Source of the DNA: a virus
Lineage: Duplodnaviria; Heunggongvirae; Uroviricota; Caudoviricetes
DNA length: 13,627 nt
IMG/VR virus record: IMGVR_UViG_2579778952_000003
Reading direction: 5' to 3' (one strand)
The notes under the pieces were generated by a model. That model was not told the DNA's origin. It ran no database searches and worked only from the letters and a program-made list of their open reading frames with translations. The translations under genes and the position numbers were made by a program. The number at the start of each line of letters is the position of its first letter. Positions within the stretch are counted from its first letter, which is position 1. This document shows positions 1 through 13,627 of this stretch, piece by piece.

Positions 1-215
1 ATCCGCTATTTATAATCAAATACTCATAACTAATTGAATTTAAATAGCAAATAATATCTTAGATAACTTTAAAAATCGCAAAATGACTACACCAGTAACT
101 ACACCGTTCGGTGCACTGTATGAAACAACGTGGAACAAATAGACACAAGAAATATACAGGCGGGTCATCTTTCCAGGGGGAAGCACGCCAATTCATGAGG
201 GGCGTTAATGTCGAC

Positions 216-229
216 ATGGGGATCCCCAT
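216..229. repeat. Perfect 14-bp palindrome ATGGGGATCCCCAT, preceded by the GTCGAC palindrome at 210-215
   Basis: Read directly; the sequence equals its own reverse complement. Function unknown; may be host or junction sequence. Confidence 0.9.
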
Positions 230-351
230 ATCGGCATCATGCCCACCAGCTTGAAGTATTTTTCGCGGGTGTAAAAATTTGACGGGGTGGGCAGTCCCAT
301 AAGCAATGGGTTGTAGGGATTTCGATCCCACCTCCTGAATGCAATTTTTCG

Positions 352-365
352 TATATATATATATA
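352..365. repeat. (TA)7 dinucleotide repeat
   Basis: tatatatatatata read directly, immediately left of the GCGGGTTA repeat block. Confidence 0.9.
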
Positions 366-374
366 CAAAACAGT

Positions 375-528
375 GCGGGTTATGCGGGTTAGCGGGTTAT
401 CTTCGCTTGCTAAGTGTTTTTTATTCTTTAATATCAATGAGTTAAAAAATGATGCGTTTGAATATTAGCCAAAGCGTAACCCGCGAGACATTCAAAATAA
501 CCCGCAAATCCCCCCCCAAATAACCCGC
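375..528. repeat. Symmetric repeat architecture: three tandem GCGGGTTA (375-399), an AT-rich spacer of about 75 bp, then three inverted TAACCCGC copies (477-484, 498-505, 521-528) with a C8 tract at 510-517
   Basis: Exact 8-mers read directly in both orientations. The layout resembles recombinase arm-type or accessory-protein binding sites flanking an AT-rich core. Confidence 0.8.
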
Positions 529-689
529 AACCCCATCAGGAAAATGGGGCCAGTGATGCCACCGAACGGCTGAAAATTGATAATCAGGTTGCTGGTGTGA
601 ATACTGTCGCTTTAACCTACGGTAATTGTTCTGCTTCGGTGCGTATCTTCTCCGTGGTCATTTTGACCATGCACCACACGAAAAAAAAC

Positions 690-707
690 GGGGGGTATTA
701 AACACCC
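690..707 (-). terminator. Candidate intrinsic terminator closing the head/packaging operon
   Basis: Minus-strand RNA GGGUG-uuuaa-UACCC (5-bp stem including one G-U pair) then CCCG and a U8 run (plus-strand A8 at 681-688). Stem is weak, U tract is strong. Confidence 0.3.
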
Positions 708-730
708 ACTCTATTTAAATACCGTCTTTT

Positions 731-780
731 TGTCACTGTGTGTCACTGGTTGTCACTCTCCGTCACGGTATGTCACCACA
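731..780. repeat. Five tandem 10-bp repeats with a conserved (T/C)GTCAC core at exact 10-bp phasing
   Basis: GTCAC at 732, 742, 752, 762 and 772; units tgtcactgtg, tgtcactggt, tgtcactctc, cgtcacggta, tgtcaccaca. Lies directly 3' of the last packaging-operon gene (stop at 783). Helical phasing suggests a protein-binding array. Confidence 0.85.
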
Positions 781-782
781 AG

Positions 783-1076
783 TTAACGTCGTAACCGCTC
801 CGGCTTCTTCCAGTGGTAAGTAATTTTTTCTTTCTCCTGGTACATCTCCACGCGGCGACGATATGACAACAACTCCAGAACTCTGGTGCGTATATTGCGT
901 ATATCCACGCCGTTAAGCTCGATACCGTCACGGCGCATCACCTCAGCCACCACACGCGCGTAATTTTCGGCTATCACGCTGTCCGGCTGCGTGGCCTCCT
1001 GTTTGCCTGCTTCCTGGCTGATTCCGGTAACGCGACGGATTATTTTTAGTAGTTCGGTTTCGCTCATTCTCGTCAT
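783..1076 (-). CDS. Hypothetical protein (97 aa), last gene of the packaging operon; possibly a head completion or adaptor protein
   Basis: ORF overlaps the TerL stop by 4 nt, suggesting translational coupling. No recognisable motif; the functional guess is from position only. Confidence 0.5.
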   Translation of the reverse strand: MTRMSETELLKIIRRVTGISQEAGKQEATQPDSVIAENYARVVAEVMRRDGIELNGVDIRNIRTRVLELLSYRRRVEMYQEKEKITYHWKKPERLRR

Positions 1077-2734
1077 CCCCCATCAACCGCCGAAAGCCGC
1101 TCTTTGTGGCTGTCGCTTATATCAAATGCAAATTCCTCATGTTCTGCCTGGAATGTGCCAAACGCCATCAGAGCCGCAACGCTCGGGTCTATCTTGTTGG
1201 ATGATTTTTTCTTGTTCGGCTTGATATTGGCGTTCGCGTCACTCTGCATCACAACATTACTCATTGACCAGGCCAGCACCGGATCGCCACGATGCACAAT
1301 CACCTTCCGGTTAACAAAAACTTCGAACGATTTCGCCGCCGGACTGAAACGAAGGTATGTTTGCGGGAACGGCTCCACCTCAAATCCTGCCCCCTGTAGC
1401 TGCGTCCTCAGGTGCGTGGCGTTCCATGTATCGAAGCCCACCAGCCTGATATTGAAATTCTCTGCATCCGCCATGATGTCATCACGGATACGGTCATAAT
1501 CAATGCAGTCACCCGGTGTTGTGCGTATCCAGCCCGCCTTTACCCACTGGCGATAGATGGCGCGGTTTTTATTGGCGGGGTTCTGTAGCTGAAATTCCGG
1601 CAGATAGTGACGGGAAACCAGCATAATCTTTTTACCGACCGGAAAGGCATAGCACACGCTGGAAATATCGCTGGTTGATGATAAGTCCAGCCCCGCGTAG
1701 CACTCCTGACCGTATAAATCTGCCTCCGCGAACGTTCCGGCGCACTCCGTCCATGCACCGTTACCCATCCACGGCGTAGCCCCCTGACACCAGATATTGA
1801 ATCGCTTGGTGAGCATTTCCACCCACTGCGACGGAATACCCCGCGCTTTCTGGATGGTTGAGGCCAGTTTTTCACGATCGACGGAAACATCGATATTGGG
1901 ATTCGCCTTTATCCACATCGCCGGATCGTCAACCTCGCTTTCATCATCCAGCTCGTAAATCAGCACGAACATGGATTCGTTCACCTCTTCACCATCCAGT
2001 ATCTGGCAGCAATAGTCATAGTGTTGTTTACAGGCTGAAACAACGTTGCTCCCCGATGTGGTGATGGCAAATAACAGCCCCTCCGGACGCGCCCCCATTC
2101 CCAGTTCAAGCGCGGAATAAACCCCGTTGTCAGGGTGCAGGTGATATTCATCCACAATGGCAAGACTCGGGTTTGTACCTTCAATGGTTGCCGCTTTTGC
2201 TGCCAGTGGCTTTAACAGGCTGTTGGTTTTCGGGTGTATCACCTTGTGTGCCTGAATATTTACCCGCTTTCGTAACGGTCGGGATAAAAGGCACATCTGA
2301 CGCGCATCATCAAACACGATCCGCGCCTGATCACGACTCACGGCGGCGGTGTAAATATCCTGCTGCCCGTTTTCCATAACCAGAAACCAGTTAGCCAGGA
2401 TAGCGGCGACCGTGGATTTGGCATTTTTTCGCGGCACTTCAATGAATGCGCTGGTGTATTTGCGCCGTCCGGTGGCCTTAACCTTAAAGCCCAGGATGCA
2501 CGCAAAGGCGAACTGCTGCCACGGCTCCAGCTCAATGGGGCTACCGCGCATTGCGCCTTTTACGTGCGGACACACCCTGGAAAAGGCAATAAACCGCTCC
2601 ACGACCTCCGGATCGAACGTGTAAAGGGGGTTTTCAAGGTCAGAAAAATACCGTTTAACGGCCTGTTTCAGTCGTTTACAGGCCGTAATTTTGCCGTTTT
2701 TTACGCCTTCTGCGTACTCATGCCAGGCGGTCAA
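1073..2734 (-). CDS. terL: Terminase large subunit (553 aa)
   Basis: N-terminal ATPase region with a PRKNAKST P-loop-like motif and overall large-terminase sequence character. Start appears to be TTG at 2734 with a GAGGA Shine-Dalgarno 5 nt upstream; the start overlaps the TerS 3' end by 17 nt. Confidence 0.9.
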   Translation of the reverse strand: MTAWHEYAEGVKNGKITACKRLKQAVKRYFSDLENPLYTFDPEVVERFIAFSRVCPHVKGAMRGSPIELEPWQQFAFACILGFKVKATGRRKYTSAFIEVPRKNAKSTVAAILANWFLVMENGQQDIYTAAVSRDQARIVFDDARQMCLLSRPLRKRVNIQAHKVIHPKTNSLLKPLAAKAATIEGTNPSLAIVDEYHLHPDNGVYSALELGMGARPEGLLFAITTSGSNVVSACKQHYDYCCQILDGEEVNESMFVLIYELDDESEVDDPAMWIKANPNIDVSVDREKLASTIQKARGIPSQWVEMLTKRFNIWCQGATPWMGNGAWTECAGTFAEADLYGQECYAGLDLSSTSDISSVCYAFPVGKKIMLVSRHYLPEFQLQNPANKNRAIYRQWVKAGWIRTTPGDCIDYDRIRDDIMADAENFNIRLVGFDTWNATHLRTQLQGAGFEVEPFPQTYLRFSPAAKSFEVFVNRKVIVHRGDPVLAWSMSNVVMQSDANANIKPNKKKSSNKIDPSVAALMAFGTFQAEHEEFAFDISDSHKERLSAVDGG

Positions 2735-3074
2735 GCTCGTCCTCTTCCTCTGTTTCCGGTGGATTTCTGCGGCGACTTACCGGGTCAAAACCCAGCAAAG
2801 AAGCCATTTTGATCATTATTCTTTCAGCGTCAGCCTTTGCGCTCAGGGCGGGGTTTCTGCTCTCGCTGCCCTGACTGTTAACAATGCTGAACCCGCGCGT
2901 GGCAAGGTCTTCGACGGCTTTGCGGTATATGGAGTAGTTAACACAATACAGCTCCAGATTGCTCCAGTCGGCGGGGGTAAGGTCTTCCCGTCCGGAAAGC
3001 TGGCGCGATTTTTCCTTCCACTGCCTGACCGCGATTTCATCCAGGTAAGCGGGGGCTTTTGGTGGTCTTGCCAT
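2718..3074 (-). CDS. terS: Terminase small subunit, P27-family-like (118 aa from ATG at 3074)
   Basis: Begins MARPPKAPAYL, typical of P27-family small terminases, with an acidic C-terminal tail. The track ORF extends to 3215, but the conserved N-terminus starts at the internal Met. Confidence 0.8.
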   Translation of the reverse strand: MARPPKAPAYLDEIAVRQWKEKSRQLSGREDLTPADWSNLELYCVNYSIYRKAVEDLATRGFSIVNSQGSESRNPALSAKADAERIMIKMASLLGFDPVSRRRNPPETEEEDELDRLA

Positions 3075-3193
3075 GTTCTTTTTTCGCCCAATTATTTTCA
3101 AAAAAATTCCCGTGCACAAAAATTTGAGGAGGCGGTCGGTGTCCGGCAGGGACGGTTTCGTCCTGAAAACCACCCCCACCCCCTCTGACGGCC

Positions 3194-3370
3194 TCACCAG
3201 CGATTGCGAAAACATTCCATGACCTCGCGGTCACGGTCGGTTAATTGCTTCGCTGTGGTGCGTTCTGTGCGCCCTGTCCTGTTGGCTTTGTGCCCTGTCT
3301 CCTGTGTCTTCCATAAGTCACGCTGCCTTATCAGTCCACGTATCAGCCTGGTTTGCTCCTGTTCAGTCAT
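3194..3370 (-). CDS. Small, highly basic hypothetical protein (about 59 aa) between HNH and TerS
   Basis: Reading frame starts at ATGs (3379, 3373 or 3370) overlapping the HNH stop (3363-3365). Arg/Lys-rich with no recognisable motif; could be spurious. Confidence 0.3.
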   Translation of the reverse strand: MTEQEQTRLIRGLIRQRDLWKTQETGHKANRTGRTERTTAKQLTDRDREVMECFRNRW

Positions 3371-3803
3371 CATCGCCATACATCCAGTCGTTACGGTGTG
3401 CAGCCCGTTCTTCCTGCTCGCGATACATGCCCGCCTTACGGTTCGCTTTCGTGGCTGGATCTTCCCGTGTCGTCTTACGGTTGTGGCACGTCTGGCACAA
3501 TGCCTGGTGGTTCCACTCAGGCCAGAAGAGAACATCACCGCCGCCATTGATGGGGATGATGTGATCCACCACAAGAGCTGGCGTATAAATCCCCTTAGCC
3601 AGACAACGCACGCATAACGGGTTTTTGCTCAGGTACAGGGCGCGGTATTTGTCCCACTGTCGGGAATACCCGCGCGCGCGGCGGTGTCCCCGTCTGGCAT
3701 CCTCTGCACGCCATACAGCCCGTCTGTGCTCTTCACACTTGCCGGACTTCACGCGCTTATTACAGCCCGGCTCAGTGCATCGCCTTAATGGTTGCCACGG
3801 CAT
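3363..3803 (-). CDS. HNH endonuclease (146 aa), terminase-associated type
   Basis: Cys-rich N-terminus (CTEPGCNKRV...GKCEEH) and HNH core (VVDHIIP...NHQALCQTCHNRKT). Start ATG overlaps the connector stop (TGATG). Confidence 0.85.
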   Translation of the reverse strand: MPWQPLRRCTEPGCNKRVKSGKCEEHRRAVWRAEDARRGHRRARGYSRQWDKYRALYLSKNPLCVRCLAKGIYTPALVVDHIIPINGGGDVLFWPEWNHQALCQTCHNRKTTREDPATKANRKAGMYREQEERAAHRNDWMYGDDD

Positions 3804-4105
3804 CAGTACACCCCCACATCACGATAAACCGACCAGAGCGCAGAAATAGCCATAGGCAGTTCAGACTGCTCCACTGGTGAAACTGCTTCCCTGTTCTCGT
3901 ACAGGAAAGCGATGTACATCAGGCAACCAACACGCATTGCCGGGGTAAATTCCAGCCCGTCTTCAAAACGTTTCCCGATATGCTTCTGGCAGGCTTCCAG
4001 CGCCGCATCGGTATACATTTTCAGAAGTTCGCCTTCACCGGATAAATCATCATCAAGTCGAAGATGTGCCCTGACTTCATCAGGTGTAATTCTGGCTTCA
4101 CTCAT
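3803..4105 (-). CDS. gp6-like head-tail connector / DNA-packaging protein (100 aa from ATG at 4105)
   Basis: MSEARITPDEVRAHLRLDDD N-terminus and C-terminal FLYENRE motif match the gp6-like connector family. GGGAG Shine-Dalgarno upstream; the track ORF start at 4168 would overlap portal. Confidence 0.8.
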   Translation of the reverse strand: MSEARITPDEVRAHLRLDDDLSGEGELLKMYTDAALEACQKHIGKRFEDGLEFTPAMRVGCLMYIAFLYENREAVSPVEQSELPMAISALWSVYRDVGVY

Positions 4106-5312
4106 CTTTTCTCCCTTTAATTTCCACAGTCTGTTTCCATGCCTGGCTGAACTCATCACCACCTTCACGCGGCGGCATACCCTCGCGTTCGCGAGCTTCG
4201 TTCGGATTCATGATCCCGCTCTTAATCCCTTTCTCATACGTGGCATAACGTTCGGTGGGTGTGGCGCGCAGTAAATCGGCTGAATCAAACTCAACCAGAT
4301 AACGGGTACCAGGTACGGGAGAAGTCACCAGCAAAGCGGCCTTGATTTGCTGTTCGAAGTTCGCCAGCCACGGGCGCATTGTCATGGTCAGAAATGCGCG
4401 GCTCGCCTCACTGAAATTGCTGTAGGTGCTGTTGCTGTATTCCTGAAGAAAAATCGGCGACACGTTGAACATCCTGGCGATGTCTTCAATGGAGAAGCGA
4501 CGGGAGGCCAGCCATTCCGCATCCTGGTTACTCATCCCCAGCTGCCTGTAATCCATGCCCCCTTCAAGGATTGGCGTTTTTCCGGCATTTTTCGCCCCCT
4601 TGTAGCGTTCCAGTGCGTCTAATGCCTGTTTACCTTTCACGCCGTCCAGCCATTCACCTGACGTGATAATCCCTGCCGCCATCATGCCATCTTTCATAAT
4701 GCTGGCTCCGTGACGCTGTTGAGCAAGGCCAAGCCCCAGCGCCTCACGGCAAATCGTGACGGGGGAACGCCCCAGAAAGCCATCATCCGAGGCATAGCGG
4801 AGATGCAGAACTTCTTCCTGTAAATACGTGCGCACCGTTCCTGTACAGGGTTCGGTGATGGTATAGCGGTATTTGTGTGTGCCTGTGCGTTCCGGTACAA
4901 CACACCCCGGCGCATAAGGATGAAGTGATTTTGGCTGCCCGTCCCGCCCCCACTCAATAACCGCATAGGCGTTACCGTTCAGCAGGCAGTGACGCATCAT
5001 TGTGCGTTTAAACTGGTAAGGTGTCAGGCACGAATTAGGCTGCTCATTCAGCAGAATATCTACCGGGTGACTGTCCAGCCATTCCCGCGCCTCTCTGCCC
5101 TTATCATTGCGTACCAGATACAGGTAACACGGCATCGTGGCCACCGCCTCAGCGATGACAGAAACCGCGTTCATCACAGCAGGCAATGATTCAGCCGTCC
5201 CGGCAGAAACATATTCTCCGGATCCGGTATTTGGTACACCAGACAACGCCAGAAAATCATCAATGGACAGGTTACGCAGATCGCTTTTTTTACGACTAAA
5301 AGGCCACCACAT
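4098..5312 (-). CDS. Portal protein, HK97 family (about 404 aa from ATG at 5312)
   Basis: Conserved portal blocks LNGNAYA, EVLHLRY, REALGLGLA, DAEWLASRRFSIEDIARMFNVSP and a C-terminal PPREGGDE. Start MWWPFSRKK sits 1 nt after the protease stop. Confidence 0.9.
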   Translation of the reverse strand: MWWPFSRKKSDLRNLSIDDFLALSGVPNTGSGEYVSAGTAESLPAVMNAVSVIAEAVATMPCYLYLVRNDKGREAREWLDSHPVDILLNEQPNSCLTPYQFKRTMMRHCLLNGNAYAVIEWGRDGQPKSLHPYAPGCVVPERTGTHKYRYTITEPCTGTVRTYLQEEVLHLRYASDDGFLGRSPVTICREALGLGLAQQRHGASIMKDGMMAAGIITSGEWLDGVKGKQALDALERYKGAKNAGKTPILEGGMDYRQLGMSNQDAEWLASRRFSIEDIARMFNVSPIFLQEYSNSTYSNFSEASRAFLTMTMRPWLANFEQQIKAALLVTSPVPGTRYLVEFDSADLLRATPTERYATYEKGIKSGIMNPNEAREREGMPPREGGDEFSQAWKQTVEIKGRKDE

Positions 5313-5313
5313 A

Positions 5314-5874
5314 TCACAACCCCGCCAGCTCAGCCCAGCGATGACGATTATTTCCTGCCGGGCGTAATTCAGGGTACTGTGCAAACAACGAACGGTGGGC
5401 AATCTCCACGCCGGATTCGGGATAAGCAGGCATCGATGTTATCGTGATTTCACGGAGTTCTGCGGCGGTTACAGTACGCAGATACGGTTTTTGCGCGATA
5501 TTCCACTCCTCGCATAATGCGCGAAAGCCAAAGCTCATCCCTGTAATGTCGCCACGTTCCACCAGCGTAAGCACATCTTTTCCAAGCTGGGTATTTGGCG
5601 GTGTCAGTTCAAAACGTAGCCCGGTGTTATCCTCAGTCAGTACCAGTGAGCCGGATTTGGTACGCCCCAGCAGTCGGGTATAGTCATGCTCATACAGACA
5701 GCGCACATCATTACCCGCCGCCAGATAGTCAGCAAAAGCCCCCGGCGTGAACTGTTCGCGAAACTCGTCCCAGATAATTTCTGAAAGGCTGTTCCAGCGA
5801 ACGGCATAACCCACCAGTTTTTTATCGCTGGCGGTCAGTTCAGATGTACGGATTTCAAAATCGGTGTTTTTCAT
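5314..5874 (-). CDS. Prohead maturation protease, HK97 / S78 family (186 aa from ATG at 5874)
   Basis: Motifs LVGYAVRWN, GAFADYL, CLYEHD, LTEDNTGLRFE, GDITGMSFGF and TSMPAYPESGVEI. GGAG Shine-Dalgarno 7 nt upstream of the ATG; the upstream part of the track ORF overlaps the capsid gene and is rejected. Confidence 0.85.
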   Translation of the reverse strand: MKNTDFEIRTSELTASDKKLVGYAVRWNSLSEIIWDEFREQFTPGAFADYLAAGNDVRCLYEHDYTRLLGRTKSGSLVLTEDNTGLRFELTPPNTQLGKDVLTLVERGDITGMSFGFRALCEEWNIAQKPYLRTVTAAELREITITSMPAYPESGVEIAHRSLFAQYPELRPAGNNRHRWAELAGL

Positions 5875-5894
5875 CGGTGTACTCCATAAAGCTG

Positions 5895-5915
5895 AAAAAG
5901 GAGGCCGAAGCCCCC
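5895..5915 (-). terminator. Candidate intra-operon attenuator between capsid and protease genes
   Basis: Minus-strand RNA GGGGGC-UUCG-GCCUCC (6-bp stem including one G-U pair, UUCG tetraloop) followed by UUUUU. The stem is stable only on the minus-strand transcript (A-C mismatch on plus). Confidence 0.4.
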
Positions 5916-5923
5916 TTTGCTCA

Positions 5924-7069
5924 TTACTTGCCAGCCTGAATTTCCAGAATCTTGATGGCGTTCGAATCCACCACACCACCGCCCAGATATTTCTGGGTAT
6001 AGATGTTAATGAATCCAGGCTCGCTGAAATCCGGACGGGTACGCGTACCGGTTTTATGGTCAACGATGAAATAACCGCGCTTAAAGTCACCGACTGCAAT
6101 CACACCGTCCGGCATAAATTCCAGATATTCAACCGGAAGCCCCAGCAGAGAATCAGGATCACCAGCCTGTAAACGATCGCGCCAGATGTAATCACCAGTG
6201 GCATTTTTCAGTTTTTGTGCGGAGGCGGCTGTATTTGAGTTCATCACCCATACAGCTTTTTTGCGGTACTTATTGCGCAGCGTAAATTTCAGGTCAATCA
6301 GCATATCGGCGCTGAGACTGCCAGTCACTTTTTTCGTCTGGAGCGTACCGAAAGGACGGGTTTTGTCATTATCCGTAGTGCGCGGGAAAGTCAGGAAACC
6401 TTTGGCTTTTTTCTCGCCATCACCGGAAACCAGATCCGTTTCTTCGGTATCAACGAAAGTGTCGCCAATTTCAGAAGATAACCAGCCCATAATATCGACT
6501 TCGGAAAAATCGATAATTTCCTGAGTGGTTTTCGGGTAAGCGTAGATCGGATACAGGCGGATACTGACTTCATTCAGTTTTGGGGTTGCCGTCTGGTTAC
6601 GTGCCGCACCTTCTTCGCCGTGTCCCACGACCGCACCCCCGGCAGAAACCAGTTGCTTAAATTCATTACTGTGAATGGTTTTAACAGTACAGATTTTACG
6701 CATCACCGACTCATCAGAAAGCTGACGCATAATTTCTCTGTTCAGTTCCGGGATAACCGTATAACCACCATCAGCCGGAACACTGCCGGACAGGTTGCGG
6801 GTTTCCCCGGTCAGAATGTAAGAGCGTAGCTCATTTTTGGTGATTTTATCTTCGACGGGAACACCAGGCTGGTTACGTTCTTCATCAGCCACAGACTCGA
6901 GGCGGGAAATTTCTGTGTCGAGGGAATCGGCTTTTGCACGCAGTTCATCAAACTGTTTGCCTTCGTCATCGGTTAGACTGCGGTTTTCACTGTCGGCTTT
7001 TTCCAGCAGGGATCGCATCTGGTTTTTCAGGGCGGTTTTTTGCTGGCGGAGTTCGATTAATTTCTTCAT
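5924..7069 (-). CDS. Major capsid protein, HK97 fold, with N-terminal coiled-coil (delta/scaffold-like) domain (381 aa)
   Basis: N-terminal 100 aa is charged and heptad-like (LRQQKTALKNQMRSLLEKA...); C-terminal region (GYFIVDHKTGTRTRPDF, ILEIQ) is typical of HK97-type capsid proteins. Confidence 0.9.
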   Translation of the reverse strand: MKKLIELRQQKTALKNQMRSLLEKADSENRSLTDDEGKQFDELRAKADSLDTEISRLESVADEERNQPGVPVEDKITKNELRSYILTGETRNLSGSVPADGGYTVIPELNREIMRQLSDESVMRKICTVKTIHSNEFKQLVSAGGAVVGHGEEGAARNQTATPKLNEVSIRLYPIYAYPKTTQEIIDFSEVDIMGWLSSEIGDTFVDTEETDLVSGDGEKKAKGFLTFPRTTDNDKTRPFGTLQTKKVTGSLSADMLIDLKFTLRNKYRKKAVWVMNSNTAASAQKLKNATGDYIWRDRLQAGDPDSLLGLPVEYLEFMPDGVIAVGDFKRGYFIVDHKTGTRTRPDFSEPGFINIYTQKYLGGGVVDSNAIKILEIQAGK

Positions 7070-7137
7070 GAAGGTTTTCTCGCATTGGTTAAGATTCAGG
7101 ACGTGAAACCAACACGGGGGGAGCGCCGCCCGACACT

Positions 7138-7172
7138 CTCGGCATCTCGCAGATCAACCCGGCATCGCGCAG
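7138..7172. repeat. Imperfect 14-15 bp direct repeat (ctcGGCATCtCGCAG / cccGGCATCgCGCAG) in the GC-rich capsid leader
   Basis: Read directly; 20 bp apart, inside the predicted 5' UTR of the capsid operon. Confidence 0.6.
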
Positions 7173-7224
7173 GGGGTCAGGCGGCATTGTGGCGGCTCAC
7201 GTCTGAGTGCCACACGCCAACATA

Positions 7225-7252
7225 TACATAAAAATCAGTATGTAAACATCAA
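7225..7252 (-). promoter_or_regulatory. Candidate sigma70-like promoter for the head/packaging operon
   Basis: Minus strand TTGATG (7252-7247), 16-nt spacer, TATGTA (7230-7225), just downstream of the 7313-7333 terminator and about 150 nt upstream of the capsid ATG. GAACAACC repeats at 7263-7282 lie just upstream. Confidence 0.3.
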
Positions 7253-7312
7253 CCAGAATCACCGAACAACCTGGAACAACCACGAACAAATAATTTACAA
7301 AACCTGAAAAAA

Positions 7313-7333
7313 GGCCCGGAAAAAATCCGGGCC
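7313..7333 (-). terminator. Intrinsic terminator separating the early/replication operon from the head operon
   Basis: Perfect 8-bp stem GGCCCGGA / TCCGGGCC with a 5-nt loop, flanked by A6 on the left and a T-rich run on the right, so a U6 run follows on the minus strand. Dyad is bidirectional. Confidence 0.75.
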
Positions 7334-7342
7334 TTTATCGCT

Positions 7343-7591
7343 TTATTGTTTCACTGGCTCCCGCATTCTGCGTCTTATTTTCCACAAATATTCGATCATC
7401 GCTTCCACCTGCTCACGGTTGGTTGCGAAAATTTCCCCGGTCAGTGAGCTACGCAGAAAATCATGATGATCCACAAAAAATAACGCATCGGAAGAAAGCA
7501 ACCGACGATATTTTTTTGCTGTCGTGGTTTCCAGATCATCAAAACCATGAAGCTTTTTATGTTGCTGAACTTCTTCAAATGTCACTGGCAT
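7343..7591 (-). CDS. Hypothetical protein (82 aa), last gene of the early operon
   Basis: AGGGGGA Shine-Dalgarno just upstream of the ATG at 7591; overlaps the ProQ/FinO-like gene end by 10 nt; followed by the terminator. Confidence 0.55.
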   Translation of the reverse strand: MPVTFEEVQQHKKLHGFDDLETTTAKKYRRLLSSDALFFVDHHDFLRSSLTGEIFATNREQVEAMIEYLWKIRRRMREPVKQ

Positions 7592-8112
7592 GTATCCCCC
7601 TTTGCTGCCCGGCGCTGGCGCTTGTGCTTCTCATTCAGCACCATCAGCCGTGTTTCTGCCTCCTGCTGTTCCTGTGGTGTCACTTCCCCACATGGCTGGC
7701 CTTTCAGGTCGTAACGTGCGCCACCAGCTATCAGGGCGCGGTAATAGCGCGGAGACTGCGCATAGGATGCCAGCGTCGCACGTAATACCCCCGGCCCGAA
7801 TGCCAGCCCCCTGACGGCGATATCCTGCATCAGGTCGTCGAATATCCCCACCTTAAGCGGCTTCGGTGCTTTATGGCTGAATAAGTCAGGCCACATCTCA
7901 GTGAGGCGGTTAACGCGTCGGCGGTTTTTGCGCTGCCTTTTGGTCATATGCTGCCACGGTGTCGCCCCTGTGGGCTTCTGCTGTGCGTTCTGATTGCCGG
8001 GTATCACTTTATGCGCCGATGTGGTTTTATCCTGCTCTTGCGCCGCCTGCGTCGTTTTCTGCGGCGTGCCGTAAATGCCTTTCGGCTTCCGGTTAATGGT
8101 CAGCGTTGTCAT
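7582..8112 (-). CDS. ProQ/FinO-domain RNA-binding protein (176 aa)
   Basis: PLKVGIFDDLMQDI and ASYAQSPRYYRALIAGGARYDLKGQPCGEVTPQEQQEAETRL parallel the E. coli ProQ N-terminal FinO-like domain (PLKIGIFQDL ... [35 protein letters not shown]) as recalled from memory. Basic, Gln-rich N-terminal extension; AGGGGAAGG Shine-Dalgarno. Confidence 0.8.
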   Translation of the reverse strand: MTTLTINRKPKGIYGTPQKTTQAAQEQDKTTSAHKVIPGNQNAQQKPTGATPWQHMTKRQRKNRRRVNRLTEMWPDLFSHKAPKPLKVGIFDDLMQDIAVRGLAFGPGVLRATLASYAQSPRYYRALIAGGARYDLKGQPCGEVTPQEQQEAETRLMVLNEKHKRQRRAAKGDTCQ

Positions 8113-8148
8113 GCCTTCCCCTGTAATTACTCTGTTCGCTGTTGTGAA

Positions 8149-8574
8149 TTAAAACGGTATGTTATCCCCGTACGGGTCATCGTGCTGGCTTGTCTGTTGT
8201 TTTGCCCTGTTCAGTGCGTCAGTGGCCTGGCCCTGTTGACCTTTTTTGCCGCCCGGTCGCGCCGTTCGCGCACTGATTACGCTGTCTGCAATAACCTGCC
8301 AGCCCTGCCGCGTTTCCCCGTTCTGGCCTGTCCACTGGCTCACCTGCATGTTACCCGCCACGCTCACCAGTTCGCCTTTGTGGTGTTTTGCCAGTGCGTC
8401 GGCCTGTCTGCCAAACGCCAGGACAGATAACCACATCGTCGCCGTTCCGTCATCTGCCTGGCTGCACGGCAGGGGAACCGCCATACTCGCCATCGCCATT
8501 TGTGTCCCTTTGCTGGTGGTCTTTAACTGCGGGTCAGCCACCAGCCGCCCGTAAGCCGCTATCTGTGCTGTCAT
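8149..8574 (-). CDS. ssb: Single-stranded DNA-binding protein homologue (141 aa)
   Basis: OB-fold-like core (IAAYGRLVADPQLK ... WLSVLAFGRQADALAKHHKGELVSVAGNMQVSQWTGQNGETRQGW), Gly/Gln-rich linker and an acidic C-terminal tip ending DNIPF (E. coli SSB ends DDDIPF). Confidence 0.8.
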   Translation of the reverse strand: MTAQIAAYGRLVADPQLKTTSKGTQMAMASMAVPLPCSQADDGTATMWLSVLAFGRQADALAKHHKGELVSVAGNMQVSQWTGQNGETRQGWQVIADSVISARTARPGGKKGQQGQATDALNRAKQQTSQHDDPYGDNIPF

Positions 8575-8816
8575 GCTGTCTGCTCTCCGGTTTTAACGTT
8601 GATGGTTGTCACCTGTTCCGCTTCGGCAATCTCCCGTTCTGTCAGCGTGGCAAAGTTTGCCGCTGCCGTGGTCATGAATGCGCTTACCAGTTCGGGATGT
8701 GCTTTTGCGTACCCTTCTCCCGCGTTGCGGTCGATGATTTTTATCGCCACCCTCAGCCAGTGTTCTGTCAAATCAAGGGCGTGAGATTGTGGTTTTTTTG
8801 CGTGCTTCGTTGTCAC
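8571..8816 (-). CDS. Hypothetical protein (81 aa), GTG start
   Basis: GAGGT Shine-Dalgarno 7 nt upstream of GTG at 8816; stop overlaps the ssb start (ATGA). First gene after the iteron block. Confidence 0.5.
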   Translation of the reverse strand: MTTKHAKKPQSHALDLTEHWLRVAIKIIDRNAGEGYAKAHPELVSAFMTTAAANFATLTEREIAEAEQVTTINVKTGEQTA

Positions 8817-8860
8817 AGGCTTTACCTCACAGCAATAAAATAAAATTTTTGCATTTTAAC

Positions 8861-9090
8861 CCTTCACCTGTTCACCTTTTGAGATTTTCCCTTTTTATTC
8901 ATAATGTTAAGGGGTGAACAGTTTCACAAAAACTATTCACCAACTGTTCACCACTGTTCACCCTTAAAGCTCAATAAATAATCAAAAAGGTGAACAGTGA
9001 ATAGTTTGGTGAACAGTTCACAAATAACTGTTCACCCTATAATGTACTGATATAAAAGATATTTATAACAGGGTGAACAGTGGTGAACAG
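8861..9090. repeat. Iteron array of TGTTCACC / GGTGAACA octamers in both orientations: candidate origin of replication
   Basis: At least nine copies read directly (8868-8876, 8914-8921, 8944-8952, 8954-8962, 8989-8998, 9008-9017, 9029-9037, 9072-9080, 9082-9090) in an AT-rich context directly 3' of the primase gene. TGTTCACC is the octamer bound by P4 alpha protein at ori and crr. Confidence 0.8.
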
Positions 9091-9103
9091 TTATTCCATA
9101 AGT

Positions 9104-10918
9104 TTAATTTTTGCTGTCGTCATTTGTGACCGATGCACATGATGGCATCCAGTCTTCTGAATCCTCTGTCAGTGTCACATTTGAACGCAAACCGTGCTTC
9201 GTTTTCCGTTTTATATACTCCCTGCCATATTCCGCCATTGCCCCCGGCATATCTTTACCGAAGCGCGTCAGTGTTACAGGTTTACCGAATCCGTGTGCCC
9301 TCATATATGCCAGATAGGCGTGATAAAGATACCTGCGCGGACTGAACGGAATAATTTCGGCATTACCCACTAACAGACCATCACACATTACCGACGACAT
9401 GAGATAGCCACAGAAGTCCACCAGCGAATCGCCCTCGCGTTTTATCACCAGAGCTTCTTCTGATTTCTGCTGCTCATACAGCAGGCGTTTAGCTTCGTCC
9501 TGGTCAGAAAAACGAGTAAGCAGATGGCGAATCACAACCGCCAGCTCTCCTTCTATTTTTTCTGCCAGCATGGGGTCGCGCTCGTTCTCCGGTACAACCT
9601 CCGAAAAATTGAATATCACCCGACGACGTGAGATCCCCCCGCTGCGGTCACTGAATGACATGGCGTTATTGTTCACCGCCAGCACGACCGCCTGAATGCG
9701 TGTTGAGTAGGGGGCTTTATGCTTCGGGTCGATTGCCACCTTGTCACCGCCTGTAATAGCCTTAATTCCTGCGCCATCACCAGCGTAGCGGGTCATATCC
9801 GGCATGATAATCAGCGAAAAGCCAACCACTAACGCGCGTTCCCTTGCATCTTCCAGCGCCTTCATGCTTGCCGATACTGTGTTGGCCTTACCCGCCAGCA
9901 TGGTGCAAATCTCCGCCATCACGCTTTTACCACTTCCCCCTGGACCTGTTACCTCAATGAATAACTGCCAGTCGTACCGGTTCGCCAGCACCATGAATAA
10001 TGCAGCCAGCACGCGATCCGTCTTGCGGTCATTCTCTGCCACCGAGCAGCGTAACCACTTCCAGAAATTCGGCGCATGTGTTGCCAGCGTTTCCCCCTCT
10101 GCTGGTGGGCTGAAAGGTAATTCACTGGCAATTAACAACCAGTCGTTTTTGTTATGCTCCCGAAAATTACCTGTTCTGGTATCAAATACCCCGTTACTGA
10201 ATCCAATCAGGTTACGGGCTGTATTCCCCATTACAGGCAAACTTAACTTCATGGTATCGACCGCCGATTTAATGGCGTTCTGCGAATAGCTGATCTCCGC
10301 ATCAATGAAAATCTGCGCCATAGCACGCTGTAACTCTTTATCCTGAATCGGCTCCCATACAACGCCGTTGTAATGGTGAACAGTGTCAGAGTCGGCATGA
10401 ATCGCCAGTTCACCGCCATAATGTGCCAGGAGAACTTCGCCGCGCTGGCTTGCTCCCATCTGGTTAAGCGCCAGTGGTGCGGCGCTGTCTTCTGTTTTTT
10501 TCTTAACAGGAAGCTGAATCACCAGACCATCAGAAAGATTCTGGCGCTCACGGGCCAGATATTCGCGCCAGTTCTGCACCTCCTGGCCGTGCATACCCTC
10601 AGGATAAAAATTTGCATCCTGTACGCCTGCCGCCGCCAGCTTCTGACCAATCGCCTTTATCATTACTGGCGCAAGATATCCGGCCCTGAATATGCGCACG
10701 GATTTTCTGCCTTCCGGCACAATTTGCAGCTTATCCAGTTCGGATAACTGCTGCTCCCCAAGCCACACAGGAGGCTCATTATCTCCGGCCATACGCGCGT
10801 CATGTTCCTGCCATTGTTTTGCGTGTGACCAGGCATCACTACCCGCAAAAATAATGACTTCTGTTTCTTTGTGTTTTATGCCGCGTGACTGCTGTTTTAC
10901 GTTCGGTGCCAGTTTCAT
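9104..10918 (-). CDS. P4 alpha-type primase-helicase (604 aa)
   Basis: Primase-like N-terminal half, Walker A GPGGSGKS in the middle, long C-terminal domain; adjacent to the iterons it would bind. AGGGG Shine-Dalgarno; ATG overlaps the upstream gene's stop (ATGA). Confidence 0.9.
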   Translation of the reverse strand: MKLAPNVKQQSRGIKHKETEVIIFAGSDAWSHAKQWQEHDARMAGDNEPPVWLGEQQLSELDKLQIVPEGRKSVRIFRAGYLAPVMIKAIGQKLAAAGVQDANFYPEGMHGQEVQNWREYLARERQNLSDGLVIQLPVKKKTEDSAAPLALNQMGASQRGEVLLAHYGGELAIHADSDTVHHYNGVVWEPIQDKELQRAMAQIFIDAEISYSQNAIKSAVDTMKLSLPVMGNTARNLIGFSNGVFDTRTGNFREHNKNDWLLIASELPFSPPAEGETLATHAPNFWKWLRCSVAENDRKTDRVLAALFMVLANRYDWQLFIEVTGPGGSGKSVMAEICTMLAGKANTVSASMKALEDARERALVVGFSLIIMPDMTRYAGDGAGIKAITGGDKVAIDPKHKAPYSTRIQAVVLAVNNNAMSFSDRSGGISRRRVIFNFSEVVPENERDPMLAEKIEGELAVVIRHLLTRFSDQDEAKRLLYEQQKSEEALVIKREGDSLVDFCGYLMSSVMCDGLLVGNAEIIPFSPRRYLYHAYLAYMRAHGFGKPVTLTRFGKDMPGAMAEYGREYIKRKTKHGLRSNVTLTEDSEDWMPSCASVTNDDSKN

Positions 10919-11214
10919 TTTTTACCCCTGAATCCGTTAATCATGGTTTTCAGCTTCTGGATGTTTGCCCGTGCCCTGGCGTTGCTGGTGGACACGTTAT
11001 GCGGCGCGGTCTGTACCAGAGAAAAATCACGCCGGAACTGATAAACAGGCATCACGCAATCATATTCGTAACCTTCACGGCGGTAGGTTACGCGCCGTTC
11101 TTCCACGCCCTTAATCATTACCGTGCCGCCGTACTGGTCGCGGTAAATATCGCCGCGCGTAAATTTAGGGTGAGTGTTGCCACTGGCAGTTAAGCCAGAA
11201 TATTTAAGTTTCAT
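10915..11214 (-). CDS. Hypothetical protein (99 aa)
   Basis: ORF translationally coupled to the primase; no recognisable motif. Confidence 0.55.
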   Translation of the reverse strand: MKLKYSGLTASGNTHPKFTRGDIYRDQYGGTVMIKGVEERRVTYRREGYEYDCVMPVYQFRRDFSLVQTAPHNVSTSNARARANIQKLKTMINGFRGKK

Positions 11215-11219
11215 TATTT

Positions 11220-11453
11220 TTATTCTCCGGTGTGCTGTTCTTTATATCTGTCGTGCAATAGATCTATTTCTTGCAGTTCCATTATTACAGGCTCAAGAAG
11301 CGTTATTAATGCCGTGGCAATTCTTGATTTTTGTTTGTCGCGTTCATTGTCGCCAAGTGTTTCAAGCCATATGCGCAATATTTCCAGCATGTTTTCACTG
11401 TGAGAAAGTGCAAGAAATGCGCGGTCTATTGTTTCGTGGTAAATATCACGCAT
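11220..11453 (-). CDS. Hypothetical protein (77 aa)
   Basis: ORF with GAGGA Shine-Dalgarno; overlaps the upstream gene's stop by 8 nt. Confidence 0.5.
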   Translation of the reverse strand: MRDIYHETIDRAFLALSHSENMLEILRIWLETLGDNERDKQKSRIATALITLLEPVIMELQEIDLLHDRYKEQHTGE

Positions 11454-12039
11454 GGCTTACATCCTCAGGAAATTTTCTTCTATAACGCGCCTCTGCCACA
11501 TATTCCGCATAATCGGCGGCGATATTCAGTACATCAAGCCCCGTTGATTTATATTCTCTCGTGGAAAGTAAGAAAAAAGCCGCTCTAATAAGCTCTGGCA
11601 TTGACGAAAGCGCATCAGCTGCATTATCAGGAACGCCGGAAAATTCCTGTTTCAGGGAATTAAAACGATCATCACGCATGTTTACCCCCCCCTGAATGAC
11701 CTGATAACCGCAACTGGTCAGCAACTCGATAAATTCCGGCAGTGTGCCGAAACAGCAATCATCACGCAGCCGTTCGCAGGATACCTCGACGCCGTTTTCG
11801 TAGTGACTCACCATACATCCGGTAAAATGCAGATCATCATCGTGATGGCTCGTTGACGGCTTAATCAGTCGCGCACGTTCCGCCAGTTCCAGCAATGCTT
11901 CAACGCTTCCGGCAATTGCACCATCCGGCAGGTGATAATTACGCACTATGCGCCCGTTCTCCACATTGACCAGCAACTGCCCGGTAAATTTCTCGTCAAA
12001 CTGAATGCTGTTAAGGTCAGAAATTGACAGGTTATGCAT
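11446..12039 (-). CDS. Hypothetical protein (197 aa from ATG at 12039), Cys-rich, contains a G8 tract in the coding strand
   Basis: Strong AGGAGG Shine-Dalgarno 5 nt upstream of the ATG at 12039 (the track start at 12057 lies inside the Shine-Dalgarno). G8 (plus-strand C8 at 11685-11692) encodes QGGV. Confidence 0.6.
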   Translation of the reverse strand: MHNLSISDLNSIQFDEKFTGQLLVNVENGRIVRNYHLPDGAIAGSVEALLELAERARLIKPSTSHHDDDLHFTGCMVSHYENGVEVSCERLRDDCCFGTLPEFIELLTSCGYQVIQGGVNMRDDRFNSLKQEFSGVPDNAADALSSMPELIRAAFFLLSTREYKSTGLDVLNIAADYAEYVAEARYRRKFPEDVSHA

Positions 12040-12256
12040 GGTGCACCTCCTGCACATCAGCCATGATAATTTTTCCGGCCTTATCCAGTGCCTGATCGGC
12101 TTTTAGCTGCACAAATGCTAAATAATGGAAGATGCATTCTGATTCTCTGGCTGCGTGTTTATGCGCCCTGTCAGCAATAACAGAAATATCAATAAGCGCG
12201 TGCATCAGCGTAGTGAGCGCGGCGGCTGCTGCGTCCGGTGTGGTTTTATTGCACAT
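12032..12256 (-). CDS. Hypothetical protein (74 aa)
   Basis: AGGGGG Shine-Dalgarno upstream of the ATG at 12256; overlaps neighbours at both ends. Confidence 0.5.
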   Translation of the reverse strand: MCNKTTPDAAAAALTTLMHALIDISVIADRAHKHAARESECIFHYLAFVQLKADQALDKAGKIIMADVQEVHHA

Positions 12257-12452
12257 GGCCTACCCCCTGGCGAATACGGGCAGCGAATACCATCACGCAG
12301 CCAGCCGGGGATTGCTGGCGTGCTTCCTGTTCGCTGGTGGCCTCAATGGTAATCACGCGCGGTTGTGCCGTGCTCAGGGCGATAAAACGCCAGATGTATT
12401 TATTCAGGTTGTACGAGTCCCGCCCTTGCGGGTGTCTGGTATAATTTCTCAT
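12246..12452 (-). CDS. Hypothetical protein (68 aa), first gene of the early operon
   Basis: GAGGT Shine-Dalgarno 5 nt upstream of the ATG at 12452 (MRNYT...). This is the credible 3' portion of the 305-aa track ORF, whose upstream part is rejected. Confidence 0.5.
   Translation of the reverse strand: MRNYTRHPQGRDSYNLNKYIWRFIALSTAQPRVITIEATSEQEARQQSPAGCVMVFAARIRQGVGHVQ
12437..12445 (+). promoter_or_regulatory. Extended -10 promoter element TGgTATAAT on the plus strand, antisense to the first early gene
   Basis: Perfect TATAAT at 12440-12445 preceded by TG at 12437-12438; a plus-strand terminator follows 45-85 nt downstream. No good -35, which an extended -10 can do without. Confidence 0.3.
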
Positions 12453-12530
12453 AGCTACCTCGATACTATCGTTATCGTTGGTGGTTAGAAGCCCGTTGGT
12501 GTTCCTAGCGCCTTCGGGCTTTGCTTTTTT
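12452..12530 (+). ncRNA. Candidate cis-antisense small RNA (about 75-80 nt) complementary to the ribosome-binding site and start of the first early gene
   Basis: Inferred only from the promoter-like element at 12437-12445 plus the terminator at 12489-12530. Not demonstrated. Confidence 0.25.
12489..12530 (+). terminator. Candidate plus-strand intrinsic terminator in the switch region
   Basis: AAGCCCG (12489-12495) pairs with CGGGCTT (12515-12521); an alternative compact GCC-UUCG-GGC hairpin sits inside the loop; followed by TTTGCTTTTTT. Confidence 0.4.
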
Positions 12531-12545
12531 AAGTGTCCCTGTGTT

Positions 12546-12591
12546 AAGGTGACCACCTAACAATAGAAAGGCTAATTCAATAGGTGACCAC
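12546..12591. promoter_or_regulatory. Two direct copies of (A/T)AGGTGACCAC, each containing the GGTnACC palindrome, flanking a TAGA-containing spacer; candidate operator
   Basis: Copies at 12546-12557 and 12581-12591; the second overlaps the likely Shine-Dalgarno (AGGTG) of the Arc-like gene. Confidence 0.4.
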
Positions 12592-12783
12592 TTGTCAACA
12601 ATCAAACGTGATAAAAGCCCTAAGGGTGATGGGCAATCCCCACAATTCAGAATGCGAATTTCTCCAGAGCTAAAAGAGCAATTCGACAAAGAAGCGCAGA
12701 GCGACGGCATAAGCCTAGCCAACTGGCTTAAAGAGTTGGGGCGCGCTGAACTAAAGCGGCGCGGTATAGAACCCAAAGGTTGA
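12592..12783 (+). CDS. Arc/Mnt-like ribbon-helix-helix DNA-binding protein (63 aa with TTG start), divergent from the early operon
   Basis: PQFRMRISPELKEQFDKEAQSDGISLANWLKEL parallels P22 Arc (PQFNLRWPREVLDLVRKVAEENGRSVNSEIYQRV) and Mnt (PHFNFRMPMEVREKLKFRAEANGRSMNSELLQIV) as recalled from memory. An ATG start at 12652 would cut the beta-strand, so TTG at 12592 is favoured. Confidence 0.65.
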   Translation: MSTIKRDKSPKGDGQSPQFRMRISPELKEQFDKEAQSDGISLANWLKELGRAELKRRGIEPKG

Positions 12784-12921
12784 TAGCCCACCAGCAAGCC
12801 AGCACATTCACCATAATGACCCTCGGTTAAACCTAGAGTCATTGGTGTAAACCTGACAGATTGTCCACCAGCCGCAAATGTGGCATTGTTGGTGATGCTT
12901 TTGTTTTCCCTTGTTCCCACT

Positions 12922-12950
12922 GGCGACCCTTTTGCGGTCGCCTTTGTTTT
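12922..12950 (+). terminator. Plus-strand intrinsic terminator downstream of the Arc-like gene
   Basis: GGCGACC-cttttgc-GGTCGCC (7-bp perfect stem) followed by TTTGTTTT. Confidence 0.6.
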
Positions 12951-13045
12951 GCCTGTTATCCGGCAATAGTGGCGCTTCACCACACGGTTGATATAATTCC
13001 CCTGCACTGATCCATTTTTTTCGCAGCAGGTTAATTGTTCAGAAA

Positions 13046-13073
13046 GGCGGTTCCTTATCGGGGCCGCTTTTTT
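13046..13073 (+). terminator. Possible second plus-strand terminator
   Basis: Short GC stem (GCGG ... CCGC) followed by a T7 run. Stem is weak. Confidence 0.3.
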
Positions 13074-13188
13074 TATGCCTGAAAATACCCGATAACATGG
13101 CTTTTTAGTTTCACCAGGACGAACGAAGCCCCGCCCCTGTTCGGGCGTATATCCAGTATTCATGGTTAGATCTCTGTGTTAGTGGATG

Positions 13189-13209
13189 GGTGGCGGCGGT
13201 GCGCCGCCA
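13189..13209. other. Perfect GC hairpin GGCGGCG-gtg-CGCCGCC directly 3' of alpA, with no U tract
   Basis: 7-bp all-GC stem with a 3-nt loop, 7 nt after the alpA stop. Not a canonical intrinsic terminator. Confidence 0.5.
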
Positions 13210-13215
13210 GCCTGA

Positions 13216-13419
13216 TTAGTGAACTGCCTCGCGGCTGTCCTTCCATGCCAGAACTTCGGATAAAGACCAGCCAACGGAACGACCGCCGAGTTTACGCCGT
13301 GATGGGAATTGTCCAGTCTTCTCCAGGCGATACCGACATGAGCGGCTCAGGCCTGTAAGTTGCTGACATTCTTTTTCACGTATAAAGCGATCAGCGCTTA
13401 ACACTATTGCCTCCGTCAT
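13216..13419 (-). CDS. alpA: AlpA-family transcriptional regulator / excisionase-like protein (67 aa)
   Basis: LTGLSRSCRYRLEKTGQFPSRRKLGGRSVGWSLSEVLAW matches the AlpA (prophage CP4-57 regulator) helix-turn-helix signature. GGAGG Shine-Dalgarno 5 nt upstream of the ATG. Confidence 0.85.
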   Translation of the reverse strand: MTEAIVLSADRFIREKECQQLTGLSRSCRYRLEKTGQFPSRRKLGGRSVGWSLSEVLAWKDSREAVH

Positions 13420-13556
13420 TTCTCAAAGAGTCATTTGGTGTCTTATTGTGTCGTATTGTTCCCGCTAGAGTGATGAATGGCAAATATTGGTGACGGTCGT
13501 TTTACAGATATGGGGTAATTAGAATAAAAATACTTTTAATTCATTGTGATGTAGTA

Positions 13557-13585
13557 GCGTAAAATTTTGCTTTTACGCCTTTTTT
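13557..13585 (+). terminator. Plus-strand intrinsic terminator upstream of alpA (antisense orientation)
   Basis: GCGTAAAA-ttttgc-TTTTACGC (8-bp perfect stem) followed by CTTTTTT. The reverse orientation has no U tract. Confidence 0.55.
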
Positions 13586-13627
13586 ACATATTTTTAAGAG
13601 TGATTCGCCAGTGTATAAAAAAACAGT

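Follow-up and report, generated by a model that had tools for sequence, protein, structure and literature searches.

A repeat array near the end of a capsid-forming phage-inducible chromosomal island of E. coli is most likely an orphan replication origin

The repeat array at positions 352-528 of the window (the whole stretch of 13,627 nucleotides analysed here) is probably a replication origin of the type known from phage-inducible chromosomal islands (PICIs). Its sequence would place it in the group in which a DUF927-family Rep is paired with the iteron GCGGGTTA. Within the present island this origin module is most likely a heterologous orphan, because the resident initiator is P4 alpha-like and has an origin of its own made of TGTTCACC iterons. 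The reading as a Rep-binding, PICI-type origin is based on the position of the same module beside rep in related islands, and on a switch of iteron sequence in an island of E. albertii (L010). The element is of a known kind, and is a variant of it in being displaced from rep, fused to a cos site and uncoupled from the initiator.

Judged by sequence comparison, the window is an E. coli capsid-forming PICI (cf-PICI) inserted in yifB. The first 1.1 kb match E. coli chromosomes, and the entire window is matched in strain E500002 by an island of ~15 kb in yifB/comM. The integrase gene lies just past the right end of the window. The genes of the island match the cf-PICI gene set (10.1101/2022.09.08.507074) and include:

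Minus strand: AlpA-family regulator, Icd-like protein and DUF4222 protein
Minus strand: 604-aa primase/helicase, SSB and ProQ/FinO-like protein
Minus strand: HK97-type capsid, protease, portal and head-tail connector
Minus strand: HNH, P27-family TerS and TerL

By its sequence matches, the island is visibly a mosaic. Positions 216-8607 are 92-95% identical to the DUF927 cf-PICI of UMNF18 (L004), and positions 8149-10959 are 90-91.5% identical to islands of the P4-alpha type (L015 and L016). Two further segments, 70-234 and 10496-11229, resemble the island of O157. Matches in the protein homologue search were mostly truncated E. coli entries. A scan of genome contigs gave only 5 loci, of which the Shigella locus stops just short of the expected cassette. 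As a separate observation, five TGTCAC-type units with a 10-bp period occur at 730-780, just 3' of a 97-aa ORF (783-1076, minus strand) and 5' of a terminator-like hairpin (707-693). A Shigella island (L008) has a homologous GTGAC array at 20243-20290.

The array consists of the following parts:

352-365, no strand: (TA)7 tract, left boundary of the origin module
375-399, plus strand: left iteron set, three head-to-tail copies of GCGGGTTA at 375, 384 and 392, located with a repeat finder
400-476, no strand: AT-rich spacer of 77 bp, candidate melting region
477-528, minus strand: right iteron set, three copies of GCGGGTTA at 477, 498 and 521

This arrangement is highly non-random. The 13.6-kb window has six exact copies of GCGGGTTA, all of them inside 375-528, where chance would give 0.51, and six copies were reached in 0 of 200 dinucleotide-preserving shuffles. 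The left copies have a spacing of 9 and 8, and the right copies are phased 21 and 23 bp apart. The GC content of the spacer is 29.9%, compared with 50.5% for the whole window. The spacer also holds the only match in the window to the IHF consensus (WATCAANNNNTTR), namely TATCAATGAGTTA at 432-444, and the TATCAA..TTR motif of this match is retained in homologues. Both direct reading of the sequence and the repeat finder bear out the preliminary description of three tandem and three inverted 8-mers around an AT-rich core. The spacer, put there at 75 bp, is AT-rich as described, with a length of 77 bp. Of the two tracts said to flank the array, the (TA)7 tract does so, but the C8 run (510-517) is inside the right set, between the fifth and sixth copies. 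The expectation that these slippage-prone tracts make the site variable agrees with the (TA)5-7 and C4-C8 lengths seen among homologues.

In an alignment of 15 distinct homologues, the most conserved columns are those of the iterons (93-99%), except for the sixth copy. Column conservation is 93-97% for the left iterons and 99% for iterons 4 and 5. The sixth iteron, at 88%, is close to the 87% of the spacer. A search of the literature for the 8-mer GCGGGTTA gave only unrelated primer matches.

Replication origins of PICIs and SaPIs were reportedly described by Ubeda et al. in 2007. Such origins have opposed iterons on each side of an AT-rich centre (PMC6092414, PMC9371898), and those of PICIs are located immediately 3' of the rep gene (PMC6092414). 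The iterons of SaPIs are read by a winged-helix domain within the C-terminal domain of the self-loading Rep, with one hexamer proposed per iteron side (PMC9371898). The cf-PICI papers (including 10.1101/2022.09.08.507074) do not give the positions of ori and cos, and the text of the ISME paper does not spell out the iterons. The window has the opposed layout, with 3 + 3 copies of GCGGGTTA around the 77-bp spacer. The position immediately 3' of the initiator gene is seen in the O157 island (L002) and in the classic PICI L007, but not in the window, where the iterons are also not cognate to the DNA-binding domain of the island's own Rep.

The O157:H7 EcCIEDL933-type island (L002) carries a homologous module immediately 3' of rep, which encodes a DUF927 protein of 710 aa. 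This module has the TA tract, the tandem copies of GCGGGTTA, the AT-rich spacer and the inverted copies, and is directly followed by a second GCGGGTTA array consisting of five direct copies, an AT-rich stretch and two inverted copies. L007 has the same layout, with the module directly 3' of its DUF927 rep. In the DUF927 islands of PU-1, UMNF18 and APEC37 and in four IMG/VR contigs, the second array is by rep and the module is at the far end of the island. Both the rep-adjacent array and the module were present in every GCGGGTTA-type DUF927 island examined (9/9). The preliminary description had offered a second origin as an alternative, and this was right in kind: the architecture and the iteron match the rep-adjacent origin of these relatives, and another origin is really present in the window, at 8869-9089.

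That other origin is part of the resident replicon:

9104-10918, minus strand: Rep gene, with a Toprim/DnaG-like part (aa 1-140) and a P4 alpha-like helicase/DNA-binding part (aa 137-599)
8869-9089: rep-adjacent origin, nine exact copies of TGTTCACC directly 3' of rep

The resident Rep is 49% identical over aa 137-599 to residues 313-776 of P4 alpha, and the annotation of phage P4 lists TGTTCACC as "ori type 1 repeat" in both ori and crr. We therefore regard 8869-9089 as the presumptive origin of the island itself. The P4-alpha-type islands L015-L017 and the packaged relative vB_KppS-Ant have only the TGTTCACC origin and no second array, so a TGTTCACC array is evidently sufficient for a P4-alpha-like Rep. 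No TGTTCACC-like site was found within 352-528, and tblastn found no homologue of the C-terminal domain of GCGGGTTA-type Reps in the window or in the island as a whole (L001). A 553-aa ORF adjoining the array had been the first candidate for a Rep, and was rejected since it is TerL.

The Reps of module-carrying islands have a common N-terminal region of ~140 aa (41-100% identity), and the rest of these proteins belongs to unrelated helicases. Each type of helicase body occurs with its own rep-adjacent iteron:

DUF927 body: GCGGGTTA
P4 alpha-like body (D5_N/DUF5906/Pox_D5), as in the window: TGTTCACC
Second D5-like body (L055): GGTAGAx
RepA-family body: CCTCACTTTT or CTCCCCACTTTT

In the window, the common domain of ~140 aa corresponds to 10499-10918 (minus strand; Rep aa 1-140); it is Toprim/DnaG-like and has no Pfam match.

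The E. albertii island (L010) suggests which part of Rep reads the iteron. The cos block and the (TA)n tract are preserved in it, as is the layout of three tandem copies, AT-rich centre and three inverted copies. Its iterons, in the array next to cos as well as in that next to rep, read GGGACAAG, and the replaced module begins right after the (TA)n tract and the ACAAAAC that follows it. The DUF927 Rep of L010 is 96-100% identical in its N-terminal domain to that of UMNF18 (L004), and its helicase body is about 80-100% identical to those of other DUF927 Reps. Its last ~120 aa are only 24-48% identical to those of GCGGGTTA-type Reps, which are 82-92% identical to each other over the same region. 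The C-terminal region of DUF927 Reps gives a weak match to the Cch HTH (PF18662). Because only this part of Rep switches in L010, and no other protein of the island does, the sequences give good but not conclusive grounds to think that the iteron tracks the Rep C-terminal domain, as in SaPIs. The co-variation comes from one switch event in one lineage, and in L010 just 2.3 kb separate the Rep C-terminus from the cassette, which leaves room for inheritance of both as a single block. Two other candidate readers of GCGGGTTA were rejected. The shared N-terminal domain of Rep has a Toprim/DnaG-like fold, and L010 has it in unchanged form despite its switched iterons. Neither the DUF4222 protein nor any of the other shared small proteins separates L010 from the GCGGGTTA islands.

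At the island end, the array is part of a larger conserved unit:

216-575: conserved cos-ori cassette of ~360 bp, common to islands at five sites
261-322, minus strand: phiP27-type cos site ("cos2"), 87% identical to the annotated cos-site region of phiP27
284-293: equivalent of the annotated 10-nt cos-site of phiP27, GGGGTGGGCA on the plus strand

The cassette is 85-93% identical among islands at yifB, dinD, thiM, clpS/cspD and tRNA-Pro. These islands have five different integrases and att sites, and the cassette does not co-vary with the integrase. In the Stx phage phiP27, the cos region is between HNH and terS. The island has a second homologous, P27-family cos-like site at ~3085-3200, in the canonical HNH-terS interval, and the linear record of vB_KppS-Ant (LR881103) begins and ends in the same interval. 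ARAGORN found no tRNA, and Rfam gave no match in positions 1-1100 of the window; a tRNA-like stretch near 300-340 was rejected as such and is part of the cos block instead.

Several other features were observed in and around the cassette. A near-palindrome of 30 bp (ATGTCGACATGGGGA/TCCCCATATCGGCAT) is located at its left edge (208-237), and is also present in the O157 island (L002, 7114-7148), which is without the rest of the cassette. The distal end of this EcCIEDL933-type island (L002, 7330-7780) has 4-5 repeats (..GTTACCGCGCC..CCTCAAATTGAGG..) in place of the cos-ori cassette. In APEC37 (L005), a direct repeat of 118 bp (14780-14897 and 15214-15331) brackets the cassette, and a second cos-like copy occurs at 14578-14666. 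These repeats suggest that the cassette was inserted or duplicated by recombination. The 118-bp repeat, together with ATTGATAATCA at 576-586 of the window, had prompted the idea that the cassette is a tandem remnant between att-like cores, which we rejected, as there are no general flanking att repeats. Coding sequences for "hypothetical proteins" have been annotated across the cassette (L003, 15458-16213, and several RefSeq genomes); these calls are probably spurious and lie over non-coding DNA.

We propose the following scenario for the orphan origin. In the relatives, the GCGGGTTA iterons would be the binding sites of the self-loading DUF927-family Rep helicase, and their reader would be the C-terminal helix-turn-helix/winged-helix domain of this protein. 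By analogy with SaPI Rep, one Rep assembly would form on each iteron set, and the spacer between the sets would melt. In the window, the module is located ~8.5 kb from rep, fused to a phiP27-type cos and a few hundred bp inside the att junction. It most likely descends, together with the cos/packaging half of the island, from a cf-PICI of the DUF927 type whose replication module was exchanged while the old origin was left behind next to cos. The breakpoints of this exchange would be after the N-terminal domain of Rep and near 8600-8760. We infer that the GCGGGTTA module is silent with the resident Rep, and that it would fire if a GCGGGTTA-specific DUF927 Rep were available in trans. All 15 complete genomes that carry the window's copy have a single such module, and therefore no co-resident cognate island.

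The state of the module in other islands with non-cognate helicases varies. In L023, which has a RepA-type helicase, the module is decayed, with 2 of 6 iterons intact. Intact GCGGGTTA modules are found with non-cognate helicases in the window, in GF66.1/L076, in L055 and in ETEC1747 (L006), where GF66.1 is an independent P4-alpha-type cf-PICI at thiM. These intact modules could be kept for a function that is independent of the resident Rep, but they could equally reflect frequent, recent exchange of cos-bearing ends. Because a close cognate relative exists for every non-cognate copy, recent acquisition is not separable from selection.

If such a function exists, the cassette at 216-575 might be no relic but a portable "hitch-hiking" unit under selection, which we consider doubtful. 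For a carrier, the DUF927 Rep of a different island could then provide replication in trans, with packaging by way of the cos of a phiP27-type helper. The cf-PICI would thereby retain an additional, borrowed means of being amplified and transferred, as a satellite exploiting satellites, and the presence of intact GCGGGTTA modules with four types of non-cognate helicase would be a footprint of selection.

It is unlikely that the array is instead a functional second cis element of the resident replicon, used together with the TGTTCACC array in the manner of the split ori/crr of P4. The resident Rep would then act on it, for example through the shared N-terminal domain. P4 does need two separated iteron regions, ori and crr, which are annotated 4.5 kb apart, and DUF927 islands such as L003-L005 have split arrays. 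The Reps of all module-carrying islands share the N-terminal domain of ~140 aa, and the iterons are intact in both the window's island and GF66.1.

The neighbourhood of the array brings up packaging: given its adjacency to cos and its central IHF consensus, a packaging-accessory site would also fit. The array would then be a cosB-like region that binds terminase or an accessory protein and serves the adjacent phiP27-type cos. No more than ~80 bp separate its start from the predicted site of cos cleavage, array and cos move together as a single cassette, and its repeats, inverted repeats and IHF site (the only one in the window, and central to the array) resemble the R3-I1-R2-R1 arrangement of lambda cosB (PMC9026076). 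However, array and cos also occur apart from each other. The cos core motif is found without repeats behind it in 42 of 56 viral contigs, including phage-length ones, and the 14 contigs in which it is followed by (TA)n and a GCGGGTTA array are all short and island-sized. PhiP27 itself has no GCGGGTTA-type array after cos. L007 and L015 have a cos-like block without the array, and in O157 (L002) and L007 the array is beside rep with no such cos nearby. Moreover, relative to cos, the array is located toward HNH and not toward terS, islands without any terminase genes also carry the cassette, and the iterons have the same sequence as those next to rep and change together with the C-terminus of Rep. 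In light of these observations, we consider it quite unlikely that the array acts like cosB.

In plasmids, additional iteron arrays away from the origin often serve copy control, and the array is without a cognate initiator in cis. It could on these grounds be a centromere-like site, or an incompatibility or copy-control site that titrates Rep or a partition protein (handcuffing), but we think this very unlikely. The module has the full layout of an origin with its AT-rich centre and is not a mere binding array, and none of the 15 host genomes has a co-resident cognate island. No ParA/ParB-type gene was found among the RefSeq-annotated genes of the island or in Pfam scans of part of the ORFs, which leaves the partition-like site put forward in the preliminary description unsupported.

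The att site of the island was located by alignment of both junctions with an uninterrupted yifB, in which attB reads ...TTCAT-ATCCGCTATTGATAAT-GGCGCT...:

1-16: att core inside yifB (attL copy), 16-bp ATCCGCTATT(G/T)ATAAT, from the empty-site alignment
80-138: candidate integrase arm-type repeats AAAATGACTACACCAGTAACTACACC and ACAACGTGGAACAA, also in the integrase-proximal arm

The 16-bp core is duplicated, with one copy at 1-16 of the window and the other beside the integrase. The motifs ACTACACC and AACAACGTGGAACAA are arm-type repeats common to both att arms (the integrase-proximal copy is at L001 30874-30932), and all of the arm-shared repeats are at most ~140 bp from the core. The APEC37 island likewise has the ACTACACC motif in both its arms. 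The array had been interpreted at first as arm-type recombinase or excisionase sites around a crossover core, with the suggestion that the same 8-mer be looked for near the integrase and with two observations named that would speak against this: a junction elsewhere, and repeats that are ordinary host DNA. The junction is indeed elsewhere, the repeats are island DNA and not host DNA, and GCGGGTTA is absent from the integrase-proximal arm. Although the array is located at the island end away from the integrase, and repeats with an IHF-like site are typical of attP arms, it is extremely unlikely to be made of integrase or excisionase sites, because the arm repeats near the core are motifs other than GCGGGTTA, the core is 360 bp away and islands at five unrelated integration sites carry this cassette.

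These results have consequences beyond this island. For annotation, they are a caution that conspicuous repeats at the end of an island need not be att arms. PICI origins have been described as 3' of rep and matched to it, and here such an origin is detached, fused to cos and shuffled among integrase types, in an island that has two cos sites. This is a natural case for asking how module exchange rebuilds satellite replicons. One may further ask whether islands that share a cell could cross-replicate, or become incompatible, through orphan origins. The Reps, in turn, provide a map of specificity, in which the Toprim-like head is common to all, the helicase bodies are exchangeable and a reader at the C-terminus would be paired with the iteron.

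Four known systems can be compared with the array. Like the arm-type sites in the attP of P4-family tyrosine integrases, it is made up of short repeats located where an integrated island ends. However, it is outside the att arms, lacks an integrase-proximal duplicate and is independent of the type of integrase, and the real arm repeats of this island, ACTACACC and AACAACGTGG, are unlike GCGGGTTA. With a lambda-type cosB (R3-I1-R2-R1) next to cosN, it shares repeats in both orientations around an IHF consensus, no more than ~100 bp from the cos cleavage site. It differs from cosB in that cos separates it from terS, that phages with a homologous cos lack it, that it elsewhere stands beside rep without cos, and that its sequence appears to track Rep and not the terminase.

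The ori/crr and alpha protein of P4 resemble the island's own replicon, in that type-1 TGTTCACC repeats are directly 3' of an alpha-like Rep, and P4 is also a satellite with two separated iteron regions. The array at 352-528 differs from these regions in its iteron, GCGGGTTA, which belongs to the specificity group of the DUF927 Reps, and the resident Rep differs from alpha in that a small Toprim-like domain replaces the primase domain. The origins of PICIs and SaPIs are similar to the array in their opposed short iterons that flank an AT-rich region, and the reading of these iterons by a DNA-binding domain at the C-terminus of the self-loading Rep helicase would apply to the DUF927 group as well. 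EcCIEDL933-type islands have an array of the identical 8-mer 3' of rep. By contrast, the module of the window is ~8.5 kb from rep, is joined to cos at the far end of the island, and mismatches both the iterons and the DNA-binding domain of the resident Rep.

Follow-up and report, generated by a model that had tools for sequence, protein, structure and literature searches.

A probable cf-PICI in Escherichia coli yifB without a PF05521 head completion gene

The window analyzed here, a stretch of 13,627 nucleotides, covers nearly the whole length of an island of 15,027 bp in the Escherichia coli gene yifB. The island is very probably a capsid-forming phage-inducible chromosomal island (cf-PICI) of the proteobacterial EcCIEDL933 type, which would build and fill its own capsid and take its tail from a helper phage. 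An initial annotation had proposed such a satellite with its own small capsid and had mentioned a capsid-forming subclass. Collinearity with EcCIEDL933 and a 74%-identical capsid support the proposal, and the island appears to be a member of this subclass and nothing beyond it. The annotation also held that only tails are taken from the helper. Tail genes are indeed absent, but this wording may be slightly too narrow, as a head completion gene (PF05521) is also absent.

Boundaries and gene content

A near-identical copy (99.9%) in a complete E. coli chromosome (locus L001) was used to extend the window. In this copy, an intact tyrosine integrase lies immediately right of the window, and a 16-bp att core (ATCCGCTATTKATAAT) is present at both island ends. 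The second copy of the 16-mer, with one mismatch, lies at the opposite end, beyond the integrase (L001 25028-25043). The island's size agrees with the roughly 12-16 kb expected initially. Chromosomal core genes are found on either side, with yifB fragments, maoP and hdfR on one flank and ilvL and ilvG on the other. When the flanks are joined, yifB is restored intact, with a 100% match to other genomes, and 5398 of 5426 E. coli genomes have this reconstructed empty site with yifB uninterrupted. Tail or lysis genes just outside the window, which the initial annotation had considered, were looked for in the complete L001 chromosome; there are none, and core genes are there instead.

Scans of the full set of 20 genes against Pfam, PHROGs, NCBIfam and PADLOC placed none of them in a tail, baseplate, tape-measure or lysis category, which confirms the earlier statement that tail, baseplate, tape-measure, holin and endolysin genes are missing. 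No holin-like ORF was found among the genes without assigned function, of which only the 74-aa ORF contains a stretch of mild hydrophobicity (Kyte-Doolittle mean of 1.73 over 19 residues). No defence gene was found in the island, and neither P4 sid, psu or delta nor PICI capsid-remodelling families were among the top-scoring families in any scan. The listed gene lengths total 87% of the window, with overlaps counted twice.

The genes all reside on the minus strand (Table 1). They run from alpA and small early genes through a P4-alpha-like replication gene, nine iterons, and SSB and ProQ/FinO genes to the late genes, which are ordered capsid, S78 protease, portal, gp6-like connector, HNH, small ORF, TerS, TerL and 94-aa ORF. 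The AlpA regulator, iterons, HK97-type head set, HNH, TerS and TerL listed initially are all present and intact, as judged by Pfam and, for the iterons, by shuffled sequences. The AlpA gene lies outside the span originally described (783-10918), yet within the window.

Table 1. Features of the island, in window coordinates
Position	Strand	Feature	Support or remark
1..16	.	att core ATCCGCTATTTATAAT, junction with 3' part of split yifB	near-match 16-mer at opposite end
70..234	.	conserved att-proximal arm including AAAATGACTACACCAGTRACTACACCG and ACAACGTGGAACAA	both repeated beside integrase
375..528	.	six GCGGGTTA repeats, three per strand	around AT-rich spacer
731..776	-	five GTGACA/GTGACG repeats, 10-bp spacing	past last late gene
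783..1067	-	94-aa ORF, final gene of late operon	PHROG 1561 9e-50
1073..2734	-	large terminase TerL, TTG start	TerL_ATPase 4e-26, TerL_nuclease 2e-52
2718..3074	-	small terminase TerS (P27 family)	Pfam Terminase_4 4e-23
3075..3193	-	putative cos region, G-rich GGGGGTGGGGGTGG...TTTTCAGGAC	conserved non-coding stretch
3194..3379	-	61-aa ORF	PHROG 3173; 78% identity to EcCIEDL933-type ORF
3363..3803	-	HNH endonuclease, HK97-type cos packaging accessory	Pfam HNH 9e-10; PHROG 144 7e-45
3803..4105	-	gp6-like head-tail connector (Ad1 type)	PF05135 Phage_connect_1 4e-05
4098..5312	-	portal protein	Pfam Phage_portal 2e-91
5314..5874	-	HK97-family prohead serine protease (S78)	Pfam Peptidase_S78 2e-44
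5924..7069	-	HK97-type major capsid protein	Pfam 8e-61
7070..7342	-	intergenic region upstream of late operon	terminator hairpin and GTTGTTC repeats
7343..7591	-	82-aa ORF	PHROG 1957
7582..8112	-	ProQ/FinO-domain protein, accessory slot	Pfam ProQ 1e-23
8149..8574	-	single-stranded DNA-binding protein (SSB)	Pfam SSB 4e-16
8571..8816	-	81-aa ORF	PHROG 1231
8869..9089	.	replication origin or crr-like iteron cluster	nine TGTTCACC, both orientations
9104..10918	-	replication initiator, P4-alpha-like SF3 helicase and origin-binding domain	D5_N, DUF5906, Pox_D5
10915..11214	-	DUF4222 early gene	
11220..11453	-	77-aa early ORF	
11446..12057	-	203-aa early ORF	
12032..12256	-	74-aa early ORF	
12246..13163	-	305-aa ORF downstream of alpA	247-aa hypothetical protein homologue and Icd-like domain, read through
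13216..13404	-	AlpA-family regulator/excisionase	Pfam Phage_AlpA 3e-18; ORF runs to 13419

Replication module, late operon and non-coding elements

The initial annotation named a P4 alpha-type primase. The resemblance to P4 alpha holds for the helicase and origin-binding region: residues 137-599 of the replication protein share 49% identity with residues 313-776 of P4 alpha, and its C-terminus matches PDB 1KA8 (3e-24). The primase part does not hold: an unrelated 136-aa domain replaces the N-terminal primase domain of P4 alpha, and comparison with P4 alpha revealed no recognizable primase domain. The protein scores under the family cut-off of TIGR01613. Over its N-terminal 145 aa, it shows 88% identity to the DUF927-type Rep of the EcCIEDL933-type reference island of O157:H7 (L002), whose capsid sequence matches that of PDB 9GYI. 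The octamer TGTTCACC occurs 11 times in the window versus 0.5 expected by chance (0 of 200 shuffles reached 11), and the nine clustered copies lie directly downstream of the replication gene. In phage P4, the identical octamer is annotated as "ori type 1 repeat", and the placement seen here is that of P4 crr.

Upstream of this module, the 305-aa ORF is 54% identical to L002 17349-18092, and its C-terminus matches the Icd-like family NF033153 (3e-19). Positions 11680-12860 form a variable mosaic stretch relative to L001. The 82-aa ORF and its positional counterpart in the EcCIEDL933 type are 40% identical. The interval before the late operon, with a strong terminator hairpin at 7309-7335 and three GTTGTTC repeats at 7262-7292, is a putative regulatory region.

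The capsid protein matches the EcCIEDL933 capsid (PDB 9GYI) with E = 4e-184. Its residues 1-93 are strongly charged (20 D/E, 17 K/R, 2 Pro), and the SGSVPAD motif at their end aligns with the maturation sites of EcCIEDL933 and HK97. This segment is predicted to be a delta (scaffold) domain that is cleaved before S94. The earlier suggestion that the N-domain serves as scaffold corresponds to the known HK97 delta-domain arrangement and is nothing new. A T=4 shell is likely, because the capsid is 74% identical to the T=4 capsid of EcCIEDL933 and the genome size is the same; this geometry is extrapolated from a 74%-identical protein, and the alignment of the two capsids has a 3-residue gap in a loop region proposed to set capsid size.

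Starts of the protease and TerS genes are the PGAP starts of L001. Assignment of the connector is supported by PHROG 40, "head-tail adaptor Ad1" (2e-28), and TIGR01560 (2e-20). By gene order, counting from the capsid as gene 1786, the 61-aa ORF is presumably the counterpart of EcCIEDL933 gene 1792, mutation of which severely reduces transfer according to the original report (bioRxiv 10.1101/2022.09.08.507074). Between the window and the EcCIEDL933-type island, the putative cos region is conserved at ~90%, whereas the capsid genes are only ~71% conserved at the DNA level. The linear ends of an induced-particle record (LR881103.1) fall in the corresponding intergenic region, between the 61-aa ORF and terS. 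The 94-aa ORF is 77% identical to the ORF after terL in the EcCIEDL933-type island and is missing from several relatives.

Beyond the late operon, a terminator-like hairpin at 693-707 follows the GTGACA/GTGACG repeats. The six GCGGGTTA copies compare with 0.5 expected (0 of 200 shuffles reached six), and the region containing them is 82% conserved in the island of E. coli 042. The att-proximal arm is 94.5% identical to the corresponding end of the EcCIEDL933-type island, and within it positions 80-152 are 80% identical to that island's integrase-proximal end as well. The repeats in this arm are putative binding sites for integrase or AlpA.

Comparison with known satellites and phages

EcCIEDL933 of E. 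coli O157:H7 is the experimentally characterized prototype cf-PICI (bioRxiv 10.1101/2022.09.08.507074; 10.1101/2025.02.11.637232; PDB 9GYI). It makes its own small capsids and packages itself with HNH, TerS and TerL, and it requires helper tail genes and alpA (bioRxiv 10.1101/2022.09.08.507074; 10.1101/2025.02.11.637232), the latter for induction (bioRxiv 10.1101/2022.09.08.507074). Its capsid is a T=4 shell of 47.5 nm that holds 15.5 kb and is cleaved at residue 93 (bioRxiv 10.1101/2025.02.11.637232). The two islands are close in size (15.4-15.5 kb versus 15.0 kb) and collinear on one strand: int, alpA, early genes, DUF4222, rep, ori, SSB, accessory slot and late genes, with the same late order from capsid to ~94-aa ORF. 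Every packaging gene has a match except the head completion gene, which EcCIEDL933 carries between portal and connector. Protein identities are high for TerL (93%), TerS (89%), AlpA (87%), integrase (85%), HNH (84%) and portal (80%), and lower for capsid (74%), protease (61%) and gp6-like connector (56%). EcCIEDL933 differs in its DUF927-type Rep, which shares the N-terminal 145 aa with the P4-alpha-like Rep, in a PerC-family gene in place of the ProQ/FinO gene, in its far-end non-coding repeats, and in its location between phoQ and roxA.

The closest packaging module is that of an uncharacterized cf-PICI in E. coli 042 (NC_017626.1, L003), with TerL 99%, portal 98% and connector 95% identical; this island likewise lacks PF05521. 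Its capsid is only 69% identical to that of the window, and thus the heads are mosaic. Unlike the window island, it has a DUF927-type replication gene, a PerC gene in the accessory slot and a different integrase, and it is located inside terL of an HK97-like prophage.

P4 shares with the island the iteron octamer clustered just downstream of the replication gene, an AlpA/ORF88-type regulator, and a protein matching PHROG "transcriptional repressor" families, a label that the P4 record gives to the cI product. However, P4 lacks genes for capsid, portal, protease and terminase; it resizes P2 capsids by sid, psu and delta and carries its helper's cos site. Classical E. coli PICIs (EcCICFT073, EcCIED1a) resemble the island in their int-alpA-replication front half and in the logic of induction, and the EcCIEDL933 literature notes that PICI and cf-PICI front halves can be identical. 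Classical PICIs are described there as relying on a helper for capsid, portal and TerL and as diverting packaging by means of proteins such as Rpp. With HK97, the island shares an HK97-fold capsid with N-terminal delta-domain scaffold, an S78 protease, a gp6-like connector and HNH-assisted cos packaging; the HK97 shell is T=7, versus the small T=4 shell expected here. The island lacks the tail, lysis and lysogeny-control genes of HK97-like prophages, and its rearranged gene order begins with the capsid and ends with the terminase.

The head completion gene and the helper

A 75-sequence PF05521 HMM gave a best E of 0.83 against all 319 open frames of the window, versus 4.5e-42 for a control match. 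Related portals occur across Enterobacterales, Orbales and Pasteurellales, and the portal-connector-HNH order is found in 72 of 72 scorable species-representative loci. Across species-representative genomes, PF05521 is missing from about 14% of the related islands, and the family finder accepts cf-PICIs with 9-11 of the 11 core components. In IMG/VR, where 80 loci of the closest E. coli relatives were retrieved and 79 were scorable (all portals at least 97% identical), 40 of the 79 have the form without the gene.

This absence could mean that the island is a crippled cf-PICI, which replicates and perhaps fills heads, makes no stable tail-competent particles, and persists vertically or through rescue by a second island. 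EcCIEDL933 carries PF05521 in its packaging module, and every gene of this module that its authors mutated, apart from 1792, is reported to be essential for transfer (bioRxiv 10.1101/2022.09.08.507074). Moreover, some islands without PF05521 resemble fresh deletions: a Xenorhabdus copy has a portal-connector fusion, and the portal of a Gilliamella copy is 100% identical to the one in a neighbour that carries the gene. However, most of the closest E. coli relatives have the form lacking PF05521, and this form is found at different integration sites. Its main packaging genes evolve under purifying selection; dN/dS among E. coli islands likewise without the gene is 0.05-0.27 for capsid, protease, portal, connector, TerS and TerL, and these ORFs are full-length without stops. 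Inactivation of capsid and terminase genes, raised initially, is not observed. The connector start cleanly overlaps the portal stop, and the connector C-terminal motif ALWSVYRDVGVY is identical in aligned connectors from islands with and without PF05521, which fits a partner supplied in trans. Overall, a crippled island seems unlikely.

Two other origins are still less probable. That the island is a decaying HK97-like prophage stripped of its tail, lysis and lysogeny modules is suggested by its HK97-type head and packaging families, which are often annotated as prophage remnants. Such decay is very improbable given the precise insertion bounded by att cores, the intact integrase, a PICI-type int-alpA-replication module with P4-type iterons, intact and constrained ORFs, and a compact architecture that recurs in dozens of genera. 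In addition, the HK97-like prophage co-resident in E. coli 042 has a different capsid-to-TerL order and only 24-30% protein identity. AlpA, the P4-alpha-like protein and the iterons would also suit a satellite of the classical PICI or P4-like kind, which remodels helper capsids. We consider this hardly credible, because the island has its own portal, protease and TerL, a full-length capsid 74% identical to one shown to form an island's own capsid, and no top-scoring match to a remodelling family.

As a cf-PICI, the island would follow a cycle whose steps are all modelled on EcCIEDL933. A helper phage would turn on alpA, and the island would be excised by its own integrase and replicated from the TGTTCACC origin by the P4-alpha-like helicase/origin-binding protein and SSB. 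After expression of the single late operon, the capsid would assemble around the island's portal, with the 93-residue delta domain as a scaffold that the S78 protease then removes. HNH, TerS and TerL would cut at cos between the 61-aa ORF and terS, and one 15-kb unit would be packed into the small, likely T=4, capsid. The gp6-like connector would cap the portal, and the tail-less head, freed by helper lysis, would join a helper-made tail. With a head completion (stopper) gene missing from the island, we infer that the stopper is supplied in trans, most probably by the helper.

The cf-PICI class is already described and common, and the island is an ordinary member. Its one unusual trait within the family is the absence of one of two head-to-tail joining genes, and a helper may thus supply the head completion protein besides the tail.

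A cf-PICI inserted in yifB

The window contains nearly all of an island that is a member of the cf-PICIs (capsid-forming PICIs), an abundant and experimentally characterised family with EcCIEDL933 as its prototype (bioRxiv 10.1101/2022.09.08.507074; bioRxiv 10.1101/2025.02.11.637232). It is collinear, gene for gene, with the EcCIEDL933-type island of O157:H7, and the corresponding products are 93% (TerL), 89% (TerS), 87% (AlpA), 84% (HNH), 80% (portal), 78% (61-aa ORF), 77% (94-aa ORF), 74% (capsid), 69% (SSB), 61% (protease) and 56% (connector) identical. The capsid matches PDB 9GYI with E = 4e-184 and 74% identity. According to its depositors this structure is the EcCIEDL933 capsid, and the capsid sequence of the O157:H7 island matches the aligned 9GYI sequence.

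All substantial genes of the window lie on the minus strand (Table). Assignments were made with Pfam, PHROGs and NCBIfam, at E-values of ~1e-10 or better, down to 1e-180. Behind the AlpA regulation module come a replication gene with its adjacent origin, the island's own capsid, prohead protease and portal genes, the gp6-like connector gene, and then hnh-terS-terL, in the order described for Proteobacteria. The late genes form one tight operon, set off from the early genes by a terminator-containing spacer. Searches with four libraries gave no match to tail, baseplate, tape-measure or lysis families among the window genes, and the island has no tail module. None of the small ORFs resembles a holin, and mild hydrophobicity is limited to one stretch, in the 74-aa early ORF. 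Thus, the gene content read from the sequence in the initial annotation, with its lack of tail and lysis genes, is borne out by Pfam, PHROGs and NCBIfam; the span then proposed for the satellite, 783-10918, holds that content but leaves alpA outside.

Features of the window and of related loci (positions are those of the window unless a locus is named)
Feature	Position	Strand	Remarks
GTTGTTC/GAACAAC-type repeats	7262-7292; 121-141; L001 (E. coli E500002 island copy) 24919-24946		upstream of capsid operon; the other two near both att ends
GCGGGTTA repeats	375-528		six exact copies, three per strand, facing each other across ~80-bp AT-rich spacer
GTGACA/GTGACG motifs	731-776		five, exact 10-bp spacing; directly after last late ORF stop, followed by terminator-like hairpin
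94-aa ORF	783-1067	-	closes late operon
TerL	1073-2734	-
TerS	2718-3074	-
Putative cos spacer	3075-3193		119 bp, 61-aa ORF to terS; termini predicted near TTTTCAGGAC/GAAACC
61-aa ORF	3194-3379	-
HNH	3363-3803	-
gp6-like connector (PF05135)	3803-4105	-
Portal	4098-5312	-	Pfam 2e-91
S78 protease	5314-5874	-	Pfam 2e-44
Capsid	5924-7069	-	Pfam 8e-61; opens tight late operon
Terminator	7309-7335
81-aa ORF, SSB, ProQ/FinO-domain gene, 82-aa ORF	7343-8816	-
Accessory slot, SSB to late operon	7582-8112		ProQ/FinO-domain gene
Iteron cluster, TGTTCACC	8869-9089		adjoins replication gene, downstream
Replication gene	9104-10918	-
N-terminal part of replication protein	10484-10918		residues 1-145; PHROG 2850
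Four small early ORFs	10915-12256	-	one is DUF4222
Mosaic stretch	11680-12860
305-aa ORF	12246-13163	-	Icd-like domain at its end
alpA	13216-13404	-	first in transcription order; Phage_AlpA 3e-18
25-nt repeats, O157:H7 island	L002 5100-5520
cf-PICI inside prophage terL	L003 (E. coli 042, NC_017626.1) 4897-21899
Portal-connector fusion	L054 (Xenorhabdus sp. TCT-1) 10001-11452		486 aa
765-aa gene after terL	L164 (LR881103.1) 2036-4333

A 99.9%-identical copy in the chromosome of E. coli E500002 delimits the island. It is 15,027 bp long between 16-bp att cores, within the ~10-18 kb of att-bounded cf-PICIs. The window start coincides exactly with one core, ATCCGCTATTTATAAT, and the other, ATCCGCTATTGATAAT, lies beyond a tyrosine integrase (Arm-DNA-bind_3 and Phage_integrase domains; 85% identical to the EcCIEDL933-type integrase) at the island's end. 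The integrase is found ~130 bp past the window's right end and is all that the remainder of the island holds. The island splits yifB; the rejoined flanks give an intact yifB with a 100% match to other genomes, and this site is uninterrupted in 5398 of 5426 complete E. coli genomes. Extension in both directions, as suggested earlier, has therefore supplied the integrase, two att cores and total length. Had tail or lysis genes adjoined the window, the element would have been an ordinary prophage; both flanks consist of core chromosomal genes, maoP and hdfR on one side and ilvL and ilvG on the other.

Two other classifications were weighed. The island and both flanks lack the contiguous tail, lysis and immunity modules of a complete HK97-like prophage. 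A decaying prophage is unlikely: the element is inserted precisely, its front half is of PICI/P4 type and its gene order is rearranged. Moreover, its proteins share little identity with those of the HK97-like prophage co-resident with the E. coli 042 island, and its compact architecture is widespread. An element that remodels helper capsids, whether a PICI or P4-like, is excluded because the island has its own capsid, portal, protease and TerL and no sid/psu/delta-type match among the top-scoring families. Classical PICIs use a helper capsid and portal, whereas this island has its own portal, connector and TerL; in the published model, portal and head-tail connector genes are excluding components for that class. 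From the P4-like set (psu-delta-sid operon, epsilon, alpha and alpA), only the C-terminal two-thirds of an alpha-like protein and alpA are present, and no homologues of sid, psu, delta or epsilon were among the top-scoring families in any scan.

Experiments on EcCIEDL933 showed that its small capsids are island-made and that its HNH, TerS and TerL package no DNA but the island's; helper tail genes are required, as is alpA for induction. Its capsid (T=4, 47.5 nm) holds 15.5 kb, and the capsid protein is cleaved at residue 93. Helper-dependent induction, small capsids and helper-tail transfer have been shown only for EcCIEDL933, KpCIDSM30104 and EcCIGN02175. In the window capsid, a charged N-terminal domain of 93 residues ends in SGSVPAD, aligned with the EcCIEDL933 cleavage motif; the scaffold role suggested for this domain is that of the HK97 delta domain, which is already known. 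The collinearity with EcCIEDL933 supports the proposal that the element builds its own capsid, but "only tails" from a helper may be too narrow a description, since a head completion gene is missing. The proposal itself adds little to what is known, because cf-PICIs were described in 2022-23, a capsid structure is available and the catalogue runs to about a thousand elements (969), with carriers making up 13% of Enterobacteriaceae genomes. Of the 5426 complete E. coli genomes, 531 have related capsid genes (48 at 90% identity or more), and related portals are found across Enterobacterales, Orbales and Pasteurellales.

Several accessory features vary among these islands. The slot between SSB and the late operon carries a PerC-family regulator in EcCIEDL933-type and 042-type islands; here, it carries a ProQ/FinO-domain, RNA-chaperone-like gene, for which Rfam revealed no partner RNA. 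The 305-aa ORF is a homologue of a 247-aa hypothetical protein (54% identity) joined to an Icd-like domain. The 247-aa gene lies downstream of alpA in EcCIEDL933-type islands, and in other islands its counterpart and the Icd-like part are two genes. The mosaic stretch departs from the E500002 copy. A PADLOC scan gave no defence genes in the accessory slots.

Replication, packaging and non-coding elements

The replication protein (residues 137-599) and P4 alpha (residues 313-776) share 49% identity, and the C-terminal domain of the former matches the P4 origin-binding domain (PDB 1KA8, 3e-24). TGTTCACC, identical to the annotated "ori type 1 repeat" of P4, occurs 11 times in the window against 0.5 expected. 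Nine copies are packed into 220 bp immediately after the replication gene, and a repeat cluster in this position is common to P4 and the window. Nothing in the window protein corresponds to the N-terminal primase domain of P4 alpha, and no primase catalytic domain was recognised in it. The island shows that a cf-PICI replication module can be P4-like. The designation "P4 alpha-type primase" is only partly right: it holds for origin recognition, but primase activity finds no support in the sequence because an unrelated 136-aa domain stands in place of the primase domain. Over residues 1-145, the protein shares 88% identity with the start of an otherwise unrelated one, the DUF927-type Rep of EcCIEDL933-type islands, and this N-terminal domain appears to be a shared, exchangeable module.

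The putative cos spacer is ~90% conserved with the EcCIEDL933-type island, compared with ~71% DNA identity of the capsid genes. LR881103.1 (16.5 kb), which GenBank lists as a "phage" and which came from an induced lysate, is a related cf-PICI whose linear ends fall in the same spacer, although the record may have been oriented by convention. These ends and the spacer's conservation fit HK97-style cos packaging with HNH. A second cos-like site at 262-295, suggested by a 34-nt similarity to the putative cos spacer, was rejected because its local-alignment score of 33 lies inside the shuffled range (mean 23, maximum 45). The ends of IMG/VR contigs are uninformative about cos, since they are prophage-prediction boundaries or gene edges and share no common site. 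LR881103.1 was deposited as "Escherichia phage vB_KppS-Ant" and carries both head-tail genes; the 765-aa gene after its terL is probably an accessory gene, wrongly labelled "tail length tape measure protein". The island is now precisely delimited, and its att cores, its integration site, its origin and a probable cos region have been placed.

A 780-bp non-coding stretch separates the last late gene from att. Within it, a region with 82% conservation in the island of E. coli 042 holds six copies of GCGGGTTA, against 0.5 expected by chance; the arrangement resembles a protein-binding array or a second origin-like site. Where the window has its GTGACA/GTGACG motifs, the EcCIEDL933-type island carries a different set, of about five 25-nt repeats, GGCGCGGTAACTnGnTGATATT, each beside a short palindrome. 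Neither GGAACAA nor GTGACA is enriched over the whole window; only local clustering in 10-bp phase is notable. The GTTGTTC/GAACAAC-type repeats before the capsid operon come just after the terminator. These repeats are candidate AlpA sites or integrase arm-type sites; across the window as a whole, their core heptamer shows no enrichment. A sigma-70 scan gave 12 sites versus 14.4 in shuffles, and no promoter was assigned. An Rfam scan of the window gave no C4/IsrK-type or P4 cI-type RNA, and two sub-threshold plant microRNA matches on the palindromic iteron cluster are artefacts.

A related island inside a prophage terL

In E. coli 042, a cf-PICI whose portal, connector and TerL are 95-99% identical to those of the window is integrated inside terL of an HK97-like prophage; nine further loci (L098, L107-L109, L115, L118, L119, L122 and L126) are grouped with it. 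With ...VNFFTK at the end of the N-terminal terL fragment and NILTKHMNVW... at the start of the C-terminal one, precise excision is expected to re-create the phage terminase. A connector, a head completion, a gp10 and a gp17 gene are all still present in the prophage itself; thus, the satellite lies within a likely tail donor, whose packaging gene it interrupts. We found no description of a cf-PICI inside a helper-type terL in the cf-PICI literature examined.

The head completion gene

EcCIEDL933-type islands have two joining genes between portal and HNH, encoding the head completion protein (PF05521, 7e-23) and the gp6-like connector. The window has the connector gene only: the portal-HNH gap is 298 nt, and the connector start overlaps the portal stop. 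The PF05521 protein expected of a cf-PICI is thus absent, and neither tblastn nor a 75-sequence HMM found a homologue in the window's 319 open frames (best E = 0.83; positive control, 4.5e-42). Of the small ORFs examined for a substitute, the 94-aa ORF scored best and was rejected; its E-value of 0.83 is noise, and this ORF is present in EcCIEDL933-type islands and absent from some relatives that lack the head completion gene.

In EcCIEDL933, mutation of each packaging-module gene except the small ORF 1792 is reported to have abolished transfer. The adaptor-connector pair sets tail specificity, and so which tails a cf-PICI capsid can use. The published family finder still assigns elements with 10 or 9 of 11 core components to cfPICI (Types B and C), and its authors describe many of these as functional; hence, the island is a variant inside the family.

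The trait was scored in 151 related loci. Among species-representative genomes, both genes are present in 62 and the head completion gene is missing in 10 (14%), belonging to Xenorhabdus, Pantoea, Symbiopectobacterium, Yersinia, Leclercia, Erwinia and Gilliamella; for several of these ten, the closest portal relative bears the gene. Of the 79 scorable loci among the nearest E. coli relatives in IMG/VR, 40 are without it. Five loci with a 97% identical portal have the head completion gene together with a different connector (56% identical), so that the two genes act as a swappable cassette. Between cf-PICIs and one HK97-like prophage, head completion proteins share 52-64% identity, compared with 24-30% for capsid, portal and connector. 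The connectors of gene-less islands interleave with those of gene-bearing ones, so that a separate clade or diagnostic change was rejected; the C-terminal motif is the same in the aligned connectors examined from both groups. In the Xenorhabdus sp. TCT-1 island, portal and connector form a single in-frame fusion. A deletion apparently removed the head completion gene and connector start there, which indicates that at least some gene-less copies are recent deletions.

The missing gene could mean that the island is a cf-PICI defective in transfer. This is improbable: in the gene-less E. coli lineage, capsid, protease, portal, connector, TerS and TerL are full length with dN/dS of 0.05-0.27, and such purifying divergence argues against a dead element. 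We infer that a head completion protein is supplied to the gene-less sub-lineage in trans, with the helper as its most likely source; alternatively, tails may dock directly on the connector. That gene-less cf-PICIs form a functional sub-class, working in one of these two ways, is a tentative reading, to which we give a little less than even weight.

No discussion of the loss of this gene was found in the cf-PICI literature examined. The gene-less form is a recurrent, selectively maintained variant without one of the two head-tail joining genes. If the functional sub-class exists, the view that cf-PICIs steal only tails would not be universal, and helper range would be set by the interface between the connector and a helper protein. 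Borrowing of the missing protein from the helper would thus refine the prediction of cf-PICI host and helper range.

Follow-up and report, generated by a model that had tools for sequence, protein, structure and literature searches.

A conserved terminator-like hairpin behind the capsid gene of a capsid-forming PICI from Escherichia coli

Capsid-forming PICIs (cf-PICIs) make their own small capsids, steal tails alone and move between species. Their prototype is EcCIEDL933 (CP-933C or O-island 51 of O157:H7), and it is for this island and a few others only that induction by a helper phage, small T=4 capsids and the hijacking of helper tails have been established experimentally (Alqurainy et al. 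2022 preprint, 10.1101/2022.09.08.507074; He et al. 2025 preprint, 10.1101/2025.02.11.637232). In EcCIEDL933, mutation of each gene of the packaging module abolished transfer, with the exception of one hypothetical gene whose loss resulted in a severe reduction. The T=4 cf-PICI capsid contains ~240 copies of the capsid protein and 12 copies of the portal protein, and phage HK022 is a helper of some cf-PICIs. The timing and balance of capsid, portal and terminase synthesis in cf-PICIs are so far undescribed, and the words 'promoter' and 'terminator' do not occur in the cf-PICI papers that were searched.

RNA elements behind capsid genes are known from other phages. In HK97 (NC_002167) a 'putative terminator' is annotated at 5192-5213, right after the capsid gene gp5; it is a GC-rich stem-loop (GGGCGGG-GAAA-CCCGCCC followed by U4) a few nucleotides past the capsid stop and before the ribosome-binding site of the next gene, and it lies inside a late operon that needs read-through. 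A Q-type factor provides antitermination during late transcription of this phage. The same kind of post-capsid hairpin is present in SfI/ST64B-like phages, which have portal and protease upstream of capsid; other phages of normal gene order have weaker terminator-like hairpins at this place, and phiP27 and a Pseudomonas phage, also of normal order, have strong ones without a U-tract. In T7, a member of an unrelated phage family, T-phi is an incompletely efficient intrinsic terminator directly downstream of gene 10 (major capsid) and yields abundant capsid mRNA with less read-through, but it acts on T7 RNA polymerase rather than on that of the host, and gene 10 does not come first in its operon. 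Message levels can also differ between segments of a polycistronic operon without termination, as in pap, puf and malEFG, where intercistronic stabiliser hairpins (REP elements in malEFG) follow the most-needed gene and work through decay, usually without a U-tract. A literature search for experimentally characterised post-capsid terminators yielded nothing directly usable.

The stretch of DNA analysed here, hereafter the window (13,627 nucleotides), is a cf-PICI of E. coli and a relative of EcCIEDL933. An E. coli chromosome matches it at 100% identity at a locus between phoQ and roxA, where the island measures ~14.7 kb (cf-PICIs span ~10-18 kb and have a terminal integrase gene) and a tyrosine integrase lies just past the window end. 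In the RefSeq annotation of this identical locus, int, an adjoining HTH regulator (AlpA-like), a primase and SSB precede the packaging genes, and in keeping with a cf-PICI neither a tail module nor lysis genes are annotated; a Q-type antiterminator gene is likewise absent from the annotation. The island also encodes a ProQ/FinO-family protein (7582-8112). The replication and packaging genes are the following.

Positions 9104-10918: D5-type primase/helicase (Pfam)
Positions 8149-8574: SSB (Pfam)
Positions 5924..7069, minus strand: major capsid protein (HK97 fold), first gene of the packaging operon (PF05065, E = 8e-61; RefSeq 'phage major capsid protein' in the identical locus)
Positions 5314..5874, minus strand: prohead serine protease, S78 (PF04586, E = 7.5e-45; RefSeq)
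Positions 4098..5312, minus strand: portal protein, starting 1 nt past the protease stop (PF04860, E = 1.6e-91)
Positions 3803..4105, minus strand: gp6-like head-tail connector, the sole head-tail joining gene (PF05135; RefSeq coordinates)
Positions 3363..3803, minus strand: HNH endonuclease (PF01844, E = 9e-10)
Positions 2718..3074, minus strand: small terminase TerS, P27 family (PF05119, E = 4e-23; RefSeq coordinates)
Positions 1073..2734, minus strand: large terminase TerL (PF03354 and PF20441)

EcCIEDL933 occupies the same attachment region, phoQ-roxA, and shares with the window the succession of int, AlpA-like regulator, DUF4222, primase, SSB and packaging module, the capsid-first order, a hairpin between capsid and protease and the lack of tail and lysis genes. 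The two differ in that their head genes are only ~73-75% identical at the DNA level, the primase is of the DUF927 type in EcCIEDL933 and D5-like in the window, a PerC-like gene stands where the window has its ProQ/FinO gene, and the hairpin and leader sequences are unlike. EcCIEDL933 moreover has a head-closure (Phage_HCP) gene that is missing in the window and in three related loci (L012, L016 and L024).

The HK97-like set of head and packaging genes is complete in the window by Pfam, and its minus-strand order (capsid, protease, portal, connector, HNH, TerS, TerL), as given in the preliminary description, is confirmed by Pfam and by the RefSeq annotation of the identical locus. This is not the canonical order of HK97 and phiP27, which runs (HNH, cos) TerS, TerL, portal, protease, capsid, adaptor. 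To call it 'reversed' is only partly right: the portal-protease-capsid block is inverted and moved to the front, but the internal order of HNH, TerS and TerL is unchanged. It is important to point out that the capsid-first order is no new observation, being the published conserved organisation of cf-PICIs, with which the window agrees except that a single gene (PF05135) between portal and HNH takes the place of the adaptor and connector pair. The single head-tail gene is a subtype difference, and the window stays in the cf-PICI family.

The hairpin that had been pointed out in this window lies in the capsid-protease spacer and can be read directly from the sequence. A second, stronger site is located upstream of the capsid gene. 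Both were ranked by d, a d'Aubenton-Carafa-type score computed with our own scorer, whose coefficients follow d'Aubenton Carafa 1990 and are combined with modern energy parameters, and which serves as a ranking device only.

Positions 5895..5915, minus strand: terminator-like hairpin GGGGGC-UUCG-GCCUCC followed by U5, with AAA before the stem (sequence, energy, d score, positional conservation)
Positions 7307..7333, minus strand: strong intrinsic terminator GGCCCGGA-UUUUU-UCCGGGCC followed by U6, the top minus-strand site (d = 54.4)

The 5' arm GGGGGC (5915-5910), the loop UUCG (5909-5906) and the 3' arm GCCUCC (5905-5900) form a stem of 6 bp, five G-C and one G-U, and thus have the GC stem of at least 5 bp and the short loop of an intrinsic terminator; the U5 (5899-5895) directly 3' of the stem provides the U-tract, with a tail score of 4.72. 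The placement is also that of a terminator, since the hairpin is sense-oriented, non-coding and 8 nt past the capsid UAA (5926-5924, with a UGA directly after); ~20-25 nt, including the SD GGAG at 5885-5882, separate it from the protease AUG (5874). On the minus strand of the 13.6 kb it ranks second of only two sites with d>0, and it is weaker than the upstream terminator (-9.9 versus -16.9 kcal/mol; d 28.7 versus 54.4). Dinucleotide shuffles lead to an expectation of 0.025 sites of this score per 13.6 kb, which rules out a chance origin, and the 61-nt fold around the hairpin has a z of -2.0. A standard promoter/terminator scan of the window did not list it, probably because the scan extended the stem into the A/U tracts. 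Rfam 15 covariance models run against the window gave no gathering-level match for the hairpin or for the leader RNA described below; the best were chance matches (E = 0.17-0.36) to terminator parts of unrelated sRNAs.

The hairpin is real and conserved. Among 95 related loci with the same gene order, 45 distinct capsid-protease spacers have the normal length of 30-70 nt, and every one of them carries a GC hairpin at the same position; 40 additional distinct spacers follow the same pattern. Terminator scoring separates the 45 into 36 that qualify as intrinsic terminators and nine with d<0 and poor U-tracts, and at least five U occur within the next 8 nt in 33 of them (four or fewer in 12). The absence of the hairpin from close relatives of this order, which would have refuted the preliminary interpretation, is thus not what the normal-length spacers show. 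Five of the 95 loci, with spacers of only 4-19 nt, keep the order but lack the hairpin. The conserved group spans Escherichia, Citrobacter, Salmonella, Proteus, Morganella, Xenorhabdus, Photorhabdus and Pasteurella, and the hairpin remains beside the capsid gene in loci that have an extra ORF between capsid and protease. A scan of genome contigs with a single capsid protein returned seven loci, mostly distant Firmicutes; the five distant loci, which are left out of the conservation counts, lack a post-capsid hairpin.

Stem and loop differ by lineage. GGGGC-UUCG-GCCCC types occur next to GGGGCUU-AAA-AGCCCC in EcCIEDL933, a long GCGUUCCUG...CAGGAGCGC stem in Proteus/Morganella-type loci and GGGCUAAUUUAGCCC in the Pasteurella spacer, while a close E. 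coli variant has A-U where the window has G-U. RNAalifold on 31 short-type spacers found no compensatory pairs, in an alignment in which MAFFT leaves the variable loops out of register and the GGGG/CCCC core shows almost no variation; the evidence for the hairpin is therefore lineage-specific replacement of whole stem-loops, not classical covariation. This bears on the notion that the hairpin is a leftover, inherited with the rearrangement of an HK97-type capsid gene, without a present role in stoichiometry and tolerated on account of its weakness. The presence of such a hairpin behind gp5 of HK97 and the five relatives that lack it speak for such an origin without function, but persistence from Escherichia to Pasteurella, with stem and loop replaced while position, GC stem and U-run are kept, is the pattern to be expected of selection rather than drift, and we regard a mere leftover as very improbable.

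Ancestry is a separate matter. The post-capsid hairpin accompanies the HK97-type capsid gene, and it probably descends from an HK97-like ancestor, given that HK97 has one at the same place. The hairpin thus has a direct precedent in HK97, and its finding is mostly ordinary. As HK97 carries one in normal order, the hairpin is not peculiar to capsid-first operons, nor is it an adaptation to them. The functional consequences would nevertheless differ: in HK97 the capsid gene comes last of portal, protease and capsid, and the site can lower expression of the connector and tail genes only. With portal and protease upstream of capsid, neither HK97 nor the SfI/ST64B-like phages can use it to set a capsid:portal ratio.

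We lean slightly towards reading the window hairpin as a conserved, moderately strong and leaky intrinsic terminator that would provide more capsid than downstream message; termination at this site, and its efficiency, are what we infer from the features above. Capsid to TerL appears to form one transcription unit, with the strong terminator upstream and a start probably near 7220-7250. A fraction of the polymerases would stop at the hairpin and leave a short, capsid-only mRNA with a hairpin-protected 3' end, and the remainder would go on to transcribe the protease, portal and terminase genes. It is through the capsid-first order that the hairpin could set the capsid:portal ratio, and an excess of capsid message would fit the published numbers of ~240 capsid and 12 portal copies, which bear out the 'hundreds' against 12 assumed at the outset. 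Termination at such a site must be partial, as had been proposed, because the genes from protease to TerL are tightly packed without room for a promoter and transfer of EcCIEDL933 depends on the corresponding genes; the distance from the hairpin to the protease gene is too short to hold an internal promoter. Public EHEC RNA-seq shows capsid, protease and portal all at 0-4 RPKM and is uninformative on a capsid/protease step-down, the operon being silent because the island is uninduced and without helper phage. A post-capsid attenuator, if true, would account in a simple way for the 240:12 stoichiometry and would show the purpose of the rearranged gene order.

The same outcome could be reached by a different mechanism. 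If the hairpin is mainly an mRNA stability or processing element, a full polycistron would be made, 3'-to-5' exonucleases would be blocked at the stem-loop after downstream cleavage, and the capsid segment would outlive the rest. The presence of a stem-loop in all 45 normal-length spacers, including the nine with d<0 and the 12 with a sparse U-tract, agrees with this, and the nine poor U-tracts suggest that the stem-loop matters more than termination; the strong hairpins of phiP27 and the Pseudomonas phage without a U-tract point the same way. Q-antiterminated lambdoid phages should read through internal late-operon terminators, and HK97 keeps its hairpin all the same. The ProQ/FinO protein of the island fits here as well, as proteins of this class bind hairpins of the terminator type at the 3' ends of RNAs. 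Against a pure stability element stands the proper U-tract in most relatives and in the window, where A3 precedes and U5 follows the stem, for which such an element has no need. We consider a predominantly stabilising hairpin unlikely, and retain the leaky terminator as the preferred reading.

The region between the upstream terminator and the capsid AUG contains two further features.

Positions 7219..7302, minus strand: putative promoter region, conserved box plus sigma-70-like site (scan match; box conservation)
Positions 7067..7215, minus strand: conserved structured 5' leader RNA of ~145 nt that ends at the capsid AUG (covariance model, covariation)

The upstream terminator, which also scores on the plus strand (d = 30.4), terminates the upstream gene (7343-7591) and provides insulation for the capsid operon; in the EHEC RNA-seq the gene listed just before capsid is expressed and capsid is silent. 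The conserved box TTTTGTAAATTATTTGT at 7302-7286 has a TTGTAAAT core that is invariant in 10 diverse relatives, and it is followed by TTTACA (7246-7241), 16 nt and TATGTT (7224-7219). By this consensus match only, the promoter is probably located near 7220-7250, and the predicted transcription start would be a few nucleotides past the -10 hexamer TATGTT. The leader comprises a P1 hairpin whose GACG loop is invariant, a long P2 stem that shows covariation (9 of 11 pairs compensatory) and a 3' hairpin beside the start codon. Its covariance model gives one match per locus, with a 3' end that always coincides with the capsid ATG, and 96.6% of cells are paired, versus 33-50% when the model is slid. 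RNAalifold on a mixed leader set missed P2 due to alignment problems; a single-subtype set and the covariance model resolved it. An invariant segment of 8-9 nt can pair alternatively with P1 or inside the 3' hairpin. No Rfam family corresponds to the leader, which is the most novel feature of this analysis.

A structured RNA at this place raises the prospect that the post-capsid hairpin terminates efficiently and is overridden on induction only, with the leader as a cis element, or a helper or island factor, making polymerase terminator-resistant, i.e. regulated read-through. The location of the conserved, covarying leader between putative promoter and capsid AUG would suit such a role, as would the second terminator-like hairpin that many relatives have between the box and the leader, and the helper HK022 antiterminates by means of cis-acting put RNAs. 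However, hairpin and leader do not always travel together: Xenorhabdus/Photorhabdus-type islands retain the hairpin without a leader, and one locus (L090) has the leader without the hairpin. The leader's lack of similarity to any Rfam family does not help this idea either, and its 3' hairpin adjoins the start codon and covers the SD in the EcCIEDL933 type, which points to translational control. Regulated read-through is therefore, in our estimate, improbable.

Taken with the leaky terminator, these features could constitute a so far undescribed capsid-operon circuit in Enterobacterales cf-PICIs, a proposal that we offer as possible but doubtful. It would consist of the upstream terminator, the conserved box and promoter, the ~145-nt leader gating capsid translation or polymerase processivity, and the post-capsid site setting the ratio of capsid to portal and terminase; the leader 3' hairpin would occlude the ribosome-binding region, and the 8-9-nt segment would have P1 and that hairpin as alternative partners. 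If true, the capsid-first order would let one promoter, one leader and one attenuator serve a 15-kb satellite. Hairpin and leader provide sequence markers for the first junction and the start, respectively, of the cf-PICI packaging operon.

By layout and location, the element in the window is a capsid-forming phage-inducible chromosomal island (cf-PICI). Its head region (4098-7300) matches the chromosome of E. coli FDAARGOS_1249 at 100% identity, and there phoQ and roxA flank the element. Among 5426 complete E. coli genomes, 534 have related copies, all of them chromosomal. The assignment follows from the O157:H7 island (CP-933C / O-island 51), which at 73-75% identity has the same layout and occupies the same site, and which has been renamed EcCIEDL933 and made the cf-PICI prototype (Alqurainy et al.). 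In the direction of transcription, the genes on the minus strand of the window lead from integrase to regulator, replication genes and packaging genes; the element contains no tail or lysis genes.

Just beyond the window, in the identical genome: tyrosine integrase
Minus strand: HTH regulator (AlpA-like), then an Icd-like gene, then a DUF4222 gene
Minus strand: D5-type primase, then SSB, then a ProQ/FinO-family gene
Minus strand, after the ProQ/FinO-family gene: capsid, protease, portal, connector, HNH, TerS and TerL, in that order

The DUF4222 protein (99 aa; 10915-11214, minus strand) is 80% identical to the protein at the equivalent position of the O157:H7 island, which, judged by position and length, is apparently RgdR/ECs1581, reported to activate LEE type III secretion (PMC3378721). 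Near the regulator end of the island, two terminator-grade hairpins on the plus strand oppose the island genes (12922-12942, d = 24; 13047-13067, d = 44), and a small plus-strand gene of the YlcI/YnfO family is annotated close to them in the identical genome.

The capsid-first order, like the element type, is already known and published; PICI and phage packaging modules 'have different genetic organisations' (Alqurainy et al.). The orders of HK97 (TerS, TerL, portal, protease, capsid, adaptor, head closure) and phiP27 (HNH, cos, TerS, TerL, portal, protease, capsid, adaptor) bear out the contrast with HK97-like phages drawn in the preliminary description, but 'reversed' fits only the inverted portal-protease-capsid block, whereas HNH-TerS-TerL keeps its order and is placed after the head genes. 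Related elements share the arrangement across several genera, with genomes of Citrobacter, Salmonella, Morganella, Proteus, Photorhabdus, Arsenophonus and Xenorhabdus joined by a Pasteurella 'phage' record and an induced 16.5-kb particle genome. Where cf-PICI loci have both head-tail genes, head closure precedes adaptor, swapped relative to HK97. In the window a single head-tail joining gene (PF05135; 3803-4105) separates portal from HNH. EcCIEDL933-type islands also carry a head-closure gene (PF05521), which the window lacks, as do the related loci L012 (Morganellaceae), L016 (Xenorhabdus) and L024 (E. coli). Because published work treats the adaptor/connector pair as the determinant of tail specificity, this subtype may dock differently to tails.

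The features on either side of the capsid gene are:

7343-7591: ORF of 82 codons, followed by the upstream terminator
7333-7307, minus strand: upstream terminator, the strongest of the window (d = 54), scoring on the plus strand too
7302-7286, minus strand: box TTTTGTAAATTATTTGT, its TTGTAAAT core invariant in 10 diverse relatives
7246-7219, minus strand: sigma-70-like site TTTACA-16 nt-TATGTT, a consensus match
5915-5895, minus strand: post-capsid hairpin AAA-GGGGGC-UUCG-GCCUCC-UUUUU (AAA precedes the stem)

All hairpins on both strands were scored by energy per nucleotide and a weighted U-tail in the manner of d'Aubenton-Carafa, with coefficients after the 1990 paper; d serves for ranking only. 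On the sense strand, d exceeds 0 at two sites only, the upstream terminator and the post-capsid hairpin (d = 28.7), the latter present as originally described, with its U5; from capsid start through TerL end there is no other such site. Dinucleotide shuffles yield, per 13.6 kb, 0.6 sites with d>0 and 0.025 with d>=28.7. The hairpin starts 8 nt past the capsid stop and is followed by the protease Shine-Dalgarno (GGAG) and AUG. The capsid gene itself ends in UAA with an in-frame UGA immediately after it (5921-5926, minus strand).

Conservation was assessed in 95 loci with a capsid homologue (57-100% identity) followed by a protease gene, which gave 51 distinct capsid-protease spacers. A GC-rich hairpin is found in 45/45 distinct spacers of 30-70 nt, with d>0 in 36 and d>20 in 22 of these, and at least 5 U within 8 nt past the stem in 33. 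Its sequence varies with lineage: one form is GGGGC-NNNN-GCCCC, with many different loops; EcCIEDL933-type loci have GGGGCUU-AAA-AGCCCC, Proteus/Morganella types a 9-11-bp stem (GCGUUCCUG...CAGGAGCGC) and Pasteurella GGGCUAA-U-UUAGCCC, while the G-U pair of the window is A-U in a 94%-identical E. coli variant (GGAGGC/GCCUCC). Another 40 distinct spacers with the same pattern came from a second sample, drawn independently: 120 IMG/VR contigs located through the leader motif instead of capsid. The expectation that same-order relatives retain the hairpin thus holds for every 30-70-nt spacer but fails in five loci with spacers of 4-19 nt: L015 (Arsenophonus), L088 and L097, which have the leader type of L015, and L090 and L096. 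In L094, L118, L156, L175 and L186, an insertion of 575-583 nt with an extra ORF lies between hairpin and protease, and the hairpin therefore remains joined to the capsid gene. Because the GGGG/CCCC core is nearly invariant, the hairpin lacks classical covariation; its support, on sequence grounds, is conserved position together with replacement of whole hairpins, the usual evolutionary mode of intrinsic terminators. That a feature with this distribution is a vestige is a less likely reading.

The post-capsid hairpin has a direct precedent in HK97, whose GenBank record annotates a 'putative terminator' (5192-5213) 7 nt past the gp5 capsid stop (GGGCGGG-GAAA-CCCGCCC-UUUU), and places others downstream of portal and around the major tail gene. 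Post-capsid GC hairpins also occur in SfI and an ST64B-like phage, there with weak U-tails, and the hairpins of phiP27 and a Pseudomonas phage lack a U-tail; all five phages have the normal gene order. Judged by this comparison, the hairpin is not tied to the reversed order, and since hairpins follow capsid in normal-order phages, capsid gene and hairpin together form an old unit within HK97-type modules. The cf-PICI order puts portal, protease and terminase downstream of it, an arrangement without which it could not affect the capsid:portal ratio.

The hairpin cannot be a complete stop, because the 20 nt from the end of the U-tract to the protease AUG hold only the protease RBS, the genes after protease overlap or abut, and their EcCIEDL933 counterparts are needed for transfer: mutation of each packaging-module gene abolished transfer, except for one hypothetical gene, where the reduction was severe (Alqurainy et al.). 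With 6 bp and U5 against 8 bp and U6, it is also clearly weaker than the upstream terminator. It is probably a conserved, leaky intrinsic terminator, at which part of the polymerases would stop while the remainder read on; the hairpin would also shield the 3' end of the capsid-only transcript, and capsid message would be enriched relative to downstream message, to supply a T=4 shell of about 240 subunits. The idea that a partial terminator yields more capsid than protease and portal transcript is partly supported: it gains from the conservation of the hairpin and from the impossibility of a full stop, and loses from the HK97 precedent in normal order. Its main rival, a pure stability or processing hairpin with no terminator role, is favoured by those relatives, a minority, whose U-tracts are poor, and by the U-less hairpins of some phages.

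At the operon start, a GC-rich leader lies 3' of the sigma-70-like site. EHEC RNA-seq for EDL933 Z1846-Z1849 (PMC4048457 Table S4) gives 69-154 RPKM in several conditions for the gene listed immediately ahead of capsid, whereas capsid, protease and portal stay at 0-4 RPKM in all 11 conditions, consistent with an effective terminator fronting a silent, inducible capsid operon. The upstream terminator and this contrast make a promoter-proximal capsid gene, as assumed in the preliminary description, plausible, the promoter itself being only a consensus match. Several relatives have a terminator-like hairpin downstream of the box, not upstream.

The item most worth follow-up is the leader, a conserved RNA of ~145 nt (7215-7067, minus strand) that separates the putative promoter from the capsid AUG. 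A covariance model built on nine sequences matches 42 of 98 sources searched (the window plus loci), once per source and each time ending at the capsid ATG, and finds no match in HK97, SfI, phiP27, the ST64B-like phage or the Pseudomonas phage; Rfam has no match to the leader, and Xenorhabdus/Photorhabdus-type islands lack it. In an alignment fitted to the model, so that the figures lean toward structure, 96.6% of cells pair against 33-50% with partners slid, and the covariation score reaches 0.203, whereas shuffles give 0.076 (0/500 reach 0.203). On the sense strand G-U pairs are tolerated, and compensatory changes are seen at 9 of the 11 pairs in the long P2 stem. P1 (GUGGC-A-CUCA-GACG-UGAG-CC-GCCAC) and the 3' hairpin, which adjoins the capsid start codon, are invariant within the window's leader type. 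The EcCIEDL933 type shares this architecture but not the sequence: P1 again carries the GACG loop and shows three compensatory pairs, P2 is again long, and the 3' hairpin (GUCCUGG/CCAGGAC) covers the AGGA Shine-Dalgarno. At least 120 IMG/VR contigs contain an exact copy of the 22-nt P1 core of the window's type; a capsid homologue starts 119-145 nt downstream of it in 118/120, and the remaining two end at the contig edge. In both types one segment (UCACGUCU; EcCIEDL933 type, GCGUCCUGG) can pair either with P1 or inside the 3' hairpin, which suggests a switch. The likeliest role of the leader would seem to be gating of capsid translation; a role in antitermination is the weaker alternative. Regulated antitermination is a less likely account of the post-capsid hairpin.

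Two genes upstream of capsid lies the ProQ/FinO-family gene (7582-8112, minus strand; PF04352, E = 1e-23), where EcCIEDL933 has a PerC-like gene instead. Since proteins with a FinO domain bind hairpins of the terminator type at the 3' ends of RNAs, this protein might conceivably be linked to the capsid hairpin or to the leader.

Follow-up and report, generated by a model that had tools for sequence, protein, structure and literature searches.

The ssb and FinO-like genes of a putative capsid-forming phage satellite of Escherichia coli as optional cassettes of its early operon

The question raised by this locus is why a mobile element should carry, side by side in its replication module, a gene for a single-stranded-DNA-binding protein (SSB) and one for a protein of the ProQ/FinO superfamily, and whether the two form a unit. 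Characterised FinO-family proteins include those of plasmids (FinO, FopA, PcnR) and those of chromosomes (ProQ, RocC, NMB1681). Both genes are already auto-annotated in public genomes and are named by RefSeq; in the literature, no functional study of these genes or of any FinO-family protein from a phage satellite was found. Of 5426 complete E. coli genomes, 1491 contain a match to a 993-bp query that spans ssb and the FinO-like gene, and in an assembly collection about 4000 blocks are indexed with a related variant of the FinO-like gene.

The window, the whole stretch of 13,627 nucleotides that was analysed, is on the evidence of its gene content a capsid-forming PICI (cf-PICI) of E. coli. 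The genes that mark it as such are alpA (AlpA profile match with E=3.4e-18), primase, capsid, protease, portal, connector, HNH, TerS and TerL. Regulatory and replication genes are thus combined with an own packaging set, and tail or lysis genes are absent. The annotations of the packaging module and their Pfam matches were taken from loci which are 99.5-100% protein-identical to the window from capsid to primase. In near-identical loci an integrase gene is found just beyond the window edge. No genome in the phage collection that was searched carries the DNA of the window.

The layout is that of EcCIEDL933, in which the early genes (int, alpA, an icd-like gene, DUF4222, primase/rep, a small ORF and SSB) are followed, as here, by capsid, protease, portal, connector, HNH, TerS and TerL (10.1101/2022.09.08.507074). 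Induction, replication and transfer have been reported for this prototype, and it is for EcCIEDL933 only that helper induction and transfer by small capsids of its own making, fitted with tails of the helper, rest on experiment (10.1101/2022.09.08.507074). The island of EDL933 that we inspected appears to be EcCIEDL933, judged by element size, gene content and its being the sole such copy in the genome. It has a DUF927-type rep, a PerC gene after the SSB gene (annotated PchE in Sakai) and no FinO-like gene, whereas the window has a D5-type primase and carries the FinO-like gene and orf82 in this slot.

The two genes lie just downstream of primase and iterons, near the 3′ end of an early leftward operon, which confirms their placement in a replication module by a preliminary description of this DNA. 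The surrounding features are:

9104..10918, minus strand: P4/D5-type primase-helicase (replication initiator), with Pfam D5_N, DUF5906 and Pox_D5
8868..9090, no strand assigned: AT-rich iteron field, ori-like, with ten GGTGAACAG copies in both orientations
8571..8816, minus strand: orf81, PHROG 1231, of unknown function; stop codon overlapping the ssb start as ATGA
7343..7591, minus strand: orf82, PHROG 1957, function unknown; final gene of the early operon
7310..7336, minus strand: intrinsic terminator closing the early operon, AAAGGCCCGGA-TTTTT-TCCGGGCCTTT, then a U run

The primase also matches TIGR01613 ('primase, P4 family') with E=1.8e-27. Nine of the ten iterons are exact and one has a single mismatch; in the whole window GGTGAACAG is matched 16 times against 3.1 expected, a count reached by none of 200 shuffles. 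Rfam matches to MIR821 and MIR5380 at 8883-9063 are spurious miRNA hairpins produced by the inverted iterons. A conserved 245-nt block (12263-12507), which had been considered as a non-coding element, is actually an icd-like ORF.

The boundaries of the early operon were inferred from the sequence, and a candidate promoter with operators near 12550-12610 was read by eye. The terminator at the other end is a perfect 11-bp inverted repeat (fold energy -25.3 kcal/mol, z=-5.4), and in the related loci L002-L006, L007, L014, L019 and L022 the block likewise has an equivalent terminator after its last gene. A consensus terminator scan was weakly enriched (25 found, 16.1 +/- 4.6 expected) and missed this real terminator, and for this reason its antisense matches inside ssb and the FinO-like gene were discounted. 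Ahead of the capsid gene, the 5′ leader (7066-7225) is unremarkable in structure (z=-1.55). As to the flanking genes, orf81 accompanies ssb behind D5-type primases in L014 (89% identity) and L019-L021, and ORFs of its size adjoin ssb also in L023-L026. The slot of orf82 is filled by PerC in other islands. That orf82 itself is a divergent PerC was ruled out, as it does not align to PerC and has no Pfam match. PADLOC assigned no defence-system family to SSB, the FinO-like protein, orf81 or orf82.

For the SSB, two features were annotated:

8149..8574, minus strand: ssb, 141-aa single-stranded-DNA-binding protein; OB fold in residues 1-103, disordered linker in residues 104-136
8152..8166, minus strand: SSB tip codons D-N-I-P-F; the protein ends HDDPYGDNIPF

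An SSB homologue had been proposed beside a ProQ/FinO-domain protein at 7582-8574, coordinates that proved exact, and the SSB scores above cut-off with PF00436 (59.4 bits against a cut-off of 26, E=4e-16) and TIGR00621 (62.7 bits, cut-off 53.95), in addition to matching PHROG 44 'single strand DNA binding protein' (E=1.5e-39). Its AF2 model is a beta-barrel with OB-fold strands at pLDDT 75-90. With this model Foldseek returned 190 PDB matches at E<=0.001; the top 50 are all SSBs and the best are all bacterial, with prob 1.0. Residues 104-141 remain below pLDDT 50 and are predicted to form a disordered tail ending in the tip. The proposed likeness of this tip to that of E. coli SSB is borne out by 20 family members, in which D137, P140 and F141 do not vary and conservation of I139 reaches at least 90%, and in alignment the tip corresponds to the DDIPF terminus of a plasmid SSB. 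W48, F54 and W81 are equally invariant in the 20 members. From a by-eye comparison we take these to be W54, F60 and W88 of E. coli SSB, with Leu49 presumably in the place of His55. Profiles and predicted fold together confirm 8149-8574 as a genuine bacterial-type SSB gene. It is under purifying selection (dN/dS 0.08-0.25). In the cf-PICI locus L019 ssb is frameshifted, so that SSB, too, can be lost from islands.

Plasmid and phage SSBs with a C-terminal tip of host type, for instance the leading-region SSB of IncI and F plasmids, share with the window SSB the OB fold, the conserved aromatic residues and an acidic tail ending IPF, and they are likewise encoded on a mobile element beside replication or establishment genes. 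However, the pCol1B9 SSB is 23% identical to that of the window, which has a short chain of 141 aa, some 35 of them in the linker, and belongs to a PICI early operon rather than to a conjugative leading region.

The FinO-like gene comprises:

7582..8112, minus strand: FinO-like gene, 176-aa basic protein of pI 10.3, with PF04352 ProQ/FinO match
7945..8112, minus strand: N-terminal extension, residues 1-56; conserved MTxLTINRK motif, variable Q/T-rich linker, W53
7600..7944, minus strand: basic helix and ProQ/FinO domain, residues 57-171; pocket Y123/R133, N-cap R111, turn G89

The product of this gene scores well above cut-off with PF04352 (E=1.2e-23, 83.5 bits, cut-off 27; residues 64-168, 104 of 109 profile positions). 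The scores with the NCBIfam models for FinO (NF010317, 65.5 bits) and ProQ (NF003434, 58.4 bits) stay under the cut-offs of 136 and 127. The protein stops 5 residues past the last domain helix and thus has neither the linker nor the Tudor-like C-terminal domain. From these scores and the early end it is to be regarded as a member of the superfamily that is an orthologue of neither FinO nor ProQ. A phmmer search matched the solved structures of ProQ, FinO, NMB1681 and RocC. In the AF2 model, residues 57-171 (pLDDT 84-96) form helices at 58-73, 90-100, 107-118, 121-129 and 146-171 and strands at 132-134 and 140-143, in keeping with the FinO fold of a helical bowl and a two-stranded beta-hairpin. 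Foldseek matched this model to 3mw6, 1dvo, 7rgt and 7rgu with prob 1.0 (target-normalised TM up to 0.84, rmsd 2.0-2.5 A), and all 26 matches at E<=0.001 are FinO, NMB1681, RocC or a Legionella ProQ homologue, again with prob 1.0. The profile searches and structure predictions that had been suggested as a check have thus matched both families and yielded both folds. Since the profile scores are strong for SSB and FinO-like protein alike, a chance pattern is not at issue, and 7582-8112 is confirmed by profile and model as a genuine ProQ/FinO-superfamily gene.

A basic N-terminal extension had also been described, and residues 1-56 indeed have a pI of 10.1 and are followed by TKRQRKNRRRVNR. The N-terminus is predicted to be disordered, with pLDDT below 50 at residues 1-5 and 11-45. 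Within the clade M1 and T5 are invariant, L4, I6, R8 and K9 reach a conservation of 90% or more, and FinO, FopA and a pSYM9 protein have N-termini that align with the motif LT[IL][KN]R[KR]. In the domain, Y123 and R133 align with Y70/R80 of ProQ and Y146/R157 of FopA and are invariant across the FinO-like clade together with FinO, FopA and ProQ, and conservation of R111 within the clade is 90% or higher. The equivalence with ProQ was obtained from the HMMER alignment, and the RocC numbering was inferred from PMC9674577. In these proteins, the Tyr/Arg pair of the 3′-nucleotide pocket is RocC Y87/R97 and ProQ Y70/R80, and the N-cap Arg is RocC R75 and ProQ R58 (PMC9674577); the roles of pocket and N-cap residues are documented (PMC9674577, PMC7491321). 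With a dN/dS of 0.30-0.43 the gene is under purifying selection, the constraint being rather relaxed. A 'truncated 82-aa ProQ' in the 90% cluster of the FinO-like protein has the sequence of the overlapping orf82 and is hence no pseudogene.

Of the known family members, FinO of F-like plasmids (PDB 1DVO) has the same architecture, a basic N-terminal extension and a FinO domain without the ProQ-type C-terminal domain. The Trp before the basic helix is common to both (TPPKW...KVKKQK in FinO, TPW53...TKRQRKNRRR here), the folds match with prob 1.0 and rmsd 2.0 A, and both proteins are encoded on mobile elements. FinO differs in sequence, with about 29-30% identity, and in context: FinP/traJ and conjugation genes are absent here, where the gene adjoins replication genes in the operon of a phage satellite. 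FopA (YafB, IncI pCol1B9) and PcnR (IncI2) are likewise FinO-domain proteins of mobile elements with a distinct basic N-terminal region, and both control replication of their own replicon via antisense RNA (PMC7491321, PMC8053102). FopA is 35% identical to the FinO-like protein, over 83 domain residues only. As replication of the island starts at iterons and uses a primase-helicase, the island has no Inc-like antisense RNA or Rep leader; in contrast to FopA and PcnR, moreover, the FinO-like gene is dispensable in related islands. The N-terminal domain of E. coli ProQ matches the FinO-like domain with E=1e-11 and the residues for 3′-end recognition are conserved, but ProQ is devoid of the N-terminal extension, while its linker and Tudor-like domain are missing here. 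The best structural match is Neisseria NMB1681, a minimal ProQ. Phage FinO-domain proteins are distant from the FinO-like protein (26-41% identity).

The preliminary description had further taken the two genes to be translationally linked and, by implication, to be a unit. Neither view could be upheld. The genes are separated as follows:

8113..8148, minus strand: ssb/FinO-like spacer, 36 nt, with an own Shine-Dalgarno sequence (SD) AGGGGAAGG

Overlaps occur only with the flanking genes, that of orf82 with the end of the FinO-like gene measuring 10 nt. Homology to SSB-only islands stops exactly at 8149, and homology to FinO-only islands begins at 8121. The cassette exchanged between islands (7596-8121) consists of the FinO-like ORF and its SD only, and the recombination breakpoints fall on gene borders. 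Many PICIs, here L023-L027 and L029, encode SSB but lack the FinO-like gene; in L023-L027 tblastn gave no significant FinO-like match and no remnant, and in the annotation of L029 no FinO-like gene is listed. Conversely, L011 and L028 have the FinO-like gene without SSB. This census covers a 30-row megablast sample and 7 inspected loci; a family-alignment search of genome contigs gave two loci, because that collection holds one genome per species. As neighbours the two genes are found behind two unrelated primase types and before three different downstream modules; in L014 and L015 a PerC gene lies between them. Between window and L002, the SSBs are 95% and the FinO-like proteins 74% identical, which points to differing histories. 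From these comparisons, ssb and the FinO-like gene are independent optional cassettes between primase/ori and capsid module.

We therefore consider it probable that the element is a cf-PICI which carries ssb and the FinO-like gene as optional early-operon cassettes, one for a replication helper and the other for a binder of terminator-end RNAs. Both genes would lie in the distal portion of the leftward early transcript, which stops at 7310-7336. The SSB is most likely a replication helper. After induction it would coat the single-stranded DNA made when the primase-helicase fires the adjoining iteron origin, its D-x-I-P-F tip would dock onto SSB-interacting replication proteins of the host, and island replication might thereby become less reliant on the host SSB pool. 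The FinO-like protein, judged by its conserved residues and its model, is most likely an optional RNA-binding factor for the 3′ ends of terminators. It would be a monomeric binder of the FinO/FopA type with a basic N-terminal chaperone arm and a FinO domain, the Y123/R133 pocket of which may clamp ends with a hairpin plus 3′ tail, i.e. intrinsic terminators. As the cassette moves as a bare ORF with no linked non-coding partner, its targets are most likely generic or RNAs that every induced cell provides, and may be terminator-ended transcripts of the island (e.g. the 3′ end of the early operon), helper-phage RNAs or host sRNAs. Its role would be tuning, by RNA stabilisation or duplex promotion, rather than a core step of the satellite life cycle.

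A more dedicated function, put forward in the preliminary description, would be a cis-antisense control in which the FinO-like protein and one antisense RNA of the island set the induction switch or the copy number; its plasmid models are FinO/FinP-traJ, FopA/Inc-repZ and PcnR. Every characterised FinO-family protein of a mobile element acts in this way (PMC9977716, PMC7491321, PMC8053102), and the N-terminal motif and architecture of FinO and FopA are common to the FinO-like protein. The switch region has convergent transcription units, with a YlcI/Arc-like gene on the plus strand (12592-12783) followed by plus-strand terminator hairpins (12922-12942, about 13047-13075). As these face alpA, they would yield terminator-ended RNAs antisense to alpA read-through. 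Yet the exchanged cassette is without a partner RNA alongside, blocks of the switch region are also present in the FinO-less L023 (11450-12492, 88%; 12853-12951, 74%), the functional prototype island of EDL933 does without the FinO-like gene, and no Rfam family, C4-type antisense RNAs included, was genuinely matched in window or switch region at E<=10. We regard this dedicated control as unlikely.

It is less probable still that SSB and FinO-like protein are a functional pair at the replication fork, by mutual binding or, for example, with the FinO-like protein handling RNA primers or R-loops at the origin while SSB coats the displaced strand. The genes are co-oriented neighbours within one operon, immediately following ori and primase, they stay side by side behind two different primase families, and FinO-family proteins have repeatedly been tied to DNA metabolism (PMC9977716). 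However, either gene is common without the other, and the intervening PerC gene, the unequal identities to L002 and the lack of translational coupling all argue against a pair. Unlikely, to about the same degree as the cis-antisense control, is that the FinO-like protein is cargo directed at host or helper, which rewires host sRNA networks, in competition with chromosomal ProQ or in its stead, or sequesters helper-phage regulatory RNAs and so benefits the lysogen, or the satellite against its helper. Its gene is an optional, shuffled cassette in the same variable slot as PerC-family regulators, which alter host virulence-gene expression (PMC11773190), and minimal FinO-domain proteins can bind RNA globally (PMC7272453). 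But no independent promoter was found upstream of the gene; it lies inside the early operon with an SD alone, so that expression in the uninduced lysogen is not evident. This possibility also overlaps in part with the cassette explanation preferred here, which allows targets in trans.

In summary, SSB, FinO-like and PerC genes occur in varying combinations in the variable slot past the primase, which is better read as a set of shuffled cassettes than as a fixed replication machine. The FinO-like clade is common and occurs in inducible islands whose prototype already serves as a genetic model. There is a slight chance that the FinO-like protein is the first RNA chaperone in satellite-helper conflict, capturing, after induction, terminator-ended regulatory RNAs of helper or host or the island's own convergent ylcI/alpA transcripts. 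If this were true, the timing of helper late genes or the island switch would be shifted, and it would explain why a portable, partner-less cassette is found across PICIs with differing replication and packaging modules.

The early genes of this Escherichia coli capsid-forming PICI (cf-PICI) all point leftward, in the order alpA, icd-like gene, several small ORFs, DUF4222 gene, primase-helicase, iterons, orf81, ssb, FinO-like gene, orf82 and terminator; the genes for capsid, protease, portal, connector, HNH, TerS and TerL lie 3′ of the terminator. Alqurainy et al. (10.1101/2022.09.08.507074) described capsid-forming PICIs with this same layout. The features considered here are:

13216-13419, leftward: alpA
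12922-12942 and ~13047-13075, + strand: intrinsic-terminator hairpins between the YlcI-like gene and the convergent alpA
12592-12783, + strand: Arc/YlcI-like gene, divergent from the leftward operon
~12246-12452, - strand: icd-like (cell-division-inhibitor-like) gene, 68 aa
9104-10918, leftward: P4/D5-type primase-helicase
8868-9090: AT-rich field with ten GGTGAACAG iterons in both orientations
8149-8574, - strand: ssb, complete ORF, 141 aa, C-terminus ...HDDPYGDNIPF
7582-8112, - strand: FinO-like gene, complete ORF, 176 aa
7310-7336: strong intrinsic terminator (z=-5.4) with a perfect 11-bp hairpin

The early operon ends at the terminator, which is bidirectional in form, with U runs flanking both sides. 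A terminator is also found directly 3′ of the last gene of this block in other islands, and therefore ssb and the FinO-like gene are located near the 3′ end of the early operon. A promoter-like site (TTTACA-16-TATGTT, 7219-7246, - strand) occurs about 65 nt downstream of the terminator, and a GC-rich leader, about 150 nt long, separates it from the capsid gene, so that the packaging module may be a separate, separately controlled transcription unit. Nine of the iterons are exact and the tenth has one mismatch; they occupy a stretch of 32% GC between primase and orf81, and the window holds 16 GGTGAACAG matches where 3.1 are expected; this field is probably the replication origin of the island. 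Rfam matches to miRNA precursors at 8868-9090 are spurious and were produced by the iterons.

The preliminary description had taken ssb and the FinO-like gene to be translationally linked. This is not the case, as a spacer of 36 nt, which carries its own AGGGGAAGG Shine-Dalgarno sequence, separates them. The overlaps are with the flanking ORFs, namely ATGA between orf81 and ssb and 10 nt between the FinO-like gene and orf82. Both flanking ORFs are small, very common and of unassigned function (orf81, 8571-8816, PHROG 1231; orf82, 7343-7591, PHROG 1957, with about 3000 indexed blocks in the assembly collection). Behind D5-type primases orf81 goes with ssb, and in cf-PICIs orf82 goes with the FinO-like gene, at the position of PerC in classical PICIs.

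The SSB exceeds the cut-offs of Pfam PF00436 (E=4e-16, 59.4 bits, cut-off 26) and TIGR00621 (62.7 bits, cut-off 53.95), and SSBs are its only phmmer matches among solved structures. AlphaFold models of this and the FinO-like protein were computed from family alignments. For SSB, an OB barrel is predicted at residues 1-103 (pLDDT 75-90), followed by a disordered tail, and the Foldseek PDB matches are bacterial SSBs with probability 1.0. In the 20-member family alignment, D137, P140 and F141 of the tip are invariant and I139 almost invariant. W48, F54 and W81, likewise invariant, presumably correspond to W54, F60 and W88 of E. coli SSB, as read by eye. Established SSB biology suggests a replication accessory protein as the straightforward reading: it would be made together with the primase-helicase, right beside the origin, and its conserved tip would engage host SSB-binding proteins. 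This is plausible but ordinary. Both ssb (dN/dS 0.08-0.25) and the FinO-like gene (0.30-0.43) are under purifying selection.

The FinO-like protein matches the ProQ/FinO domain PF04352 at residues 64-168 (E=1.2e-23, 83.5 bits, cut-off 27), and phmmer retrieves ProQ, FinO, NMB1681 and RocC among solved structures. Its model is disordered to about residue 50 and confident at 58-171, and all 26 significant Foldseek PDB matches are FinO-family structures (target-normalised TM up to 0.84, rmsd 2.0-2.5 Å). With both an OB fold and a FinO fold predicted, the preliminary identification of an SSB with a DNIPF tip and of a ProQ/FinO-domain protein with a basic N-terminal extension stands. The FinO-like protein has a pI of 10.3, and its family alignment begins with a conserved MTxLTINRK motif and a variable Q/T-rich linker, followed by W53, the basic stretch TKRQRKNRRR and the conserved domain.

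A further alignment combined it with FinO (rebuilt from an F-plasmid copy that has a frameshift), FopA of pCol1B9, a protein of plasmid pSYM9 and the N-terminal domain of ProQ, whose sequence agrees with the HMMER alignment. Invariant are P75, G89, I90, Y123, R133, G138, A152 and L156, with Y123/R133 corresponding to ProQ Y70/R80 and FopA Y146/R157. In the RocC-RocR structure, the pocket formed by these Tyr/Arg residues holds the 3′-terminal nucleotide of the terminator (PMC9674577, PMC7491321). The protein has the N-terminal LT[IL][KN]R[KR] motif in common with FinO and FopA; ProQ lacks it. Because the protein reaches neither the family-specific cut-off of FinO proper nor that of ProQ proper, and is without the ProQ C-terminal domain, we classify it by sequence as a superfamily member of FinO/FopA-like architecture and not as an orthologue of either. 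Searching 1.84 billion representative proteins with a profile returned 4491 relatives at E<=1e-3 and 19 at E<=1e-30; by these counts its clade is small, inside a large family.

Small, non-mobilisable plasmids of 11-13 kb from Citrobacter and Enterobacter, such as pSYM9 (NZ_CP060068.1, our locus L010), carry genes for a DUF927 primase and for a FinO-family protein of 213 aa, which aligns along 97% of its length with the FinO-like protein of the window at about 30% identity and has the N-terminal LTIKRR motif in common with it. PICI replication modules may have episomal relatives in these plasmids.

Judged by their distribution over related loci (L numbers), ssb and the FinO-like gene are separate cassettes. 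They are adjacent in cf-PICIs with a D5-type primase (the window, L019-L021) or an unrelated DUF927 primase (L022), in a Citrobacter island (L007) and, followed by PerC, in classical PICIs of E. coli, E. albertii and Salmonella (L002-L006, L012, L016-L018); in L014 and L015, PerC lies between them. L011 and L028 have the FinO-like gene without ssb; ssb without the FinO-like gene occurs in many islands (L023-L027 and L029). For L023-L027, tblastn with the FinO-like protein gave no significant match and hence no remnant, and the annotation of L029 lists no such gene. The match to SSB-only islands ends exactly at the ssb stop codon (8149), and that to FinO-only islands covers only 7596-8121, the ORF with its Shine-Dalgarno sequence. 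Among 30 evenly spaced representatives of the 1491 E. coli genomes matching the 993-bp query, the match covers both genes in 4, the FinO-like part only in 3 and the SSB part only in 23, a rough estimate bounded by megablast sensitivity. An obligate SSB-FinO pair is very improbable.

Two of these loci deserve comment. In cf-PICI L019 (from GCA_022180125.1), ssb (positions 8007-8428 of L019) is frameshifted or shortened to a 120-aa product, with the tblastn match divided between two frames, and the FinO-like gene is intact. L023 is a PICI of E. coli O157:H7 SS TX 313-1 (NZ_CP038302.1, 2791440-2809862) that has primase, orf81, SSB and a fusion gene of ClpP protease and capsid; its insertion splits the gene for the large terminase of a resident prophage into two pseudogene halves.

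From the conserved pocket and from an N-terminal arm of FinO type, we predict RNA chaperone activity and binding of RNA ends with a hairpin and 3′ tail. The preliminary description had proposed a dedicated antisense RNA in the switch of the island as the target. Consistent with this, the + strand Arc/YlcI-like gene is followed by two + strand terminators converging on alpA. However, the FinO-like cassette travels without a non-coding partner, the switch-region blocks 11450-12492 and 12853-12951 also occur in the FinO-less L023, and known RNA families were not detected; we consider a dedicated partner unlikely. That the protein is an effector directed at host or helper is also doubtful. A broad-specificity terminator binder fits better because the cassette is portable and partner-less, and we consider this reading reasonably likely: the protein would act on whatever suitable RNAs exist after induction, be they from island, helper or host. 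If its target is island-encoded, the + strand RNAs of the switch region are the most obvious candidate ligands.

RNAs ending at these two hairpins would be antisense to alpA read-through. Two exact GTGGTCACC palindromic sites (12548-12591) flank a TTGACA-containing promoter-like stretch of the leftward operon and directly adjoin the start of the divergent Arc/YlcI-like gene, with which they look like the operator-repressor switch of the island. The icd-like gene lies inside a 305-aa ORF (12246-13163) that is probably spurious. Between PICI types that otherwise diverge, the DNA of this gene is 85-90% conserved. The hairpin in its leader (~12497-12530) differs between islands by arm changes that, by inspection, are apparently compensatory.

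The observation of an ssb and a FinO-like gene is correct, yet it is already in automatic annotation: a 1.6-kb region is 100% identical to chromosomal islands of E. coli JP538 and other strains, and RefSeq names the products in those islands 'single-stranded DNA-binding protein' and 'ProQ/FINO family protein'. In the PICI literature searched, neither gene is treated functionally; a 'ProQ/FinO-like' gene is merely listed among satellite accessory genes (PMC13612085, PMC13230959), and a family review places phage- and plasmid-borne members in an 'eclectic' branch, with satellite members not characterised (PMC9977716). In these islands the FinO-like protein is uncharacterised and optional. The genome of strain EDL933 has a single island of this kind, located between roxA and phoQ, which carries SSB and PerC without the FinO-like gene. 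In size and gene content it agrees with the published EcCIEDL933, a prototype reported to be induced, to replicate and to be transferred (10.1101/2022.09.08.507074). Should the two be one and the same, the FinO-like protein does not belong to the core components of the cf-PICI life cycle.

Follow-up and report, generated by a model that had tools for sequence, protein, structure and literature searches.

The window analyzed here, a stretch of 13,627 nucleotides, is a capsid-forming PICI satellite of Escherichia coli of the EcCIEDL933/OI-51 type. Such elements were recognized as islands of ~15 kb that adjoin a tyrosine integrase and combine alpA and a primase/rep gene with a full set of capsid and packaging genes but none for tails. 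The window carries genes for an HK97-type capsid, protease, portal, connector, HNH, terS/terL, SSB, primase, and AlpA, and there are no tail genes in it. An island of E. coli E500002 matches 94% of the window's length at 99.7% identity and adjoins an integrase; the integrase of the studied element lies outside the window. The architecture equals that of Sakai Sp7/OI-51 (= EcCIEDL933). As in the capsid-forming PICIs of which EcCIEDL933 is the prototype, alpA, small genes, primase, and SSB are followed by capsid, protease, portal, connectors, and terS/terL, whereas the small-gene block of the window is a different mosaic; both papers on these PICIs give no functions to the small genes and note only a variable gene downstream of alpA (bioRxiv 10.1101/2022.09.08.507074; 10.1101/2025.02.11.637232). 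The small genes would form the promoter-proximal block of the operon downstream of alpA, and their tight packing is laid out as for putative translational coupling. By analogy with PICI work, this operon may be controlled by AlpA.

A preliminary description of the region had listed five minus-strand ORFs of 68, 74, 197, 77, and 99 aa, and we found their coordinates, Shine-Dalgarno sequences, and overlapping stops and starts to be as reported there. In gene order, these are a 68-aa gene (12246..12452), which is the first gene beyond the divergent regulatory region, a 74-aa gene (g74; 12032..12256), the 197-aa ORF (11446..12039), a 77-aa gene (g77; 11220..11453), and a 99-aa gene (10915..11214), with the Shine-Dalgarno sequences GAGGT, GGGGGT, AGGAGGT, GAGGA, and GGAG, respectively. 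The next gene of the same operon encodes a D5/P4-type primase-helicase (9104..10918, minus strand; Pfam D5_N, DUF5906, and Pox_D5; TIGR01613; phrog_864 at 5e-193). The 68/74 junction is an 11-nt overlap, the 74/197 and 197/77 junctions are 8-nt overlaps (ATGCATAA and ATGCGTGA, respectively), the 77/99 junction is a gap of 5 nt, and the 99-aa gene overlaps the primase gene by 4 nt (ATGA). A PHROG, Pfam, or NCBIfam family was found for each of the five ORFs, and pN/pS against relatives was ~0.1 to 0.5 in every reading frame of the block; the ORFs are therefore more than chance, and all genes of the block are under purifying selection. Some part of the block is present in ~1,800 of 5,426 complete E. 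coli genomes, O157:H7, the UPEC strain CFT073, and Nissle 1917 among them. Most relatives have six genes here and not five; the count of five results from the G8 allele, which joins two genes (ORF1 and ORF2) in the 197-aa ORF. No paralogy was found among the six proteins.

The 99-aa gene is the sole studied gene of the block. Its product matched Pfam PF13973 (DUF4222) over residues 16 to 68 (85.7 bits, cutoff of 27, E value of 1.6e-24) and aligned gap-free and at full length with ECs1581 (RgdR), with 79 of 99 residues identical (80%) and 85% positives. Flockhart et al. (2012) defined orthologues by a similarity of >77% to ECs1581 over the full length of 99 aa (PMC3378721), a value that the 99-aa protein exceeds. 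Judged by sequence, the gene is thus an RgdR orthologue. RgdR is an activator of LEE type III secretion and a regulator of host virulence and motility genes; in EHEC, it stimulates the LEE1 promoter and lowers motility (PMC3378721). It is a small basic protein whose DNA binding in gel-shift assays was not sequence specific, and both its RGD tripeptide (residues 20 to 22) and K35 matter for activity (PMC3378721). The tripeptide R20-G21-D22 (...KFTRGDIY...) and K35 (...MIKGVEE...) are kept in the window protein, and the core residues 20 to 68 differ from RgdR at one position. Like RgdR in O-island 51/CP-933C/Sp7 of E. coli O157:H7, the gene immediately precedes the replication gene in a PICI-type island; the two proteins differ in their N- and C-terminal tails, and the LEE and motility activity of the window allele is a prediction. 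Because its position directly before the replication gene is constant, RgdR may also take part in the cycle of the satellite itself.

The 68-aa protein passed the curated NCBIfam model NF033153 (phage_ICD_like) with an E value of 1.5e-19 (69.7 bits, cutoff of 25), matched phrog_6196 at 2e-43, and is 54% identical to ECs1577 of Sakai Sp7; the pN/pS of its gene was 0.2 to 0.5. By this family assignment, it is an Icd-like protein, like Icd of phage P1, with predicted inhibition of cell division. Its surroundings differ from the P1 immI-type context, which we rejected for this gene: there is neither a C4-type RNA upstream nor an antirepressor gene downstream, where g74 and ORF1 are found instead. 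Rfam yielded no match over the whole window at gathering score or over positions 10800 to 13627 at E values up to 1; a P1 C4 or P4 CI-like RNA beside the Icd-like gene is therefore unsupported. A tblastn search of the phage collection at an E value of 1e-3 returned no true phage, the only record being a 16.5-kb "induced prophage." The earlier statements that none of the five ORFs shows a recognizable motif and that all are of unknown function thus do not hold for the RgdR orthologue and the Icd-like gene, to which the guess of host-directed functions at this position can be fitted loosely. None of the results pointed to derepression of a helper phage or to interference with one.

The remaining genes are less well characterized. 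The acidic helical protein g74 matched phrog_5146 at 1e-44 (pN/pS, 0.18 to 0.25) and had no match in either PDB or PADLOC. In other islands, its relatives adjoin ORF2 directly upstream, and the two are often joined into proteins of 154 aa (phrog_2512). The product of g77, likewise acidic and helical, matched phrog_2196 at 8e-42 and is 26% identical to ECs1580 of Sakai Sp7, with a pN/pS of 0.12 against CFT073. The small Sp7 genes ECs1578 and ECs1579 are unrelated to g74, ORF1, and ORF2. None of the block proteins matched a PADLOC defense model, and a sequence search of solved structures with all five proteins and with ORF1 and ORF2 profiles gave nothing credible (best E value of 0.004, to a transhydrogenase segment). 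The literature contained nothing on g74, ORF1, ORF2, or g77 or on homopolymer variation in PICIs. Confident homology to mundane replication accessory proteins had been named in the preliminary description as evidence against its reading; we searched for such homology, and no block gene showed it. The acidic small proteins g74, ORF1, ORF2, and g77 most likely exert their effects by binding to proteins of the host, the helper phage, or the satellite.

Two genes that distant relatives and most E. coli strains carry separately are fused in frame in the 197-aa ORF. The ORF1 part (11680..12039, minus strand) belongs to a family of 117 to 121 aa whose stand-alone homologues in Hafnia, Salmonella, and others are 22 to 45% identical; these homologues carry a precomputed match to Pfam PF27490, so that the model assignment is known from them and not from the window protein. 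ORF1 contains an internal duplication of a strand-strand-helix unit with the repeat FTGxxxVxxENGxxV...L..D...G.L.EFIEL. AlphaFold2 with 23 homologues returned the secondary structure (EE-E-H) twice for ORF1 alone at a pLDDT of 58, and the fused protein reached a pLDDT of 46. The ORF2 part (11446..11679, minus strand) encodes a helical protein of 77 aa with its own ATG at 11679. It belongs to a family of 75 to 77 aa: phrog_24341 covers residues 121 to 197 of the fused ORF exactly, and stand-alone ORF2-type homologues begin at residue 121. A protein-database search with a Salmonella ORF2 homologue found three proteins only. In islands with six G's at the junction, RefSeq lists ORF1 as a separate 121-aa gene (WP_000551751) and ORF2 as a separate 77-aa gene (WP_001204078). 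The first 51 nt of ORF2 are 100% identical in ~620 genomes in which a different gene lies upstream, and a g74-like gene precedes ORF2 in CFT073, E500002, and many others, while ORF1 also occurs with other 3′ ends (e.g., ...VIQSKTQE*). The pN/pS was 0.17 for ORF1 and 0.26 for ORF2, and both were absent from the phage collection. We rejected the idea that ORF1 and ORF2 form a toxin-antitoxin or other obligate pair, since each is found with other neighbors and the cassettes recombine independently; PADLOC also gave no match. The block is built as a mosaic, its exchangeable cassettes following each other as Icd-like gene, g74, ORF1, ORF2, g77, RgdR, and primase.

The eight consecutive G's noted earlier in the coding sense of the 197-aa ORF are present as C8 on the plus strand (11685 to 11692) and lie exactly at the ORF1/ORF2 boundary. 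In the coding sense, the context reads cag ggg ggg gta aac ATG; the run encodes the Gly-Gly tail of ORF1 and ends 5 nt upstream of the ORF2 ATG, for which it would double as a Shine-Dalgarno-like ribosome-binding site. Two G8/C8 runs are found in the window against 0.46 expected, and 18 of 200 shuffles also reached two. The G8 run alone is thus statistically unremarkable; what stands out is its fixed position at a gene junction together with its length polymorphism in relatives. With G6 or G9, ORF1 stops at the TGA in ATGCGTGA, and the stop of the G6 form overlaps the ORF2 start. Such a stop/start overlap is a classic arrangement for translational coupling. With G7, the run is followed at once by a TAA that ends ORF1 two bases short of the ATG, and with G5 or G8, ORF1 and ORF2 are fused in frame. 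RefSeq products corresponding to these frames are proteins of 118, 121, and 122 aa plus 77 aa or fused proteins of 192 to 197 aa. All three frames leave ORF1 and ORF2 complete, and none creates a premature stop of the ON/OFF type. The proposal of an on/off switch inside the 197-aa gene therefore fails: the run occupies the very 3′ end of the first gene, and both genes stay whole in every frame.

The suspicion of a slipped-strand hotspot was borne out. Exact counts in the 5,426 complete E. coli genomes gave 4 with G5, 233 with G6, 9 with G7, 41 with G8, and 7 with G9, so the idea does not fall to an invariant G8 in all relatives, the outcome that had been named as speaking against it. Split frames accounted for 85% of the genomes and fused frames for 45 of 294; the minority position of the latter could mean mild counter-selection and not neutrality. 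A degenerate pattern scan of genome and metagenome collections produced many chance matches in GC-rich genomes, and an extended ORF2 start filter left 75 true loci. In these metagenome and species-representative loci, the ORF1 junction carried G5 (2 loci), G6 (25 loci), G7 (3 loci), or G9 (2 loci). A second type of junction, with a g74-like gene upstream of ORF2, carried G7 (9 loci), G8 (22 loci), G9 (10 loci), or G10 (2 loci). Identical 300-nt flanks carried G7/G8/G9, G5/G6, and G8/G9, while G6 haplotypes were uniform. Length is thus polymorphic on otherwise identical sequence, as in a contingency locus; slippage is therefore recurrent, and the run changes length by slipped-strand mispairing. 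Homopolymer contingency loci are uncommon in E. coli. The poly-G/C loci of Neisseria, Campylobacter, and Bordetella resemble the tract in that a G/C run in a coding sequence differs in length among close relatives, and more so when longer (PMC1891110, PMC2831843). They produce ON/OFF states, whereas the run of the window produces split and fused states, because it lies in the last codons of ORF1 and in the ribosome-binding region of ORF2.

We consider it probable that the block is a tightly packed mosaic with a tolerated, hypermutable poly-G junction that toggles ORF1 and ORF2 between split and fused forms and is not an on/off switch. No length of the run truncates either gene, which is why we regard the tract as a tolerated junction. 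A point against this reading is that PGAP labels one G8 allele a pseudogene. A change in length would lead to ORF1 and ORF2 being made separately or tethered 1:1, with no gene switched off. ORF2 would keep its own start signals and neither coding sequence would ever be truncated, so that changes in length would be tolerated and accumulate as polymorphism. Alternatively, selection could maintain the slippery run as a true contingency locus with reversibly separate or tethered ORF1/ORF2 (or g74-like/ORF2) proteins, the two states having different activities, e.g., toward different helper phages or host backgrounds. We regard this as rather unlikely. In its favor, runs of different lengths sit between identical flanks in each of two independent upstream contexts, and in the g74-like context the run stays long (modal G8, range of G7 to G10) even though ribosome binding could be served by a canonical AGGAGG. 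Fused and split states are also both frequent and of sufficient age for RefSeq and PHROG families of their own. Against it, neither protein is lost in any state, which leaves no obvious OFF, and the spectrum looks mutational, with one-base changes exceeding two-base changes, variability rising with run length, and uniform G6 haplotypes. In addition, most of the G8 alleles in complete genomes belong to one STEC-associated haplotype and are hence inherited, not rapidly switching, and expression is expected only after AlpA induction (PMC6092414), which leaves little opportunity for selection. That E. coli satellites in general carry a selected, reversible "fusion/fission" switch of this kind, tethering ORF2 to whichever small protein lies upstream and releasing it again, appears quite unlikely; if true, it would change the satellite's dealings with its helper phage or host.

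The G8 of the window might also be a homopolymer error of sequencing or assembly, with G6 as the real allele. The window is a whole draft contig of E. coli, and its flanking haplotype occurs with G8 in no complete genome; at 98.3% identity, the best matches over 120 nt differ from it by a 2-nt gap only. Nevertheless, an error is very unlikely: the exact 197-aa protein has a nonredundant RefSeq accession and a UniRef100 entry with three members, a two-base error would be unusual, 41 finished genomes carry a genuine G8, and G5 was found on the window's own haplotype. We also consider it highly improbable that the fusion of 197 aa represents the functional, ancestral protein and that the split G6 state is a decayed frameshift allele. 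Fusions are indeed abundant (131 contigs with G5, 41 genomes with G8, and many 154-aa clusters), but all distant homologues found (22 to 49% identity) are stand-alone ORF1-type or ORF2-type proteins, and split states prevail among genomes, in the proportion given above. Moreover, ORF2 is provided with an ATG and an SD-like run of its own and combines with different partners, and the modal state in both contexts has the same ATGCGTGA coupling overlap. The least probable explanation is a mixture arising at the level of RNA or the ribosome, by transcriptional slippage or programmed frameshifting, in which any allele would give split and fused products and DNA length would shift their ratio. Homopolymer runs of 8 to 10 can cause RNA polymerase slippage, and a possible hairpin (TTCAGGG...CCCTGAA) lies 3′ of the run; however, the cases known from bacteria involve runs of A or T, the predicted fold does not stand out (z = -1.4), and the g74-like context lacks the hairpin.

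Fused forms persist widely, and the fusion is probably tolerated: the G8 form occurs in O157:H7 as WP_000551748, and the G5 form of 196 aa is present in 131 contigs, including Shigella dysenteriae. For homopolymer instability in E. coli, the ORF1/ORF2 junction is a natural marker; if the tract is merely a tolerated hotspot, as we favor, the finding mainly clarifies annotation. The "197-aa gene" and many 154-aa "genes" of the databases are slippage fusions of separate cassettes, which accounts for annotations that disagree, among them pseudogene calls and mixed PHROG families.

The minus strand of the window carries terL, terS and an HNH endonuclease gene, head genes for a head-tail connector, a portal, a prohead protease and an HK97-type major capsid protein, and genes for a ProQ/FinO-like protein, SSB and a D5/P4-type primase, followed by five small ORFs (10915-12452). 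An AlpA-family regulator gene lies farther upstream of these ORFs on the same strand, and a small ribbon-helix-helix gene is located between the two on the plus strand. This is the architecture of a capsid-forming PICI, the same as that of Sp7 (O-island 51, CP-933C) of O157:H7 Sakai, the EcCIEDL933 prototype. The top match among complete genomes was an island of E. coli E500002 (99.7% identity across 94% of the window), which is adjoined by a tyrosine integrase. By exact protein identity, the window corresponds to an entire contig (13,627 bp) of the draft genome of E. coli 2-011-08_S1_C1. The ProQ/FinO-family RNA-chaperone-like gene (7582-8112, minus strand) sits between the capsid and replication modules, and its E500002 counterpart is annotated likewise.

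Re-reading the sequence bore out the five ORFs of the preliminary description, with their coordinates, Shine-Dalgarno sequences and overlaps, and also the G8 run (C8 on the plus strand, 11685-11692). All frames showed a pN/pS of about 0.1-0.5 against relatives; the small ORFs are therefore real genes. The C-terminal codons of other genes in the block also encode the ribosome-binding site of the next gene (e.g., AGGAGGT within ...VQEVHHA). The presence of a G8 run in the window is not in itself beyond chance: two G8/C8 runs were observed against 0.46 expected, and 18 of 200 shuffles contained at least two.

The 197-aa ORF is two genes joined at the poly-G run, ORF1 (11680-12039, minus strand) and ORF2 (11446-11679, minus strand). 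PHROG matches divide it accordingly, with phrog_340 covering residues 1 to 79 and phrog_24341 exactly residues 121 to 197, and RefSeq lists 121-aa and 77-aa genes with an 8-nt overlap for the closest full-length relatives, whose run is G6. According to codon reading, ORF1 of G6 and G9 alleles ends in ...GG(G)KHA at the TGA within ATGCGTGA, overlapping the ORF2 start, and ORF1 of G7 alleles ends in ...QGG at a TAA, with the ORF2 ATG following 2 nt later. In G5 and G8 alleles, the two frames are joined into 192 to 197 aa. Every state is known as an annotated RefSeq product, either as 118, 121 or 122 aa plus 77 aa or as a fusion of 192 or 197 aa. When 1.84 billion cluster representatives were searched exhaustively with HMMER, no more than 44 related clusters were retrieved. 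The remote homologues among them, ORF1-type proteins (117 to 120 aa, 32 to 42% identity) and ORF2-type proteins (75 to 77 aa, 36 to 64% identity, starting at query residue 121), stand alone, so the split arrangement is the ancestral one. ORF1 is itself an internal duplication with a unit of about 50 aa. Variants of 67 to 91 aa (P0183, P0122 and P0173) that appear one internal repeat short occur naturally and probably arose by recombination between the repeats. An 844-aa database protein (P0148) with 14 tandem units of about 60 aa matches the C-terminal half of ORF2 and is probably an assembly artefact.

Run-length variation at the ORF1/ORF2 junction was followed in 5,426 complete E. coli genomes by searching for exact matches to queries of 67 to 71 nt that were identical but for the length of the run. 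G6 was found in 233 genomes, G8 in 41, G7 in 9, G9 in 7 and G5 in 4, which together cover 294 of the approximately 296 genomes having this junction. An independent set of metagenome and species-representative loci contained G5 (2 loci), G6 (25), G7 (3) and G9 (2), with Escherichia ruysiae among the G9 loci. The G8 length is thus not invariant across relatives. G7, G8 and G9 were all found at loci whose flanking 150 nt are identical on either side, G5 and G6 formed another pair with identical flanks, and G6 haplotypes were uniform in length, as predicted by length-dependent slipped-strand mispairing. The haplotype of the window equals that of G6 islands except for a 2-nt gap, and its exact 197-aa protein is held in RefSeq (UniRef100 entry with three members). 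These comparisons show a tract that varies in length and has slipped repeatedly.

The poly-G run also travels with ORF2, whose first 51 nt are unchanged in about 620 genomes that carry a different upstream gene, namely, a relative of the 74-aa gene ending in ...CENGG, with the junction gaaaatG(7-10)ttATG. Metagenomes yielded G7 (9), G8 (22), G9 (10) and G10 (2) at this second junction, and complete genomes showed a similar spread. G7 and G10 lead here to fusions of 154/155 aa, which are abundant in protein databases and correspond to phrog_2512. In both contexts, the most frequent length makes the upstream gene terminate at one and the same ATGCGTGA TGA, and the run lies 2 to 5 nt ahead of the ORF2 ATG, the position expected for a Shine-Dalgarno sequence. 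An inverted repeat (TTCAGGG...CCCTGAA, within 11630-11760, minus strand) could place this ribosome-binding run and the ATG in the loop of a hairpin. The fold around it is unremarkable (z = -1.4), and the other upstream context lacks the repeat.

The tract had been proposed to be a slipped-strand on/off switch. Slippage is supported by the different lengths on identical flanks, but no run length truncates ORF1 or ORF2, and the start signals of ORF2 are retained; the tract is therefore not an ON/OFF switch. Instead, a change in run length would toggle two small proteins between a separate and a tethered state. A selected fusion/fission switch is a less likely possibility. A tolerated mutational hotspot fits the sequence data best, because one-base changes outnumber two-base changes, longer runs vary more and all three frames are present. 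Since the fused states are a minority (15%), mild selection against fusion is possible. No description of this split/fused polymorphism was found in the literature searched, and we regard it as new.

The five ORFs had been described as lacking any recognizable motif; two of them nevertheless belong to known families. The 99-aa ORF matches DUF4222 (85.7 bits) and shares 80% identity with ECs1581 of Sp7 from end to end, with R20-G21-D22 and K35 kept. ECs1581 is RgdR, and loss of rgdR or OI-51 lowers type III secretion (PMC3378721). RgdR stimulates the LEE1 promoter without need for Ler, GrlA or QseC, represses motility when overexpressed and shows sequence-nonspecific DNA binding in gel shifts; its activity is affected by residue 20 and K35, and the CFT073 orthologue is functionally interchangeable (PMC3378721). 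The 68-aa ORF scored above the cutoff of the NCBI Icd-like model (69.7 versus 25 bits) and is 54% identical to ECs1577. Unlike Icd of phage P1, it lacks a C4-type RNA in its context, as none was found in the window. The only Icd-like match in the phage collection was LR881103.1 (Escherichia phage vB_KppS-Ant), a 16.5-kb "induced prophage" whose size suggests that a cf-PICI was entered under a phage name.

The 74-aa protein, ORF1, ORF2 and the 77-aa protein are small and acidic (net charge of -2 to -10). Each matches PHROG families of unknown function, and searches of PADLOC, the PDB and a local copy of Pfam matched none of them; ORF1 and ORF2 were also absent from the phage collection searched. 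Structure predictions were of low confidence, and a fold search returned no result. Their distribution is narrow and enterobacterial, and the genes are shuffled like cassettes, which would suit satellite-specific protein binders.

Several other repeats and remnants were observed. A second C8 run (510-517), flanked by two copies of AAATAACCCGCAA, lies in the noncoding island end, with an A8 run and then a G6 run (681-695) 170 nt beyond it; the lengths of all these runs are unchanged in the near-identical E500002 island. Between the start of the Icd-like gene and the divergent ribbon-helix-helix gene, GTGGTCACCT, which holds the palindrome GGTCACC, occurs twice, exactly and 35 nt apart (12547-12556 and 12582-12591, minus strand). 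As many matches arose in only 4 of 200 shuffles, and the copies look like putative operator sites. A 305-aa open frame (12246-13163, minus strand) extends from just past alpA into the Icd-like gene. It looks like the remnant of a replaced cassette, because its start, MNTGYTPEQGRGFVRP, matches that of a BRO-N/AntA-type gene following alpA in related islands (P0195, L003), and it may account for the overlong Icd-like PGAP calls in relatives. STEC-type islands carry a one-repeat ORF1-like gene of 66 aa after ORF2, with a T7/T6 polymorphism (L003, 2114-2313, and L007 and L008, 800-999, compared with L006, 799-999). The T6 form is annotated as "frameshifted"; therefore, a second homopolymer of the same operon varies too.

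Follow-up and report, generated by a model that had tools for sequence, protein, structure and literature searches.

A probable P4-type immunity switch with an Arc-like repressor and a predicted SymR-like antisense RNA in a capsid-forming phage-inducible chromosomal island

The gene content of the window, i.e. the whole stretch of 13,627 nucleotides that was analyzed, was established by profile searches. These identified alpA, an Icd-like gene, a DUF4222 gene, a D5-type primase, SSB, and genes for capsid, protease, portal, TerS and TerL. With alpA, replication genes of the primase type, and capsid, portal, protease and terminase genes of its own, the window represents a capsid-forming phage-inducible chromosomal island (PICI), a P4-like satellite. 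No tail genes were found across its 13.6 kb; the integrase lies beyond its limits and was found in related loci. The window also encodes a ProQ/FinO-family protein (7582-8112), whose gene is accessory and missing from related islands, e.g. Sakai Sp7. The 176-nt core of the regulatory region described below has a match in 1358 of 5426 complete E. coli genomes (about one quarter), with up to six copies per genome. Among phage genomes, only marginal matches were obtained, together with one 16.5-kb "phage" which is itself such an island.

The features of the regulatory region are collected in Table 1. The early operon contains, in this order, the icd/kil-like gene, small ORFs, an RgdR-like gene and the primase gene. 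The icd/kil-like gene overlaps the next ORF by 11 nt and is preceded by the Shine-Dalgarno (SD) sequence GAGG at 12458-12461. Its start codon (12450-12452) reads CAT on the plus strand. An earlier note on this DNA had taken the ATG at 12452 as the first start of the early operon: the codon is indeed there, but the frame does not begin at it and is open up to 13163. This long stop-free frame (12246-13163) had been overlooked in the earlier note.

Table 1. Coordinates of genes and predicted elements of the regulatory region.
Feature	Position	Strand	Description
Icd-like (P4 kil-like) gene, 68 aa	12246..12452	-	First cistron after the early promoter; NCBIfam phage_ICD_like, 1.5e-19
Eta-like stop-free frame, 305 codons	12246..13163	-	Just after alpA, in frame into icd/kil
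Predicted antisense-RNA promoter, extended -10 TGgTATAAT	12437..12445	+	Within codons 3-5 of the icd/kil-like gene
Predicted cis-antisense RNA, about 79 nt, SymR-like	12452..12530	+	Fold, covariation, G·U asymmetry
Stem-loop I of the antisense RNA	12452..12487	+	Contains the anti-SD CCUC
Stem-loop II and U-tract, predicted intrinsic terminator of the antisense RNA	12488..12530	+	Compensatory changes, U-run
Operator O1 (predicted), AGGTGACCACCT	12547..12558		About +5 to +17 of the early transcript
Predicted early promoter (P4 PLE equivalent)	12569..12598	-	-35 TTGACA 12593-12598, 18-nt spacer, -10 TAGCCT 12569-12574
Operator O2 (predicted), AGGTGACCACTT	12582..12593		In the early-promoter spacer, adjoining the -35; overlaps the SD and start of the Arc-like gene
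Arc-like ribbon-helix-helix repressor gene, 63 aa, TTG start	12592..12783	+	Homologues, profile, fold
alpA (P4 vis homologue), upstream activator gene	13216..13419	-	Pfam Phage_AlpA, 3.4e-18

The eta-like frame runs antisense through the Arc-like gene and also across both operators, the early promoter and the target of the antisense RNA. Over the 210 nt upstream of the icd ATG in 62 distinct loci it contains 13 in-frame stops, compared to 305 and 379 for the other two frames, and its median open stretch in these loci is about 870 nt. In the comparison with one related locus (L098), a 7-nt insertion and a 1-nt deletion jointly restore the frame, and substitutions are distributed 10:9:8 over the three codon positions. 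No Pfam domain was found in 12246-13163, and its PHROG matches are confined to the Icd-like end. An ordinary protein was considered for this ORF and rejected on the basis of the missing Pfam domain, the even substitutions and the tolerated frame-shifted stretch. As judged from these comparisons, the openness of the frame is conserved and its sequence is not. The Icd-like domain occupies residues 256-299 of the ORF, and residues 161-208 of the P4 ORF 8168-8812. The position of this domain and the frame kept open in 62 loci correspond to the nested eta/kil genes of P4.

The ORF facing the early operon at 12592-12783 had been described as an Arc/Mnt-like ribbon-helix-helix gene, and both the ORF and its orientation are found. 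It has an SD (AGGTGA) 4 nt 5' of the TTG start, and its homologues form 55 clusters across Enterobacterales, mostly of 63-64 aa. P22 Arc is the top PDB match of the protein profile (E = 0.0084, over Arc residues 2-48), and Arc chains are the top eight Foldseek matches (TMt 0.77-0.89, 22-28% identity); other fold matches are CopG, AmrZ, NikA and ParG. The PHROG "Arc-like repressor" matches the protein at 4.6e-7. The AlphaFold2 model (pLDDT 83, above 90 over residues 21-60) places helices 25-37 and 42-56 after an extended FRMRI segment; it is a monomer model, and the ribbon-helix-helix strand pairs only in the dimer. An N-terminal strand, two helices and palindromes close by, as in the ribbon-helix-helix (Arc/MetJ) proteins, are thus all present in the model or the DNA, and homology, profile and predicted fold support the assignment of the 63-aa protein as an Arc-like ribbon-helix-helix protein. 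The gene is, to judge from its codon changes with respect to O157 (9 synonymous and 1 non-synonymous), under purifying selection. RgdR was considered as the small repressor and ruled out: RgdR is the DUF4222 protein ECs1581, another gene further along the operon. We also observed that, in the output of annotation pipelines, the stop-free antisense frame is listed as a protein (e.g. ECs_1576 in Sakai) and the repressor gene is dropped.

The intergenic region contains the two repeats reported earlier, which are exact copies of AGGTGACCAC at 12547-12556 and 12582-12591. The window holds two such copies; a third site, with one mismatch, lies elsewhere in the window, with 0.55 site expected at one mismatch or less. 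The copies form the cores of 12-bp near-palindromes (AGGTG-ac-CACCT), the centres of which are 35 bp apart. The predicted early promoter was missed by a consensus scan and its -10 matches 3 of the 6 consensus positions; relatives have at the same position TTGAC(A/G), 17-18 nt and TAnnnT. The early transcript is predicted, from reading of the sequence, to start near 12562-12564. O1 and O2 bracket the -10 and start site of this promoter and overlap it; the Arc-like gene faces the early operon, as the earlier note had it. With O157:H7, identity is 95% over the repressor gene and its operators but falls to 38-74% in the segments on either side; gene and operators therefore constitute one cassette. 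Other relatives carry different repressor alleles, each paired with different palindromes at the same two positions. A second repressor family in the relatives is probably also of the ribbon-helix-helix type, as suggested by sequence pattern and one DUF3950 match.

On the plus strand, the extended -10 element TGgTATAAT was confirmed at 12437-12445. The motif TGNTATAAT has 2 matches in the 13.6-kb window, against 0.32 expected, both on the plus strand and in the regulatory region. All 81 relatives that were compared keep the TG and the bases at hexamer positions 1, 2, 3 and 6, and position 5 is changed once, the variation being located at position 4 (A/G/T; non-synonymous Y/H/N) and at the n of TGn. 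Both coding constraint and the close kinship of these sequences confound this conservation. The other N-terminal classes have TATGCT, TGaTATGCT, TATGAT or TAGACT, 7-13 nt before CAT. The terminator proposed at 12489-12530 corresponds to a hairpin at 12488-12522 followed by GCUUUUUU to 12530, with a run of 6 U; a simple terminator scan missed the hairpin because its stem has an inner loop. The predicted RNA would be complementary to the full leader and SD of the icd/kil-like gene. The earlier note had it fully complementary to both SD and start codon: with a predicted 5' end at 12451-12453, this holds for the SD, which is entirely covered, but not for the start codon, of which only 1-2 nt would be included. 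A second small RNA starting from TGaTATAAT at 12989-12997 was considered and set aside: its terminator (13041-13075) is kept in O157 and its promoter part is not.

The RNA is predicted to fold into two hairpins. Stem-loop I is composed of a lower stem (12452-12459/12480-12487), an upper stem (12461-12465/12473-12477) and a 7-nt loop (12466-12472). Paired cells make up 97.7% of this stem-loop, with covariation in its upper stem (AU to UA and CG to UA exchanges). The loop is hypervariable: nine different 7-nt loops occur in 80 relatives, between flanks that are almost invariant. Stem-loop II has compensatory changes at 10 of its 15 pairs and exists in 15 sequence types among the relatives; in all types, the U-run 3' of the hairpin is present on the antisense (plus) strand only. 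The two-hairpin structure is retained in 47 distinct sequences from about 10 genera, with 93.8% of the cells paired (35-50% when the partners are slid) and double changes at 13 pairs. Folding of the plus-strand RNA 12450-12535 gives -36.1 kcal/mol (z = -5.4; none of 200 shuffles folds as well), compared to z = -1.3 for the complementary sense leader, whose fold does not surpass those of its shuffles. In 54 of 54 distinct sequences, the fold of the antisense strand is more stable than that of the sense strand by 4-17 kcal/mol, a difference which is in part non-specific, since a G/U-rich strand outfolds its complement by composition alone. Pair-by-pair counts of G·U within covarying stems are, unlike this compositional energy difference, specific: the antisense strand has 209 G·U cells and the sense strand 14, and any G·U occurs at 16 versus 2 pair positions. 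This asymmetry indicates that the hairpins are selected on the antisense strand.

Correspondence with known RNA families was then considered. Four relatives (L008, L009, L012 and L071) match the Rfam SymR model (RF01809) along its whole length (1-77). These matches are found solely on the antisense strand, and their scores of 33-37 bits are far below the 61-bit gathering score; in the window's own allele (201 nt) no RF01809 match was obtained at E<=10. Reciprocally, the covariance model R1, which has non-seed members in O157 Sakai and in LR881103, recovers K-12 symR with 21.1 bits and E = 4e-4, as the best non-self match in 41 kb; the match covers 4839-4919 of L093, where the annotated symR is 4836-4912. 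In O157 Sakai the predicted RNA would occupy NC_002695.2 1597425-1597502 (minus strand). The similarity between R1 and symR is weak but specific, and SymR is the nearest known family, the predicted RNA being a distant relative. Within 12400-12600 there is no Rfam match to sar or to any family. A C4/CI or isrK leader RNA, which could be expected from the Icd-like target, was ruled out: neither C4/CI nor isrK/seqA (the CI RNA and seqA/seqC of the P4 type) has an Rfam match in the window at E<=1 or E<=10. As a positive control, the E. albertii locus L005 gave C4 (77.7 bits) and isrK (61.6 bits) upstream of its Icd-like gene. The known EHEC prophage sRNAs (AgvB/AsxR and other EcOnc RNAs) were ruled out from their location in lambdoid prophages. 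None of the 63 candidates of the O157 Sakai Hfq-CRAC sRNA list is located in Sp7, the island with the same cassette. This is weak evidence against the RNA because SymR itself is Hfq-independent. Covariation, strand asymmetry and SymR similarity lend strong support to the prediction of a short RNA from the plus strand that is antisense to leader and SD.

We favour, with some reserve, the reading of this region as a P4-type immunity switch of a capsid-forming PICI, in which an Arc-like repressor and a SymR-like antisense RNA would replace the CI/C4 RNA. The Arc-like protein would bind O1 and O2 and turn off transcription of the early operon. The RNA of about 79 nt would be produced constitutively from the extended -10 inside icd/kil and end at the hairpin-II terminator. 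Its loops would first touch the leader hairpins of early mRNAs that escape repression, then form a full duplex over the SD, blocking translation of Icd/Kil, which may be toxic by analogy with the family name and with P4 Kil. The untranslated transcript would be open to termination and decay, so that the downstream genes would stay silent, as in P4. By the same analogy, Rho may contribute to this silencing; in the early mRNA we observed a weak C>G bias only, no clear rut-like region and no clear Rho-utilisation signature. Control would be island-specific, owing to the hypervariable stem-I loop and the numerous types of hairpin II.

Induction would involve alpA, switched on by the helper phage. 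In EcCICFT073, AlpA activates its own promoter and the downstream ORF3 (PMC6092414). Transcripts from the alpA promoter may run through the switch; they would carry the eta-like frame, and their translation along this frame directly into icd/kil would bypass the need for initiation at the SD blocked by the antisense RNA. The same read-through would transcribe the repressor gene in antisense.

Three other readings of the region have to be weighed. We consider it improbable that the plus-strand promoter serves mainly to maintain the Arc-like gene, by partial read-through of a hairpin-II attenuator into 12592-12783 with the short RNA as a by-product, in a face-to-face switch like pR/pL of coliphage 186 or Pe/Pc of P2. 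The two promoters do converge, with a transcript overlap of about 110 nt; in window-type relatives the repressor gene lies only about 60 nt past the terminator; and no convincing candidate for a separate promoter of the Arc-like gene, i.e. no credible sigma-70 promoter, was found within 12531-12591, between the terminator (12530) and the TTG start (12592). However, in relatives with the other repressor family the repressor gene has a conserved promoter-like GTGTATACT of its own, with a third operator, and these relatives retain the same two-hairpin RNA and terminator. The strength of the window terminator with its 6-U run also argues against read-through, and the hypervariable loops and SymR similarity point to a free-standing RNA. 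Maintenance of this kind is compatible with the immunity switch, and the two can coexist. Much less likely than either is that the hairpins act in the sense mRNA leader, e.g. as protective 5' structure, RNase site or protein-binding translational operator, and that there is no antisense RNA. Being Watson-Crick, most stem pairs could equally form in the sense strand, where 78.5% of cells are paired, and the SD adjoins a small hairpin; but the G·U counts, the shuffle-like fold of the sense leader, the U-run after hairpin II, which all types have solely on the antisense strand, the -10 element at the right distance upstream of the antisense RNA, and SymR-model matches on that strand only, all speak for the antisense strand.

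A reading as chiefly a type I toxin-antitoxin (addiction) module like symE/symR, ensuring stable retention of the island in place of an immunity/induction switch, appears slightly less probable to us than promoter maintenance of the repressor gene. In its favour, the target belongs to the Icd-like "host cell division inhibitor" proteins, and Kil, its counterpart in P4, kills cells. The RNA is similar to the SymR antitoxin, and the promoter inside the toxin ORF and the covered ribosome binding site are those of the SymR layout (PMC1891008). Against this, the icd/kil-like gene is the first of a tightly overlapping operon in which the primase gene also lies, and it is embedded in the eta-like frame under AlpA control; blocking it should therefore affect the whole early programme. 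This reading and the immunity switch that we prefer differ largely in emphasis.

In the founding paper on the widespread Gram-negative PICIs, the global repressor was described as "unclear" and the islands as transcribed in one direction (PMC6092414). Later work mentions only C4/isrK-type RNAs, in some islands (PMC10111431). Our literature search on antisense RNA or ribbon-helix-helix repressors in PICIs found nothing relevant, so that a control module of Arc-like repressor and antisense RNA appears new for these islands. A concrete, predicted repressor/operator/antisense-RNA cassette can now be named for a large class of Gram-negative PICIs; it had been overlooked because annotation pipelines keep the antisense frame and not the repressor gene. 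We would go further only tentatively: the Arc-like repressor and SymR-like RNA could together be the master immunity module so far lacking for a large class of PICIs and capsid-forming PICIs of Gram-negative bacteria, including O157 Sp7/CP-933C, with kissing loops and hairpin-II types as island-specific determinants and with AlpA-driven eta-like translation as the dedicated means of overriding both locks on induction, a proposal for which the balance lies slightly on the negative side. If true, kissing loops and hairpin-II types would let several related islands coexist in one cell. A regulator of the RgdR family acts on the LEE type III secretion system in EHEC (PMC3378721). The operon under the switch contains an RgdR family gene, and the switch may therefore influence virulence gene expression besides island mobilisation.

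Comparison with SymR/SymE shows the closest likeness for the RNA. Each RNA is antisense in cis, measures about 77-79 nt and has two hairpins, and in both the promoter lies in the first codons of the target, the 5' end at the start codon, and the SD is covered (for SymR, PMC1891008); here this layout is a sequence-level prediction, with the -10 at 12440-12445, the start at 12451-12453 and the SD at 12458-12461 covered. In both, the promoter of the target is subject to repression by a protein as well: LexA acts on symE, and the Arc-like protein would act here. The targets differ: AbrB-fold SymE in one case, and in the other an Icd/Kil-like gene which carries the NCBIfam phage_ICD_like domain and heads a satellite replication operon. 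The K-12 SymR end is without a U-run whereas the RNA here would end at a canonical terminator, and the hairpins here are hypervariable between islands. SymR-type control would reach from one chromosomal toxin locus to a mobile, modular cassette.

FinP/FinO-traJ of F-like plasmids and CopA/CopB-repA of plasmid R1 are similar by layout. They also direct a two-stem-loop antisense RNA (about 79-90 nt) against the leader and ribosome binding site of a regulator, and loop-loop kissing with loop variation setting specificity, as in FinP and CopA, is what we propose here. R1 combines its antisense RNA with a small protein repressor, and for FinP/FinO the ProQ/FinO-family protein of the window may be a further parallel.

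The resemblance to P22 immI, proposed in the earlier note, holds in part. An Arc-type repressor acting at an operator inside the promoter, together with a small antisense RNA blocking translation, is predicted here as in P22, and an Arc-family repressor is found. Arc is matched in fold and profile only, with 22-28% identity. In P22 the repressor gene is the first gene of the operon under its control; here it is transcribed away from that operon. The window has one ribbon-helix-helix gene, with no Mnt, no ant gene and no sar match.

The P4 immunity region, reportedly treated by Forti et al. in 1999, is closer. To our knowledge P4 has no protein immunity repressor; a divergent Arc-like gene and operators inside the long frame are thus a difference here, as is an RNA predicted on the opposite strand, the P4 RNA being processed from the leader. 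The likeness, as far as the P4 mechanism (vis, nested eta/kil, PLE/PLL, CI RNA) is outlined in a summary in PMC10111431, concerns a gene order in which alpA/vis precedes a long ORF, the C-terminal part of which (about 65 aa) is a separately translated protein with the Icd-like domain, toxic in P4 and predicted to be so here, a frame that stays open through the immunity region, a promoter inside this ORF, and an RNA immunity factor (predicted here) acting on kil translation. P22 immI appears as a functional analogy only, and the P4 immunity region as the real architectural relative of the switch.

The gene content of the island is that of a capsid-forming PICI, a P4-like satellite (see table). 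An earlier note had proposed a P22 immI-like switch at 12437-12783, with an Arc-like repressor and a candidate antisense RNA, and all the elements it named were found in place.

Location of the switch elements and of the principal genes of the island
Feature	Position	Strand	Remarks
TerL	1073-2734	minus	
Capsid, protease, portal, connector, HNH, TerS	between ProQ/FinO and TerL genes	minus	
ProQ/FinO-family RNA chaperone gene	7582-8112	minus	Pfam PF04352, 1.2e-23
SSB	8149-8574	minus	
D5-type primase	9104-10918	minus	
DUF4222 gene	10915-11214	minus	RgdR (ECs1581) homologue, within the operon under this switch
Three small overlapping ORFs	between Icd-like and DUF4222 genes	minus	
Icd-like gene (icd)	12246-12452	minus	
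Eta-like stop-free frame	12246-13163	minus	305 codons; ATG at 13163, just past alpA
Extended -10, TGgTATAAT	12437-12445	plus	TGNTATAAT has just two matches in the window, this one included (0.32 expected)
Start codon of Icd-like gene	12450-12452	minus	
Nested hairpin	12488-12522	plus	followed by GCUUUUUU up to 12530
AGGTGACCAC repeats	12547 and 12582		each the core of a 12-bp near-palindrome, AGGTG-ac-CACCT; 35 bp apart
Predicted early promoter	TTGACA 12598-12593; TAGCCT 12574-12569	minus	18-nt spacer
Arc-like ORF	12592-12783	plus	TTG start, AGGTGA upstream
alpA	13216-13419	minus	

The 63-aa product of the plus-strand ORF has 55 homologue clusters across Enterobacterales, nearly all of 63-64 aa and labelled "HicB family antitoxin" by NCBI. 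Its description as an Arc-like ribbon-helix-helix protein was borne out by profile, structure and PHROGs comparisons. P22 Arc was the top match of the homologue profile against all PDB sequences (E = 0.0084), in an alignment which spans almost the whole of Arc with the KG..K.PQF.(L/M)R arm and strand. The AlphaFold2 model (pLDDT 83) consists of an extended segment followed by two helices, the first eight Foldseek matches in PDB are Arc chains, ahead of CopG, AmrZ, NikA and ParG, and the PHROGs match is "Arc-like repressor" (4.6e-7). Of the two near-palindromes, the predicted operators, O2 (12582-12593) lies within the early-promoter spacer, adjoining the -35, and O1 (12547-12558) at about +5 to +17; relatives have TTGAC(A/G), 17-18 nt and TAnnnT at the promoter position. 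Repressor gene and operators move as one cassette, since their identity between the window and O157 is 95%, compared to 74% for the neighbouring hairpin II, 61% for stem I and 38% for the 5' end of icd. Codon changes in the repressor gene between these two are 9 synonymous and 1 non-synonymous. Other relatives have the cassette swapped for other alleles or for a second small-protein family (DUF3950/YlcI-YnfO type, PHROG 949/6522), and every replacement repressor is accompanied by palindromes of its own, in the same two places.

Loci of relatives were gathered from species-representative genomes (11) and from IMG/VR (80). The plus-strand RNA 12450-12535 is predicted to form two hairpins, stem-loop I (12452-12487) and hairpin II (12488-12530), with -36.1 kcal/mol and z = -5.4; the complementary sense leader (z = -1.3) is not above shuffles. 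The same two hairpins are found in the ~80 nt preceding the icd start of the species-genome loci, despite widely differing sequences, with the exception of L004, which is truncated, and L005, which has a C4/isrK leader. When 47 distinct sequences were aligned, 93.8% of cells were paired compared to 35-50% with slid partners, and both-sided changes occurred at 13 pairs. The structure belongs to the window plus strand: G·U cells number 209 on this strand and 14 on the sense strand, and pair positions with any G·U 16 and 2, respectively. In each of 54 distinct sequences folding favours the antisense strand, by 4-17 kcal/mol, and the U-rich tail after hairpin II is present on that strand only. A purely sense-strand role of the hairpins is contradicted by this G·U asymmetry.

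The predicted extended -10 ends 7 nt from the base of stem I. In 81 relatives its TG is invariant, as are positions 1, 2, 3 and 6 of the hexamer, and position 5 differs once; at position 4, non-synonymous Y/H/N codon changes give A, G or T, and TGn varies in its n too. The equivalent site reads TATGCT, TGaTATGCT, TATGAT or TAGACT in the other N-terminal classes. Among 80 relatives with near-invariant flanks the stem I loop of 7 nt shows nine variants, hairpin II is of 15 types among relatives, and L026 and L091, two islands of one genome (IMG genome 2541047882), differ in both, as specificity determinants of kissing-loop antisense RNAs would be expected to do. The predicted RNA is not among the Hfq-bound sRNAs of Sakai, which is compatible with Hfq independence and gives the RNA no positive support. 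A 14-bp palindrome, CCCGCCCTTGCGGG, lies immediately upstream of the antisense -10 (12420-12433) and is near-invariant, with two single substitutions in 81 relatives; the related GCCCCGCCCCTGTTCGGGCG is present at 13128-13147, the start of the eta-like frame. Both are possible protein-binding sites, perhaps for AlpA.

The start codon given in the earlier note for the minus-strand early gene was confirmed, but the in-frame ORF open from 13163 had been overlooked. On its way into icd, which it enters in frame, this eta-like frame reads antisense across the Arc-like gene and then spans the operators, the early promoter and the target of the antisense RNA. Its openness is not due to chance: in 62 distinct loci, where the open stretch has a median of ~870 nt, in-frame stops at most 210 nt upstream of the icd ATG number 13, compared to 305 and 379 for the two remaining frames. 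In loci with differing frames, the long ORF ends within ~25 nt of the icd start. In comparison with a relative of 92% identity, the frame is restored by a 7-nt insertion together with a 1-nt deletion, and substitutions are distributed 10:9:8 over the three codon positions; a domain search with the first 212 residues found no domain. Openness is conserved, the amino-acid sequence is not. Public annotations of three relatives' loci (L094 3010-3753; L096 6732-7475, Sakai ECs_1576; L097 682-1656) call the stop-free frame a hypothetical protein and leave out the Arc-like gene on the opposite strand; the 324-aa CDS in LR881103 is such a call. Annotated in this way the islands look unidirectional, and Gram-negative PICIs have been described as unidirectional with no clear repressor (PMC6092414).

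Of 5426 complete E. coli genomes, 1358 match the 176-nt switch core, a single genome having up to 6 copies, and the same repressor/operator cassette is present in E. coli O157:H7 Sp7 (Sakai), i.e. CP-933C or OI-51, adjoining roxA. The ProQ/FinO family serves the two-stem-loop antisense RNA FinP in F plasmids, and the island's own member may therefore be a partner of the antisense RNA predicted here; Sakai Sp7 lacks the gene at the corresponding position. In an AT-rich gap beside the primase gene (8860-9095), GGTGAACAG occurs about twelve times, in both orientations, probably as a replication origin; this array is the cause of spurious plant-miRNA Rfam matches. The spacer between repressor gene and alpA (12784-13215) is mosaic among E. 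coli islands, just 28 genomes matching 80% or more of it, and carries three plus-strand hairpin and U-run elements with alike tails (GCTTTTGTTTTCCCT-like repeats). Downstream of a second plus-strand TGaTATAAT (12989-12997) there is a strong terminator (13041-13075); O157 has kept the terminator and not the promoter part. The region 12989-13075 could be either a second small RNA or merely a terminator shielding alpA from repressor-gene transcription. RgdR, the homologue of the DUF4222 product, regulates the LEE type III secretion system and motility in EHEC (PMC3378721).

In the quiescent island, the Arc-like protein would sit on O1 and O2 and repress the early promoter. Judging from SymR and from the anatomy of the locus, a constitutive antisense RNA would pair with the escaping leader and block initiation at the icd/kil Shine-Dalgarno; the untranslated early transcript would then be terminated or degraded, a step suggested by P4 only, and no rut-like bias was seen in the early mRNA. 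AlpA activates its own promoter and downstream ORFs in EcCICFT073 (PMC6092414) and would do the same here on induction, giving a transcript which, translated along the eta-like frame, would bypass the blocked Shine-Dalgarno and cross the repressor gene in antisense. Read-through from the plus-strand promoter may supply the Arc-like gene as well, no separate promoter being evident in the window, yet relatives with a separate repressor promoter still keep the RNA. The icd/antisense RNA pair may also be mainly a type I toxin-antitoxin module.

Regarding the proposed block of icd translation, the nearest known RNA is SymR, a 77-nt RNA with its promoter inside symE, which blocks SymE translation without need of Hfq or RNase III, LexA holding the symE promoter (PMC1891008). 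The Rfam search of the window gave no match for the predicted antisense RNA. Four relatives match SymR over its full length (1-77) on the antisense strand with 33-37 bits (E 0.0025-0.017 in 56 kb; 7.5e-6 in a local search), model position 1 falling on the start that the -10 predicts. The covariance model made from the island RNAs has the annotated K-12 symR as top non-self match (21.1 bits, E = 4e-4) and also recovers non-seed members in O157 and LR881103. The likeness is real but remote, below the Rfam threshold, and for this reason the RNA is not assigned to the SymR family. In E. albertii (L005 2235-2423) another Icd-like gene is preceded by genuine sense-strand isrK (61.6 bits) and C4 (77.7 bits), so that Icd/kil-like genes have at least two alternative RNA immunity systems.

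In P4, kil (65 aa) forms the last part of the longer ORF eta, whose start is upstream of PLE, a constitutive promoter. By controlling kil translation, immunity governs Rho-dependent termination; transcripts of the upstream promoter are translated along eta, in coupling with vis, and read through (Forti et al. 1999, as summarised in PMC10111431). The window shares this design of a short gene as the end of a longer open frame spanning a promoter, and the NCBIfam Icd-like domain is found at the end of both (1.4e-20 for the P4 214-codon ORF, 2.1e-18 for the window ORF), likenesses by which we regard the eta-like frame as an analogue of eta/kil. For PICIs, the only RNAs mentioned are C4/isrK, in some islands (PMC10111431); HicB or YlcI/YnfO genes are listed as accessory genes, and nothing was found in the PICI literature on antisense RNA or ribbon-helix-helix repressors. 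The combination as a PICI immunity cassette appears undescribed, and is made of three kinds of component already known: an Arc-type repressor, a SymR-type antisense RNA and a P4 eta/kil frame.
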